Assembly (NCBI GenBank): GCA_050084515.1
Contig: CM114271.1
Span: forward strand, 1,984,001 to 2,048,000
Reading direction: 5' to 3'
Length of the DNA stretch: 64,000 nt
From: Blasia pusilla
Lineage: Eukaryota
Within the stretch, counting starts at the first letter, position 1. The number at the start of each line of letters is the position of its first letter. Made by a program: the position numbers and the translations under genes. The notes under the pieces are model-generated. The model was given only the letters and a program-made list of their open reading frames with translations. It searched no databases and was not told the origin of the DNA. This document shows, piece by piece, positions 1 to 64,000 of the stretch.

Positions 1-649
1 TTAGTTTAGATGTTTAGGATCCTATACAAGGATGCGGTTGAATCTTTGCTAAAACACTCGCACTCGGGGTATATGATCATATACCCCGAGTAATGATCAT
101 TGGATGGATATACTCGTAAAAATACATATGAAATAAAAAAGTGTTTAAGAATTAATTTATTATTCTAAAAAAAATTTTAATCATGTTATAAATAATTTTA
201 TTTTTTTTATTGTCTTATTGAAATATTTAATTGTCGTCTAATTGTCACAAGTCAAATAGAGAGGTGTTTGCAAATCAAGAAGGCACCTTCCCATAATAAC
301 ATGGATTGGAGAATTTCAAGATTCCGACCTAGGAAATTTGTGAATCTTAGTCGAAAAGTTGAACATTTTACTACTGATATTTCCTGAACTTTCAATTTGG
401 TATGAGAAATTTCTGAAGTTTGGCATTAGCATATAATGATAGAAATTGCATCAAAAATTTGGATGCAATCGATTGGTATCATGGATGCATGGATGCGACC
501 TTTTAAACCCTAAACCTTTATGGTGTAAATTGAACTATATGAAGATGAAGTAGTAGCTCTTGGCAAGTAGTGGTAGTTCAAATTCCACATTTTAGCCTAG
601 ATAATTTTCTTTTTTGAGTCTCAATTCTTTTTCATTCCCATTTAAATTA

Positions 650-690
650 CTAGTAAGGACCCATAGGGACCGTGTGATGCACGGTCACTT
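650..690 (-). mobile_element. Helitron-type 3' terminus (hairpin plus CTAG) on the minus strand
   Basis: Minus strand reads GACCGTGCATCACACGGTC (GC-rich hairpin), then ...CTAG|T at 653-649. It resembles the hairpin at 1432-1448. The 5' end was not located. Confidence 0.5.
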
Positions 691-832
691 ATTAATAGCT
701 CATGTTTAAATGTAACTCTCCTACCAATATTTACAAGACCCCTTAAGATGACCAAAAGTATGTTTGAAAAAAGTCTAGTGACACGTGTTGGATAGAGGAC
801 CAGCTATAGAAAACTCCATCCTCCAATTAGTA

Positions 833-1460
833 TCTATATCTAATAATTGGCAACCCCTTACCCATAATACGACAAGATAGTGAGACAAGAGGACAAAGTA
901 GGCAACATGTTTGAATTTTGTTGCTTTAGCCATATTAGATGGGTATAAATAGATATGAAAGATAAACCTACAGGGATTCGAGTGGAATAGAAAAATAATA
1001 ATTAACCAATTAATAATTTATTTAATATTATAGTGGGTAATTATAAATATTAATAAAATTGAGTTATTATGATAAAAAACCAAAAAATTAGAATTTTTTC
1101 CTCAATTCATATTTGATGGAAATGGAAAATAAATTTTAATGGAGAAGGAGTAGATTTTGTTTAAATTTTATGGATGGGTAAAATTACTTAGGGGATTGGA
1201 ATATCATTTAAATTTGAATGGAGGATTGTAAGAGCTTTTACGGAGGAGTGAAATTATTTCGGGGAGATGGGTATTATTTAAAGATGAAATTTTCTCACTC
1301 TTTTAAGATTTAAAATTTTGGAAATTATGTTTAAATTCTAAAATTAAATATAGTTTAAATTTTACACATAATCTTAAAAAAAATATTATTGAAAACTTTT
1401 TTTTAGGCCCTTATATTGAGGAAATTGTGTCACGTGTGCATCGCACGGGCAACATACTAG
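833..1460 (+). mobile_element. Non-autonomous Helitron
   Basis: Starts A|TC (TCTATATCTAATAAT) and ends with hairpin CGTGTGCATCGCACGGG then CTAG|T, so it sits in an AT dinucleotide with no TSD. A homologous copy starts at 42498. Confidence 0.75.
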
Positions 1461-2820
1461 TATAGGTTAAGGGAGGATGACTTCTTGACTTGCAAACACT
1501 ATCTAAGTGACATATGGTAGTGGGTAGAAAAAAATGCTTTAATAACTTGGTTGACAAGAAAAAAAATTGGAAGTCTTTGGGATAGCATGATCATTGGCTC
1601 TACACATAGTGCCCACTATAAACTAGTTTTGGGACTCCTAGGAGATCTATGATTCTTTGAATCACTTAAACCCAAAACCTTCACACTATCCCCCTACCCC
1701 AAAAACTTTTACTTGAGTATCTTGATTATACCTTTTCTTTAATGCCAATATTTTTTTTTAAATTGCATACAGTAATTTGCAAGAATTTTCTTCTTAATAG
1801 AAATAGTTTCACAAAAAAAAATCAATACATGAGAAAATAGAACTTTAGTTCTTTCACGGTCTTAAATTCTTTTAGCAAAAAATGGAGCTTGATAAGAGAA
1901 GTAATTGCATTTTCTTGCTCATTATTACATGCATATCTATGAGGTGCATCTTAAAAAATTTAATGAAATAATTTCAATGGTTGAGAGGGCATTCCATAAG
2001 GGCATTGAGTATTCTTAATATTTTACTAAACAAAAACCTTAAATCTATTACGTTATGTCATAAGGTGATTCCTAGCACTCCCCATCACTCCTTTTGAGAT
2101 TTCTTTTTCTTTTTTTCTCCTCTTTCTCTTATTCAATGTTTTGCTTGAGAGAAGAGTCGGTTTCAAAAAAGTAACAAGAAAGTATGTAGACAAAGCAAAA
2201 ATATATATATATATATAGAACTTAAAAAACCAAACTATCGACCATGTGCTCATTACAAATCAAGAAAATATGATTTATTACGTCCCTGAAGAAATTTTAT
2301 CACTTGTTTGAAACTATATCACTAGAAGAAATCCATGGCTTTATGACTAGGTTATATGACTCATATGAGTCATACTTTACATACCACGACTAACAATGAC
2401 TGATGACTACTTTAGACACAAAAGCCAAGTCATATTTGTTTGGCAACTAGGCTAACTAGGATGGTCAACTTAGGTGGAGGTTGGTATATGACTCGAGGGT
2501 GTAGTCATGAGGCCATGACTGACACGTCACTCAGATGATGTGGAATAATGACACATCATCAGTGACATGGACTATTTAGTGTGATGTGTCACTGATGACA
2601 TGGACTATTGCTGAGACATGTCACTGATGATGTGGACTTGAATACGACTCATCTAGTCATATGTGTATATTTTTCTAGTTACCACCAACGACTCCTTTAG
2701 TCATGGTTGGTGCGCAAAAGTTTAGAATATCCTATCAAAATGCACCAAGTGTACTCCATTCAGTTATAGTTGGCAACTCATGTAGTCATTTTATTTTATT
2801 GAAATATTGGTATGGACTCA

Positions 2821-3040
2821 TGTAGTCGTGTACTGTGACTAGAAGAGTAAAGTTACATGACTACTATAAAATCGGACACAACTGGTTTAGTCACGAAGAT
2901 ATGACTATGTGAGTAGCGGAAATTATGTAGTCATGTACTATGACTAGAAGAGTAGAGTTACATGACTATTATAAAAGCGGACACAACTGGTTTAGTCATG
3001 AAGATATGACTATGTGAGTAGCGGAAATTATGTAGTCATT
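2821..3040. repeat. 105-bp tandem duplication in the CACTA subterminal region
   Basis: TGTAGTC(G/A)T... units start at 2821, 2926 and 3031; the two full units are nearly identical. Confidence 0.85.
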
Positions 3041-3733
3041 GCAACAAAACTGCATGACTCATACAATTATGACTAGAGAGAACTTGAAGCTTACTACTTT
3101 AGTTTTTGAACCGTACTGTGCAAGTTATATTGATATGACTAGTGGGGATATTTTGGAATGTTTATTATGCCTTTTGAACGGTGCAAGAATTAACGGATCT
3201 GAATTATTGAAATCCTCTTTTCCATTTATATGGTGAACACTTAAGCGTTCACCTTAGCACATAGTATCATTTTGAAAAAAACGCACATAACTAAAACAAC
3301 ATCATATATCCAGAAACATGTCAACTCAACTATATGGAAGTAGCATATGAGCACTATGTTGTTATATTGAGTAGTGGCATCTTGATGTAATCAAGAAACT
3401 ACATGAATTTTCTCTAAGTTTAGAAAGAGATGTAATAAGAATGTCTTGCTACAAACGAAACATACACAATCAATTAACCAAGCAAATAATGAAAACATAC
3501 TCTTGAAAACAGATTTTGAGGGGTGGAATGTCACTAAAGAGTAGCTTCCATACACCAAATTACAAAATGAATCATTATTACATTGGGTTATAATCCAAAA
3601 ATAGATTAAAAAAACAAAGATCAAATATAGTAGGATTTATGATCTCATCTTGAAAGAACAAGAGAGAATATGTCATCCATGAAAACAAAGTTATTGCACC
3701 TTAGATAGTTGGGTGCCAAAAGAAAATACTACT

Positions 3734-6480
3734 CTACTGAATCACCTTTCTCATATGCATCTCTGGCCAGAGCATGCTTGAGCCAAGAGCATCACCAAAT
3801 GTTTCTTGTGCAGGTTTGTCTATCAAATTCGGTATCCACAAAGCATGTTCTGGTTCGAACACCTCGTTTAGATCAACCCTCACCATGCCTAAGGGAATGT
3901 CTTTGGCATGGAACTTGTCTCTTCCACCAAAACCTGATATAACTCTTGACCCAAGCACCATCCTACTCAACTTTGGCTTGGTGAGTAATACGTGATCACC
4001 AATTCATAGCTAAAAAATTACACAGGCATTTAGTTAGTATCAATTCAAATTCTTTCCACATGCATTTGCACCATTAATCTGAAAAAAAAAAACTGCTATG
4101 ATATACCTGTTTGAAAGACCATCCCCATTTTGGAAGATGATGCAAAAAGTTCACAAGTCCTAGACGACCATTTGACTCTCCACAACAAGAAATATCAGTG
4201 TCGTCATATAAACCTTGAATAGAAGAGGCCATTATAGATGAGATAAATTACCTTAGTTATTTTCTTAGACGAGCCTGATCTGATTTCACTTTCTTGCTCA
4301 TTCAAACCATTAGATTGTAGCACTTTTGTCTTTTGGCTGGTGATGATTTGGCTTGGCTATCCATACTCACGTTTTCTGCACATTATGCACGACAAAGTCC
4401 ATTGAACGTTGTAGGAAGAAATGAGTATTGTTTTGTGGATAGTTTGAAAACTACGCCACACATAAATTCATTATGCCAAGGATGACATACTTACGAGTGA
4501 TTTGAGTATCACCATCTGCACTTTCTGTGGAACTTCTCCTTTTGTTGCTCCGTTCTGGCACTTCAACAAACAATCCAAGTATTGAGAAATGAATTGTAAA
4601 ACCAGATTCTTCGCTTCAACAAGTAATTATATTATAAGACCCTACATCTAGTGAAGCTAAACTCTCTACTTACCATCAGATTGTGTAGTTGCCATTGCCT
4701 CTTTTTGTGTGGAGATCTTCCTCTTCCCTAATTGTCCAACTATAGACGTTGGTATAGGTTCAATAGTGACGGTAAGTTACTCAAAATAAAAGTCATTTGT
4801 GAAATACTCATGCTGAAAAGGACAAGTAGTTATAACCATTGAAAATCAAGGGCGGAAGAATGAGAATGGGTTACCTGATGTGAGCCTCTCATCCGTTGTT
4901 GCATATGGTTGAGAATTGGATGGCGGGGAACTAGAAATCTGGTGTGGTGTTGAAGACACATCCTTTGAAGTAAGTTTGGACACCATTTCCATGAGTACAC
5001 TAAATGCTTTGTTCTGCCGTTCCATCTGCAACTTCACATCATCCAAATCTGCGCTCTACTTCTTTTCCACTTCTTCCAATTGAATAGTGACTCTAGATTC
5101 CACACTCTGCATATATAATCCAACGATCAATTAGGTACCAAAAAACTATGGTTTTTCAATTACACACTCAGATACAACCATGATACTAACACCATAATTC
5201 AACATGATTAAGGATATGATACTAACTCCATGACCCAATCAGATGAAGGTCATGATACTAGCCATATCAAGCCAACGGGTAAGTAAAGAGTTATGCATTT
5301 ACATTAACCGTTGAACTCAATTGTATGAAACCTGGTTGCTTAGGCAACTCGTTTCTCTCCATACATTCTAGCCCCGTGCCCAAGGACTCCTTTGATGTAC
5401 GTTGTTGCACCAGCACATGTTCCTTAAATACATAAATTATGAAATTCATGCATGTGAAAGGGTTCAATGCAAATATGGAAATGAAGCAATAATGGAAGTT
5501 TTCTACCATTATATAACTTTAGCAAGAAAACTAGGGAATGCCAAGATGACTTACATCAAGTCCATCTAAACCTGCACGTCCGGAGAAATTTAAAGTCTGG
5601 ACCTTGGCCCTTGCTCGAGCCATCTTTTCTGCCTTCATTTTGCTCTCCTCGGAGAGCCAATAATTTACTAATTGATTCCATGACTCCTCATCGGTATCAG
5701 GATGGCACGAGACTGCGCAATGAGCCCCATGTAATGTCCAATAGTTCTTGACATTGGATCGCTCGGTTTTCAATAGTTGTGTTATTTTTTTCTTCATGAA
5801 ATCAAGCAAAAGAGATGATGCACCAACATATGTGTATGCCTCAGGGATATGATTCTGAACAGCAGCCATGCTGATAGAATTTTGTTTACTAATCTCAATG
5901 CATGATAAGTCCAAGTACCTCATCACCCATACCTTCAATTCATTTAGCCAAGGCTCATAACCTGGAACTCTAGGCGACGGAATACCATTTGGCATGAGCT
6001 CACATCTAGGTTTTAAGTTTTGCTCCTTCCTAATGGATACATCACGAGTCCACAAATCACGCTTTGTGCGACTCTGCCGTTCTCCTACAAATATACCACC
6101 ATCCCAATTATCAGATGTCAAAAATCTAGGGCCGAAGATTTTAAACTCACCAAATCATAATTATGTTGAACAATATTAACTATAAGACCAACTTATACTA
6201 GTAACAATTCCACATCTTTCATAATACAACAACCTATTCAATATAAATTTGCAAAACAAGAAAGGGCATAATAGTAAGCCTACTTACCCATGGGGGTGGG
6301 ATGTTCATGGATGATTGAGCTCCATTGGTCCATGGTGGCTGAAATTGACATCCATAACCCATCGGTGATTGCATCATCATAGGTATCCACCATGGCATCT
6401 GGCTTTGTGCCTATGGGGGTGGAGGAGGGGGATATGCTTGCGAAGGCATTATGGGTTGTGATGGAGTTCCATCCATGGGC
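3734..6480 (-). pseudogene. CACTA second ORF (TnpA/Ptta-En/Spm-like), multi-exon, degenerate
   Basis: ORF 6121-5531 contains CHPDTDEESWNQLVNYWLSEESKMKAEKMARARAK, typical of plant CACTA ORF2. There is a coiled-coil segment at 5046-4846 and FHAKDIPLGMVRVDLNEV at 3970-3734. Exon boundaries are unresolved. Confidence 0.6.
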
Positions 6481-7549
6481 CGCACATGTAAGTAAATTTG
6501 TAAGTAAACTAAACTAGAGACCATTTGATGAATAAAGATTAGTGAAATCATAATGACAGGCTTCTACCACTCAATTTATTACATACCAATCATACATATA
6601 AAGATAGTTGAATATTCATCCATGTCTATAATTATATTACCGCATCGTTTGTATTGGTGGAATTTCGTACACTTCCCTATTTGGATGGTTTGACTGGACG
6701 CTCCTTTTCTTGAGGCTATTCAAAACAGACATCTCATTGTGAGTTAACACAGTATTCATAATTCTGAAATCTGAAGAGAGTAGCAAAACAACAAGATTTG
6801 AAGAGAAAGTACCCTCCCATCCTCGAGCCACAAGTCATCATCCTCTTCAGCCCCCAAGAAGTCCATCTCAAGGAGTGGATTATAATAGGGGTCTTTGGAA
6901 TCACTATCTCAACAATCTTTTTGAGTCTCCTCGGGGATTACACTTTGGTTAGTGGCCTTCTCCTCCAACCGTAAACTGCGTCTTTGTGGAAGAGAAGGAT
7001 TCGAAAATGGCAAAGGCTTGCGCTCCTTCACAACCCTTGGACCAACAAACCTTCAAAATATGATGATAAAAAATTTGTCATATTTCCTAATGTACAACCA
7101 CTATATGAACATGATACACTTGACCAAATAAAGCAAAAGAAAAAGGTTATCCAAGATCATACTTACCAATCCTTCAACCCACCAAACAACTTCGCCTCTT
7201 TGGCCTTTCTCTCTCTCACTCTACGATTCCTTTCTTCCTCGTATGGATTAGGAATTTGTTGAACATTATCTATACCATCCCAAGATGAACTCTGATTGGA
7301 TTCCATGTTCTCATCAATCATATCAGGTACATCGTTCCAAGCGCCTGCCTCCCTCTGTAGACGACAAGTTAGCAAGAATAACACCTAACTTTACGGCAAT
7401 TTGAGAGTTCTACTTGTTGCCGTAGAGTTTCATTCCATTATGCCCAACAACACCAAAATTCACTTACATCCTCGTAATAGAAGTCAATTATTTGAATCAT
7501 ACCCAAAAAAACACAATGATAAGTACCAAAGAAACAACTATGAATTAAT

Positions 7550-10500
7550 CTAATCTGATTCTGAGTTATTAGAGTCTGAATCAACGTCTTCTATCATATT
7601 GCATACATGGATTATTGGCACATGCTGCACATCCACCCTAGCAGCTTCCATTTCTTCATTACTTAGGACACTAGCTCCTAAGGTACTTGCATCTGGTAGA
7701 TTCCCTGGTTCCATACATGTGGCATGGAAGGTGGGCAAAGCATTACAAGCTCCATCTAGTGCCTCTAAGTCATCAAAATAAACTCTCCGAGCTCTAGCTT
7801 CCTTCCTCATTACCACTTTCCATCCTCCACCCTCATCGGCATCTCCATAAAACACTTGTTGCACTTCTGATGGGAAAACAAACGGCTGGTGATCTAATGG
7901 CTCCCATGACCTCAAGTTGGCCAACAGAAAACCCTCCTTATCTAATTTCATGGATCCTACTCTCGAATCCCAATCTGCTTTAACCCACCGCCCTTGCATT
8001 AGTATTATGGGTTGTTCTACAATCCCATAATCAAGTAAGAGAATATCAACCAACACCCCAACATATGAGTATAAACAATTATGGTTGGAACTTTTTTCAT
8101 CAACAAATACTTCACCTATTCCACTATCATAAGTGGAGAAGGGTGTCGCACCACTTGGCCCTTCTACCCTAAAGTGGTTTCCGTAGGCTTTCACTCTTGA
8201 ATGACAATGCTCTACTATTAGGAGGTATAGCTAACGATAGTATATGAGCATCAGGATCTTTTGAGTTGTCAATTGCATCCTGTGTAATTGCAAGGCTAAT
8301 CCACTTTTCAAAAGGAATGTCTCTTGAACATAACTGATATTTCCTGTTCAATAACAATGTTAATGGTATTAGTACATTCTTTTGTATTTAATGTGTCAAT
8401 ACCAAAATAATATACACTTTGAGAGTCCGAACCGTAATTAACATAACTATAACCTTGAAAAGCATATATTGGAGAGTTTTACCTTTTCCAATCAACCATG
8501 ACCTCTGTCTGTATTATGCAACACATAATGATGTGCTAAGTTGATCATTTCTCGCGAAAGACGAACTAGAGTGCCCGCACCTTCTAGCTCCTCACCAGCG
8601 ACCCCCTCTTCCTCCCCATCATCCCACACTCGCGTCCGCACGTCTTCAAACCTTTTCATATACTCAGTCACGAACCCTAATGCCTCATCCTTCACATACC
8701 CTTATGCCATACACCCCTCTGGCCTAGCTTTACACCGTACATATTTCTTCATGTACCCTATATACCGCTCCATTGAATACATCCACCAACATGCTACTGG
8801 CCCACACATGTCCAATTCTTCTACGACATGAATCAAAAAATGTGTCATCACGTCGAAAAAAGATGGAGGGAAATGCATTTCAAAGAGACAAAGGGTTATG
8901 GCAGTCTCTTCCAAGAGTTTGTCGAATAAAGCTAGATCATATACCTTTGTACACACCATTCTAAAAATTCCGGATAATCTAATAACCACCATTCTCACAT
9001 GGTCCTTCAGTAGACCACGGATGCAATAAGGAAGGACTTGCTGAATGAAGACATGGTAATCATGTGATTTCATATTGCCCAATTTTCGATTAACCACATG
9101 CTTGGAGAGTTCTCCACAATATCCAGATGGCACCTTCAAGTTTTGAATCCTTGAAAGGAAAGTGTTCAAGTCATGGGGAGATAGACAATAATTGGAAACT
9201 GGTTTAAGCAAAACTTGGGGTTTACTAGGATGGGGTTGCAACCACAAATGGGATCGAATCCCACGGGCCTCCAAATCTCTCCTTACTTTCACAGTATCTT
9301 TCACTCCAAATAAGGTCTTGACTAGATTCTCCATGATATTCTTCTCAACGTGCATTACATCTAACATATGATGTATAAGCAAATTCTGATTGTATCGTCA
9401 AGGAAGCATGGACATCTCACAACTTGAACATGATAGCTAATATCCACAAACAAATCAAACAAAAGCTTTCCTCCTCTATAGTCACTATTTCATAACATAA
9501 AGAATAGATAATATAGAGAGGAAGCAGGATACTCGCCAATAAGGAAACAAATATAGTATACTCAGCCTTTTCACCCCAGTTCTCTTGTAGGGATCAGTAG
9601 GGCCATCTTCTCGACCCCACTCTCATCATATGTATGTTTTTCATTTGCCCATCCAATAATCTCTCTGGAAAGTAGTCTAGGCACGCGTGGTCTAAGTTCT
9701 GCACTCCCGTTGAAATGAGATCCACACCTACGGGTCCTCCATGGATGGCTCAATGGGAGATATCGACGATGACAACCGTATATGGGCTTGCCACAAGACT
9801 TTGAAAATCAGAATCCACTCAAGGCCCGCATATAGTACATCCTAGTTTTCCACCGTGGCTCTGCCCAACTAGAGTTCCGTATGCCGGGTAATCATTTATG
9901 GTCCATAGTAAGATAGCCCTGAACATGAAGTTCCAACTTCCGCCTACCTTCCGAACATCATGAAATTGAACCCCTTTCCACATTTCTTGGAACTCTTCCA
10001 CTAGAGGAAGCAAGTATGTATCTATGTTTTTCCCATTTACACTCTCCTTTCCTGGTATGATCAAAGAGAGCATCACAAATAATTTTTTTGTCTGGAGCCA
10101 GGGAGGCAAGTTATAATTAACAAGAAGCACAGGCCATGTTGACCACGAGCTCGACTTGTCTGAAAATGGATTCACTCCGTCCAAAGCTAGCCCAACCCTG
10201 CAATTCCTCTCCTCCTCGGCAAAGTCCGGATATAAGTTGTCCATGTGGCGCCATGCCTTGCAATCAGCTATATGCCTTACTAAGCCATCCTTGCTCTGAT
10301 TCAAGGGGGCCCAGTTAACATTTCAGACAACGTCTTGCATCCAAACATACATCTCATCCGAGGTATGACAGGAAAATCCCTTAATACCTTACATGGTACC
10401 GTCGTTCTACCCACTTTACAAAACCTTGGTTTCCCACATAATGGACAGATCTCAGCTTCAGCCAAATCACCCCGGAATAAAACACATCCAGGCGGACACG

Positions 10501-11240
10501 CATGGATACTGTTGTAACCTAAGCCTAGTTTACCAATGAGTTTTTTTGCTACATAATAACTCGGTGGCGCTAAGTTCCCTGTTGGTAGGACCAACTTACA
10601 AAGGAGTTTCAAAAATTTGTCAATAGCTACATGTGGGACGCCATGGGTGGTTTGAATGTTGAATAGTAACATGACAAAAGCCAAAACAGATGTTTTCGCT
10701 GTAGGGAAAAAAAGTTTGCAAGCTTCAGCAAGCTCCTCATATTCATCTCCATGATTGAATAGTGGTTCTTCGTTTGATATTCCCGGTTCTGGTAATTCAG
10801 TAGATAGGAGAGATGTCTCTGCAATTTCATCCTCGTGTATATGGTCGTATTTCTGGAAAATATCATTGAGCATTTTATGAACGTCAATGTGCTCGTCTAT
10901 ATTTGCCATGGAAGATCTCTCCCTTCCATCCACATGGAAGGTGGGGGCTGACTCCATTGTCTTATCCTCTTGGCTTCTTTTTTCAGCAAGATCATGCATA
11001 AGCCACTCCTCATCTGAAGAGTCCCATCCATCCCTAGATTTTGGCACTCGACAAAGTGCCGAGCGTCCATTTTTTCTCAAATGTGCTTCCACCTTGCCGA
11101 TGGACAACGTAGACCCACGCTTACAGTCATTGCACGGACACTGCAATCTTTTACAGCCCAGTACACTAGCTCGTGTGCTTTCCCGTTGCCACAACTTGGA
11201 ATCGTGTGCCTTTACTCTAATTGGGTGGTTCAAATCCATT
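7550..11240 (-). pseudogene. CACTA transposase (TnpD/Tnp2 family), frameshifted and intron-containing
   Basis: Collinear ORFs: N-terminal CPCNDC...HL and SIHACPPGCVLF (11335-10301); GLALDGVNPF, STWPVLLVNYNLPPWL, LLWTINDYPAYG (10304-9819); HMLDVMHVEKN, MKSHDYHVF, FPPSFFDVMTH, WMYSMER (9382-8702); PFVFPSEVQQVFY...WKVV (8194-7550). Confidence 0.93.
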
Positions 11241-12390
11241 CTAAGGGGATTGGAAGTGAATTCCTGCAAACTGTGAATTGAAACATTCCAAACACATCCA
11301 AAACCATGACATCTTGCCTCAATAACGAATTCCATAAACCACGGCTGGACGAGCTATCATCTGAATGCATACCCACATGAAGTCAAGACAAGTATGATAA
11401 GGCACATATACCTAACCTGGTTCTTATCTCGATGGAGATCTCAATCATCACTAACAATCCTCACCGATGTGGTCCAACGCTTCCAACGACATTCTTGAAT
11501 GACAAATGTAACACACCCAACTTTAGATAATGACTCAATCCTTTGATATGTACACTTCATCATGGCCCTGGTCTAATAAATGTTTCTAGCGACTAAAGCA
11601 AGTGACTAACCTACGTGAAGGCGCAAGGAGAACAAGGAGAAGAGTGACGTACAAGTAAGTACTTGGTAGGTCAAGGAGTGAATGTCTTGGTCCCCTCCAT
11701 GATACTTGAGTCTTACTTTGCTCTTGTACTTTATACACAACACAAGTTGAGCCAAATTCAACCAATTCCATGGTCGGCGCAATATGTATATATATAAAAA
11801 AGAGTTCTAATGTATGGAAAGCAAGAAAGCGCTTGTTGCTCGGATGGGTGTAGAAAGACAAGCACATGAAGAAGATATATGAGAGGAGGGAGACACTCTC
11901 ATATAGTGTGAGTGTTGACTAAACAACGTGTTTGTGCGGAGCTTCCAAGTGTCATCCAAGAAACTATTCACCAAACCATCTACTTTATCTGATTGGGATC
12001 CCCAATAGACATTATTTATCACTGCAGTAGCTTTGGGCAATGAATCAAGGCTACTGAATGTGTTGAAAATTCTGGTGCTACTAGAATGAGAGAGAGAAAG
12101 ACTATACTATCAAGTAGTGCCCGTTGTAGCCTTGCGACCATAGACCCCACGCCCTGGTTGGACGGTGCTTGAGAGCGGGATGGGTGTAGAGAGAGAAGCA
12201 AGTGAAGAAGGTACCTTGAACAATTCTGGTGCTACCAGCTTAGCAATATCAGCATATGCTCTTGCTTTGAGGAATACGACTTTTGCGTAGGAAGCCAAGT
12301 AATGGCTAGATGCTTCATCCTCATCGTCACAAAAGGCGAGCAAAATCACAATGATCTTGGAACTCCAAGTCCAATCAAGAACTGAGAGGC

Positions 12391-12720
<330 letters not shown>

Positions 12721-14039
12721 CGAGTTCAAAAAGCTAGAAGAAGACGAATAGAAGAGGAGGAATTGGAGGGGTAGGAAATGACAAATTGAGGACAGTGTTG
12801 TGGAGACGACAGCTCAAGAAGTAGAAAGACGTGTTGAACACGAAAAGGGCAAGAATCGGAGGAGTAGGAAAGGATGAGATGAAAATAGTGTTGTGATTGA
12901 TGATGAGTTCGAGAAGCAAGAAACTTATTTGAAAACAAGGGGAGAAATAGAAAGAGCAAGAAGGTTTAATTGGGCTTATAGTTGTGCCGATGAGTTCGAG
13001 AAGTAAGAAATGACGTTCATCCGGATTAGGGAGGACTCGGAGGAGCAGGAAAGCATGAATTGGGGATAGAGTTGTTTGAAAACGAGAGAAGGAAGAAGAA
13101 GACAGTTGGAAGATAGGATTTTGCATTTGCAATGCAACTGCAGAAGCTAGCGGGTGGTGACGATGATGAAGACGGTGGGCGATCTTGTGGAGGATTTAAA
13201 GAAGAGAGCGATTCTGGTGCTACTTTGAGTAGCACGCCTGAGCTATCTCATGTACCTTACATCAAACAGTTTTTGGGTGAATGTCCCTGTCGCCCTGCTC
13301 ATCATCGCCGCGTTCGGCAACGAGTAGTTGCTTTGATTCTCTCTAAATCTAAAGAGGAGGAGGTCAAAGGGCCGAATCCCTGGCAAGCAATTCTGGACTA
13401 CCTGCAAGCTCTATTCTATGGATTTGCTCTGTTGGGTAAAAAGTACCACTCATCAATAGTTGTTATTACAACAATGCATTCTGGTGTGAAGAGCGATAGT
13501 GGACTTACCCGAATTTGAGGATCCAACTCTACTTATGGAAGCTTTCTTGCTGGTCTAGACGAGGTACCTGATTTGGGCACGCACTATTCAATCTCCCTTT
13601 TGCATCATGCGATGTGTATAGCTAGGCGCACACTATCAACGTTCTCTGAGATGTGCAGTGAGAGGTTTCTTCTCAAAGTGAGGCGAAGACATAAATGAAC
13701 AAGAGAGAGAAAGGACACCCGAAACGAGAGTGTTTCTTGACTGCCTCTATCCCTGCACATTCAATTTGCACGATTTACTTAGTAGGTTCTCCTCACCAAT
13801 ATGGCTACAACAGCTTCAAAGCTCAATGCACATAATCCGCAAGCTTGATCTACCATCACCATTTCCTTGATTTCTCACTGTCGTGGGGTTTGGGAGACAC
13901 GGAACACGGGAATGTGGAGGGTCTAAACTCGGCAATACGAATAAAACCAAGAAAGACGAATGAGCCCAAGTTTTCAAATCTGACACATCAAGCCACCTCG
14001 GTCTAAACATGCCACATCAACCTAGGAAGTTGTAAACGT

Positions 14040-15420
14040 CCCACTCCAAACCTTCCTCCTCCTTGTTAACACCTCCTTTTCTGACCTCCACCCTCACCAA
14101 GGGTTCTAAAAACTTGGAGACTTTGCCCAAAAGGACACTCCAACACTAGGAACAAAGGGGAAGAGAAAAAAGTTGAAAATAACCACACCCACATCGATTT
14201 AAAAATCGTAAACCCAAATGGGGTGTTTCATTTGGGGGCGGAGCATGAGTGGTTCAAAAGCAGATCCAAACCGTTGAAGTGGTGCCAACATTTGATTCCC
14301 ACGTGTGTGCCAATTTTGATTGCCATCCAATGGTGGGATGAAAATCTATATCCATGTTAAGCTCAGAAATCACAAAACGCCCTCTTCCTCCTTCTTGGCG
14401 TCGCTTTTTGTACCCTCCACCCTCCACATGGGGCCCAAAAATCATGAGACTTCCTCCTGGATGGAAACCCTAACCCAAGAATAGAGAAAAATAAAAATTA
14501 CAAATGAACACTCACACATGGAATTAAAAATCTTAAACCCTAAAAGTGATCTTTCATTTCTGGTTTTAGCACCGAGAGCTAACTGGTAGATCTGAACCGT
14601 TCAAGATGTGGAGGAATTTAAGGCCTTGATTTGTGCCAGGTTTCATCACCATGCAATGGTGGGAGAGAAAGTTAACTGCATGATACAATGAAAATGCCAT
14701 CAGGACTAGAAACAATCCCACTCAACGTCCTCTTCCTCCTTCTTGGCGTCGCTTTTTGTACCCTCCACCCTCCACATGGGGCCCAAAAATCATAAGACTT
14801 CCTCCTAGATGGCAACCCTAACCCACAAACAGAGGAAAAAAGAAAAAATTACAAATGAACACTCACACATGGAATTAAAAATCGTAAACCCTAAAAGTTA
14901 TCTTTCATTTCTGGTTTCAACACCAAGAGCTAACTGGCAGATCTGAATCGTTCAAGATGTGGAGGAATTTAAGGCCTCGATGTGTGCTTGGTTTCATCAC
15001 CATCCAATGGTGGGAGAGAAAGTTAACTGCATGATACAATGAAAATGCCATCAAGACTAGAAACAATCCTACTCAAGGTGCTCTTCCTTCTTCTTGGCGT
15101 GTCTTTTTGGGTGGAGGGTCCCTAAATCCATAGGGGGCCCTAAAATCATAAAATATTCCTACTAGTGTACCCTTTACCGTGGACCAAAGGGCAAGAGAAA
15201 AAACTTCATATGACCACTCACACATGGAATTAAAAATCATGAACCGTAAAGTGGTCTTTCCTTTTTGGTTTGAGCATGCAGAGCTAACTGCTTGATGTGA
15301 ACCGTTGAAGCAGTGGAAGGATTTAGGACCTTGGCTTGTGTTAACTTTCACTGCTAAATGCAAGATGCGACAAATTTGTTAAATCGATGATGACATGAAA
15401 ATGGCATAGAGACGTGGAAC
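14040..15420. repeat. About 345-bp tandem repeat (3-4 diverged units) in the CACTA terminal region
   Basis: CTCTTCCTCCTTCTTGGCGT recurs at about 14382, 14730 and 15081. CACTCACACATGGAATTAAAAATC recurs at about 14510, 14860 and 15215. A weaker unit lies upstream. Confidence 0.85.
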
Positions 15421-16059
15421 CTTCTCTTCATATGTGAGCCCTCTTTTAGTACGTTTCAGCCTGAACCAAGGGTGCAAGAATGTTCAATTTTTTTCCCGAG
15501 GGGCAACCCAATCCTAGGAATGTAGGACATATAAATATTTATATATCCCAACAACATTAAAAGACACGTTATCATTGGAGCATGAGATCACAAAAACACA
15601 CTAGTCATTATTTATAACTCAGTATTACTAGGCAAGTGAAAGAAGTACGACTTGTCTTTACTAAAGGGTATTGATAACTACTTTAGTAATAAGTACATGA
15701 CTAGGTGAGTTGTGCAACCTTAAATTTTAGGACTAAACCATTTTAGTCATACTTTGAGTCATTCTTTCGGCAAGTCATTCAAAGCCTAGTCATAAAAACC
15801 ACACAATTCTTCTAGTGTATATGTAAAATAGACTTTACCACAAATTCTTTGAGGTAATAAGAAATTCTTATATGCAAGTAAATAATATGCTTTGTCGAAT
15901 CCTTCCTCACTCTTTGGAAGAACCCTCAAGTTTGGCTCCAAAAACTTAAGTTGATATGCTCTATAGGGATGTGAACTCCTTACAAAGCTATCACATCTTA
16001 GTACCCGATAGGTAGAGATCTATAGTGGCGACAACATAGAGAGCCAGCTGAGTGTAACT

Positions 16060-16674
16060 TCATCATGAGGTGTGAGATGACGTTGAGGATAGGTCCGTTG
16101 TGTCAAGAACGTCATTTATGCCAACTTTCCTATTGTGGTCTTTGACAACTGGGTGACTTGTTGAGTAGGTCACCCGCCCTTGGTAACCTATGCGCGCAGG
16201 TGACCAAGATAATTGCTATTTTTAGGGGAATAACCGTTTGGATCTTCCCAAACCGATATAATGGAGGAAGATGGCTTTCCCAAGCCATCTTTCTTGTGTT
16301 TGGCCGTTGGAGCACCTTTCTTACTCGTGTGTGAGGTAGGAACTAGGATGGTAGCGTCTGGATACCCTCATAGCAGAGGGTGGACGAGACTGGATATACC
16401 CATGTAGATTCATGAGTGGATTTTCAGGCAGGGTGTGCCGTTTTTACCTCTCTGTATACGGTAGTGGATTATGTCAGGGAGATGTGATATCTGCTATATG
16501 GAGTTGGGGGGATCCAAGTGCCAGTTAGGGAGGTGGTTGTGTGATCTTGATGGACATGTGTGAGTTGATTTTTGTACATGTGTGGATCTACCCATGTGTT
16601 GGGGAAAATCGGTGTTGTGTGGTATGGATGTGACCAACAATGTGTATTGTGTTGCGATGTGTATATGCACAACA
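16060..16674 (+). mobile_element. Diverged solo A+C-type terminal repeat related to the DNMT-Gypsy family
   Basis: The 3' end (AATGTGTATTGTGTTGCGATGTGTATATGCACAACA) resembles the C-module end at 27490-27524. The start is uncertain and no TSD was seen. Confidence 0.35.
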
Positions 16675-16775
16675 AGAATAACAACATGGTAAGTGACAAA
16701 TGTAAGTGGTTTAATGCATCATCTAGCTAAATCAACATTGCACTAGAAATAGATCACCCAAAAAATCATTAGATG

Positions 16776-17600
16776 TGTCGCAACCCTAGGGACTCACACA
16801 AGGATGGAAATGCATCAAAGCCTTGTAAAATGAGGCATGAATTGTAAAATACAAGATACGAGCCTTAATGGGCATCTCAAACGATGAAGCTTATGATATG
16901 GAAGAGCATGACCAAATACGAGGTGGAACTTGAAGAGTGCTCAAGCCCTATATAGAGAGGCTCCAAGAAGGTTACAACCTAGCTTTGACTAGGCTTAATG
17001 TTTGATTTTTCTCTATGTTTGAGTTCATGACAACTAGAGTTGGTAGACTTAAGATAATTTTGGGTTGAATACGATGGTATTGGAAAGATTATGAGGAGCA
17101 AGTTTTAAAACTCTAACACAACAAAGATTCATAAAACCATATTATTAAAACTCTTGCAATAAGCCCAAAAGTGTTGGCATGAAAGTGTGGATTGAGGACC
17201 ATAAGTAGTAGTCAATAAGGGATACTTGGGAAAGAGGAGGGCTAAAGATCTCTAGCACCATATGTATAGAAGGTAGAGGGTTTTGAAGGGAGTTTGAAAA
17301 CTAAACCTTGCCTTGGAAATCATAATATATGAATTTTGAACAAAGGGTATGAGATGGACTATAAGGTTAACGTTGAGGTTTTGACGCCATTCCAAGTCTG
17401 GTTAGATAATTTTGGGATCCTAACCTTGGACCTTGATTTAGGGCATACATGTTGAGTCTTGGTTAAAAAAAATTTGGGATCCACAGGGTAGTTGGGATGG
17501 TCACTTGCACTAGCATTGTTTTAGGTCCATAGACTATGAAGGAGGCATGTCCCAAGTCTTAAATGACTTGATTATATTGGAGAGTTAAGTGGGCATTTGA
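16776..17600 (+). mobile_element. Degenerate LTR of the chromovirus-like family at 58348
   Basis: Starts TGTCGCAACCCT. Shares motifs (GATGGAAATGC, TGAGGCATGA, ATGACCAAA..GGTGGAACTTGA, CAACCTAGC) with 52847-53080 and with the reverse copy at 28175-29097. The right boundary is approximate. Confidence 0.5.
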
Positions 17601-19607
17601 CCTTATTTAGGAATTTTGAGCTTGAAGAATGATCCAATGTGTAGAAGAAAAAAAAAAAAAAAAAAGGCTCCCCCATCCACCTATTCTTGAAAGTAAGGCT
17701 ATGATACAAGCATAATAGAAAGTTTTAGTGCTAAGAGCCACATAATTACACTAAGGATGTGAGAATGCTATGATTGTCTTGGAAATGCATATAAGTTCAC
17801 TATTTTATTCATATAATATTCAAAAAAAGTAACTTTATGGAATGGAATATGTTGAAACTCAATCTATTAATGGTGGAAATGTATTTATTTTAAGGTATTT
17901 GCAACTACCCAACAATCTCAAATTGCTATCCTTTCCTAGTAGTGCTATCCCTAAAAACCTATCCTTCTTTCTTTCCTAAAATTAAATTAAAGTTTGTTAG
18001 ATTCTAATTGAAATGAATATTAACTAGCATTTGGTCAAATAGGGCTATAAAGGAGTCTATCCCACTAGAGTGGCCCAGATAATAATATAAGGATCTCTCC
18101 CCATATGAACCAATGAAAGAAGGGATAAAGGTGGAGCAGGAGGGTTGATGATTGAAGTAAAGGAAAGTTAGGGGAACAATAAGAGGAGGATCATAAGGAG
18201 AAGAATATTGAAGATTATCTCAAAAGAGGGTTTTGATTGGCTAGGGCATACAACAAGGTTTTGAACATCGCCAATAGCTATCACCAACAAGAGCTTAGAG
18301 GATTTCCTATGGTCTGAATCTTAACTTAGCAAAAGGTTGCATGGGGATGTTGCGTCCCACTTACATAGTTTGTGACAATCACATCCATCACTCCCATTCT
18401 GAGTTGAGCACTATTATCCCTTTGTGAAAAAAATTAAAGGAATAAGATCAATCTACTAGTAACTAGTATCTCAAGCATTCCTCAGACTTCAAGATACAAT
18501 GTATGTAGGGGGATTGAAGTAATGCTAATAGATTTCAGCACAAGTGACTATCACAATGATATTCGTGTAAACTCTTTTTGGTAATTGAGATTTTTATACA
18601 TTGACCACATGATTTATTTTTCCATTGAAATAAATCTTATTTGTTAATTTTTATTGATGAAAATATCCCCTCCTCCCTACCTTTGGAGAGAGAAAGAGAG
18701 AGAGAGAGAGAGTAAAAATATTTTGCAACAACAAGATACTTTGCAAGGATACATAATCCCACCATTATATCTATGATGCAATCTTACACTACAATTAGAA
18801 GGTACTTGCGTTTGTGGCAACTATAGTTCAATAAGACAAAAAAATCTAGTCACAATCTAGCTACTTATGAATTACAACAATTTTTTCGCTATCGATAATT
18901 CACACTTCAAAATTATAATGCCTTGATATTCTTATCTCATCACTAAAATAAGTCTAATTTGCGAGTCTTCTTAGTGGCAAACTACTTGTAAAAAAGAGTT
19001 TTCCATGAAATTTTTTTACTTCAATTGCAATCTAAAAAGGAAATTCTTATACTCGTAGAAGACTCACAAAGTAGACAAAAATAAATCATTAGTACACATA
19101 AAATTTTTAGTCCAAAATTCTCCTTTGCAAGTCTGATGTGAGTGTCGTACTTGTAAATTTTTGAGTTTATTGTACGTAGTTAGCGAGTAACTTATAGCTT
19201 CCAATACTCAAAAAAAAAAATTATCTATGAAAGTATAGTTGCTTAGAATTAGAAAATTTCTTGCAAATATATTTTTTAATCTAAAAATTAATGATCACTC
19301 GGAAAAGTTCAAAGAGTAAATGATTTGATGATACAAAAACAACATTTGATTGAAGAAAATTAAGGTCAAGAGTCGGATCACATTGTGTATATCCAAAATA
19401 TTGGTCAAAAAAATGACTTTGAATTTACAAAACTAACGACTAGTCCTATATGGCTAGCGTGCACATAGCATGCCACATGATTTCCTAGCTAGACGTGCAC
19501 ATGTAGATATTATAGGTGCAAATGGCTCCATATAAACCACCACCTCAATACCTACATATAATTGTGTAGACATAATCCAAGATGTGCCCTAAGAAGGATT
19601 TGCACTA

Positions 19608-20121
19608 TGTCACAGCTGTTAGGATAGATCGGCAAGATCTAGTAGAGCGCCTTTGGAGATGCTAGAGGACAGCCCTAGGAGGTCGAGGATGACCTTCTTG
19701 GGCCTTGGGTAACCTGAGAGAACAAGTTTTCCCTTCGTTTCGGCTCATTTGGAGCCATATAGAGAAACTTACTATTTTGGATAAGTTTCCATTTAGAATA
19801 TAGTTAACTTTCCACTTTTTTTAATGGCCCTTGACCCGCTACAACAAGTCAAGAGCCAAGGAGATGACCTGCGAGCACAAGTTACAATGGAGAGGACTTA
19901 AGAGAGGGAAGGGGGTATACCTCGAAGAGAGAGAGCTTGAGAGCTCATTCTCTCTTTGTTGAACCTCTTGGCACGAGGTGGCGGAGCTATGGTCCCTTGC
20001 CTTTTGAGTGTAACCCAAGCCTCTCATTAGGAGAGTGGGTTTGGTTTGACATTGAGAGAGACATGTGAGAGTGCACACATGTTAGAGCTATGGCGTTGTG
20101 AGAGAGATTTGACCTTATTTT
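19608..20121 (+). repeat. Repeat A1 (5' terminal repeat, about 514 bp)
   Basis: Direct repeat of 27527-28044 and inverted homologue of 53819-54333. Homology ends at GACCTTATTTT, after which unique leader follows rather than module C. Confidence 0.9.
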
Positions 20122-20777
20122 ACAAAGACAAAATGAGAGGGTGAGAGAGCTTAAATGGAGGAGCTCACTGGTTACTTGTTGTTAGTGCGGCTGGGGGCCG
20201 TGTTTCCCATTTAGCGGCTCATGGGAGTGCTCAGCGGAGTAAGCGCTACGTGTTTTACTATTTTCCATTGCGGATTTTCTGTGTGGAAGAGTGGCGCACG
20301 GAAGCGCTGCCCAAATTTCTTTAGAGATGAAGTTTGGGGGCGGATTTCCCCATTCTAGTGCTCTCGGGAGAACCAAGTAGCTTGCTAGTTTGTGATTTTA
20401 CAGGTCTGAAGTTTTGTGTGGAAGAAATTAGTGCAGAAGCGCTGCCAATTTTGTCCTAGAAGTGCAGATTTAAAGGGCTGCATGATAATTCCTATCAGTT
20501 TTCTTTGGGAAAGTTGAATGAATTTTTTTTTTGTCACAGATCTCAAAGCTGTGCACGTTATAGAAGAAATGGTGCCCAATTTTGAGCTGTGAGCAAAAAG
20601 TTATGGTTGATCTTGCAAAACTGCCATTGCTAGGCAAATTTTAGGGTAAAATTGTTCAAACCCTAAATGGTTTTCTAACACTGCTCAGAGCTGCGTTTGG
20701 ACGTTGTTCGTCGTTGGTTGCCATTTCCGTAATTTCCATTACGGAGAGGATGGTCTTCCATGATGACCGTTGATTCT

Positions 20778-21960
20778 ATGACAATCGTCTCTTCATTGGA
20801 TTGGTTTCCATGAATTTGGCCATCACCCAAGTTCTTGTCTGCACAAATACTACCATCTCACGAGCTTGTGCAAAAATCATATCCACCCATGGCCATTTAT
20901 CCCACTCTTCGCAGACTAGATCAAGAGAATGCGCTACATATCTACCCCAAAGATTATGAGGGAACTTTGCTTTGATAAGTTTCCGTGTTGCTCGCTCATT
21001 GCTAGCATTGTCTCTCATAAGTTGCAACACATTCTCTAGACCGATGCGCATGACAGTCTTCTCTATGTGACTTGCCAACCATACCGCCGTTGGGGATTTC
21101 CCTTTGGTGTCCATCGACTCAATCATGACCTCATCTTGTGGACAAGAGACCATTATGTTCACTAAAGACTTGCTCCTCACATTGGTCCAAGAATCCGTTA
21201 TGATCGTGGCTCCCAAACATAAATTTTCCAATATATTCCATCGATCTTTTGTTTCACCTTCCCCATATGTTTCTCAAGTAGGATGGTGCGCAACGAATTG
21301 TAACTAGGACATGAGTAACCCTTCACCTTGTTGTTGCCAATATTGCTTCTTTGAAAGCATCTTGCCGTACTACGTTGAATGGTATTCCACATTCGTAAAA
21401 ACACTTTGCCCACATGCCATTCGCAACTTCTATTCCTTGGATGTTGAAAGAATTCCTCAGATCAGTTGGCTTCTTCCCAGAACTACTACTCCCTCGAATG
21501 GGCCCAACAACTCCTCTGCATTCCTCGAGATTGTCACTCGATGGCATGTCCACAACCCCATCAATATTTTGTACAACATAAACACTATTCCTTGTTTGTT
21601 GCGAACCTATTTATAATGGAGTCGTCTCTTCCACTTCACTCAAAGGTCTCGCTTCCCTTCTTTGTCCATTTCCCACTAGTATCCTGTTTCGGAGATCCCG
21701 TTGCACGCTGGGAGGGACCTTCATCCATAATTTGGCATGATGGGTATCCTGATTCCCATCCTTTTTCTTCTGTCTCTCTCATGTAAAATGCTCCACCATC
21801 CCCGTGATATGATAGGTTTTCATAGAATAGGAACAATACTTGCACTGCCATCTGCTTGATGTTCCACCTTCCATCTATACTTCTTCCCAATGTTCCTTCA
21901 AAATCTGTTGGAGTTCTCTGGCTTTGGTCATGACTACATGCACTCACTAACCCCACCCAA
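20778..21960 (-). pseudogene. hAT transposase remnant (DUF659-type N-terminal catalytic region)
   Basis: WAKCFYECGIPFNVV, PSYNSLRTILL, GATIITDSWTNVRSKSLVNIMV, IGLENVLQLMRDNASN, YVAHSLDL, split across frameshifted ORFs. Confidence 0.85.
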
Positions 21961-22196
21961 AAATATTTGTAAAATTTGCAAAAATTTATTAGATCAATAT
22001 TAATATCTATCGATCAGTAAAATGTATGCAAATTATACCAAATATTGTCCGTAAATGCTCCAATAACAAAACTTGGAACACTCACTATGAACAAGAAAGA
22101 TTAATATGCTAACCTAGATAACCGAAATACCTTTAGTATCAAGGTTATCTGGTGGGAAAAAATATTCTCACTCATCAAGTTCAATTATCTATGGAG

Positions 22197-22231
<35 letters not shown>

Positions 22232-24745
22232 TGAAGGGAGGAATGAGATTGTGAGGGTATACAAAAATGAGCAAGTTTATATAGGGGAGGATAGAAGGAA
22301 GAGAATGAACCCTTCTAACTCCCCAAATCATCTACCCCCATTTACAATTGATTACTAAACCATCTCTATTAATTTTCTTTAATAAACCTATTTTTATTCT
22401 CCTATTAGATTCCTTCTTGACCTATCCTAACTTCTTGACCTAGTTTAAATTTCTAACAGACCTATTTTGCAATACAACCACCCTATTCAAATCTATTTTA
22501 ATACTCTCATTCCTTTCTCCACCACTACAATCCCAAATTCATCAATTACTCTCATTTCTAACTAACCTATATTCTCCTACAACAACCCTATTCCAACCTC
22601 TCAAACCGTCAATTACCCAAACCATAATAGTGACAAAATTTATTTAATACCTCACTAAAATCATAGGGCCCGCCTACAAGCCTGGCCCGCACGGCTTGCA
22701 AGGAGCCTGTGCACGGCCTCGCGCCCTATCTCGCATGCGGGCTCCAAGGCTCGTAAGCAGCATGCAGTACGGACCATCCGCAGACTCGGCCTCAAGGATG
22801 TGCTGGGCGCCCGCATGCAAGCGGGCCCTAGCTCAAGACGCCAAGGCCCAATGAGAGCCCGCACTATGGGCCTTGGAGTCCGCGCATAGGCTCTACGCGG
22901 GCTCTAGGGCCCGCAACTACCCCGCGTTTTCTTGCTCGGCGGTCCGCATGCGAGCCCACGCCGTAGCCCGCACCCTAGCCCGCAATGAGCCCGCGCGAGG
23001 GCTTGGCGGCTTGCATGCAAGCCCGTGCTGGGCTCCCAGGCCCGCAATCAACCCACACATGGGCTCCGCGGCCGCACCCTAGCTAGCATGCGGGCTCCCA
23101 GGCTCGAAAGCAGGCCGGGCTTCAGGGCCCACACCTTAGCCCGTAGACGGGCTCCAAGGCATGCCACCTAGCCCGCATGTGGGCTCGGCCACCCACAAGC
23201 AGCCCGGATGCGGGCTTCAGGGCCCGCACCCTAGCCCGCAACGAGCCCGTGCACAAGCTTCTAGCCCCACATCCTAGCCCGCACGCCGCGCTCGCTTGCA
23301 GTCTGCACCTTGGCCTATAACCTTCATCAGATCCCGCACCAGCGGCTTGCAAGTGGAGCCCGTGTGGTCGATCTGGGCACCATAAAAACCGGTGCTTGCG
23401 CCCGATGTTCCATGTCTGGACATGTCCGTTGTCGTGTCGAGAGCGTGTCTTTGAGTAAGGGCAGATCTTCTAGCTGCAGTAGACGTGGTTGATGCAAGTC
23501 AAACTCTATAATAATTTTTCCTTTTTCTATACAGAATTATTATGTAAACTCTTCATTCTCGCACGATAGGAATCACAAATGGTAGTGCAAAGGCGATCAC
23601 TTCTTCATAATATGGAACCTTGAAATTCATAACTATGAAATCTTTGTAAACTACTATACGTTTGTACACAAGGAAAATAGCACAACTAGTGTTAAACCCT
23701 ACTCGAGCAGGCCTATTGACGTCCATGGATAGCAATATAAGGACATACAAAGTGCAATCCCATGTCCTTTCGTACGTGACTATAGGAAAAATCATTGGAG
23801 TTAGAGATTGCATGACCTGGTTCATGAACACATCCCCAAAGTGATAAACTAGATAGCGAGTGAACCAGTGCCTATCTACAAAGAGAATCTTGACGTTGTA
23901 CGGGTTAAGGAAAGGAAAATCAGGCACAACTCGTGCTCCATCCTTATCCATACCTGACAAAAATCCTCTACTCTCCTCTACAATGGAATTTTCCGGAGTT
24001 GCTCTCCCAAGAGGGGTAATCCACTCTCATTGGGAAAATAAGAAGCCAAACCATCATCTATTTCTAGTATGACTAAACTCATCTAAGGTGACAAGTTTCT
24101 CATCTCCACACATACCACATTCTAGAAACCTCTCGAAGAATAGACCAAAGTCAAGTTACTCTCCCAAGAAGGATAATCCGCTCTCATTGGAAGAGCAAGC
24201 AATCTCAAAGCCATACACTCAAGAGAGAGACTCAAGATGTGAAGTAGAAGGTGATGAACCCTTGAAGGTCCCTTCTCTTAATATACTCACAAGGGATCCA
24301 CAAGAGTACGAAATATGGCTAATCTTATCTTGTGCCTCATGACTTCCTCTCAAGCCTTAGCCAATCATATTTTGACACAAGTAGATTACCTCTTATCTCT
24401 TCCAAAATATCCTCTTTTACTCCCTTCACATCTTCCAAACTACCCCACTAACCCTAGCCACCAACCAAGACTACTTTTGCTTTTATTTTATTAAATCATC
24501 AACCCCATTACTTTACTTTTCTAATCCCATCTTTTATTTATTATCTCTTTTTTCCTAAAGTTGGGCCCCCTCAAATAAATCACCCTAACGAGGTTTAAAC
24601 ATGAGAATTTTATTTTCTTAGGCTAATTTACTTAATACTAATAAAAATATTTCTAACACTTAATGATAGAGGAGTTTACATAGTGGGTGATTTTACTATA
24701 CGACATCGTCCCATGGACGGACTTATCCGTTTTTGTGCAACCTTG
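20778..24745 (-). mobile_element. Truncated hAT element nested in copy 1
   Basis: One TIR, GTGCAACCTTG at 24735-24745, identical to the MITE TIR at 32741-32751. GC-rich AGCCCG-type repeats at 22660-23400. Transposase remnant at 20778-21960. Confidence 0.7.
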
Positions 24746-24746
24746 G

Positions 24747-27230
24747 CGACATCTAGAGGAGGTGTTTCGACGATTGCAATTACATGGGCTGAAGCTACAT
24801 CTAGGCAAGTGCAAGTTCTTCTATGACCAAATTAAGTACCTGAGTTATATGATATACCCAGATTGCCTTGGTGTGCAACAGACGAAGATAGAGGCTATTT
24901 CACACATTCCACGCCCCTAAAGATGTATGTCAAGTTCGTGCATTCATGGGATTGGCGAACTTCTATCAACGGTACGTCAAGGGTTTCACTTCGATTGCGA
25001 AGCCGCTAACCTTACTGACCAAGGTGGATCAGGAGTAGCAACGGGGAATGAGCAGGAGGGAGCATTTAAGCTAGCTAAGGATATATTGACGTCCGCACCC
25101 ATATTAAAGAGACCGATCCAGGGGCGTCCTTTTCAGTTACATATTGATTGGAGCATGTTGGGGCTTGGAGCCGTGCTTATCCAGCATGACGATGAGGGTA
25201 GAGAGTTCGTGGTGGCTTATGCTAGTCGCTCGAACAACGCTGCCGAAGCGAAGTTTAGCTCGTATGAGGGTGAGTGCTTGGTTGCATTGTGGGCTGTCAC
25301 ACATTTTAGGTGTTATCTATTCGGCAACCCCTTTACCATCATTACTGATCATCAACCACTTAAATGGTTGATGGAGTCCGACAAGCTTAAAGGGAAGGTT
25401 GCGAGGTGAACTCTTTTGTTGTAGGAGTATGACTTCTAGGTGGTGCATAGACTTGGGATGCTCAAAGAGGAAGTAGATGGTTTGAGCCATAATCCATGCC
25501 TAAGTGAGCAAGATGCAACTAGAGCTTGTTAGCATGGTGAGAGTGATGAGGAGTTGGTGTCAAGATGGCACGGTTCAGCCTATTTGGGCTTGTTGGCTAT
25601 AGAGAGCCAGGTTGCTGAGACTTTGATCTGATGGAGAGTCATTAGATCCACATGCCGGTGAGGAGACAATAGGTGGCCGAGATATTCTCGACGATGGAGT
25701 AGTCTTGGAGTACCTACGTACTGGCAGCATTGCGAGCCATACAGTTCCGGTGGGAGAAGACACATGTATAGCAAGTTTGGGAGGATGGTAGAGTGCGTGT
25801 AGTGCCTCATCCTTTGCAAAAAGCACGTTTGGTGCATCATGCCCATGAGGAGTTGGATCATTTTGGAGTGACGCGGATGTATAGCTTGCTCCAGATACAG
25901 TATTGGTGGCGAGGCATGCAGACTGACATTCAGCAGTTTATTGCTGGGTGCGTGGTTTGTGATCGGGTCCGGGCATCGTTCAATGCTCTGACTCCATAGT
26001 TGCATCCACTTCCGATCATGGGTTTAGGTTATAGATGGAGTTTGGATTTTGCAAGACCTTTACCTTTGACAGAGCGCCATAGTCGTTATGTGTTGGTGAT
26101 GCTCGAGCACTTCTCAAAGTGGATAGAGTTGATTGCATTGCTTGACAAAGCAAGTGAGGGAGTAGCGAATGCCTTCCTAGATCAAATGCTGAGTTATTAT
26201 GGCGCACCAGTTGAGGTGTTGATAAACCAGGGTACAAAGTTTCGCGGGGAGTTTCAGTCTTTGTGTGATCAAGCGTTGATTGACCACCGCATCACTTCGC
26301 GAGATCACCGCATCACTTCCCGAGAGTTGTGAGAAAATAGAAAGTGCCAAAATCACTTAAATCTTTACAAAACTTAGAGATACAAAGTGGCTTAGTCCGT
26401 CTGTGCACTCACAGAAGAGCTTCTATGGAACTTGAACATGGAGATAACTTGACATACGAGAAGGCGCTACCGGTGCGGCTCCAGACTATTTCACTACTCG
26501 GGAAACTAGGGTTTTTACCTATTTTTCTTCGTTTCTATTAATAGAAATAAATAAAAATATAGGGTTAGATAATCCCACTTCCTGATGCAATATAGAGTTA
26601 GATAATCCTAGTAACACTACTCCTGAAATGACCTACGTCACATTACTATGACTCCTTCGACGTCTAAGTTAGAACCATCAATCTAGGCTTCTCCTCATAC
26701 AAGGGGGCCGATCAGATTAATGGTGCTGAGAGAAGTGGATGTTGAGAATCCAACAAGAGTGATGCCCATGGCATTTGACAACTTGGCGATTGCGCAACAT
26801 CAGGATACGTTGAGGTATGCGACTATTTGGGGAGGTAATTATCAACCTACTATGCGGAGGTTTGATTAGGGAGACTATTTCTACTTGCAGCAGACGGTAC
26901 CCATGACGTTGGATGTGACTGCGCACTATCTTGAGAGTGCGTGAGGTTTTGCCATATGGTGTCCTCTTATTGGAGGGACGCGATGGTATGGTTTGGAAGG
27001 ACCATGTGCATAATTGTGCACCATGTCACCCTCCTAACATTGACAGTACAGTTGATCCGAGCTTAGCACTAGTTCTTGCAGGCTTGCGATGTATGTTGTG
27101 TGGTTATGCCTGTGGTGCAGCCACTATGCTCGTCTGTGATGGCTGTTCGAGAGGATGGCATATGACATGTCTGATGACACCTCTCACTAGGGTTCCTCAA
27201 GGATGATGGATGTGTCCCAAATGTACATAG
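24747..27230 (+). pseudogene. pol remnant: RT C-terminus, RNaseH, integrase and C-terminal PHD finger
   Basis: RHLEEVFRRLQLHGLKLHLGKC; FQLHIDWSMLGLGAVL...VAYASRSNNAAE...YEGECL...ITDHQPL; integrase HHCC (HAHEELDHFG...CVVC) and core WSLDFARPLP...EHFSKWIE; PHD CMLC...MLVCDGCSRGWHMTCL...WMCPKC. Many stops, and a foreign insert at about 26325-26740. Confidence 0.92.
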
Positions 27231-27396
27231 AATAGGTAGTTCTAGATTTTGACTTGTGTCTATGATAGGGATGACAAGAAGGCGACTAACGAGCACCCAA
27301 CCTTTTTGCTTTTAGCGTCCGAGAGATGTATGTCATGGTAGGTAGGGATAGATGGCTATCTAGAGTTATAGAGACCTGACCACCAAGTAGGGGTTG

Positions 27397-27524
27397 ATTG
27401 GAGATATTTTGGTACTTCTTGTCTCGTTGTTTGGATGCCATGAAATAGCATGGGATCTTGTGTGTTTGTGTGTATGTTTGTTGACAGCGATGTATGTTGT
27501 GTAGCGATATATATGCGCATGACA
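27397..27524 (+). repeat. Repeat C1 (128 bp), preceded by a G-rich PPT-like tract and ending CATGACA
   Basis: Direct repeat of 28045-28172. Upstream is TAGGGGTTG (TAGGGGGGCG in copy 3). Confidence 0.88.
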
Positions 27525-27526
27525 AC

Positions 27527-28172
27527 TGTCATGACTGTTAGGATAGATCGGCAAGATCTAGTAGAGCGCCTTTGGAGATATTGGAGGAGAGCCTCATGAG
27601 GTCGAGGATGACCTGTTGAGGCCCAGGGTAACGTGAGAGAGAAGGTTTCCCCTTCGTTTCGGCTCATTTGGAGCCATATAGATAAAGTTACTATTTTAGG
27701 TAAGTTTCCATTTGGAATATAGTTGACTTTCCACTTTAGGAGGTGACCCTTGACCTGTTACAATAGGTCAAGAGCCAAGGAGGTGAGGTGCAAGCACAGG
27801 TTATCGTGGAGAAGACCTGGGAGAGGGAAGGGGGTATACCTCCAAGAGCGAGAGAGAGCTTGAGAGCTCATTCTCTCTTTGTTGAACCTCTTGGCACGAG
27901 GCGGTGGAGCTATGGTCCCTTGCCTTGTGAGTGTAACCCAAGCCTCTCATTAGGAGAGTGGGTTTGGTTTGACATTGAGAGAGACATGTGAGAGTGCACA
28001 CATGTGAGAGCTATGGTGTTGTGAGAGAGATTTGACCTTATTTTATTGGAGATATTTTGGTACTTCTTATCTTGTTGTTTGGATGCCATGAATTAGCATG
28101 GGATCGTGCGTGTTTATGTGTATGTTTGTTGAAAATGATGTATGTTGTATAGTGATGTGTATGCGCACGAAA
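27527..28172 (+). repeat. Repeats A2 (27527-28044) and C2 (28045-28172), the 3' terminus of copy 1
   Basis: A2 starts TGTCATG two bases after the CATGACA of C1. The A2|C2 junction is GACCTTATTTT|ATTGGAGAT. Confidence 0.9.
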
Positions 28173-28174
28173 AC

Positions 28175-29097
28175 TATCGTGCGCCTACTCCCTTGAACGT
28201 TAGTCTTATGTATTGCGAAAGCTTGCGTTCAATTAACAAGTAATACCCTCCTTATTAATCTGCACCCAAACACTCTCACATTAGCCCCAATTTTCATCTC
28301 TTGAGTCTTGGTCTCAAGTCATCCTTCAAGCTCAACCAATCTAGACGGGGTGAAATCTTTATTGATCTTACCCTCACTCCCCAACACAAGTAAGTCCTTC
28401 AATACTTGGGAGAGACTTCCTTGATAGTCTAGGAACCTAAAGTAGCAGCGGCGTGCCATTTGCCAAACGGTCCTAACTGCCCAATAGATCTCGAATGAGT
28501 CTCTAACCATGACTCAATATTTGAGTCATGGATCAAGGTCTAAGGTTGGTGTCCATAACTGGCCCACTCGGACTTGGATTGATATTCAAATCCTGAAGTT
28601 ATTCTCTCAATCCATCCCGTTCCATTGGTTCACCCCCATACCACTCCTTATGATCCTCAACCCAACTATCATTTTGATAGCTTGGGCATGGTTTTTAGAT
28701 CTCTCCTCATGCGTTTGTTTGGATTTTTAGTGCATTGGAATTTTCTTCTCATAACCTTTCCAAATGCCACCTAATTCACCATAAACCCAACTTTGGTCCA
28801 GTCGTTAAAACCTCAAACATGGAGAAACCCAAATGCTCAATCAAGTTTCATGCTAGGTTGAAGTCCCTTTTGCGCCCAACTCTTGTGGGACTTTAGCTCT
28901 TCTCAAATGTGGCTTGAAGTTTGGTCTTTTTCAACTAGGTTACGACCCCCATCATTTGAAATGCCCATCAAGGATCATGTCTCACTTCTATGACTCATGT
29001 CTCACTCATAAGACTCCGACGCACTTCCATCTGAGTGTGAGCTACTATAGTTTTGATGTTCCACGTTGGCACCTGTTTGGTTATGAGGGTTGTAATA
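28175..29097 (-). mobile_element. Solo LTR of the chromovirus-like Gypsy family (reverse orientation)
   Basis: Both ends align with the ends of LTR 58348-59027. Its 5-bp TSD TGCAC is at 29098-29102 and at 19601-19605, split by the copy 1 insertion. Confidence 0.8.
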
Positions 29098-32000
29098 TGC
29101 ACCAATAGATTGACTTTAAGAATGATCTTTTTATCAATGTTGAGGTTGACATCGGCCTCTAGGTCCTTCCCTTTTGAACTTTGTGATATGGAGTCACTAT
29201 CTAACTCCAATTAGTAAGCCATTCTCCTTCTAGACCTTTCCCATGTAACCTTTCTATCTCTTAGAATTTTGGCAAGGCATCCACATGGATTTTTGGGTAG
29301 TGCCGAGCAACCATGGATCACACACCATAAGATTGATGGTGAAGCTCAAGACTCCTTAAGTCAAATATTATTATGTGGGTGCACAAGATGTCATTCTTAA
29401 AGGTGGTTTCATTTTGCATGGTGGAGTCATACGTCGCTACAAATGATTTTTTGATCCAAATTCCGTGCATTCAATAAAGGGTAGGATTTTTGTAGAAGTT
29501 GTCACATGATTCTTTCTTCTTTTGGATGATGCCATATATGTTTGTCAATGGGTTGATATATGGATATGTGCAAAAAAACTCATATCAAAGGAATGTTGTA
29601 TATCCCCACTTGCCACTATAATAGAGGTTATGTTGGAAATACAATCTCTATGATAGATTGACGGCATGGGTATAACCTTTGAGGGTGACTATGGAAGATT
29701 TTTTATGCCTCCTCTAAGAAACAATAAAGTCCATGCCTATACCATCCCCAATACCTCCACAATTAGTAGAGATGTCGCAAGCTAGTGTGAGAATGTATTT
29801 GTCTTATATCAAGTTGTGCATCACGAAATCACAAATCCAATAGATGCAACCTTGGGTTTAGATATGTAGGGATCTCCATTTTATTCCTAGTAAGTATGGG
29901 TTCATTAACCTAGTAAGTAGATCACTATAGTACTAGTACTACTTGGAGTGTGATTCAATATTAAGGAGGTGCCCATAAAATATTCTTGTTGGCATACCAA
30001 TACGTGGAAGTACGGGCTAGATAACATATAGTGAAGGAGTCTACGTCGGGCCCCAAGACAAGAATCAAAGTCTTTGCGCTCAATTGGAGAGTTGTGGATG
30101 ACTATCCCATTTCCCCATATATATATATATATATATATATTGGTACATTGTATCGAGGGAAATATGCTCCCCTATTTTGGATCGAGGGAAATAGTCAAGG
30201 GGGATCCTTCATTCCTAAAATATCTATTCTCTCCCCATGCCTTGAATGTGAAGGAAATCTGACAACGTTAATATATCGACAGTGATCCTATACTATATAG
30301 GAACATTTATGGCTATATCCTACCTTGTTGTCCTTTCCAAGATGGCAACATCAAGTGGGAGTATGTAGAGGGTTGACAAAAGCCATTCTATCTACATGGG
30401 ATAAGGGTTTCTATATTTCTACACTTGCAACTTGAATCATAGAGATAGGTGAAGAAATGGTTTTTAGGTATGAATCAAAAGTCACTCTATGAATATCATT
30501 CCAAGGATTTAGGAGACAAATATTGCATGGTTACTCTCTCTAATAAAAAAACATAGTCTTTGAACTTGCAAGAGTGGTATTTAATCACCAAAGAATGTGT
30601 TTTTTTACTCCTTCCAAAGAAGAATATATATGGAAAAAAGTTCTTGATCATTATATGAATAGGTTATTTGTTGTGTCGGACTAGAATACAAGGTGAAACA
30701 TGCTTGTACTTGTGATTAGTTTCTATATTGAGGGAAGGGTGCTACACTGAAGTCTTGTTCATATTGTAAAAAATGCAATAATGCAAGAAAATGAGGAAAA
30801 ATATCTTGTGGAATTGTCTCCGACGCTTCATAATCATTTCGCTTTTACTTCATACATATTGATCGATAATTGAGTTGAGAATGTGGCATGCCAACCATGT
30901 TTCTAAAGAGGGATTTATGTGGCTTGCATTGGATTTACCAATACCTTTTCATATAGAGAGTATGTTTTCTAATTGGAGAGAGTAACCATGCCACATTTGG
31001 CGTGGACTAGCCCTAGATGGGATATGATCATATAAGATTACATATATATCTTACTCTATGTGGCCAATGATATTTTTGAATTAGAAAATCTCATCATAGC
31101 TTGCTGTAATGTACAACTCTAGGAAAAAGATACTCTTTCTATCGCAAAGTATAAAGTTCGTTCCCAAGAGACCACTATTTCCTGAGTAAAGAGAGGTTTT
31201 ATAAAGAATATCAAGAATGAACTCCTTCTTCACTAAAATGCTTCCCTAACTACAATGAAACTGTCTTACAAGTACAAAAGAATAAAAGGCTTTTTCTTTC
31301 CTCTTGTAAAAGACTCTTCTCAAGTGTATACAAAGACTCTTGCAAATGTGCAATAATAAAGCTCCACAAAGACCTCAGAGAAACCTCAAGAATGGCGGCT
31401 CACCCTACTTTCAGAACTAAATCCGTGATGGCAGGTTACTCACTGTCTAATAGCTTTCCTACAGTTCTTCGTGATTATCTTCTGGAATTCTGAAACTACA
31501 AGACTCAACTCTCATCTCTACTGCAGCCCAATACGATCTACATTCAATTCCGCACCTAAGAAAGAATGAGAGAAGACTCTTCTTCTACATCAAAGAGTGG
31601 AAAGAACTAGAAAATTATCACAAGCTTCATAAAGTAAAAGACTCTTTAGCTTGGATCATCCCTCAACCAAGCTTCCTACACACTCACCAAGACTGCTGGT
31701 AAACTCAAAATACACGGAATAATATTGAGAAATTCAAGACACAAGGGAATGATCCCTTCTTCCACTATTTTGGTCTTTAAATAGTCTTTTATAATCCCTG
31801 ATTGCTCTTCCTATTCTAATATAGATTTATAATTGCTAATCCTAACCTTCTCTATTCAGATTCTCCAACCCTTCATCTTCTTAAGTCTGTTGGTTGCCCT
31901 GGTGTTCATTTCCGCTCCCTTTAAACCACTGCGCCGCTCCATTTTCGGCTTTCGAAATCTCCGCGACGGTTCAATCTTTGCAATCCTATCTTTGCGAAGA

Positions 32001-32503
32001 CTATTTGATCTTCGTTCTTTGTTCACAGTCTTCGCTCTTTGGTCTTCGTTTATAGTCTTCTCACGAAGACTCCACGTTTACTAAGTTGGAGGAAAATTTG
32101 CACCTTAGATCCCAAGATTGCAAGGCATCTTGAAATATACATGGAGGCAGTAGTTCAGGAGTTGGTATTATTATGATAGGGAGTTTGCACATTTGATCAG
32201 AGAGTCTCATGTTTAGAGACTTATCAAATATTTAGGCTTCAAGCTTTATTCATGTGGGCGTTGTATTATATGTTGGCATACTCAACATATGTGCCCGACA
32301 TAGAGGCGGTATATTGTCAATTATTGTTGACCATAGTAGATTCCAACGCTACAAAGTCTCTTCCATGAGCGCATATGATATGGATAGATTTGGTAGGAGG
32401 GCCATTGAATGATATAGAAATGCCAAGCATCATAACATATTATATGGATTGGATGGTACGAGAGGATAGGGTGTGTCCGGGTGAGATTTTCAAGCCTAAT
32501 TTG

Positions 32504-32751
32504 CAAGGTTGCACGGAAACAGAAAAGTTTGGACATGTTGCCCAGGTATCCTTGGCCCACATCCGAGCCTGCGTGTCGAGCCCATAGCGGGCACCCGATT
32601 GGCCGTGCTCGCATTGGTTTTTTGGCCCCCAACTAAGCCTGCCGTGGCATGCTTGCCTTGCGGCTTGTTGTGGGCCACAAAACCTTACGGGCTTGGCTAG
32701 CCCTACCAAATTAGCAGGATTGCAAACTAACTTTATCCATGTGCAACCTTG
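32504..32751. mobile_element. hAT-family MITE, about 248 bp
   Basis: Perfect 11-bp TIRs CAAGGTTGCAC / GTGCAACCTTG, the same as the hAT end at 24745. No matching 8-bp TSD. The right end abuts the truncated RT of copy 2. Confidence 0.75.
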
Positions 32752-33299
32752 CCAACCTCCACTAATCCATCCTCCAAAAGGTCCAACGTCCTACTCTGAA
32801 TCAGGTCCCTCTCCATATCACTATAGCGGTAGGGACGACGGAAGATTGGCGTATCACTAGCCAAATCAATCCGTATACTGGGTCCAACCAAAGCACCCAA
32901 CTCCTTCATGCTAAAGGCAAAACAACTCCTATAAGCACGAGGAACCGTGTCAGCGCCGTTTCTCACCTCCCGTAAGCTTGGGCCCAAGTAATGGCTCCCA
33001 AGTCTCCTCCACGGCACACTAGAGAGAGGACGACGCCATTGGTCGCTATGCAACCCCTCACAAGATAGTACACCCTTAGCTACACCATCATCGAGCAAAT
33101 AACTCCTCCACCAAAGATGAGCAACCAACTCCACATGCCCAGCCATTACATCCCATTTATTCCAAGGATGCAAAATACTACTCTCCTCGCCCCCAGCTGA
33201 TGCCTCTATCGTCTCGGTATCCATCGAGCTCATCACAAGGGGTGGAAGACCCACAGACATAGTCCCAAGTTGACGCTGCTCGGCCATACCAAGACTCAA

Positions 33300-34240
33300 A
33301 ATCCAGGTCAAACAATTCAGGTCCATGGCTTGACCCAACACATGTCGTCGTGAAGCCTCAGAAATGGAAGCAACCGTTGTCACACCAATAGCAAATCCCA
33401 TCGCACGCTCTCTCTCATCAGCGTTAGGCACCACCAACTATTGCACATGAGAATCCCATACAAGCCCAGGACCACCTTCCGTGTAGGCATGTGACGAGGG
33501 AAAACTCACAAATGTGGGTAGTGCCATCCTAGCCTGCCCCACACGATTCACCACTGCCATGGGTGACCGATCAATAACCCTCACCACCTGAGAAAGTCGC
33601 CCACTATCCAAGATACTATCCATTGTAAGGCAAGGATCCCACTGCACTGCATCATATGCTTGACGTAGAACCTCCCTAGGCAATAAGTTTGTCCACCACA
33701 AGCGTGGACGATGTGCACGCAAGCCAACTCGCGCTGCATCCAACAACACCACTAGTCCAATCCAAGACTGCACCTCATGAACACTCGCCATCATCGGGTC
33801 CAAGTGTCACCCAACAATGGAACATTCTCCAGAATGTAAGCTGGAGCACGTGCCTGATGAACCTGAAGATGTCGTAATACCGATAACATCTCCCAAAACA
33901 ATCAAGACCTAGGGTCGTGTAATCCCTCACCACGACCAGCACGTGTATGACCCTAACATGGCCATCCAGAAATCACCAAATCCACAAGACCAACCCTCTT
34001 AAGGTCTTGCGCCCCCAACAATGCAATGTGTGACGGCAAAGCACGCTGGTACCCACGAATTGCTAATAGCGGCAACAACTCAGGATATCTCCGCATCAAC
34101 TGACTGATATGTCGGGATGAGACTCTCTGGGCTGTCTCATCTCGCTCCACATACACGGATCTCCGCACAGGAATACCGGACTGCAACATTGTAGCCAAAC
34201 CAGTGGTAATCCCACCAAAGAGATCTAACACAGAAATGCC
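33300..34240 (-). pseudogene. DNA (cytosine-5) methyltransferase catalytic domain, DNMT3-like, inside retrotransposon pol
   Basis: Motifs in canonical order: I VLDLFGGI; II YVERD; IV VDLVISGWPC* (TAG, probably ex-CAG, giving PCQ); V GEGLHDPRS*LFWE; VI YILENV; VII-VIII LLDAARVGLRAHRPRLWWTNL; IX ERERAMGF; X SRRHVLGQAM. Motifs V and VI were hand-translated from 33955-33815. Confidence 0.92.
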
Positions 34241-34689
34241 CTCCGGCGGATATTGCCATACAATGGGTTTAGTATCCAAAGGGGATAACCCAAGTGGACC
34301 AGAAGTAGGAGTCCGCCGTGGGGCCTCCTCTTCCTCGTGAGGTATAAGAGCCTCACACCAAGCCTCCTACACTAGGCGATCAACCTCTTGCCGTAGTGCA
34401 CCGCCTAAACTCCAAAGTGGCACATCCAACGATGAGGATGCCACTGCTGCAAAACTAGGGACCTCCTCATGCACAGGAGAATCCATAGCAGAAACATTAC
34501 CCTCCAAAAAGTCTCCTGGCCAAGTGACTACTCCACTAAAACCAGCCACAGATGCTAACATCGTTGGAGAAGACCCTCCTGGTCGAGCCCCATAAATAAA
34601 TCTCACAGGAACTTGGCTCATACGTCCATCCCCGGACTGCCAACCAGGTCTATAAGACATTGTCTCAGTCCAGTAATCCATCTGAAAAC

Positions 34690-35000
34690 CCATCGGGTAC
34701 AATACTGCTCCTCCAACTAGTACATCATACGACTCGGCTGATGTGACCACTGCAGGTACTCCCAACCGGGAGCTATCAGTCGCATGATCTGGTCTCAACT
34801 GTATAGAAAAATTCTCCCGTATCATGAATTGAGACCTATCATTGGCTCCTCCAAGTGATGTTTGAATCTGGAATGGGCAAGGCTCAAGCTCTGACCTCCA
34901 AATATCCAAACCAATACATGTCGCCTTTCCCAACATCAAAGGTTGGGCACCAAAGTCTAACAAGACTCTATGTGGTCTATACACATGTCCTGTAGGACTC
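34690..35000 (-). pseudogene. Retropepsin-like aspartic protease domain
   Basis: VLLDFGAQPLMLG (decayed D-S/T-G) and C-terminal YDVLVGGAVL in ORF 35125-34367. Confidence 0.7.
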
Positions 35001-35819
35001 ACCAATCGGAATATCCCACTCTGGTTGTACAACATACATACACTAGGTGTAAGCCTCTCACGATCAATGGGCTGGTCGGGCTGGTAATGCATCCATCTTC
35101 GCCGCTGCTGCCTGCCAAGTAGCACTGGTACTCAATGCTACACTTGACATAGAGGGTCGCTCCACCGCAACACCCTCATCCACCTCAACACGTATAGTAG
35201 TAACACCCCCACGTTCACACAATGTGGCTGCTAGCTGAAATATAGGAGCTAAGTCAACTCCTAAAGCCATCAGTTCCATGGCCGAAAACAATGGGGATCC
35301 CAACACGGTTGCCATCCGCATATCTGATCGATGTCGATCTGTGTCTACTACACGCGATGTAGATGCCTCAATCCCCACTGTCGGCTCAATAGGATGCGTA
35401 GGAAGCATGGATGGAGTCCTAAGCACCTCAGACAACAAGAATGACTGGGGAAGCCTAGCGTGCCTCCCAGCCTCATCCCTCTGTGGGTCCAACTCTATAG
35501 TAGCACCACGTGGCTCTGATGCTCGAGTGGCTCCTCTCGTAACTGCAGCTCATGCCTCAACTTGTGCTGCACTCGCCATATAAGAGAGATCATCCCCTCC
35601 ACAAGAGGTGGGAGCCCCTGCTCCCGAATCTGATCTATGTTGGATACCAGCCATAGTAGCCAACTTTGCTCCAATCGCCAATCATGGCGACCATAGTTGA
35701 CTCTGAGTAGTGGTAGGGGTAGCCACCGTGAGGCTCTCCAACCACTAGTCCACCCCTACCACCTCTACCACCTCGGCCTCTCTGAGTTACTCTCCACCAT
35801 GCCGCGGCGGCCTCGATCT

Positions 35820-36950
35820 CAACTCGATGAAGATCAAAGCAACGCCTCGAGGATGGCCTGGTCTCCCGCAATGATCACACTAAGTTGGGGCCGATCGAGG
35901 CCCATCCTCCAAAGTCCGTCTCCCATCCTCTTGGGGACAAAACCTCCTAACATGATCACCTCCACATGTCCAACATGATCGCCCTTGCTGCGGGGCAGCA
36001 AATGAAGGCAATGGTCTCTGCGCAAGTGTCCTCTAGGACTGGACCGAGGTCGTGTGTACCCCAGACTCCCACTACTACTACCACCACCACCACTACTACG
36101 AGATCGTGAGGTGGGTCACGAACACGAGAAGTAGTAGTTGTATCCCTCTTGAATGCGGATGTCACCACTCTCTCCTTCACCATGTTAAGCTCAATCTTCT
36201 CAGATAGAGCAAACACATGGGTTAATATGGGTGAATCATCACTCATAAGAGTAGCATCACGTACCCTGCGGCGCAACTCTGTGTCCAAGATCCCATACCA
36301 AAACTGGACTGCCTAAGCCTTAGTCACACCCTGGGTAACTGAAATCAAGCATTGCATACGAGTGTATGCCTCACGAAGACTCTCACCAATCTTTCGCTCA
36401 AATTCCTGAAGACTCCTCAACTTCTCTGTCTTCACTCCCTGATAGTTCTTCTTCAACCTCTTGAAGAACTCTGCAATCGGGCTGAACGATGGTGGGGCAC
36501 TAGTACCTCAACTAGTACCCCCATTGGTACCTCCTTGGGTACCTCCACTAGTACCCCCACTCCGGCTTGTACTCGTACCACTCAACGTCGGGATGGCTGG
36601 CATAGTAGGAGCACTACTATCAATACCACCATGGGTGATAGACACATAGCCTGGAGACCAATATTGTCTCCACGCCTCAATCTCAGCAACATGGTCCTTC
36701 CTAAACTCATGGTAATCATCCATGGGTGGTCCCTCCAGGTGCTGAAACAACCCCTTCCAAGCCAAGAAGGGTGTAAACAACGTGGTGTTCCGCAACATCT
36801 ACATATCACACCACGTATCAAACTCCTGCATGAAGTCCTCCAACTCAATGGTGCCCACTGCACTCGAGTATCGTTGTGGGCCCGTCCATGTCCCAAATCA
36901 ATGGAGCTGCAACACTCGATAACAACGTAGAAGACTCGGTGTTTGGAACA
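35820..36950 (-). pseudogene. gag remnant with two zinc knuckles
   Basis: Hand translation gives CWTCGGDHVRRFC (about 35975-35935) and CDHCGRPGH..CFDLH (about 35880-35825, frameshifted). A capsid-like helical ORF lies upstream. Confidence 0.7.
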
Positions 36951-39900
36951 CCCTCGTCCTCCTCTTCATCAACCATCGGAAGTGGAAAAGGTAGTCGATA
37001 CCTCAATCCACTCCATGTAAAACCATCACTGTCCGCACTACGGTCGCCAACCAGACCACCAGACACCTTCGTGATGACCAACGCCGATGCCGCACCACCA
37101 CCAAATTACCACCACTAAGTAACCAAGTGACGTCGATGTCGCTGTACTATTCTAGCTCTACTAGCTATGGGTGTAGGCAACCTAACCTGTCATCACCACA
37201 AGAAGCCTCCCAGAGTCCACTGGTCATCACTCCAACCTCACTACCGGTAGCACGCAGGAGTAACACTACTCTGGAAATCAGCGTCAACCCTAATAATAGG
37301 CGCGCAAGCAAGAAGCAACGATGGAGGGGATCCAAACACAGGAAGTCCAACGACAACCCTCCAATCGCAAATGGAAATCAAGGTAACACAATCCACCAAA
37401 CGTGGCGTCCCCTGAATCCACATAACCCACCACACAATTCTAACGCAATAGCTACTCCGCTGCGGGTGCTAGTCGGACTCGCAGCACCTGAAAATATCAC
37501 CTGCATGGAGAGGCTACACCGTACTATGCGCTAGAGGTCCATCAACCAAAAACCTAAGATGCATAAAGCGCCTAACACATCTCCGGACAACACCAAATGA
37601 GCTACACCAGTGTGTACACTGGCATAGTTAAGAACTCAGCAGTTAAGCGACTTCCAGGCATAATAGCCCAAAGATGGGTGACCAGTTATGCAACACTCAA
37701 AGCAAAATCATGCAAAAACTGCCTCCTTGCTCCTTACTCTGCCTCTCACGCCCACTCGCCCCGAGCTACCATGAGTTGCCTCAAAGGCTTGAAACGACAT
37801 GCTCAAGACATGCCCCTATTGCGCCCTGTTAGCCACGCTTTGCTATGGAGAGAGGCCCAACCAGGGCATCTCCAGCGGGATAGGCGTCTCCAACAACAAA
37901 CAAGTCACCAACCAACCAGCCCCTCTAATCTGCTGTCCACCATAGCAGACCTTGAGCTAGTCCGCAAAATTTTGACCAGCAATTACTCCACAAATCCTCA
38001 ACCAAAATTGAATCTATTTCGACCAGAATTCAATTGATCACCATATTCCATACTTGCATATTGGCAGCGTCGCAAGCACAATGGGTGCTAGAGAGCGGGA
38101 TCGGATGTCATGCGAATCCACATCATCATACAACATACATCGTTGACATACCAGACTCACATACATACATAACATAGACGAGAGCATACACAAACACAAG
38201 TGTACCACAACTAAAATCCGTGAAAAACCTATTGTCATAAAACACGTATAGAATCACATACAATTGAGCCAAACCCACTCCGAGCTAGTCTGCAAAATTT
38301 CGATAAGCAATTTCTCCACAAATCCTTAACCAAAATTGAATCTGTTTTGACCATAATTCAATTGACCACCATAGCTATCTCTCCACAAAAAATCAGCTAC
38401 CACCAAGCTCTATACTCTGAGCTAAAAATCAGACAAACTTGCTGTCCATACACCTCCAGAATCGCAAATCCGACAGCGCTTCCACCCAGATTCATGCACG
38501 CAGAAATCCGCAACGCTCCACATACTCAAGCAAATAGCTTCACATGAGATCACAATACAAGTAGTAATAGGAACCTCTCACCCAATCTGGATGAACTTCA
38601 ACAAAGCTTCCGCACTCCAAGCTCTCCACATCAGAAAACCGTCGAACACGAACCAGAATCTTCAATCCTTGATAACTTCCAACTCCCTTGACGAAATCCG
38701 GCGATCTACAGCGCGTTGGAAAGCTCTCAGCAAGGCACTTTTTTCCCAACCAACCACGCACTAGATTCCCAACTCCAACATAGGCCACAAGCCACGAACA
38801 TCCACGGCTGAGTACACAATCAGCCCTAACTAGATCCTACTGATCCACAATTGAAGCTACCATCGATCTACTCTAGTTCTTTGAGTGAAATCCGTGAAAG
38901 ACCTAATGTCATAAAACACGTATAGAATCACATACAATCGAGCCAAACCCAGTCCACAATGGGAGAATCCAGGTCGAAGCTTGCGGGAACCACCATAGCC
39001 AAGAGCTCTACTCACTACCAAGGCTAACTCCCAACGCAACAGGCTCAACTCAAAGAACTAACTGTTCTTTGAGTGCACTCCACACTATATCCTCCAACCT
39101 AAGAGCAGGCCCTACTGGAAAAGTCAGCCTCAATGGAGTAACCCCCAGCCCTATGTATGAAATCGCATCTCTACCTAGACACTACGGCCCTACATAAGGT
39201 ATGGCCTCTACTAGCACACTATACTCTACGACATAATCCGTATGGTCATGACAGTGGTCACACAATTATGTGTATTGAAGAAAATTTGTTGGGAAAAATT
39301 GAATCTGGCGAGAAGAAAATCCGCGCAAATCCGACTGGTGTTAGAATTTTCTCGCTAAGCTGCATGTTGGTAGATTGTGCGTAGGGCTCAAGCATGCTAT
39401 CTCATCACACATAAGGACAATCAGAGTTGCTACCAGACTCATGGCGCAATCCCGCTCGATTGGGATCTCTACTGATGCGTGCAAGACACCCATGCACTCT
39501 TCTCAGAGGCACGCATCCTCATTCCTTCAGCTAACACTTCCCAAACAGGATCAAAAATATTTTGGCCAAGTGAGTGTGGGCGAGTACAAAGATCACTAAC
39601 CAACTCATATATTCACAAATAACTCAAAAAATACCATATTAAATATTATGCTTTATAATGTGTGGCACATTCTCTTTCCTAGAAGTAGCTGCGATCAAAG
39701 TTTCCTCGCCACACCCTCCTCCGATAATAGTAGCTACCCCGCTGCCACTTACTCTGGTGTTAGAATGATGCCTGGGTTGCCACTCACTCCACGTGGTAGT
39801 CAGCTCACTTCCACTCCACAAGAAACTCTATTTATCAGCACTCATGAAGATTCGAATGTTAACAGATGTGTGCCTCCAACAAGACGCGAGTTATAGGTAA

Positions 39901-42497
39901 CATGTGTCCTCGAGCAAGCATTACCTCTCTCTACACAAAAAAATCAAATCGAAGAAACCAATAAAACCACGACACAGTAGGAAAAAGATCTGATTTGAAA
40001 GAAAATAGGGTCCCTTACGGTAAGTTAGTCTGATTTTTTTTTATCAAGGCTTCACTTCTTACAAAGTCCCCCTTTTGCCCTTTTCTATATTTAGTAACCC
40101 CCCATGTCCCCTCAAATTCCCTTATGGATTCTATTCTATTCTATTAATTAGGATTGTATCTCAACTTGGGTTGTAAATTACACTCTTTTCAAGGGACAAT
40201 CATTCGTAATTTTTAATTATATGCGACACTAGATGTAGAGGAAATGCAAGGGTTTGATAATAAAATGATAGGAAGGTTAAGTGTTTTGGAATGTAGGAGG
40301 GAAGGAGGTGGGAGAGTTGGACCAAGTGTAGGGAAAGACAACAAGGGAATGAGAGGACTTGGCACTTGTTGATAGAGGGCAACATGAACAATTGATAGAG
40401 AGTGCAAGGATGAAGGGAAAAGATAATAGAGACCGTGAGCAAGTGGTGACTTTTTCCTTCCAACTTGTATCATCTGCTTCCATAAGGTCTCCTCATTTTG
40501 TAAAAATACCCTCTATCAATTATCTTTCCATATCTTCTTACCATCCATGAAATTTCCAATATTATAAATATCTTATCTTATAGATGAGGGATACTAATCA
40601 AGAGAACCTTAACTTATTTTTCTCATTATTCTTGAACCACTTCTCTTCATGTCATTTTGGAAATTTCCCAAATTCGGTCATTATTGACAACTGCATAAGG
40701 AAGTGTCGTCTTAGTACATGAATATTTTTCATTTTGGTATGCTTTCTTTTTAATAAAATCTTCTCTCATTTCCTTTTCTATTATTTCCTCATTTTGAGTA
40801 TGTCCATCATTCAATAGTATTCTCCTATTAAATTAAAAAAAACCATATTAAATCACACAAGCATACTCATGAGAATGAAATTAAGATTAAGAATAATAAG
40901 GATTCAAGAACATTAGAATAGATAACCATTCTCTTGTATTTTCAAATAATGTTTGTCTTCAGCTAAATCTTTTGGCTCATTATGGATAAGATCTTCAATC
41001 TAACTTATGAAAGATATAAGGCTCTATATTATGTAATTCATGTGAGAGCTTAAACAACATAAATTCAACATAAATAAATCTTGGGGAGTTTTAAACTTAT
41101 TTTGAATGAAAAAGAGGTCTTAAGGATACAAGAAATTATTACCACAATCACGTAAAATTTTAAAAGAACCAAGATAAGACTCATCATACAACCACTTTAA
41201 TCTCACCAAAAAAATATTATCAAGTTCCATGCCAAGATACCATTTGTACCAAAGGTGGGCAATTGAGAAAGAAAGGAAAGTTCTAAAAGTTCCATTCAAA
41301 TTCTACTTAAACCCCCTTCCACGATAAATTTGAAAATATAGATATCATCAAAATATCAAAATTCTTATGTTGTCAAGTAACCCTAAGGAAAAGTAAGAAC
41401 AAAGGAAAGTTACAAAATTATAGTATTATTCCCCAATTAATCGTAAATTTTTGGAGAGAAGAAAATAAAGATCTTAAAAATTTTCAAGTTCAAATTTTAA
41501 ATTAAAATTAAAGTCCATTGATTAGTGAATAAAATATTGAAAGAAAACACAAGAATCTAGAAACATCCCACTTATAAATCCTCTCAATTTTTTTTAAAAT
41601 TTGAAAATGTTTGTCATATTTTTTTAATGGATGATAGCTATCCATGTAAGAATGCATTCACAAATGAATTTTTTCAAATGAAATTCATGGGAATTTAAGT
41701 GATTAACCAAAAGAACTCAAGAACCCAAAGTACATACATCAATATTTTTTTTATGGAAATGGATTGCCTTTGAAATCTCCTAGACTACCCCATAGCATGT
41801 GCTCACAAAAATCAAAATTTATTCACATAGTAGTCACTCTATCCAATTAATAACCCTAGAAATCTTTCTTAATGACCCCAAGTTAGTCCTCGTACTTTGT
41901 GGTATGTGTCAAGAGCCACAAGTGTGTCTTTTGTGCACAACGTAAACGTGGACTAACTTGGTTAGTTTACCAGTTTAAGTGTATAGGTTTAGATTATCGT
42001 ATGCATCTACAATAATTGACGTGATATAGTATAAGAATTCAAGATACGTCGTTTCAAATGAAGAGAGATGACATGCAAAGCGATTTGAAATTAATTGCAT
42101 GAAATGGCTCCTATTTAATATTCTTTGTATGTCTCACATTTTCTTTTCGAACATACATTTAATTCCCCTCATGCATTGTTCCTAAATGAGCCACCATTGC
42201 AATTTTGTTTCTATTCCTTGCTAGTGCACCAATTGAGAATTGTTTCATACATCACCCGCGCTTACTCAAATTTTTAGTATGGATTACTTGTATATTTTTA
42301 TAAGTGTATCATGGTGTAATTTCGTCTCCCTTATAATAAGGCCCACATAGAGAGGGCTTGAATGGACTTGAGTTTTGTAGAGTTCAAAAATCCAATAAGG
42401 CGCACATAGAGAGGGCTCAAACGGAGTTGAGTTTTTAGAGCTCAAAAATCCATTAATTAAAAAAAGTAAATTCATAGATTTTTTCCGATAGTTTTAA

Positions 42498-43000
42498 TCT
42501 ATATAATAATTGACAACCCCGTATGCATAATAGGGCAAGATAGTGATATAATAGGACAAAATAAAAATGTTTGAATTTTCTTGTTTGAGTCATATTAGAT
42601 GGATAGAAATAGATAGGGATAGAGAATATGGATGGGGATTTGAGTGGAATAGAAAAATAAAATAATAATTTATTAAATGTTAAAATGGGTGATTATAAAT
42701 TTTAATAAATTTTAATAATTATGATAAATAAAAAAATTTATAATTCATGTCTTAATTCATATTTGATGGAAAAGGAAAATAAATTTTAACAAAGAAGGAG
42801 TAGATTTTGTTTAAATTTTATGGATAGGTAAAATAACTTAGGGAATTGGGATATCATTTAAATTTGAATGGATGTTTGTAATTACTTAGAAGAGTGAAAT
42901 GTTATTATTTTTCTAAGATTTTAGAAAATAGAAATTATGTTCAAAATTTGAAATGAATAATCTAAATATTTTAAAAATAATAAGACTAATTCACATGTGA
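42498..43000 (+). mobile_element. Second, 3'-decayed copy of the Helitron at 833-1460
   Basis: A|TCTATATAATAATTGACAACCCC... aligns with 833 onward, including GAGTGGAATAGAAAAATAA and GAAGGAGTAGATTTTGTTTAAATTTTATGGAT. No 3' hairpin was found. Confidence 0.7.
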
Positions 43001-45155
43001 TATTATGGGAAAAGAAAATTATTTTTTTATTAAAATTAATTAATAATTTAATTAATAAATGTTATTTTGGTGGGAAGTATGGAAATGGAAGAATAGTGAT
43101 TGTTGGAACTTTTATAAAAGAATGAAATTAAAAGAGATGGGCATTATTTAAAGGTGATTTTTTTTTTCTTTTTAAGATTTTAAAAATTAAAAATAAAAAA
43201 ATAAAATTAAAAACTATTACTGACACCTGTTTTTTCACATAATAGTCCACATGAACACTTGTAAGAAAAATATGCCAAACTCCAATTTGAGTCTCCCAAT
43301 GATGAGAAAAAACAAGAGTAGAGAAAGCATCTTTAATGCGTCCAGCCAAAGAGCGCATACCCATGCCCATACGAATTTTCCTCTTTAATTATTTAATTAA
43401 ATAAGAGGAAAATAAAGAAGAATAGTAATTAAAATACCGAAAATCCCATTACGGACATTCCACGCTTTAACAAACTTAGTTATTCTTTGTTCCTTTCCAT
43501 CCGTCGTCCATCCACCACTCCTACGGATGTATGAATACATGTGAACGGACCTCTGTCACCTCTCAGATCTGGGAAAGTAGCCGGGAAAGGGGAAAGTCTT
43601 TTGACCGACAAACCTAGGCGTAATAGAGACCCTGACCGGATGCTCCGATTCTCTTGAATCGTTTCAGTTTGAACGTGAAGGGAAGGACCGACAGAGAAAG
43701 AGAGAGCCCTGTCTCTTTCCGCACCTGCTAGGAGGAGTAGGCGTGGCGCCGTGGGCTAGCTAGATTGTAGATAAAGCGCCGGGTTACTGTTTTCTTTCCA
43801 TTGGCATCTGACAGGATGTATGTCCGCACTGTATGGACACTGACAGAAGAAGACAGGAGTCCTGCTTCCGAGGATCCCACGGTCCCTGTGAGTCTGTGCT
43901 CTCGATACGGTAGATAAAAGCTATCGTAAAGCAGCATCCGCCAGACGACTGTAGCGCGGCCGTCAGTATGACACCGTAAACGGACATTTTTCTTTTTATT
44001 TTTAACTGTTGTGGGAGACTACAATTATTTAGTTAGCTGACTGTAAGCAAGAATTATTATTAATGCGAACAATTGTTTCCTGAATTCATAACCTTCAAGA
44101 TGAGAATCGACGATAGAGGTTAGTCTGGGCCCGCTGCTAGTTTGTTTACTTTGCAAGTGCCGTCACTGCCGTGCGTGACAATTATTTACGGCTAACTGCA
44201 AGAAAAGATTATTATTATTATTATTGGATGTTTAAAGAAAAAAATTCGGAATTCATGACGGCGAAGATAACAATCGACGGTAGATCTTCGTCTGGGCGTC
44301 GTTGTTCTTGTCGTACTTCCTGTCTACTACTGCTCTAAAAGGGTTGCGACTAGAAGGCGAGAACCGAGTCCAGGACTACGGAACCGAAGTAAGCTGAACG
44401 GACTGTAATATACTACGCAGTTCATGAGATTACCACGTTGGCTCGGCCTCACACGTTCCAACGTCTTTATCTTCGCGATTAAATCCCCAAGGCCGTGGAT
44501 TGAATTTTGCACTCGGGCCTCCGGATCTCAGCTGAAGCGCGAGGAACTGCCGATGCGGATGAAGGGCGGGCGAGAGCTTTTTCCACCTCTAAGATTGAGG
44601 CACACACGCGTGGATTGATAGAGGAGGAGGAGGGTGGCGGGTCTATCGGTGGGCGGCGACAGTGGGCTGCTGGTCCTATAGTTGATTGGGATAATTCCCG
44701 TGAGGGTGGACCCTGGCTCCGTCTTTTTCTTTTAAAACCACACGTTTTATGATTTGATGGTTGCTGGTGTATCGGAGTGCTTTCTGAGCTACGGCCGGTG
44801 ATAAGGCATTGGATCAGGACTGCCTTGCAGCTCTCGAAATTATGGTTTTGATCGTGATAGGCTTCGTCGAATACGGGGGAGATTGTCTGTGTGTTTGTTG
44901 GTGAGTGAATGAGAGAGTGAGTGAAAGTGGCTGCAGCCAGGAAGAAAGCTCGCCGGGGATTGAATGCAGGATTCGAACTGACCGTTGTTCATCAGGGGCG
45001 GGTGTTTGAGGCGATCTCAGACAGGACTCGTCAGAAAATGTTCCGAACTTGACTTGTTATTTGGTGTGCTTGGACTCGTCCGAGGGGTCGTCGGCAAGGA
45101 GATCGAGTGATCGCGGGAGGCCTTGAGGGTTCATCTGGGTCCAGATCGCACGCCC

Positions 45156-45611
45156 ATGGAACCAGACCCCAAGTTGTGGTGCCAAATGGAGCAAGGAGGG
45201 CTTGAGAAAGTTCCCAGGCTACTGCTGCGCAAGAGGTACACTAAGCTAGAAACAGCCGTTGTAGATTTGGAATCCGCGACGAGCTTGCAAAAGCGGAGGT
45301 GGAGACTGAGATTGAGACCTAAAGTTCGCGTTCTCATCAGCACAATCTCATCTATAGTGCACCGAATCCGGAAGGCTTATGTGCGAGTGATGCTCAATCT
45401 CGCTGCCAAAGCGCGCGATAGCAAATTGCTCCCAGGCTTGACGCAGAAGAAAAGACGAAGCGCTGGTGCTATCGGCACCTCTACGACGAAGGCCAGAGTT
45501 TTCCGGAAGAATGACCTTGAGCAGAAGTATTTGGACTATATCAAGAAATCCGTCACTGATGGAGAGCTCGCGTACTACACCATGTCCCTTAGAAATGTAA
45601 ATATTCTGTGA
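45156..45611 (+). CDS. Small basic uncharacterised plant protein (about 151 aa, single exon)
   Basis: Intact ORF in a CpG-rich, TE-poor island. The pattern RKRYTKL...RRWRLRLRPKVR...RIRKAYVRVML...EQKYLDYIKKS matches, from memory, a conserved land-plant family of unknown function (RRxYxRL...WRIxxxPKLR...RDAYVxMML...EIYKSL). The start may instead be the ATG at 45186. Confidence 0.7.
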   Translation: MEPDPKLWCQMEQGGLEKVPRLLLRKRYTKLETAVVDLESATSLQKRRWRLRLRPKVRVLISTISSIVHRIRKAYVRVMLNLAAKARDSKLLPGLTQKKRRSAGAIGTSTTKARVFRKNDLEQKYLDYIKKSVTDGELAYYTMSLRNVNIL

Positions 45612-48600
45612 TGACGTGGACGGGATTTCTGAGCCGGCGTTTATTATCTCTACTTCATGTAAAGCAGTTGAAAGTCAGTGTGTTGGCCGTTTGAAAGACG
45701 TGCGTTTGGAGGCGCTTGATCTCGAAGCCCCTCCCCTCCTCGCGAGCCACACAGGAGATATCCTGGAGCTTCTCTTTGTCACGACGCCATACAAGGAATG
45801 CTCACACATCTGAAACTACGGATCGCTTTTTGGAAGATCTACGCTCATATACCGTGTTGTGACGATTCCTTTCTCAGTTAATTACCGTCGGTGTTGAGTA
45901 TGGAAATCCTAGCTACGTAGGACCGTCGAGATCGATGCGGAGGAAACAGAACCATGTGATTGAGAGATAGATAGACAGGTAGGTAGGTAGATATATGGAG
46001 ATGGATAGTTCGTCGAGTGGGACTGGGTGTTTGAGCTCTAGAGCGTTAGTTTTCTCCTCTAGATGCCAAAGGGCTTTGTCAATCTGATGTCCTCCGTGTG
46101 GGGACGGCCTCGGTGCTAGGAAGGACATCATCAGTCTGTTGTTAACCCACGAGTGCAAGCAAATTTGCACAGTCAGCCAGCTAGCTAGCAATGCAAGCAC
46201 CTTGAGTCGGAGAGAGATAGTGGACAGAACGTGCAGATTTGGATGATGGGGCAGAACGGACAGCAATTCATGTACAGGGTTCAGTGACCGTTGAAACTTG
46301 CATTAATACTAGTCCTCGTTCTTGGAGTCCAGTTACCTCATGAAATTGATTCCAACGCTGAATTGTCGAATTCTGTAAGCGAGCTGTAATTTTCTTTGAA
46401 GGTTCCTCTCTCTCTCTCTCATATATATATGATGGGAAAATTCTTTGTTTGTGAGTAAGTGCCGTGACTCTGGAGCTTCAGCAGATCTTTGCTAGTAGCA
46501 ACCAGTACTTACTTCATACCAGAACAAGAATCCTTGAGCGATCTAACGAAGGAATCTCGATTTGACCCACACAAGGCGCCTGCCACACGCGATGATTCAT
46601 TCATGAAGCACAGTGGATTCTCGCATACTACTCTCGCACCCACTTCAAATTTCTCTGCAGACAGCGGTGTTCAGTGCAACAGTAGTAGTAGTAGTAGTCG
46701 TATTAATAATAATACGTGTTTAGAAGTAAACCGTCCGTCGGTCGGGTCGCCTTGGTCCACCGTCCACCTGGCAAGAATAAGCGGATTACTACCACGGACG
46801 ATCTCCGGACACCGCTGCAGTCGCCTGTCGGAGGCATCCTTCCTCCCTCCCTCCCCGCTGTGCCCAGTAAACGCTTATTGGATCTTTCTCGTCAGGTCCT
46901 GTCGTGCCTCCAGCGGCACGACAATTGCAGGCACTGCACGTTTCTTCCCGATGATGCCTCGCGCTTGACACTGTCTTGACAGAGGAACTGAATGAACTCT
47001 TCGCCGGGAACTGCGCCGAGTAGTGTGAATCGCCTGCTCGTACCCGTTGTCATCCATGCATTCGTTGGGGGTCGCACACGCAGAAGATGCGCATCTCTTA
47101 ACACTCATGATTTGTTTTTTCGCACTGCCCGGGATTACTACTACCTCCAAACAAACAAACGAGGCTCTACGCCTTGCGAACGGGCTACACAGTTCCTAAT
47201 GCAACTAACTAACGCAAACACCAACTCAGCTAACTACAAGATTAATAGCCGAAGAAGACAAGATTAATAGCCCGAAGAATCATTATGCATTTTTTATTTT
47301 TCTTTTGAGACGTTATCACTTTTCTTTGTCGTAGTTTCATTTTTATAATAAAGTGGATTATAATTCTTCGGGTCCTTAAATAAGTTTAGGGTTGTCGCCG
47401 TCCTCTTTTGTAAGTCCTTTCTACAAATATGATATTTTTTCGACATTAAAAGTTACATGTGTGACTCTATAGAGAATAGACGTACGAGTCCTCTATCCAG
47501 TTCTCGGTCTTTTGCGAGGGGCTATCTAAGCTAAGTAGAGCCTCTACTAGTTATCTATTTTCTCTATTAGTGTAAATTCCAACCACCATTTTGCCACGGT
47601 TTTCTCCTTTTGGCCACTTAGGATACATGCGTTCATATTTAAATTTGGATCTTATGTTGCCATTTGGGATGAGAACATACGTGTGTTCATATATTGTTTG
47701 TAAGTATTTGTATTTCTCTAATTTTTTCCATTAGATCCAACTCTGATCATCATTTTTCCATAGACTTGTGAGAATAGACTCGTGTTCATATTGTATTTGG
47801 ATGTATTTATCAAAGGATTAATACTTGTGTTATACTTATGAACTTTCCCAATTTCTCCACCGTGTTAGTGTTCTCCGAACATATTCCTCTATAAGACTCT
47901 AAACCAGGGGTTCATATTTTTACCATCCTCATCCACCATAAAAGAGTAAATTTTAAATATAAAAAAACTCTTTTTACAACGGCAGTAGAAAAATCTCATT
48001 AAAAATGACTAATCTATGTCCCTTACTAGTCTTTTCGAATCTACGTCCTTTCGTGGAACATAAATAATAGACATAACACCATGATCTACTCCACCAGGCC
48101 TGGGCAGCCAGACTAGTTATTTTCTTCATCTGACCAAACCCTTCAACGACATTCACGCTGCCCAGCCCAGAGGGAGTCCAGCGATGGCAGAGCGGTGGCA
48201 GATGCTATTGCGGTCATGGGGGTCCACATTGCTGACCGCGGCAGTTCTGGTTCGGTCGTCCATGAGTTTAGGGTGGTTCGGCGAGTCCGTTCTTCACTGA
48301 CGAAACGATAATCGCTAACCATGCTCTGAGCCTACTACTGTAGCCCTACTGCAGTAGGTCTGCCCCTGCTTCCCAACAGCCCTGGGAGGGAAGCTAGGAC
48401 TGCGTGATTAGGGGTCCACCAAGTACAGTACGTGGTAGTCCGGGGACTTTGGGAACCGAGTCCTGAGCTTTGACTAAGCGGATTACAGATTCACAGAGTG
48501 TGAGAGTAAAGTATGGACTTTGAAAATTTAAACGATATGACATTCCGTTAACGGAATCTAGATCAGTCCAGGGCTAAATCTCTGATTCTCTGAATATATA

Positions 48601-48931
48601 CGAATATATTCCCACCGTTCGCTCTTTCAGTCGAAGTTTCTAAGGACTTCGAGGAACGCGGGGACGATTCCCAATGATGGCCAACGAGCGATCGGATTTC
48701 ACGAATCGTTGCCACGTGGCCCACGTCGTTATGGGTTTCCTGATGTCGTACTTACACAAGTACATGGATGACTGGGGTGTCAAAATACGTATATAAATGC
48801 TTTCATCCTAGTTGATGATTGTTGGCTATATATGCTACTTTTTGGAAATATCTCTTGTAAGGTTAGGTTTTGTCTTCCTACTTCCGTAGAGGCCATTTTT
48901 TTAAATGTATTTTTACTTCTAATCAAACTAG

Positions 48932-49398
48932 TGTGGGGTCTCCCACATACAATATATGGGTTCGGGAAGAAGGTTCAGACCTGAGATTGGGAAGAGGGTT
49001 TAGAGGGACGGAAGACTAACGCAGCGGGAAGAAATTCTTGGAGACAACAAGAAATTAGGGCAATACGAGAAACTCCCGGTTGAGAAATCAGGGCCATACG
49101 AGAAACTTCGGGACACTAACATGCCAAACACGAAACTTCATTTCTTGGGAAGAACTTCCGGAGAAGACATACAACACGAGAGGAAAAATCCTGGAGCCTA
49201 ATTAATACTCACACAAGGGAGTAATTAGTTTAGAAAGCAAAAAATCATTGTACGCCCAGAATTTCACATTGTATCTCATCGTATGGATGAGGAATCTGCA
49301 AAATAATCTGTATTCTGCAACCTTTGCACTTGGGGCTCGACTATAGTAGAGGTCGTAAATAAAAAAAGTTGGAGAAAAAGATGAGTTCCCAAATAACA
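48932..49398 (+). mobile_element. Possible solo LTR
   Basis: TGTGGGG...CCCAAATAACA ends and internal short repeats (ATACGAGAAACT twice). The TSD is not clean. Confidence 0.3.
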
Positions 49399-51938
49399 GA
49401 ATAGCAAGGGCTTATTCCATTTGGCGTGCATGACATGGAAGGTTTTCACAATAACAACATTTTCAACAAAACCTACTTTCAGGGTAAATCAGTGAGTTTT
49501 CAATTGTGGTTCGACCATTAAGACCCCTCTCTCCGTCGATTCCGAATGTGGACTCAATGGCACTTTTAGAAGTTCTTCACTCCCCTTCAAGGCCTTCAAG
49601 TGGTAATGCACCATCTTTTGTGGAAGACTATACAAAGGATCTTCATTTCGAACTTGACAAGGAATTTTCACGAAGGCATTTCTTGAAACTCCTCGCTTAT
49701 CAGCAAGTGGGCTATCAGACATAGAATGCTCAAAAACTATGTCTAATAGCCCACTTGAGGAATGAGGTCCTTTTAAAAGATATCGATATAGAATGGCTTC
49801 ATTTGTTACCTCATGTAGGGGATCCCCAAGTACGTGGCTTATGGGATTCTTTTGAATCTCTCGTAACATTTTCTAAATCGTCTATTCTACCTACTTTGCA
49901 CTTGTCCTCCCATTTCATAGTTCTTATATTGGCTGGCCTCTTTTCATATTTCCATCATGGCAACTTTCGGTCAATTTTTTTTACCAATATATTTGAGGGA
50001 GATGATTATGTCTTGGCTTCACAACAAACTATCTTGCCTACTTCTTTTGGAGGTGTAGAGCTTTCTTTCACAATCGCATCGTTGCTATTAGCTATTATGG
50101 GGAGGTGGGCTTTGGTTGCCTTGATTATGACTTCAAGGTTTCTCTAAGGAGATGGACCTATCTGAATGGATGATGTGGCCCATATGGAAGAGAGGGATCT
50201 ATTATTCCAATGATAGCAAAGATATCTCTGAGCTCTTCTTCCACTCGCTACACAAAAATTCCACCCCTCTCAAAAATTTGATTATAGAAGGGCTTGATCA
50301 ACTTCAAGATTTTATCTCCAATATCTCCAAGAATTTGCACCAAATCAACTTTTCTACCATTATCTTTTAGGCATCCTCTTACACTCATCAAGCTTATCTA
50401 CGTTCAAGTACGGGGTAGGAGCAAGGATATGACTTAATGCAAATCCTCTTAGTCTTATGTTCCATCTTCTAAAAAGTATATTCTCAATAGTTCTACGGTT
50501 ACTCATTGGAGTTCTTCATCATTTTCTTCTAGGTGTGTCAAATTGTGTATGAGAGAATTTTGAAATTAGAATTCTACTTCTCTAAGATCTCATTTTTAAA
50601 ACTTTAAAAGCATAGAAAGATAGCAAATCCCAACAAGATCTTCCATTAAAACATGTATGTGAGGGTAATCACTTATAAACATAAAAGAGCAAATCTGAAA
50701 TAGATTGCATGCAAAGCTAGTCTGCAACTTCTATTGAGAAGTGAGTGCTTGCTTGTGCACAACACCACCTTATTAGAATATACAAGACCTGAAGAGATGT
50801 GGTTGAAACCAAGATGCAAGAGTATGTGGTAGATTGGTTCTTGGAGCATTCTCCACACCAATTCACATTCCTTCTTAATAAATCAAGGCACCAACCGAGG
50901 TTCACGTATGTAGGAGCTAATCTCAAGATACATTGCCTAAGAGGACAAGAGTAGAAGTAAATAAAAAAAGTAGGAGAGAGAAAGAGAGAGTTTCCTTGAA
51001 AGGGCCAATATTAGGGACCACTACATGGTGAGGCAAGGTGGAAGGGCCAACACAATAGGAGCATGCCGGCACACCAGGTAGGGCCAACACATCAAGCTAG
51101 TAGAATAAGGATAGACCAACCCATTATAAGCACATTTAATATGATTGAACTAACAAGAATAGTTAAGAAATAACCACTAATCTAACTAAAGTGAGAGAAT
51201 TATAACCAGGCTAGGGTAAACTTCCAACCATAGTTTGCAAAACTTACCACAGTTTAAAACTAAATGGAGGAAGGATTATAATAGAAGACAATTTTATATG
51301 AAAATTGGGAACCCATTGATACAGAGATTATCCACATTCTATGATATGCACATGATGGAGAACGAAAGGCGACCGACGATATCAAAGAGGCTATAGTAGT
51401 AGTGGCTCATACTGCAAGATACATTGTTGCCGGTATGTTGGACAAGAGAAACTATATGTCTTACTTTCTACTACACAAAAAGATTTTTTTTTTAATAGTT
51501 AATCTTGTTATATCATGAGGTGGCCTTTGTCTATTGGATGATGTGGTGGGTTTCTGATCTAAGACGCTAACGTTTAGACTTGGTGTGTCAAGATGGACAT
51601 TATAAAGGTTCTACGACCGAAGAAACAACAAGAATCAAGGAACTAAGTTATGTGGTAAGATATGCGATCAATATGTTTATCCTTTTTGTAGTGTGAGTTT
51701 TTGGGCATTTAAATGTGTCTTTTGATACTTTCTTAAAAACATATGCTCCACCATGCTCTTAAAAAATCATCAACTTGCCTCTTCTTGTAGTCCCTCTCTA
51801 TCCGTTATCTTTGCTTATTTTCTTACAAAGGATCTCGATGCTACTACAATGTGCAAAAATATTGTAGTTGATATTACGCCATAATGGTTGGTGGCCACTC
51901 ATCTTGTTTTCCATTCAAGTTTGACCAACCACTTGCAT

Positions 51939-52096
51939 TTATGTCACATTTGTTTCAATCAATAGGTTGAAACAAATGTGACATAACAACTCAACAAGCT
52001 ACGCAATTAGTAGCTTGTTGAGTTGGTTTTTGTCTTGGCTTGTTGCACAAATAAAGGCAACAATATCCGTCTTGGGATATTGTTGCCTTTATTTGT
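51939..52096. repeat. Cluster of three perfect short inverted repeats
   Basis: Stems of 20 bp (51939-51986), 16 bp (51987-52025) and 22 bp (52047-52096), with 6-8 nt loops. Confidence 0.9.
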
Positions 52097-52846
52097 CCTC
52101 TTTTGAGGTTTTTTTATATAATGAAGTGGATTTTGGGAATTCAAAGAGTTAATGAATTTTAAAACCATCCAAGGAAAAAGGGCAAGAGGATCCCTCTAAC
52201 CCCTTTAACAAGGCACCCCACAAAACTTTGTGGTGGAATGTGTATCCATTCAATTGGTTGTAACAAATTAAGAAATTAGGAATCGATGCAAGAAGTTTTT
52301 TTTTGTTTCAACAGTGAAGGTGCCCACAAGGCTGGTTGTTGATAGTTATTATCAAATATCAAGAACATTAATATTTGATATGATTTTATTTTTCATTAGT
52401 CCTATCTCTTGATAATACATACTAATGTTAATATGTTGAACATGATTTTAGAGATAAAAAATCAAACAAAATATTTTGTGCTAAACTAAACATTGCCACA
52501 CACCATACATCCACACATAAACTAACAATCAACAAAATATATTGGACATCACATCAATATATACACCATCACAATAGAGGCCATACTATGAAAATTAGTT
52601 AGGAAATATAATGCTATTTAAGTCACTTGATAACAATCAAGCCAAATCCACCCTTAACATGAGAGAATCCAAGTCTAATGCTCCATTGGAAGTACACTTC
52701 CCTAGCCTATGCATGGTTGGAAGGCTCAATTGTTGAAAGATCAGCCTCTCCAAGCCTCCCCTTGAGTTATACCTATCTCTAAGCCTCCAAGGAGGTGAAT
52801 ATGCACACAAATTACCCAAATTAAACCTTTCAACAAGACACTAATT

Positions 52847-53370
52847 GTGTCAACCCTCATGACTTATGCTAATATGAATAATCAAAAATCTAGTGGGGCT
52901 CTTACTAAGATGGAAATGCGTGAGGCATGAGTTACCATAGCGAGAGGCGAGCCTAAATGGAACTCTTAAATGCTAATGGTTGTGACTTGAAAGATCATGA
53001 CCAAACGAAGGGTGGAACTTGAGAAGAGCTCAAGTCTCATAAGAGTTGGAATCCAAGGAGGTTGCAACCTAGCTTGGAATATAATTGAGCACTTAGTGAT
53101 TCTCTATATTATGAAGATCATGGCAGTTTGACCCAAGATGAGTTTGTGATGAATAAGGAGGCATTAAAAATCTTGTGATGAACTCATTCTTATGCACCAA
53201 AGATCAAACAAATATAGAAAATAAATATTGAAATATGCCCAAATGTATGGAATGATAGTTTGGGTTGAAGGACACAAGTAAAGCCCAGAGAGATACTTTG
53301 GAAGAAAGAGGAGTAAAAAACTCTACAACTATATATAAGGGTCTCTAAGGGATTTTGAAGCATAAATACT
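52847..53370 (+). mobile_element. Partial degenerate LTR of the chromovirus-like family
   Basis: Starts TGTGTCAACCCTCAT and shares motifs with the copies at 16776 and 58348. It is cut off near a CACTACTACA motif at 53373. Confidence 0.5.
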
Positions 53371-53714
53371 ACCACTACTACATTTTGTAGCCATTTGCAA
53401 GTCGCGGGAGGTGCACCTTAACTTTAGTCATAGTACTAGTAGAGCAACACTAAACTTACAAACTTGAGACTTGGACTCACACATTGTGAGTGCCATGCGA
53501 CTCGAAAGTTTTGTTTTCTCACACTTTTAGTTAATCGATATCTTAGTTTGGTCATAGTAGGCTTACAACAAAGTTGTAATTGATAAGTAAAGTTATTCGT
53601 GGCTCTGCATCTTGTTCATGAGCCTTTTGCAAGTTAGACTTGCAAAAAGGGTAGGAATGGGGTATGTTTATGAGTCGTATTTTGGTAGGACTATTACTTT
53701 GCAAAAATAAGATG

Positions 53715-56700
53715 TATCATACGCATACACATCGCTACAAAACATACACACAAACCGGCACGATCCCATGCTAACTCATGGCATCCAAACAACGAGACAA
53801 AAGTACCAAAATATCTCCTAAATCAAGATCCAATCTCTCTCAACACCATAGCTCTCAAATATGTGCACTCTCACATGTCTCTCTCAATATCAAACCAAAC
53901 CCACTCTCCTAATGAGAGGCTTGGGTTACACACACAAGACAATCAAGACCATAGCTCCGCCGCCTCATGCCAAGAGGTTCAACAAAGAGAGAATGATCTC
54001 TCAAGCTCTCTCTCCTTGAGGTATATCCCTCCCCTCTCCCAAGATCTCTCTATGGTAACCTATGCTCCAAAGTCACATCCTTGGCTCTTGATCTGATGTA
54101 GGAGGTGAAGGGCCACTAACCAAAAATATAAAGACGACCATATACTCAAAATGGAACTTACCTAAAATAGTAAGTTTCTTAATATGGCTCCAAATGAGCC
54201 GAAACAAAGGAGAAACTACTCTCTCAGGTTTCCTGGGGCCTCAATAGGTCATCCTCAACCTCATGAATCTGTCCTCCACTACTCGCAAAGGCGCTCTAGT
54301 AGATCTCACCGATCTATCCTAAAAGACATGATAGATGTTGTGCGCTTACACATCGCTACATAACATATATCGCTGTCACCGAACACACACATAAACACGC
54401 ACAATCCCATGCTAACTCATGGCATCCAAAAAATGAGACAAGAAGTACCAAAATATCTCCAATCGCCCCCCTAGCTGGTGGTTAGGTCCCTCTAACTCCA
54501 AATAGCCATCTATCCCTACCAACCATGACATACATCTCTCGGACGCTAAGAGCAAGAAGGCCGGGTGCTCATATGGCCCCATCGTTAGTCGCCTTCTTGT
54601 CATCCATATCACAGACACAAGTTGGAATGTAGAATTATCTACTCTATGTACATGTGGGACACATTCATCGTCCTTGAGGAACCCTAGTGAGAGATGGCGT
54701 CAAGCATGCCATATGCCATCCTCTCGAACATCCATCATAGACTAGCATAGTGGATGCACCACGGGCAGAACCACACAACATACATCGTAAGCCTGCAGGA
54801 ACTACTGCTAAGCTTGGATCAACTGTACTGTCAATGTTTGGAAGGTGACACCGCACACAATTACGGACATGGTCCTTCCAATAAGAGAACACCTGATTCC
54901 AAAACCTCACGCATTCTCAAAATGGTGCGCCCTGCAATCACATCCAATATTGTGAGTGCCATCTGCTGCAAGTAGACATAGTCTCCTTGATGAAACCTCC
55001 GGATAGTCGATAACTATCCCCTCGAACAGTTGCATAGCTCAATGTATCCCGATACCGCACAATCGCCAAGTTCTCAAATGTCATGGGCATCACTCTCCAG
55101 AATAACTCAACCCTCTATGAATATGCTCTCATCCATACATCACGATCATCAAGGTTCAATACCTCACCAACATATCGACAAATGGCCGTAGGTAAATCTG
55201 GCTCATGGCTATAAAGCAGCAAATACGGTGAGAAAGACGCTAAGGATGCATGCCTGCTAAATCTGTATCCCATCGCCAACCACGGCAACTGAAGGTCTCA
55301 ATCTTGTCAGTGACCTCTTTGCAAGGCATACTTGCGTAATCCTCTCTTCACGGTCTGCACAACCCTCTCCGCTAGTCCATCCGCCTCAGAATGATCTCGC
55401 AAAGGGGTGCGGTGGTCGATCAGTGCTTGATCACACAAGGCCTAAAACTCCCCGCAAAAATCTGTACCCTGGTCTGTCAACACCTCAACTGGTGCACCGT
55501 AATGACTGAGCACTTGATCAAGGAAGGCATACACTACTCCCTCACTCGCTTTGTCAGACAATGCCACCAACTCTATCCACTTCGAGAAGTGCTCGACCAT
55601 CACCAACACATAATGACTATGGCGCTCTATCAAAGGCAAAGGTCATGCAAAATCCAAACTCCATCTATAACCTAAACCCATGATCGGAAGTGGATGCAAC
55701 TGTGGAGTTGGAGCATTGAACGATGCTCGAACTCGATCACACACAATGCATCTGGTAACAAAGTGTTGAACGTCAGTCTGCATGCCTCGCCATTAATATT
55801 GAATCTGGAGCAAGATGTACGTCCGCTTCACTCCAACATGATCCAACTCCTTGTGGGTATGACGCATCCTACATGTAGTGTCCTACATGTAGGATGAGGA
55901 CACTACATCCTACATGTAGTGTAGGATGAGGGCACTACATGTGTCCCCTCCCACCGAAATCGTCTGGCTCACTGTAGGATTGAATCCCGCTCTCTAGCAC
56001 TCACTGCGCTCACGACGCTACCAGTACGTAGGTACTCCAAGACCACTCCATCGTCGTGAATGTCTCGGCCACCTGTTGTCTCCTCACCGGCCTCTGGATC
56101 TAAGGACTCTCCATCAGACCTTGCCATCGAATTCTCAGCAATTTGGCTCTCCATATCCAACAAGCCCAAATAGGCTAACGCATGCCATCTTGGCACCAAC
56201 TCCTCATCACTCTCACCATGCCAACGAGCTCTAATCACATCTTGCTGACTCGGGCATGGGTTTTGGCTCAAAACATCTGCATCCTGGTTGAACATCCCAG
56301 GTCTATGCACCACTTGGAAGTCATACTCCTGCAACAAAAGATCCAACCTCGCAAGCTTCCCTGTAAGCTTCTTGGACTCCATCAACCACTTAAATGGTTG
56401 GTGATCACTAATGATGATAAAGGGATTTCCGAATAGATAACATCTCAAATGTGCAACAACCCACACTGCAACCAAGCACTCACCCTCATACAAGCTATAC
56501 TTTGCCTCTACAACCTTTTTTGAGCGACTAGCGTAAGCCACCATGAACTCCCTACCATCATCGTCATGTTGGGTGAGCACGGCTTCAAGCCCCAACATGC
56601 TCCAATCGATATGCAATCGAAAGGACGCCCCTTGATCGATCTCCTCAATATGGGCACGGACGTCAATCTATCCTTGAGCATCTAAAATTCTCTCTCTTGC

Positions 56701-58347
56701 TCATTCCCCTAGTGCCACTCCTAATCCACTTTGGTCAGCAAGGTCAGCGGCTTTGCAACCGAGCTGAAACCCTTGACGTACTGTCAATAGAAGCTCGCCA
56801 ATCCAAAATCGACTCACATTTGTATAGGGTGGAATGCGTGAAATAGCCTCTACCTTTGTCTACTACACACAAAGGCCACCTGGATATATTGTATGACCCA
56901 AGTACTCAATCTGGTCGTAGAAGAACTCGGCACTTGCCTGGATGTAGCTTCACCCCATGTAATTGCAATCGTCGGAACACCTCCTCTAGATGTCGCTCAT
57001 GCTCCTCAACCGTGGCACTAAAGATTATGATGTCATCAATATAACACCTAGCAAAATCCAGACCTACCAAGATCCTATCCATGATCCTATGAAACTCATC
57101 CGGGGCATTCTTTAATCCAAATGGTAAGAACCGCCACTGGTACAAGCAATCCTTCTCGTGAGGATCGATGCCCCAAAATGCCGTCTTCTGCCTGTCCTAC
57201 AATCTGATAGGAAATTGATGATATCCGGCTCAAAGATCTAACAAATTGAAGACCTTTGCATGCCCAATAGCATCAAATATCTCCTCAAGAGTGGGCATGG
57301 CATACCTATCCGACTTCATCTGCCGATTGATAGGTCGGTAATCTCCACACATCCGCCTATCCATCCAGTTTCCATGCACATCCTTCTAGGCGGGCATGAT
57401 AGTGGGAGATGCATACTCTCCATGCAACATCTCCACTAGTCCTGCTCCAACCAAGTCATGGCTCCTACTGTGAATCAGAGCCCTCTCCATGTCACTGTAC
57501 CTGTAGGGTCGTCGGAAGATTGGCGTGTCACTCGACAACTCAATGCAGATCCTTAGACCCTTCAGCGTACCCAAATCATGCATACTAAATGCAAAATAGC
57601 TCCTATAGCTCATAAGGAATTAGTGTATCCAGTGCCGCTCTCCTCCTTTCAACTTAGGGCCATATCTAGCTTCCCAATCTCCATCATGACTACGGTAAGA
57701 CTCTCCGGCATGGGTGTCGGTGGTTGCTTTGGTGCAACCCCGTCTTGGACAACAAAACTCAACTGCTCCTCTATAGCCAATTGCAAAATCAGATCTCAAT
57801 GTGCAATACCTGCAACCACGCATGATGTTGTGGCTACCACCTCCTGGCGTACCCGCAAAACATCCGAAGAAGTCCAAGGGTGTCTCTCCCGATCACCCTT
57901 AGTGTGTCAATCTCCTTGGGTCTCGCCCCTAGCCACTGCCTCAACCGTCTTGTTAGGCATGGGGCTCACCAACGCAACTGCAGTGATCTTCGCATCCTCA
58001 AACGATGTTGCTCAGCTACTCCTAAGATGAAAATCCATGTCAAGCAATTAAGGTCCATGGCCTGACCCAAGACATGACGTCGTGATGCCTCTGATTGTGA
58101 TGGTACTATCGTCAGTCCTATGGGGAATCCCATAGCTTGCTCTTGCTTCTTGGAATTGGGCTCCACCAACCTCTGTTCCTGGTCATCCCAAACCAAGCCA
58201 GGCCCCGCCTCCTTGAATGCATAGGAAGCGGGAAAACTCACCAAAGTGGAAAAGGATGTCCATGGCATGCCAATCCTGTTGACTACAGTCCACAACGGTC
58301 GATCATTGTGCCTTATTGCCTGTGATCGACGGCCTGGATCCAATATT
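53715..58347 (-). mobile_element. DNMT/PHD Gypsy-like retrotransposon, copy 3 (3' part)
   Basis: Minus strand order: DNMT C-terminal half, RT, RNaseH, integrase, PHD, then C1 (ends 54336), a 2-bp spacer, A2 (54333-53819) and C2 (to 53715). Interrupted at 58348 by another Gypsy. Confidence 0.92.
54660..58345 (-). pseudogene. pol remnant: DNMT (motifs IX-X), RT, RNaseH, integrase, PHD
   Basis: EQAMGFPIGLT..SEASRRHVLGQAMDLNCL; YQWRFLPFGLKNAP...CYIDDIIIFS; HIDWSMLGLEAVL...SDHQP; VMVEHFSKWIE...VLTDQGTDF; CMLCGS...DGCSRGWHMACL. Confidence 0.92.
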
Positions 58348-61311
58348 TGTGCGACCCTCATAACCAAATAAGCGCAAAGCAAAACATCCAAACTCTAGCG
58401 AGCTCACGCTAGGATGGTTTACGCTTTGGAGTTAAGGCAACACAAGGGCAAGACGCGAGCGAGGCTAGCATTTTGATTGTTTCGTGCATTTATGGTCGTG
58501 ACTAGGAAACCGGAACCAAACGTGAAACTTGGACTTGAGAGGAGTCAAGTCTTGGACGAGACATGGCCTAGGGGTGAAAACCGGACTTGAGACGCACGCA
58601 ATGTTTGGGAGTTTCCGACTGTACTTTTGACCATAACTTTGAGTCCTAAGATGCATTCGGGAAAAGTAAGATAGTGTTGGAAATCTTATGCCAAGCCGAT
58701 TTCAATGCATGGAAGATCTTTACAAACTCCTTTGCAGAGGTTGGGATATGGGCCAAAACTGAATGTAAGAGAATTCAAGTTAAGGGCCGTGGGGCGACTC
58801 AAGGGCCCGGAATAGATGGGGAGTTTGGTGTTGGGAACCTAGGAATGAGAGAAGGTTGAGCTTGATGAGATGCCAAGTTGAGGACTTGGTGGGTTGGGAG
58901 GCCGCTTGATCCAAAGCCACACTAAGGTGAGTGCATTTGGGTGCAAGTTGGCGATGAGAGCGTGTCCTACTGAACATACGCTTCCGCAACACTAAGATTG
59001 ACATTCAAGGAGAGTAGGCACACAACATGTGGTATTAGAGCTAATCCTTGGTGAGTGAGAACTTGGGGTTGTGGGAGTAACCAGACGCTTGGGGGAAACC
59101 CAAGGTAGCGCCAAGATCCAGATGCTCGAGGAGGGATGCAAGAAACAAGGAGGAGATCTGAGTGTGGCGGCTTGAAGATGGCAATCAAGAGAGATGAACC
59201 ACGGAAACGCCGAGTCAAGCGACACGAACCACGGGACGAACCGATGCCGGATTGGGAACCGGTGGACGCTACGCTAAAACTCCCGAGGTACCGAACATCA
59301 GACATGAGGATGTCCCAAACGTGGACCCTCTTGCGAAGCCAGCGGCACCAAACTCAAGTGAGCCAGCCTTCTACGCCCAGATGATGGATTATATGAAGAT
59401 GATGACCAAGCAAGTGTTCATGCAAAACAAGCGGATTGCAGAGCTCAACTCAGATAGAGCTTCAACTTCTGGAAAACAACTCTACAAGACAAACTTGCCC
59501 ACGCCATTCACTAGAGTGGGGCGCGCTCACAAGGTGAAGGATTTCCTTATGGAGATGGAATATTACTTCAGGTGCAGAGGGTAGCAGAACAAGATAAGGT
59601 GGCAGTGGCGGTCAGCTTTCTAAAGGATCATGCGCTATAGTGGTGGACAACGCAATGAGAAGAATATCTGGCCAGCGGTTCACCTCTGAGTTGGGAGGAG
59701 TTCAAGACATTGATTGGTGACCGATTCACACCGGAGTACCAAGAGATTCGTGATAGGGTAGAGCTTGTGCGATTGCGGAAGATTGGGCCCTTAAGCGTTT
59801 ATGTGAGGGAGTTCAGCGCGAAGTTGAACTCCATTCCTAAGATAGATGAGGCATCGCAGATAGCGATCTTCATTGGTGGACTCAAACCAAAAGCAGAGAA
59901 GGCCTTGTACAAAATGCTGGAGTTTCCGAACACCTGCGTGGAGCTTTTGAGGCTGGCGGAGCAGATTGGGACGATGAGGTCTAAACACCGAAGCCCTTTG
60001 AGACCAATTTGTTTTCCAAAAGTTTGAAAAAAAAAGGGGCACCCAAGAGGGTATGGAATGGGGTTGAGCAGGACCAAAGAGAGTCTCTCAACCTGGCGGC
60101 AAAGCGACAGGAACGCCATGCTAAGCCAAAGGGAGCACAACATCCGAAGTTAGGAAACGGAAAGGTGGTATGCTACAATTGTGGCAAACCTGGGCACATG
60201 GCAAAAAGATGCTCCAAACTCAAGGTTAGTAATGGGAGTGTGATTGCATTAGCTGCTAAGCACTTGTCGTCGGGAGGTTTGGAGACCTGCCTTCAAGTCA
60301 CCAAGAGGACGCCCAACTTAATGTACCTAAGATCCAAGATTGCTGATCGCAATGTGATGTTGCTCGTGGATACAGGTGCTTCGCACTCCTTCCTAAGCGC
60401 AAAAATTGTGAAGGAGTTGGGTTTATCAACCTCTAAGATGGACAAGCCCATTCAAGTAGGCTTTGCCGGAGGCAAGTCTCATCAAACTTCCCAGTTGGTA
60501 CTGAGTTTGACGATAGGATGCGGAGTATTCGAGTTGAAGGAGAATTTCACAGTGTGCGAGATGGATGGCATTGATGGAGTCTTGGGGAACACATTCCTGG
60601 ATGCATATGAGATGGAGCTAAGGCAAAGACCATTGAAGTTGAGTGTCTTAGTGAAAGGCAAACGGTTGCAAGTGAGGTTGGTTCGCGAGATGCCCGTGAG
60701 GAAGGAGTTGGTGAACGCCATTACAAGGAGGAGTTTGACCGAGTTGGAGGTTGGATTCCTTTGCTTAATGAGACAAGTGGAGGACACCACTAGCGAGAAA
60801 CATAGCGATCAGGCCGCAGCTTCAAGGGGAATTCCAAGATTGCTATAAAGAGTAGTCAAGGAGTTTGGCGATGTCTTGACAAATGAGCTTCCGAACGAGT
60901 TGCCACCACATAGAGCAGTCGATCACAAGATAGAAGTCACCCGCGGATCTCAACCACCTTCCAAGGCACCATACAGATTGAATCAAGAGAAGCTGGTTGA
61001 GCTGAAAAATTAGTTAAGTGAGCTCTTAGAGAAAGGCTACATTAGAACCAGCAAGTCACCGTATGGAGCGCATGTTCTCTTTATGAAGAAGAAGGATGGA
61101 AAGATGAGACTCTGTGTGGATACTTGTGCGCTGAATAAAGTGACGGTGAGAAAAAATTACCCTCTTCCGAGAATCGATGACCTCTTCAATAGACTCTCAA
61201 GGGCAAAGTACTTTAGTAAGATTGACTTGAAATCACGATATTACCAGATTCGGATTGCTGAAGTAGATGTGGAAAAGATTGCGTGTAGAACGAGATATGG
61301 CTCGTTCAAGT
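58348..61311 (+). mobile_element. Chromovirus-like Ty3/Gypsy element (5' LTR, PBS, gag, protease, RT start), nested in copy 3
   Basis: LTR 58348-59027 (TG..CA); PBS TGGTATTAGAGC at 59030-59041 (iMet type); gag with CYNCGKPGHMAKRC; protease [55 protein letters not shown]. Contains stops and frameshifts. Confidence 0.92.
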
Positions 61312-64000
61312 TATTGAAGATTGAGTTACACCTAAACTGCTACCTTGGGCACTCACACGAAGTAGGGAAGCTTAATCTTAGTTAGTCAGTTAAGCACGAT
61401 TATCTTAACTATGGTTAGTTAATCATAATTAGGCTAACTCGAGACTATGGTTAAGAATAGGGTTAAGGTTGCTTGTACATACCCTATATAATTGAGAAGA
61501 GGACCAACCTCCACTCATTCTCTCATTGCAAATTTTGTTCTCCATGATGGTGTGTGTGTGTGAAAGCCGTTTTCCACTAGTTATGCTTGTGTAGCAGTTT
61601 TCCACATGGTATCAGAGCGGGAGAAGAACATCACTTGAAATTCTTGGTGTTTGAAGAGAGAAGAGAGGCAAGAGAAGGCACAATTTCAGTTTGGGAAAAG
61701 GAAATTTTATTCACAGCTCAGTGGGTGCACATTTCAGGTGGAGCTTTGATGGTGATAAAACTTTGGAGGCGGTTTTAAGGGCTTTCCCGGTCGATTCAGT
61801 CGTCAGGGTCCGCTTTGGCTAGAATGATGCTGAGGGATGATTCTAATTTTCTTGTAGAGCTCGTTGAGAGCTTTCCAATGCATCCAAAATTGCTTGATTC
61901 TCATACTGCAACAATTTCAGTGTAGGAAAGTGCAAATAGTGAAGAAAAGTTGTGCAGTTTGCTCTCTACAGGCCAATTTCAACTAGTTCTTCCATACATT
62001 TGATCAATTTTGGAAAATTTCAGGTCGATTTCTGTGTAGGATTGGTCTATGCTTCATTTGGAGCAGTAGAAAGCCTGAAATTATCTTTTTTATGAGTGAA
62101 ATCGTTTATCATGGAGTATTCCTGAGCAACAATCACCGGAGAAAAGTTAGTCAAGCAGAATTACAATGTCTGGAAGTTTCGCATGAAACAATTTCTCATG
62201 GGTCAAGAACTATGGGAGCTTGTCACAGGTAATGAGGCCAAGCCAGAAGATGACTCAACAGACTTGAATGTTCACGCTTGGAACAAACGCGCAAGGCAAG
62301 TAATGCACTACATTTCAATAATGATCAGTTCGCCAATGATAGGTCACATCCAAGATGTTGATATTTTGAAGGAGACTTGGGATTTATCGGAAAAGCTGTT
62401 CCAGACATCTAAAAAGGCCAGAAAACTTCAATTGAAACAAAAATTGAACGAAGTAAGGAAAGGATCGCAGAGCATCAATGATTATATTTTGAGTATCATA
62501 CATATTGTTGATCAATTGAATAGCATTGGAGTGACAGTAGAAGATGATGATATGATCTTATTCACTCTTCAAGGCCTTCCAAAGGATTACAAGTTCTTTG
62601 AGACCTCTATCTCTGTGAGAGAGAAGTATCCAACCTTTCAAGAGTTAGTTCCTCTGTTGATCAGTGAAGAGATGCGCCTAGCAGGCAGCGGTAGCTCGTC
62701 TAGTCTGCAAGAGAGTGAGCTATTTGCAGGTTATGGATCAAACAGAGGCAGGGGACGTGGCAGATTCTTACGTGGTCGTGGTGGATATCAAACATATGGA
62801 GGAAGAGGCACTCAATATAACATCACTCAATCAACTATGAACCAATACCAGACACAATCACATGGTGGTGATGGTGGAAACCGTTGGGGTCGAGGTCAAC
62901 AGCATAGGGTCGCTGGATCTTGCAATTACTGTGGGATAAAGGGTCACTATGCAAAGTTTTGCTTCAAGAAAAAGATAGATATGAGAACAAGAGCCTTACA
63001 GCAACAAAACTATGTGGAGCAACAACACCAAGAGCAGTACCAAGAACAACAACATTCACAAACGGAGCATCTCTTGGTCATGACTCATCATATGGGAGCA
63101 ATGGTCAAGAAAGACTCGACAGCTGATTGGTACATTGACTCCAGCGCATCAAATCACATGACCTCACAAGAAAAATGGTTCAATAGTTTGGAGCCGGTGA
63201 AAGATCCTGCAATTGTGCTCACAGAAGATGACACTCAACATCATATCACACATACCGGTAAAGTTCCAATAACATCAGATGGTCTTTGTGCTCTTGGAAA
63301 TGTTCTCTATGTTCCTACTATTGCAAGAAATCTGATCTCTGTAGGACAGATAGTAGAACAAGGTTATCAAGTGAAGTTTAACGCAGATGGTTGTTTCATT
63401 GAAACAATGGATGATCAGACTACGATAGCCAAAGGAACTAGATCTGGTAGAATGTTCAAATTAGATGTTTCTATGCCATAGATTTAAACATCAATGTATG
63501 GTCAAATCGACCAACAAGTCACAAATCTAAATGTGTGGCATAAAAGAATTGGACATATGAATCTTCAAAGATTACAGAGTCTTTCATCATCTAATATAGT
63601 AATAGGACTCCCTAAATTAGCGAGTCCTACTACGTTAGAGGTATGTCCTACTTGCCAATTTGGAAAACAAGTTAGATTTCCTTTTCCAAAGTAAGCTAGA
63701 AGAATATCCAAGATATTGGAGTTGATCCACAGTGATGTGTGGACAACATCACAACATAGCCTTAACGGTTGCCAATACTTTATTTCATTTATTGATGACT
63801 TCTCTAGATATATATGGGTATACTTTTTGAAAGCCAAGTCAGAGGTATTCTTAGTGATCCAAACATTCAGAGTTCTAGTAGAGAAGCAGACTAGACAACA
63901 CATTCTGAAATTGGGTTGTGATGGAGGAGGAGAGTATCATTCAACAGAGTTTGATGATTATTTACGTTAGAATAGCATCCAACGTCAAGTAACTTACCAT
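61312..64000 (+). mobile_element. Ty1/Copia element nested in the Gypsy RT, running off the window
   Basis: LTR at about 61312-61606 and a perfect PBS TGGTATCAGAGC at 61607-61618, followed by gag-pol. Confidence 0.93.
62111..64000 (+). pseudogene. Copia gag-protease-integrase remnant
   Basis: UBN2-like gag, CNYCGIKGHYAKFC, protease WYIDSSASNHMT, VWHKRIGH...CPTCQFGKQ, and integrase ELIHSDVW...FIDDFSRYIWVYFLK. In-frame stops at 63481, 63694 and 63970. Confidence 0.93.

What the first reader, a model, noticed from the sequence alone, without database searches (positions are those of the whole stretch)
19601..28180. Split, permuted terminal repeats (A...C-nn-A-C) on a DDE-integrase retroelement, suggesting integration of a 2-LTR circle
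Seen: copy 1 is bounded by a 4-bp TSD (ACTA) and reads A1 (19608-20121), internal region, C1 (27397-27524), AC, A2 (27527-28044), C2 (28045-28172). The same C-nn-A-C 3' end occurs in copy 3, and an A-only 5' end occurs in copy 2. A primer-site-like sequence follows A1 and a G-tract precedes C1, so reverse transcription should give [C-A]-internal-[C-A]. However, the TG..CA integrase-type ends lie inside that unit, abutted as CATGACA-nn-TGTCATG. Inference: end-joining into a 2-LTR circle creates the A|C junction, which differs slightly between copies (TTTT|ATTGGAG vs TTT|AGGAG). Cleavage at one internal C-nn-A junction then gives exactly A-internal-C-A-C. Knowledge: split direct repeats are a hallmark of tyrosine-recombinase elements (PAT/Ngaro/TOC1), and abutted-end circle junctions are used by IS3/IS30-type DDE enzymes. 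Neither is the norm for Gypsy elements, where 2-LTR circles are considered dead ends.
Basis: partly seen in the sequence, partly recalled or inferred. Interest (0 to 1): 0.92.

Follow-up and report, generated by a model that had tools for sequence, protein, structure and literature searches.

The report
Gypsy retrotransposon with permuted, split LTRs
A liverwort Gypsy-type retrotransposon family is always inserted as A-genes-C-A-C rather than LTR-genes-LTR, so its integrase cuts inside the repeat that reverse transcription builds; a related alga's element was drawn this way in 2018 but never explained.

Summary
Copy 1 reads ACTA | A1 19608-20121 | 7.3 kb | C1 27397-27524 | AC | A2 27527-28044 | C2 28045-28172 | ACTA. 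Copy 3 has the same C-nn-A-C 3' end, and copy 2 has an A-only 5' end.

It is a lineage trait, not a local accident. Among 80 related metagenome loci plus the window I found 17 independent A-int-C-nn-A-C ends and 11 A-int-C ends. None of 21 5' ends showed A-C-nn-A.

- The C-nn-A spacer is 2 nt in 20 of 20 junctions.
- 7 of 14 elements with both ends have a perfect 4-bp target-site duplication.
- A G-run polypurine tract precedes C.
- A Tf1-like self-priming site follows A. It is complementary to an A-internal segment about 30 nt downstream of a TATA box.

So reverse transcription should build C-nn-A as the LTR, with the TG/CA integrase ends abutted inside it. Pol is PR-(DNMT)-RT-RNaseH-DDE integrase-PHD, and no tyrosine recombinase was found.

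The A|C joint is variable and the spacer is fixed, as predicted. The strict polarity argues against random cutting of a free 2-LTR circle.

De Mendoza et al. 2018 noted the same repeat layout for KnitGypsy-Dnmt3, in a figure legend only. I therefore rate this a new member of a barely characterised kind. No circle or cDNA was observed.

The parts
19604..19607 (+). 5' target-site duplication ACTA of copy 1
   Evidence: Same 4 nt at 28173-28176. 7 of 14 family elements with both ends have a perfect 4-bp TSD.
19608..20121 (+). A1: 5' terminal repeat. It starts TGTCA. It holds a TATA at 19916-19919 and the predicted RNA start/self-primer segment at 19946-19959.
   Evidence: 88.4% identical to A2. 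Segment 19946-19959 is complementary to 20122-20135 in 12 of 14 positions, read off. Most WGS reads have G at 20129, which would give 13 of 14.
20122..20135 (+). Predicted self-priming primer-binding site directly after A1
   Evidence: The homologous sites in relatives are exactly complementary to an A-internal segment over 10-16 nt: L019 16, window copy 2 13, L023 12, L012 11, L037 11, L045 10. Each has 0-1 of 200 shuffles reaching that length. L040's 11-nt match lies at a different, non-homologous A site; its homologous site has decayed.
20122..20700 (+). Family-typical 5' untranslated leader of copy 1 (end approximate)
   Evidence: WGS depth is about 500-1500 reads at listed variant positions 20129-20648, against about 8 in the low-copy bins 22711-23312.
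20779..21273 (-). Foreign insert: hAT-like transposase fragment (DUF659). Not part of the element.
   Evidence: Pfam PF04937, E 5.9e-26. No similarity to gag/PR/RT of copies 2 and 3.
24747..27224 (+). Decayed pol remnant of copy 1: RT C-terminus, RNase H (24921-25406), integrase zinc domain (25772-25996), rve core (26000-26329), PHD finger (26919-27203)
   Evidence: Pfam hits. tblastn of P0037 residues 247-1030. 1508 WGS reads carry other sequence upstream of 24746, so that breakpoint is private to this copy.
27384..27396 (+). Polypurine/G tract (AAGTAGGGGTTG) ending exactly at the start of C1
   Evidence: A G-run abuts C1 in 17 of 18 rows.
27397..27524 (+). C1: ends GCGCATGACA (integrase right-end type, CA)
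   Evidence: 88.9% identical to C2; sequence.
27525..27526 (+). 2-nt spacer AC between the abutted CA and TG ends
   Evidence: The spacer is 2 nt in 20 of 20 independent junctions.
27527..28044 (+). A2: starts TGTCATGAC
28045..28172 (+). C2: joined directly to the end of A2 and ending the element
   Evidence: The joint equals the predicted cDNA right end plus cDNA left end.
28173..28176 (+). 3' target-site duplication ACTA
53729..57679 (-). Copy 3: pol (57679-54650), G-run, C (54463-54340), spacer TC, A (54333-53820), C (about 53819-53729). The 5' part is not recognisable.
32754..39252 (-). Copy 2 (sister subfamily): A-only 5' end (39252-38886), priming site ACTCAAAGAACTA, leader, then gag/PR/DNMT-like/RT N-terminus down to 32754. 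It is truncated and holds an extra A-end+C piece at 38281-38106.

Best explanation
This is a decayed copy of a high-copy liverwort Ty3/Gypsy-type retrotransposon family. Pol is PR-(DNMT)-RT-RNaseH-DDE integrase-PHD, and the family is a relative of KnitGypsy-Dnmt3. Its repeat architecture is a circular permutation of an ordinary LTR.

Shown:
- The integrated unit is TSD-A-leader-gag/pol-G tract-C-NN-A-C-TSD.
- The polypurine tract abuts C.
- A Tf1-like self-priming site abuts A. It pairs with an A-internal segment about 30 nt downstream of a TATA box.

Inferred from standard reverse-transcription logic:
- The RNA is A(from the start site)-...-C-NN-A.
- The cDNA is [C-NN-A]-internal-[C-NN-A].
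- The integrase-type ends (TGTCATG... and ...CATGACA) therefore sit back to back, 2 nt apart, inside each cDNA LTR.

Inferred mechanism:
- Integrase assembles on the abutted pair in the left LTR. That LTR is the first to become double-stranded.
- It nicks 3' of each CA. With a 2-bp spacer this yields the usual recessed CA-OH ends with 2-nt 5' overhangs.
- It inserts these ends with a 4-bp stagger.
- The two original cDNA termini (A end and C start) are joined imprecisely. This could be host end joining or an RT end-to-end template switch, and could happen before integration (as a 2-LTR circle) or after it (as repair of the break).
- The result is A-int-C-NN-A|C.
- Pairing the left A start with the distal C end instead gives A-int-C.
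For: - Lineage-wide architecture: 17 independent A-int-C-nn-A-C 3' ends among 80 metagenome loci plus the window.
- TSD: 7 of 14 elements with both ends have a perfect 4-bp duplication, chance P about 5e-14.
- Polypurine tract: a G-run abuts C1 in 17 of 18 rows.
- Self-priming: exact 10-16 nt complementarity in 8 of 22 5' ends, with 0-1 of 200 shuffles reaching that length. In most of the 8 (L012, L019, L023, L037, L045, window copy 2) the match is between the A end/post-A sequence and the homologous A-internal segment; in L003 and L040 the match lies at another offset or A position. It covaries between groups (TAGTTTTTCTA/TAGAAAAACTA against TTCTTTGAGT/ACTCAAAGAA) and within a group (L013). 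A TATAAAA lies about 30 nt upstream of the segment.
- A1/A2 and C1/C2 are equally diverged (88.4% and 88.9%), as expected if both pairs were made in one cycle.
- The A2|C2 joint is the exact fusion of the predicted cDNA termini in 10 of 16 copies. It carries +1 to -3 nt changes in 6. In the moss group that is 5 of 11, against 0 of 13 at the same A end beside the priming site (Fisher P 0.011). In L027 and L031 the A2 end is shorter than the A1 end of the same element.
- The spacer is 2 nt in 20 of 20 junctions.
- The DD(35)E columns D721, D781 and E816 are invariant in 17 full-length relatives.
- No Phage_integrase hit in 4 intact polyproteins or in 10 of L045's 13 ORF pieces of at least 80 aa. 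None is listed among the precomputed Pfam domains of 120 relatives.
- More distant relatives with ordinary LTRs carry similar TGTTATGA...CACAACA termini, next to the polypurine tract and priming site.
- The family is abundant and transcribed on the sense strand in its own species.
Against: - No cDNA, circle or RNA end was observed. Every step after the anatomy is inference.
- All 30-odd copies examined are decayed. The longest stop-free ORF stretch is 449 aa, so none shows the active form directly.
- The left-LTR-first explanation of the polarity is my conjecture, with no direct support.
- The A end is AT-rich and low in complexity, so some joint indels may be later slippage.
- A-int-C copies (11 independent) could be later C1xC2 deletions rather than primary products.
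- One locus (L018) ends C-nn-A|unrelated sequence.
- In window copy 1 the primer complementarity is only 12 of 14.
- An AAT-rich motif at the A end could place the poly(A) site inside C2. RNA fragment boundaries at 28027 and 28051 would fit that, and it would favour a templated (inherited) A|C joint.
Confidence: 0.55

Rival explanations
1. Completed linear cDNA is end-joined into a free 2-LTR circle. Integrase then opens it at either of the two identical C-nn-A junctions.
For: It is topologically sufficient for A-int-C-nn-A-C. The A|C joint is variable and the spacer fixed. Foamy-virus integrase is reported to cleave the 2-LTR junction into processed linear DNA (PMC1180852, abstract seen).
Against: It predicts A-C-nn-A-int-C as often as A-int-C-nn-A-C. 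Observed: 0 of 21 5' ends, and 0 against 10-12 elements seen at both ends (P 0.001-0.0002). Collapse of that isomer into A-int-C by A x A recombination would need near-complete loss, while the C x C collapse of the other isomer stays rare. A 2-4-fold difference in repeat length does not explain that.
Confidence: 0.15
2. A DIRS/PAT/Ngaro-like templated cycle carried out with a DDE integrase. The RNA runs from inside A1 into C2. The A2|C2 joint is inherited through the RNA. The internal C-nn-A junction serves as the template, like the DIRS internal complementary region, to rebuild the missing ends before integration.
For: The repeat layout and the strict polarity match those of tyrosine-recombinase elements (passages in PMC7192593; PMC5890265). 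An AAT-rich motif at the A end and RNA fragment boundaries at 28027 and 28051 could put the RNA 3' end just inside C2.
Against: A conserved, covarying priming site directly after A and a G-run directly before C fix the cDNA ends at A end and C start. The A2 end is trimmed relative to A1 within single elements (L027, L031). Joint indels are copy-specific. C2 lies downstream of the strand-transfer acceptor, so ordinary minus-strand synthesis would not copy it.
Confidence: 0.2
3. An ordinary A-C LTR element damaged locally (5' LTR truncated, partial LTR duplicated), or a nested insertion, or an assembly artefact.
For: Copy 1 is heavily rearranged inside. Copy 2 carries an odd extra A-end+C piece.
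Against: The same boundaries, to the base, recur in 17 independent 3' ends and 21 5' ends. These come from different assemblies, with unrelated flanks and TSDs. No 5' end has C after A. The polypurine tract and priming site sit at the split points.
Confidence: 0.03
4. A tyrosine recombinase encoded by intact copies integrates a circle, as in DIRS-order elements.
For: Split direct repeats are otherwise known only from that order.
Against: 4-bp TSDs are present. The DDE triad is invariant. No PF00589 hit in 4 intact polyproteins, in 10 ORF pieces of L045, or among the listed Pfam domains of 120 relatives. The leader and gag regions of most loci were not scanned.
Confidence: 0.02

Closest known systems
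KnitGypsy-Dnmt3 of Klebsormidium nitens (de Mendoza et al. 2018, PMC5890265; passages seen, figure and supplements not seen)
   Same: It is a Gypsy-type Pol with a DNMT inside it. The Fig. 4c legend states that the repeats are arranged as in DIRS elements (A-coding-B-A-B). Klebsormidium proteins are among the window's relatives. L045 and the proteins P0088, P0046 and P0085 carry DNMT plus PHD.
   Different: The window's family is from a liverwort. The paper gives no TSD, polypurine tract, priming site, spacer or mechanism in the passages I read. DNMT in the window's own copies is seen only as tblastn similarity to the DNMT-bearing part of P0088, not by Pfam.
PAT-like and Ngaro elements of the DIRS order; TOC1 of Chlamydomonas (TOC1 recalled, not checked)
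   Same: They have split direct repeats A1-internal-B1-A2-B2 with the same polarity (PMC7192593 passages).
   Different: Those elements encode a tyrosine recombinase and make no TSD. This family has a DDE integrase, TG/CA ends and 4-bp TSDs.
Tf1 of fission yeast and the Tcn1 clade (self-priming). The Tf1 mechanism is recalled; the Tcn1 prediction is from a PMC6317226 passage.
   Same: There is no tRNA primer site. The sequence after the repeat is complementary to the predicted first bases of the RNA.
   Different: Tf1 has ordinary LTRs. Here self-priming is inferred from complementarity and a TATA box only.
Cleavage of the retroviral 2-LTR circle junction by integrase (PFV: PMC1180852, abstract seen; HIV-1: PMC1905944 and PMC4372172, search listing only)
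   Same: A DDE integrase acts on abutted LTR ends inside DNA and produces processed linear ends.
   Different: In retroviruses this is a side or salvage route, and the provirus is not permuted. Here the abutted ends are part of every LTR and the permuted form is the norm.
Circle junctions of IS3/IS30-type insertion sequences (recalled, not checked)
   Same: Abutted inverted ends separated by 2-3 bp form a highly reactive transposase substrate.
   Different: Those are DNA elements. Their spacer comes from donor flanks, and there is no reverse transcription.
More distant relatives with ordinary LTRs in the same search (L059, L069, L063, L067)
   Same: Related RT-RH-IN. L059's LTR termini (TGTTATGA...CACAACA) and the CA end of L063 (...CGTCACA) resemble A start and C end.
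   Different: In these, the polypurine tract abuts TG and CA abuts the primer site, and the LTRs at both ends are identical. The tblastn match ends before the PHD region (query residues up to about 870 of 1073).

Membership tests
Ty3/Gypsy (Metaviridae) LTR retrotransposons | Pol order PR-RT-RNase H-DDE integrase | tested here: met
   Copy 1 has RVT_1, RT_RNaseH, Integrase_H2C2 and rve in that order. Intact relatives have PR-(DNMT)-RT-RH-IN-PHD.
Ty3/Gypsy (Metaviridae) LTR retrotransposons | Two identical direct LTRs bounding the element, with the primer site after the 5' LTR and the polypurine tract before the 3' LTR | tested here: not met
   The 5' end is A only (21 of 21) and the 3' end is C-nn-A-C or C. 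The polypurine tract and priming site abut the split points.
Ty3/Gypsy (Metaviridae) LTR retrotransposons | TG...CA termini and a short target-site duplication | tested here: met
   TGTCA...(A/G)ACA termini. A perfect 4-bp TSD in 7 of 14 elements.
KnitGypsy-Dnmt3-like elements | A-coding-B-A-B repeat layout together with Gypsy domains | tested here: met
   The definition is taken from the PMC5890265 legend.
KnitGypsy-Dnmt3-like elements | Cytosine-5 DNA methyltransferase domain inside Pol | tested here: inconclusive
   PF00145 is present in L045 and in P0088, P0046 and P0085. Copy 2 aligns to P0088 residues 113-635, which include its DNMT. Pfam found nothing in 10 ORF pieces of copies 2 and 3. 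Copy 1 lacks that region.
DIRS order (DIRS1, PAT-like, Ngaro) | Encodes a tyrosine recombinase | tested here: not met
   No PF00589. A DDE integrase is present instead.
DIRS order (DIRS1, PAT-like, Ngaro) | Integration without target-site duplication | tested here: not met
   4-bp TSDs are present.
DIRS order (DIRS1, PAT-like, Ngaro) | Split direct repeats A1...B1-A2-B2 | tested here: met
Chromoviruses | Chromodomain at the integrase C-terminus | tested here: not met
   A PHD finger occupies that position. No chromodomain hit.
Self-priming (Tf1-type) retrotransposons | The first bases of the RNA are complementary to the primer-binding site | tested here: inconclusive
   Complementarity, covariation and a TATA box at about -30 were found. 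The RNA 5' end itself was not mapped, and the output did not resolve it.

The most novel reading that the evidence does not exclude
A whole clade of plant and charophyte retrotransposons may have made the LTR-LTR junction an obligatory, productive substrate. Their DDE integrase would always work on an internal pair of abutted ends, as IS3/IS30 transposases do on circle junctions. Joining of the cDNA termini, regarded as a dead end for retroviruses and Gypsy elements, would then be a required step of every cycle. That would be a third route to integration, between LTR elements and the tyrosine-recombinase DIRS order, and convergent with the latter's split repeats.
Probability: 0.4. Interest if true: 0.85.

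Novelty: new member of a known kind. Interest (0 to 1): 0.7.

Why it matters
Textbook LTR retrotransposons integrate a linear cDNA whose ends are set by the primer site and the polypurine tract. Joined-end circles are counted as waste.

In this family the primer site and polypurine tract set one pair of ends, and the integrase signals plus TSDs set another. Some permutation step must therefore lie between reverse transcription and integration.

The family is abundant and transcribed in a liverwort, and it has relatives in mosses and Klebsormidium, so the question can be tested directly. It also has a practical side. LTR-finding pipelines that expect identical terminal repeats with flanking TSDs will mis-annotate or drop these elements. 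Split direct repeats can no longer be read as a signature of tyrosine-recombinase elements.

Tried and rejected
I replaced it with 80 related metagenome loci and one lay of reads.
- The genome search on the loci's records was not possible.
- Whole-frame translation of the internal region failed on 114 stop codons, so I scanned stop-free pieces instead.
- BLAST and motif searches with copy 1's A found no third A. Copy 2's A appeared only with L040 as query.
- GCGCATGACA at 21046 is a chance match inside the hAT-like ORF, not a displaced C.
- Pfam found nothing in 10 upstream ORF pieces of copies 2 and 3.
- The look-up of sequencing runs listed no RNA holder among the indexed runs. The raw RNA runs I laid do carry family reads.
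- The RNA molecule boundaries at 28027 and 28051 and the depth across C2 could not be interpreted, because C1/C2 and A1/A2 reads cross-map. Most loose-end and joint rows were not shown, so junction usage in the species' own genome remains uncounted.
- Literature searches for 'split LTR' plus Gypsy, and for PHD finger plus integrase plus Gypsy plus Marchantia, returned nothing. 'KnitGypsy' occurs in one paper only. The search for 'split direct repeats' plus integrase plus LTR retrotransposon listed 10 of 11 papers; by title and abstract start none is about a Gypsy element. Supplements of PMC5890265 were not available and may hold element coordinates or terminal sequences.
- Hypotheses considered and rejected: the spacer is copied from the parent's flank (only copy 1's AC matches the start of its TSD; L040 and L027 do not); A2-C2 is a second insertion next to A-int-C (no TSD around it, and equal A and C divergence); A-int-C copies are all collapsed A-C-nn-A-int-C isomers (see rival 1).

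Full report
**Observation**

A1 (19608-20121) and A2 (27527-28044) are 88.4% identical over 518 nt. C1 (27397-27524) and C2 (28045-28172) are 88.9% identical over 126 nt.

The sequence shows the 4-nt duplication ACTA on both sides. A starts TGTCA. C1 ends GCGCATGACA, followed by AC and then TGTCATGAC of A2. C2 follows the last T-run of A2 directly.

Copy 3 on the minus strand has pol (57679-54650), a G-run, C, spacer TC, A and C, then unrelated flank. Copy 2 on the minus strand belongs to a sister subfamily. Its A (about 39252-38886) is followed by non-C sequence. It was detectable only with the metagenome locus L040 as query, not with copy 1's A.

**What copy 1 contains**

Stop-free pieces give the end of RT, RNase H, the integrase zinc domain, the rve core and a C-terminal PHD finger. 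Upstream of 24747 there is no gag, protease or RT. About 20700-24746 is foreign:
- a hAT-like DUF659 ORF on the minus strand;
- GC-rich repeats;
- a repeat transcribed from the other strand.

In the WGS run, 1508 reads carry different sequence upstream of 24746, so this breakpoint is private to copy 1. The first few hundred bases after A1 are high-copy in the same run, with about 500-1500 reads at listed positions between 20129 and 20648. I therefore take the A1|leader junction as typical of the family.

**Relatives and spread of the architecture**

The closest proteins come from liverworts (Calypogeia, Riccia, Marchantia), unnamed assemblies and Klebsormidium. Many carry PHD, and some carry a cytosine methyltransferase domain.

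A search of metagenome contigs with an alignment of 17 full-length relatives returned 80 loci. Self-comparison and BLAST with A and C libraries show the same split arrangement again and again. After merging duplicate loci (L011/L012, L031/L032, L021/L022, L020/L036) I count:
- 17 independent 3' ends of the form G-run|C-NN-A|C;
- 2 more where the contig ends inside A2;
- 11 independent ends where C is followed directly by unrelated flank (A-int-C);
- 1 locus (L018) where C-NN-A is followed by unrelated sequence.

All 21 independent 5' ends are A only. None shows A-C-NN-A.

The spacer is 2 nt in 20 of 20 junctions: AC, GC, AT, TC or GT. Of 14 elements with both ends, 7 have a perfect 4-bp TSD: copy 1, L027, L040, L002, L003, L026 and L049. 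Three more match in 3 of 4 positions. The chance probability is about 5e-14. Four of the seven perfect TSDs belong to A-int-C copies.

All these copies are decayed. The longest stop-free ORF stretch is 449 aa.

**Where reverse transcription should start and end**

A G-run abuts C1 in 17 of 18 rows. Directly after A lies a sequence that is exactly complementary to a segment inside A:
- 16 nt in L019;
- 13 nt in window copy 2;
- 12 nt in L023;
- 11 nt in L012 and L037;
- 10 nt in L045.

Each of these has 0-1 of 200 shuffles reaching that length. Two further 5' ends, L003 (13 nt) and L040 (11 nt), reach the same significance but with matches at another post-A offset or A position; in L040 the homologous segment has decayed. 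In all, 8 of 22 5' ends reach 10 nt or more, and the others are shorter.

The pair covaries between the moss group and the liverwort group. Within the latter, L013 has changed both sides together. A TATAAAA or TATA lies about 30 nt upstream of the segment.

This is the layout recalled for Tf1, where the first bases of the RNA prime minus-strand synthesis. Neumann et al. predict self-priming for the moss Tcn1 clade (PMC6317226 passage).

In copy 1 the TATA is at 19916. Segment 19946-19959 pairs with 20122-20135 in 12 of 14 positions (read). Most WGS reads have G at 20129, which would add one more pair.

By ordinary reverse-transcription logic, which is inference here, the RNA runs from inside A1 to A2 and the cDNA is [C-NN-A]-internal-[C-NN-A]. 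The TG and CA ends that bound every insertion lie back to back inside that LTR.

More distant relatives from the same search have ordinary LTRs, with the polypurine tract next to TG and CA next to the primer site; L059's termini (TGTTATGA...CACAACA) resemble A start and C end most closely. The split family therefore looks like a circular permutation of that LTR.

**Enzymes**

The columns D721, D781 and E816 (DD35E spacing) are invariant in the 17 aligned relatives. Four intact polyproteins show PR, DNMT, RT, RNase H, integrase and PHD, with no tyrosine recombinase. The same holds for 10 of the 13 ORF pieces of at least 80 aa in L045 and for the precomputed Pfam lists of 120 relatives. Together with the TSDs, this excludes a DIRS-type integration.

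**The A|C joint**

In 10 of 16 copies the joint is the exact fusion of the predicted cDNA right end and left end. In 6 it differs by +1 to -3 nt: L005, L014 (which has one extra base equal to the first primer-site base), L027, L028, L031 and window copy 3.

In the moss group that is 5 of 11. The same A end next to the primer site is uniform in 13 of 13 (Fisher P 0.011). It also compares with about 5% expected per copy from the indel density of the alignment.

In L027 and L031 the A2 end is shorter than the A1 end of the same element. This fits a joint made anew and imprecisely at each cycle. The AT-rich A end could also slip after insertion, so I rate this evidence as suggestive.

**Mechanism**

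Some joining of A end to C start is topologically required to get A-int-C-NN-A-C from the predicted cDNA.

Nicking 3' of each CA at a junction with a 2-bp spacer would give exactly the recessed CA-OH ends with 2-nt 5' overhangs that integrases normally produce. Foamy-virus integrase is reported to cleave the 2-LTR junction in this way (PMC1180852, abstract). Two HIV-1 papers were seen only in the search listing.

It is absent: 0 of 21 5' ends, and 0 against 10-12 elements seen at both ends (P 0.001-0.0002).

The left boundary is always the A start of the left LTR. Only the right boundary varies, between the adjacent C and the distal C.

My conjecture is as follows. The left LTR becomes double-stranded first, after the second strand transfer. 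Integrase then commits to its abutted pair. The cDNA termini are joined either before integration or as repair afterwards.

A templated, DIRS-like cycle with the RNA ending in C2 remains a live rival at about 0.2. RNA boundaries at 28027 and 28051, and an AAT-rich motif at the A end, would fit it. Cross-mapping made the read data uninterpretable on this point.

**The family in its own species**

In a WGS run of the coded organism A, depth over pol and the repeats is roughly a hundred-fold or more above the low-copy bins. Two RNA-seq runs give strand-biased reads over pol, C and A in the element's sense. The table shows only the best-supported rows, so I could not count junction types there.

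**What is known**

De Mendoza et al. 2018 state, in the legend of Fig. 4c, that the repeats of KnitGypsy-Dnmt3 are arranged as in a DIRS element while the domains are those of Gypsy (PMC5890265, passages). I did not see the figure or the supplements.

The passages I read give no TSD, priming or mechanism. 'KnitGypsy' occurs in no other held paper. Searches for 'split LTR' with Gypsy and for 'split direct repeats' with integrase found no description of such a Gypsy element.

**Verdict**

The window's family is a new, land-plant member of a kind already noticed in print. The open and interesting part is the mechanism, which these data constrain (a polar process, a fixed 2-nt spacer, an imprecise joint) but do not show.

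Noticed in passing
window 20779-21273 (-): A hAT-like transposase fragment (DUF659, E 5.9e-26) sits inside copy 1. Its read depth is far lower than the retroelement's.
   Followed up: partly
window 23313-24746: A repeat of several hundred-fold read depth, transcribed from the strand opposite to the retroelement. No Pfam hit in its ORFs. It abuts the private breakpoint of copy 1 at 24746.
   Followed up: partly
window 38281-38106 (-), with direct repeats near 38300-38278 and 37975-37950: The leader of copy 2 holds an extra piece made of the last 64 nt of A joined to a complete C, that is, an A|C joint. It is bracketed by a direct repeat of about 20 nt. Origin unexplained.
   Followed up: partly
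window 22720-23281: Degenerate GC-rich repeats (GCCCGCACCCTAGCCCGC-like units) with almost no read depth in the WGS run.
   Followed up: no
window 14039-15340, 12384-12725, 2820-3039: Tandem arrays: a period of about 350 bp, a dinucleotide-type run, and a 105-bp unit.
   Followed up: no
window 60951-61283 (+): A separate reverse-transcriptase fragment of another element lies on the plus strand, upstream of copy 3. This may be why copy 3's 5' end is not recognisable.
   Followed up: no
L018 13165-13457 and downstream: The only locus where C-NN-A is followed directly by unrelated sequence instead of C. It could be a deletion or capture of an unpermuted cDNA end.
   Followed up: partly
L045 8591-9937; P0088 residues 305-445: The cytosine-5 DNA methyltransferase domain lies between protease and RT in moss/liverwort relatives, and a PHD finger lies at the integrase C-terminus. 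This extends the DNMT-carrying Gypsy type beyond Klebsormidium.
   Followed up: partly
L002 and L003: Two different A-int-C insertions share the TSD TACA. Other TSDs (CATA, ACTA, ATAA) are also A/T-rich with CA or TA. This may reflect a target preference.
   Followed up: no
window 832-1231 vs 42497-42881; 16831-17266 vs 52921-53337: Further dispersed repeats unrelated to this family.
   Followed up: no

Follow-up and report, generated by a model that had tools for sequence, protein, structure and literature searches.

A decayed Gypsy-type retrotransposon in Blasia pusilla belongs to a family with a DNMT3-like methyltransferase between protease and reverse transcriptase

The window analysed is a stretch of 64,000 nucleotides of Blasia pusilla contig CM114271.1. 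On its minus strand, from about 39253 to 32736, lies copy A, a 5'-complete and 3'-truncated Ty3/Gypsy-type element that consists of a terminal repeat, a leader, gag with a CCHC knuckle, a protease (PR), a C5-methyltransferase (DNMT) and the start of a reverse transcriptase (RT) (Table 1). The preliminary description had placed the methyltransferase collinear with gag, protease and RT on one strand, which is borne out by tblastn and motif positions; it had also set the element start at 36950, and this had to be moved to 39253, where alignment with the A1 repeats of relatives puts the terminus, TGTCATGACC. The flanks upstream of the A1 start are unrelated among copy A, L006, L052 and L038. Small duplications are found inside the leader by self-BLAST (37954–38045 equals 38282–38373; 38214–38281 equals 38888–38955). 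Neither gag, the zinc knuckle of which reads CWTCGGDHVRRFC (35975–35937), nor the protease of copy A matched any Pfam family, PF13650 being found in the proteases of relatives; the active site of the copy A protease is LLDFGA (34963–34946), where relatives have LLDSGA. Only gag, protease, DNMT and the beginning of RT are kept, the element being cut off inside RT at about 32736–32757, and contigs of related copies depart from the window at 32757.

With at least 12 stops and three frame changes from gag to DNMT, copy A is a dead relic riddled with C-to-T stops and frameshifts and has no function. CpG observed/expected ratios of the window copies (0.56–0.67, versus 0.58 for the rest of the window) reflect ordinary CpG depletion. 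No Rfam family was found within the 64-kb window. From one sequencing run (X1), 44,948 short contig pieces, 95–100% alike, were placed on the region, a sign of numerous close copies in the sample, although the summed depth does not equal copy number. Three runs marked 'RNA?' gave 4–13 contigs, which cover gag, PR and the beginning of RT, leave 33016–34275 bare and have no bearing on expression.

Table 1. Features of the three element copies in the window.
Feature	Position	Strand	Basis or remark
Copy A 5' terminal repeat A1	38886–39253	−	aligns with A1 repeats of L006, L052, L038 from common TGTCATGACCATA start
Copy A leader/5' UTR, about 2 kb	36910–38885	−	37079–36900 homologous to leaders of L006, L038, L052
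Copy A gag, decayed, 4 stops	35847–36909	−	tblastn to P0007 residues 5–344, 59–68% identity
Copy A aspartic protease region	34367–35131	−	tblastn to P0007/P0005, motif position
Copy A DNMT3-like C5-methyltransferase pseudogene	33270–34260	−	motif set, PF00145, relatives
Motif I LDLFGG	34228–34211	−	copy A DNMT
Motif IV GWPC	33967–33956	−	then TAG 33955–33953 where relatives have Q
In-frame TGA	33904–33902	−	copy A DNMT
ILENVP (ENV, motif VI)	33835–33818	−	copy A DNMT
Frameshift	near 33800	−	copy A DNMT
Motif VIII AHRPRLWWTNL	33716–33684	−	copy A DNMT
In-frame TAG	33440–33438	−	copy A DNMT
ERERAMGF	33416–33393	−	copy A DNMT
LGQAMDLNCLTW	33338–33303	−	copy A DNMT
Conserved in-frame TAG between DNMT and RT, context TAG CGA CCA	33046–33048	−	same alignment column (A*[QR]PMASS) as metagenome stops
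Copy A RT, N-terminal fragment (…FAFSMKELG…FRRPYRYSDMERDL…)	32736–33000	−	tblastn to P0005 717–781, 79% identity, ends at 32736
Copy B, 5'-truncated, different subfamily from A	53729–58364	−	domain matches, repeats
Copy B DNMT C-terminal half	58364–57996	−	codons; RT downstream on same strand
Copy B RT (YIDDI 57043–57029)	57676–56899	−	RVT_1 83.3 bits; then RNase H
Copy B integrase	about 55900–55000	−	Integrase_H2C2 41.9 bits, rve 47.5 bits
Copy B PHD finger	54784–54650	−	26.2 bits, cut-off 24
Copy B repeat B1	54463–54327	−	
Copy B repeat A2	54325–53819	−	
Copy B repeat B2	53826–53729	−	
Copy C, subfamily of copy B	19608–28181	+	repeats, domains; 81–82% nucleotide identity to B
Copy C repeat A1	19608–20122	+	
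Copy C RT-RNase H	24696–25610	+	
Copy C integrase	25733–26308	+	
Copy C PHD finger	27090–27224	+	35.7 bits
Copy C repeat B1	27394–27533	+	
Copy C repeat A2	27527–28045	+	
Copy C repeat B2	28042–28181	+	

Every methyltransferase motif named in the preliminary description between 34240 and 33300 was found in its place on the minus strand, and their order (I-IV-VI-VIII-X) is canonical, lacking, as had been noted, the permutation of plant DRM enzymes (VI-X before I-V). The domain is interrupted by three in-frame stops (TAG, TGA, TAG) and one frameshift. Read with stops as X, which the match required, the N-terminal half (P0001, 34366–33796) matches PF00145 with 29.4 bits (cut-off 22, E 7.3e-7), and the intact relatives P0007 and P0005 reach 35.6 and 35.1 bits; a lack of any match to this family, which the preliminary description had named as refuting its reading, is thus not seen for the N-terminal half. 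The C-terminal half alone (P0002) matched no Pfam family and reached E 0.2 against DNMT3B in the PDB, and none of the nine separate stop-to-stop ORF pieces of copy A matched PF00145. The PF00145 scores are low, the aligned stretch comprising motifs IV–VI only.

Against Marchantia polyproteins the copy A region gave E 3e-115. The family profile (also labelled A1; 12 sequences), searched against the PDB, ranked DNMT3A first (89.1 bits, E 2e-24), followed by DNMT3C (80.4) and DNMT3B (77.7), with tobacco DRM (45.7 bits, N-terminal half only), M.HhaI (35.1) and DNMT2 (34.9) behind and no DNMT1 or chromomethylase at E ≤ 0.01. Furthermore, the AlphaFold2 model of the domain (pLDDT 89.6, pTM 0.89) retrieved only DNMT3A/3B/3C among the Foldseek matches listed down to rank 50, with TM scores of 0.79–0.83 for catalytic-domain-only targets. 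Profile and predicted fold agree with the DNMT3 resemblance noted earlier, and the domain appears nearer to DNMT3 than to DNMT1/CMT, DNMT2, DRM and bacterial enzymes, which is a ranking and not a phylogeny. The ESM Atlas yielded generic PF00145 clusters only, and Pfam detected no PWWP or ADD reader domains in P0007, P0005 and P0027.

Copy B shares 71–75% nucleotide identity with copy A. The C-terminal half of its methyltransferase, previously located at 58345–58030, was confirmed over a slightly longer interval and is followed by RT, RNase H, integrase and a PHD finger. In copy C a G-rich polypurine tract lies directly 5' of B1. Copy C was considered as a DNMT-less member and rejected, its 5' coding part (20122–24746) being unrelated DNA that includes a hAT DUF659 fragment. 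The window as a whole is a dense nest of transposons.

The family is of the Ty3/Gypsy type, as judged in copy B and relatives from the order protease-RT-RNase H-integrase with matches to RVT_1, RT_RNaseH, Integrase_H2C2 and rve. As read from the relatives, the intact layout would comprise repeat A, a leader of ~1.2–2 kb, Gag(CCHC)-PR-DNMT, an in-frame UAG, RT-RNase H-integrase-PHD, a polypurine tract and repeats B-A-B. All domains from Gag to PHD are collinear in full-length loci such as L006, L025, L038, L013, L028, L027, L047, L060 and L065, and DNMT is collinear with other pol domains in 19 of the 19 full-length or long loci listed; since loci were fetched by DNMT motifs, the share of members without DNMT is not readable from that set. 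These loci, together with copy B, uphold the earlier view of the DNMT as a family trait and not a chance capture. The domain is intronless and in frame with the protease 5' of it. A PHD finger (PF00628) after the integrase, absent from the preliminary description, is a further feature of the family. The repeats are split (A1…B1-A2-B2) in a DIRS-like manner, as seen in window copy C, L047, L060 and L052; two identical flanking LTRs with a primer binding site and a polypurine tract were not found, the polypurine tract lying before B1, the termini being TG…CA and no tRNA-type primer binding site being seen after repeat A.

Named relatives come from Marchantia polymorpha, Calypogeia fissa and Sphagnum fallax (liverworts and a moss). 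In JGI metagenome contigs, 339 of 507 pattern matches encode a relative; 564 cluster representatives (50% identity) were found at E ≤ 1e-30, and transposon-type sequences made up all of the best 150 matches of the profile search. Five Marchantia ORFs of 1278–1281 aa, 95.5–97.8% identical, all end at the same place just past the DNMT and carry the protease motif and all five DNMT motifs checked, the CWTCGG gag knuckle matching in four of the five. Some of the near-identical ORFs of Marchantia polymorpha are located on the V chromosome.

Of 24 metagenome junctions in which the WEPLIGP motif can be recognised, 23 have an in-frame stop, always in one alignment column. The contexts are TAG CAA CCC (18 times, from closely related copies and therefore representing few independent events), TAA CAA CCC (twice), TAG CAG TTA (twice) and TAG CAA CCA (once), and L037 codes for Tyr at this position. 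In PMC11166343, UAG with CAR YYA directly after it is given as the type I signal for readthrough in plant viruses; this exact consensus is present in only three of the 23 stops, most having CAA CCC. In L006, L017 and L028 the stop separates DNMT and RT without a change of frame, and in L047, of a divergent lineage, the frame is open from DNMT to RT with no stop. The TAG of copy A between DNMT and RT is presumably a leaky stop that would part Gag-PR-DNMT from RT-RH-IN-PHD. Because the stop is conserved, the DNMT would belong to the Gag-PR product and not to the RT-IN part, which modifies the earlier suggestion of packaging with pol; a single open Gag-PR-DNMT-RT frame, for which a search had been proposed earlier, is not to be expected of intact copies. 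Between PR and DNMT no conserved stop was found in L047, L060 and L065; a stop there in L047 and L055 was rejected as a conserved feature, being a W-to-stop lesion where L060 and L065 have W.

C100 and Q101 (motif IV), E143 and N144 (ENV), R183, R185, E281-R282-E283 and the glycines of motif I do not vary among the 12 diverse profile rows, and P99 is at least 90% conserved, so that the catalytic Cys and ENV are kept in the family. Median pN/pS in the pS 0.15–0.3 bin was 0.46 for DNMT (720 pairs), 0.41 for RT, 0.51 for gag and 0.62 for PR, and in the pS 0.3–0.65 bin 0.20 for DNMT (39 pairs) and 0.15 for RT (2 pairs); the DNMT thus follows RT-RH and lies below PR, the pairs being non-independent and mostly decayed copies (8 of 80 loci lack a stop in the aligned DNMT codons). 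Near-identical pairs gave about 0.92, as in neutral decay after insertion, and copy A versus copy B, over 106 codons, gave pN 0.228 and pS 0.757. Neutral evolution, which would have spoken against the earlier proposal, is not seen in the deep pairs, and the DNMT belongs to the element as an integral component kept by selection, not as a captured passenger.

The region is read as a dead copy of a Ty3/Gypsy-type family with a DNMT3-type C5 methyltransferase in its polyprotein, for which the following working is proposed as the most likely. Ribosomes would mostly stop at UAG-CAR-YY, making Gag-PR-DNMT the abundant product, and occasional readthrough would give RT-RH-IN-PHD, the methyltransferase travelling with Gag and not with the polymerase. 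Such a stop with occasional readthrough and the DNMT on the Gag side seems a reasonably likely arrangement in the bryophyte-type clade. The enzyme might deposit 5mC de novo, either in the cDNA or in the fresh insertion of the element that encodes it, and the PHD finger of the integrase might pick the chromatin for insertion; the element would then control its epigenetic state itself, either to limit itself or to imitate the methylation of the host. That the enzyme is catalytically active and acts de novo in this way is a tentative suggestion, conceivable but held with less than even confidence.

Chance proximity, in which a host DNMT3 gene or fragment lies beside or inside a retrotransposon, or a chimeric assembly, could appeal only to the window being a dense transposon nest, and is refuted by the recurrence of the domain in copy B, by dozens of independent loci of several origins in which order and spacing are the same, and by an intronless frame common with the protease and, across a single stop, with RT; its probability is negligible. 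In an unlikely alternative, the DNMT is retained without being a working DNA methyltransferase; it would bind DNA or serve in targeting, or would act in the manner of DNMT3L by recruiting or modulating the DNMTs of the host. DNMT3L lost its catalytic residues, and a regulator would be free to do so, whereas the Cys, ENV, motif VIII RxR and motif I glycines are all retained here, with P99 nearly so. The low PF00145 scores over motifs IV–VI, GWECQ instead of GWPCQ in some algal relatives (P0026, P0027) and the lack of detectable methylation by the KnitGypsy-Dnmt3 domain in yeast, as given in the text of PMC5890265, would nevertheless suit such a role. It also seems improbable that the enzyme is active with another target or benefit, such as trans-methylation of host or competitor DNA, defence against DNA viruses or the shielding of cDNA against nucleases of the host. 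An anti-viral idea was proposed by Morozov et al. 2019 (PMC6338049), and if the DNMT is made as part of the abundant Gag-PR product, free enzyme would be plentiful; the CpG ratios of the window copies, being ordinary, say nothing on the target.

What is new is the land-plant (bryophyte-type) members, the Gypsy-DNMT3 kind itself having been published already. Retrotransposons encoding the enzyme normally used for silencing them are a published oddity, with Klebsormidium as the one streptophyte example, and copy A is of value in pointing to the family. Marchantia polymorpha is a genetically tractable model plant, and its apparently intact, recently diverged copies make the role of a transposon-borne DNMT3 directly testable; if the proposal is true, transposon-driven de novo cytosine methylation in a land plant could be dissected in a genetic model. 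The placement of the stop, the PHD-tipped integrase and the two domain positions described below provide hypotheses on expression, targeting and the modular evolution of retroelement accessory domains.

DNMT-bearing retrotransposons have been described from Klebsormidium and Symbiodinium (de Mendoza et al. 2018, PMC5890265), a precedent that the preliminary description had named correctly. It had known of no characterised land-plant family with such a layout, and our literature search likewise found no paper on one; the supplements and figures of PMC5890265 and PMC12344493, which may cover bryophytes, lay outside that search. The closest counterpart is KnitGypsy-Dnmt3 of the charophyte Klebsormidium nitens, which by the text of PMC5890265 has an intronless, non-permuted DNMT3-type domain in a Gypsy polyprotein (Pol ORF), repeats 'the same as that of a DIRS retrotransposon' (A-coding-B-A-B) and purifying selection on the DNMT (Ka/Ks <0.2 there, pN/pS 0.20 in deep pairs here), all of which are found in the present family. 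The hosts differ, being here of land-plant type (liverworts, a moss). KnitGypsy-Dnmt3 was compared by that description; the position between PR and RT, the PHD finger and the stop may be shared with it or may be new, and no K. nitens sequence was among the named matches of the searches for relatives. According to the same text, its domain, the only one assayed among the relatives of the present family, gave no detectable methylation in yeast; as human DNMT3B also failed there, the authors do not read this result as a lack of activity. SymbioDIRS-Dnmt3 domains gave de novo CG methylation there. SymbioDIRS-Dnmt3 and SymbioLINE-Dnmt of dinoflagellates and the EpiLTRs are, by the accounts in PMC5890265 and bioRxiv 10.64898/2026.05.21.726589, likewise retrotransposons encoding a cytosine methyltransferase; the former two, however, belong to other classes (tyrosine-recombinase DIRS and LINE; PMC5890265), and the EpiLTR DNMT is of other origin, sister to DNMT4 (bioRxiv 10.64898/2026.05.21.726589). 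The authors regard all three as independent acquisitions (PMC5890265; bioRxiv 10.64898/2026.05.21.726589).

Algal relatives (Monoraphidium neglectum and Haematococcus lacustris, the rest from metagenomes) have a homologous DNMT of about 40% identity that shares the idiosyncratic blocks AHRxRxxWTN, ERERAMG and LPTLVS, and the same integrase and PHD finger, but their DNMT lies between RNase H and integrase and not between protease and RT. No paper on such RT-RNase H-DNMT-integrase-PHD elements of algae was found in the literature search. Among 336 proteins with any domain match, 213 have RH-DNMT-integrase and 71 PR-DNMT. The two orders part on one branch of the DNMT tree (81 rows, SH-aLRT 97), and FastTree with 238 labelled tips gave two order changes, or one without the long-branch P0071. 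An assignment of PR-DNMT to streptophytes and RH-DNMT to chlorophytes was rejected, Haematococcus having both (P0343, PR-DNMT; P0307, RH-DNMT-INT). The sequences could be taken to suggest an ancient green-lineage Gypsy clade, with PHD-tipped integrase and DIRS-like split repeats, in which selection has preserved a catalytically competent DNMT3, the domain has changed place essentially once between the RNase H/integrase and protease/RT positions, the bryophyte-type copies carry it on the Gag-PR side of a leaky UAG, and mobility persists in Marchantia polymorpha; taken as a whole, this picture is doubtful.

The family has its catalytic fold and its set of motifs in common with mammalian DNMT3A/3B/3C, the AAHRARYFWGNL-type region of motif VIII aligning residue for residue, and it differs from these enzymes in lacking PWWP/ADD and in having the domain embedded in a retroelement polyprotein. 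Plant DRM has permuted motifs and aligns over profile positions 4–135 only. In chromoviruses, which are likewise Gypsy elements, a chromodomain follows the integrase; they are similar in having a chromatin-reader module fused to the integrase C-terminus, but the reader in the present family is a PHD finger (PF00628), and two algal relatives (P0288, P0300) carry both PF00385 and PF00628.

On the minus strand, copy A, one of three fragments (copies A, B and C) of a single Gypsy-type retrotransposon family bearing a cytosine methyltransferase (DNMT), contains a gag-like region, a protease-like ORF, a complete series of C5-methyltransferase motifs and the start of a reverse transcriptase (RT), as read from stop-to-stop ORFs and the raw sequence. 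The order of the methyltransferase motifs is non-permuted, and the preliminary description, which had reported a complete non-permuted set collinear with gag, protease and RT, was found correct at the positions tabulated below. The true 5' end of copy A is placed at 39253, since three metagenome elements have 5' repeats that align there with the terminal repeat starting TGTCATGACC, and the flanks are unalignable. The 3' end lies inside RT at ~32736-32757, where contigs of related copies from a public run diverge from the window and continue with unlike sequence. A public sequencing run, X1, has 44,948 short contig pieces that are 95-100% alike on copy A (32736-36909), which suggests that this subfamily is highly repeated in the sample, though copy A is dead.

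Features of the retrotransposon family and of the place of copy C in the window
Feature	Position	Strand	Remark
Gag, protease (PR), DNMT, RT start	36897-32736	-	copy A; tblastn with relatives' proteins
CCHC knuckle CWTCGGDHVRRFC	35975-35937	-	gag-like region, copy A
LLDFGA	34963-34946	-	protease-like ORF, copy A
LDLFGG	34228-34211	-	DNMT, copy A
GWPC	33967-33956	-	DNMT, copy A
ILENVP	33835-33818	-	DNMT, copy A
AHRPRLWWTNL	33716-33684	-	DNMT, copy A
ERERAMGF	33416-33393	-	DNMT, copy A
LGQAMDLNCLTW	33338-33303	-	DNMT, copy A
Junction stop TAG CGA CCA	33048-33046	-	copy A; aligned to the stop column of relatives
RT start FAFSMKELG…FRRPYRYSDMERDL	32921-32736	-	copy A, 3' of DNMT
DNMT C-half, RT, RNase H, integrase, PHD finger	58364 to ~54640	-	copy B; tblastn
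PHD finger (PF00628)	54784-54650	-	copy B, after integrase
RT through PHD	24696-27236	+	copy C; tblastn; PHD 35.7 bits
PHD finger (PF00628)	27090-27224	+	copy C, after integrase
Repeat A1	19608-20122	+	copy C, full split pattern
Repeat B1	27394-27533	+	copy C
Repeat A2	27527-28045	+	copy C
Repeat B2	28042-28181	+	copy C
hAT-type DUF659 fragment	20776-21273	-	91 bits; at the expected gag-PR-DNMT place of copy C

Copy A itself is a dead relic. Aligned by tblastn to Marchantia ORFs, the stretch from gag to DNMT changes frame three times and crosses at least 12 stops, and the DNMT is broken by a TAG right after GWPC (at the relatives' Q position), a TGA in place of the R of DPRSR, a frameshift near 33800 and a TAG at 33440-33438 in place of Q. 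With CAG, CGA and CAG as the ancestral codons, which the relatives' residues suggest, each of the three stops would be a C-to-T change.

None of the nine separate stop-to-stop ORF pieces matched Pfam. The comparison with PF00145 that had been proposed for the stop-corrected translation gave a match for the N-terminal half of the DNMT, with stops read as X (29.4 bits, gathering score 22; E 7.3e-7), and none to Pfam for the C-terminal half alone. Among PDB sequences the N-terminal half matched tobacco DRM (E 2.9e-5) and DNMT3A (E 0.0016) best, and the C-terminal half alone reached DNMT3B at E 0.2. A profile of 12 diverse DNMT domains of the family, run against all PDB sequences, ranked DNMT3A first (89.1 bits, E 2.2e-24), followed by DNMT3C (80.4 bits), DNMT3B (77.7 bits), tobacco DRM (45.7 bits), Arabidopsis DRM2 (37.2 bits), M.HhaI (35.1 bits) and a DNMT2-type enzyme (34.9 bits); the two DRM matches were confined to the N-terminal half, as expected for a permuted enzyme, and no DNMT1 or chromomethylase appeared at E<=0.01. 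The AlphaFold2 model of the Marchantia DNMT domain is confident (pLDDT 89.6, pTM 0.89), and its Foldseek matches listed, to rank 50, are all DNMT3A, 3B or 3C, with TM 0.79-0.83 and E about 1e-19 to 1e-16 for targets consisting of the catalytic domain only. By this ranking of profiles and predicted structures, which is not a phylogeny, the DNMT of the family appears nearest to DNMT3, as previously proposed, and is predicted to work alike. An exhaustive profile search retrieved 17,774 proteins at E<=1e-3, 3,184 at <=1e-10 and 564 at <=1e-30; the best 150 of the 17,774 all score at least 295 bits and all belong to the transposon family, many being 1,000-3,400 aa long.

That the DNMT of copy A is more than a chance association is argued decisively by the sequences of its relatives. 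The C-terminal half together with the RT start matched 27 longer proteins at E<=1e-3, headed by 'hypothetical proteins' of Marchantia polymorpha (56-73% identity, E down to 3e-115), with Calypogeia fissa and Sphagnum fallax next. In M. polymorpha one such protein (P0007) belongs to a 90% cluster of 18 members, which lie on autosomes and on the V chromosome. Five Marchantia ORFs of 1278-1281 aa, 95.5-97.8% identical, share an end point just after the DNMT; of the motifs checked, all have the five of the DNMT and that of the protease, and one lacks the CWTCGG knuckle match. NCBI assigns two family proteins (P0072, P0265) to bacterial MAGs (Spirochaetia, Minisyncoccia), probably through eukaryotic contamination of the bins. 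When JGI metagenome contigs were scanned with the 12-domain alignment, relatives were encoded at 339 of 507 pattern matches, the best 80 of which served as loci. GAG/PR, DNMT and RT are collinear on one strand in all 19 long loci examined, as far as each contig reaches, and full-length loci of ~7 kb run on through RNase H, integrase and PHD. Three subgroups, with DNMTs ~70%, 49% and 40% identical to that of Marchantia, all have this layout. Unlike the Marchantia copies, most of the 80 loci are decayed: long ORFs are kept in few, and in only eight are the aligned DNMT codons free of stops.

The claim that the DNMT recurs in a second copy and is a family trait is upheld by the C-terminal half in copy B and by the 19 long loci, with the qualification that the loci were fetched by DNMT motifs, so that members without a DNMT are invisible to this set. 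In Pfam, copy B matches RVT_1 (83.3 bits), Integrase_H2C2 (41.9), rve (47.5) and PHD (26.2, cut-off 24). Its DNA is 71-75% identical to copy A where the two are shared, and copies B and C are 81-82% identical. Copy C is uninformative on the presence of a DNMT, its 5' coding part being unrelated DNA with the hAT fragment. The rest of the window is a nest of transposons, namely CACTA, hAT, Copia and a plain Gypsy without DNMT. CpG depletion is uniform (o/e 0.56-0.67 in family copies, 0.58 overall). A different Gypsy (59985-61283, plus strand), an in-window contrast to the DNMT-bearing family, has a zinc knuckle and protease (PF13975, PF13650, PF08284), with RT starting no more than ~350 bp after them and no DNMT. 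The longest ORF in the window (451 aa; 62126-63481, plus strand) is a Copia-type gag/pol (Retrotran_gag_2, Pol_BBD), and CACTA/En-Spm-type transposase remnants lie at 5531-11353 on the minus strand (Transposase_24 weak, DUF4218 90 bits). At 14039-15340 lies a tandem array whose copies, 66-76% alike, repeat every ~330-340 bp, and GC skew is strong at 12-14 kb.

Two of the outcomes that the preliminary description named as speaking against it were loss of the catalytic Cys or ENV and neutral evolution. The former was not seen, the motif I glycines, C100-Q101, E143-N144, R183, R185 and ERE 281-283 being invariant in 12 of 12 aligned domains. The latter is not supported by pN/pS (Nei-Gojobori proportions, codons mapped via tblastn), read with the reservation that pairs are non-independent and copies mostly pseudogenes. 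Near-identical DNMT pairs give ~0.92-0.93, which is neutral decay after insertion, and the ratio drops with depth, to medians of 0.47 (760 pairs) at pS 0.15-0.3, 0.32 (31 pairs) at 0.3-0.5 and 0.21 (48 pairs) at 0.5-0.65. In the same pairs the constraint on DNMT resembles that on RT-RH and is tighter than that on protease: values for DNMT, RT, gag and PR are 0.46, 0.41, 0.51 and 0.62 at pS 0.15-0.3, and 0.53, 0.47, 0.56 and 0.73 at pS 0.05-0.15. Copy A gives 0.30-0.41 against its nearest loci (pS 0.39-0.48), and against copy B a pN of 0.228 at a saturated pS of 0.757 (106 codons).

A single open Gag-PR-DNMT-RT frame, which the preliminary description proposed to look for, is contradicted by most junctions and found in part in one lineage. 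DNMT and RT are separated by a single in-frame stop, with the same frame on either side in three loci (L006, L017, L028), and among the 24 metagenome junctions where a WEPLIGP motif can be recognised, the stop occupies one column in 23, in the contexts TAG CAA CCC (18), TAA CAA CCC (2), TAG CAG TTA (2) and TAG CAA CCA (1); L037 has a Tyr codon in this column. The Marchantia 1281-aa ORFs stop within a few residues of it, and the longer gene models P0003, P0004 and P0005 skip over it, presumably by predicted introns that hide the stop. In the ~40% lineage this stop is missing, the frame being open across the DNMT-RT junction in L047, and no conserved PR-DNMT stop was found there; a stop between PR and DNMT in L047 and L055 was rejected as a conserved feature, being a W-to-stop lesion. 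PMC11166343 gives the type I readthrough signal as UAG followed by CAR YYA. For type I readthrough in a plant retrotransposon, the conserved UAG/UAA between DNMT and RT, with its CAR-YY context, is a candidate site. Such a leaky stop would put the DNMT with the Gag-PR product, a placement that the junction sequences make somewhat probable.

Iterative HMM searches of all gathered proteins gave 336 with any domain match, of which 213 have RT/RH before DNMT (when complete, PR-RT-RH-DNMT-INT-PHD; among those named, Monoraphidium neglectum and Haematococcus lacustris), 71 have PR-DNMT(-RT…) (Marchantia, Calypogeia, Sphagnum, two Closterium species and one Haematococcus protein), 42 have DNMT only and nine are without DNMT. 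No tracheophyte names occur among the 27, 64 and 120 matches listed in three protein searches, weak evidence of absence since candidates were picked by shared words. The DNMT tree separates the two orders cleanly: in a quick IQ-TREE tree of 81 rows a branch with SH-aLRT 97 sets the RH-DNMT type apart, and FastTree needs one order change with 180 rows and two with 264 rows (238 labelled), or one without the very long-branched P0071. A fully supported clade of 11 rows unites copy A with metagenome loci, Calypogeia P0009 and Marchantia P0247; the row closest to copy A is locus L025 (74% identity).

Of the 195 integrase-bearing proteins collected, 157 have a PHD finger after the integrase. Chromoviruses carry a chromodomain after the integrase, and the PHD finger of this family occupies its place. 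A chromodomain is listed besides PHD in two algal relatives (P0288, P0300), and G-patch (PF01585) in several relatives. The repeats of the family are split direct repeats, A1…B1-A2-B2, and not plain LTRs. The full pattern, as in copy C, was found in three metagenome loci (L047, L060, L052), repeats A1/A2 in three more (L038, L006, L065) and split repeats also at the 3' end of copy B (53729-54463). A G-rich polypurine tract directly precedes B1, the termini are TGTCA…GACA, and no tRNA-like PBS was recognisable in the elements examined. With A1/A2 identities of 88-94.5%, the window and metagenome copies are old. A DDE integrase together with DIRS/Ngaro-like repeats, a polypurine tract before B1 and no visible tRNA site may point to a circular intermediate that is cut where B joins A.

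The observation is confirmed and its interpretation supported: the results show the DNMT to be an integral, conserved, DNMT3-like domain of the element. That this domain methylates the element's own DNA is conceivable but rather doubtful. The full-text literature searched (Marchantia and bryophyte transposon DNMTs, six Marchantia gene ids, PHD and green alga) leaves the family undescribed, although supplements and figures may hold surveys; in the available text of PMC12344493 (2025) and of the preprint 10.64898/2026.05.21.726589 (2026), the streptophyte case appears solely as a citation of de Mendoza et al. 2018. The precedent named in the preliminary description is real, that paper (PMC5890265) describing DNMT-bearing retrotransposons in Symbiodinium and Klebsormidium nitens. 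According to the same text, only SymbioDIRS-Dnmt3 domains methylated DNA in yeast; no methylation was detected for KnitGypsy-Dnmt3, the K. nitens element, a result called inconclusive. Morozov et al. 2019 (PMC6338049) put forward defence against DNA viruses. The present family is a land-plant-type addition to these published Gypsy-DNMT3 elements, and the DIRS-like split repeat arrangement that it has in common with KnitGypsy-Dnmt3 is taken as strong evidence that the two share an ancestor.
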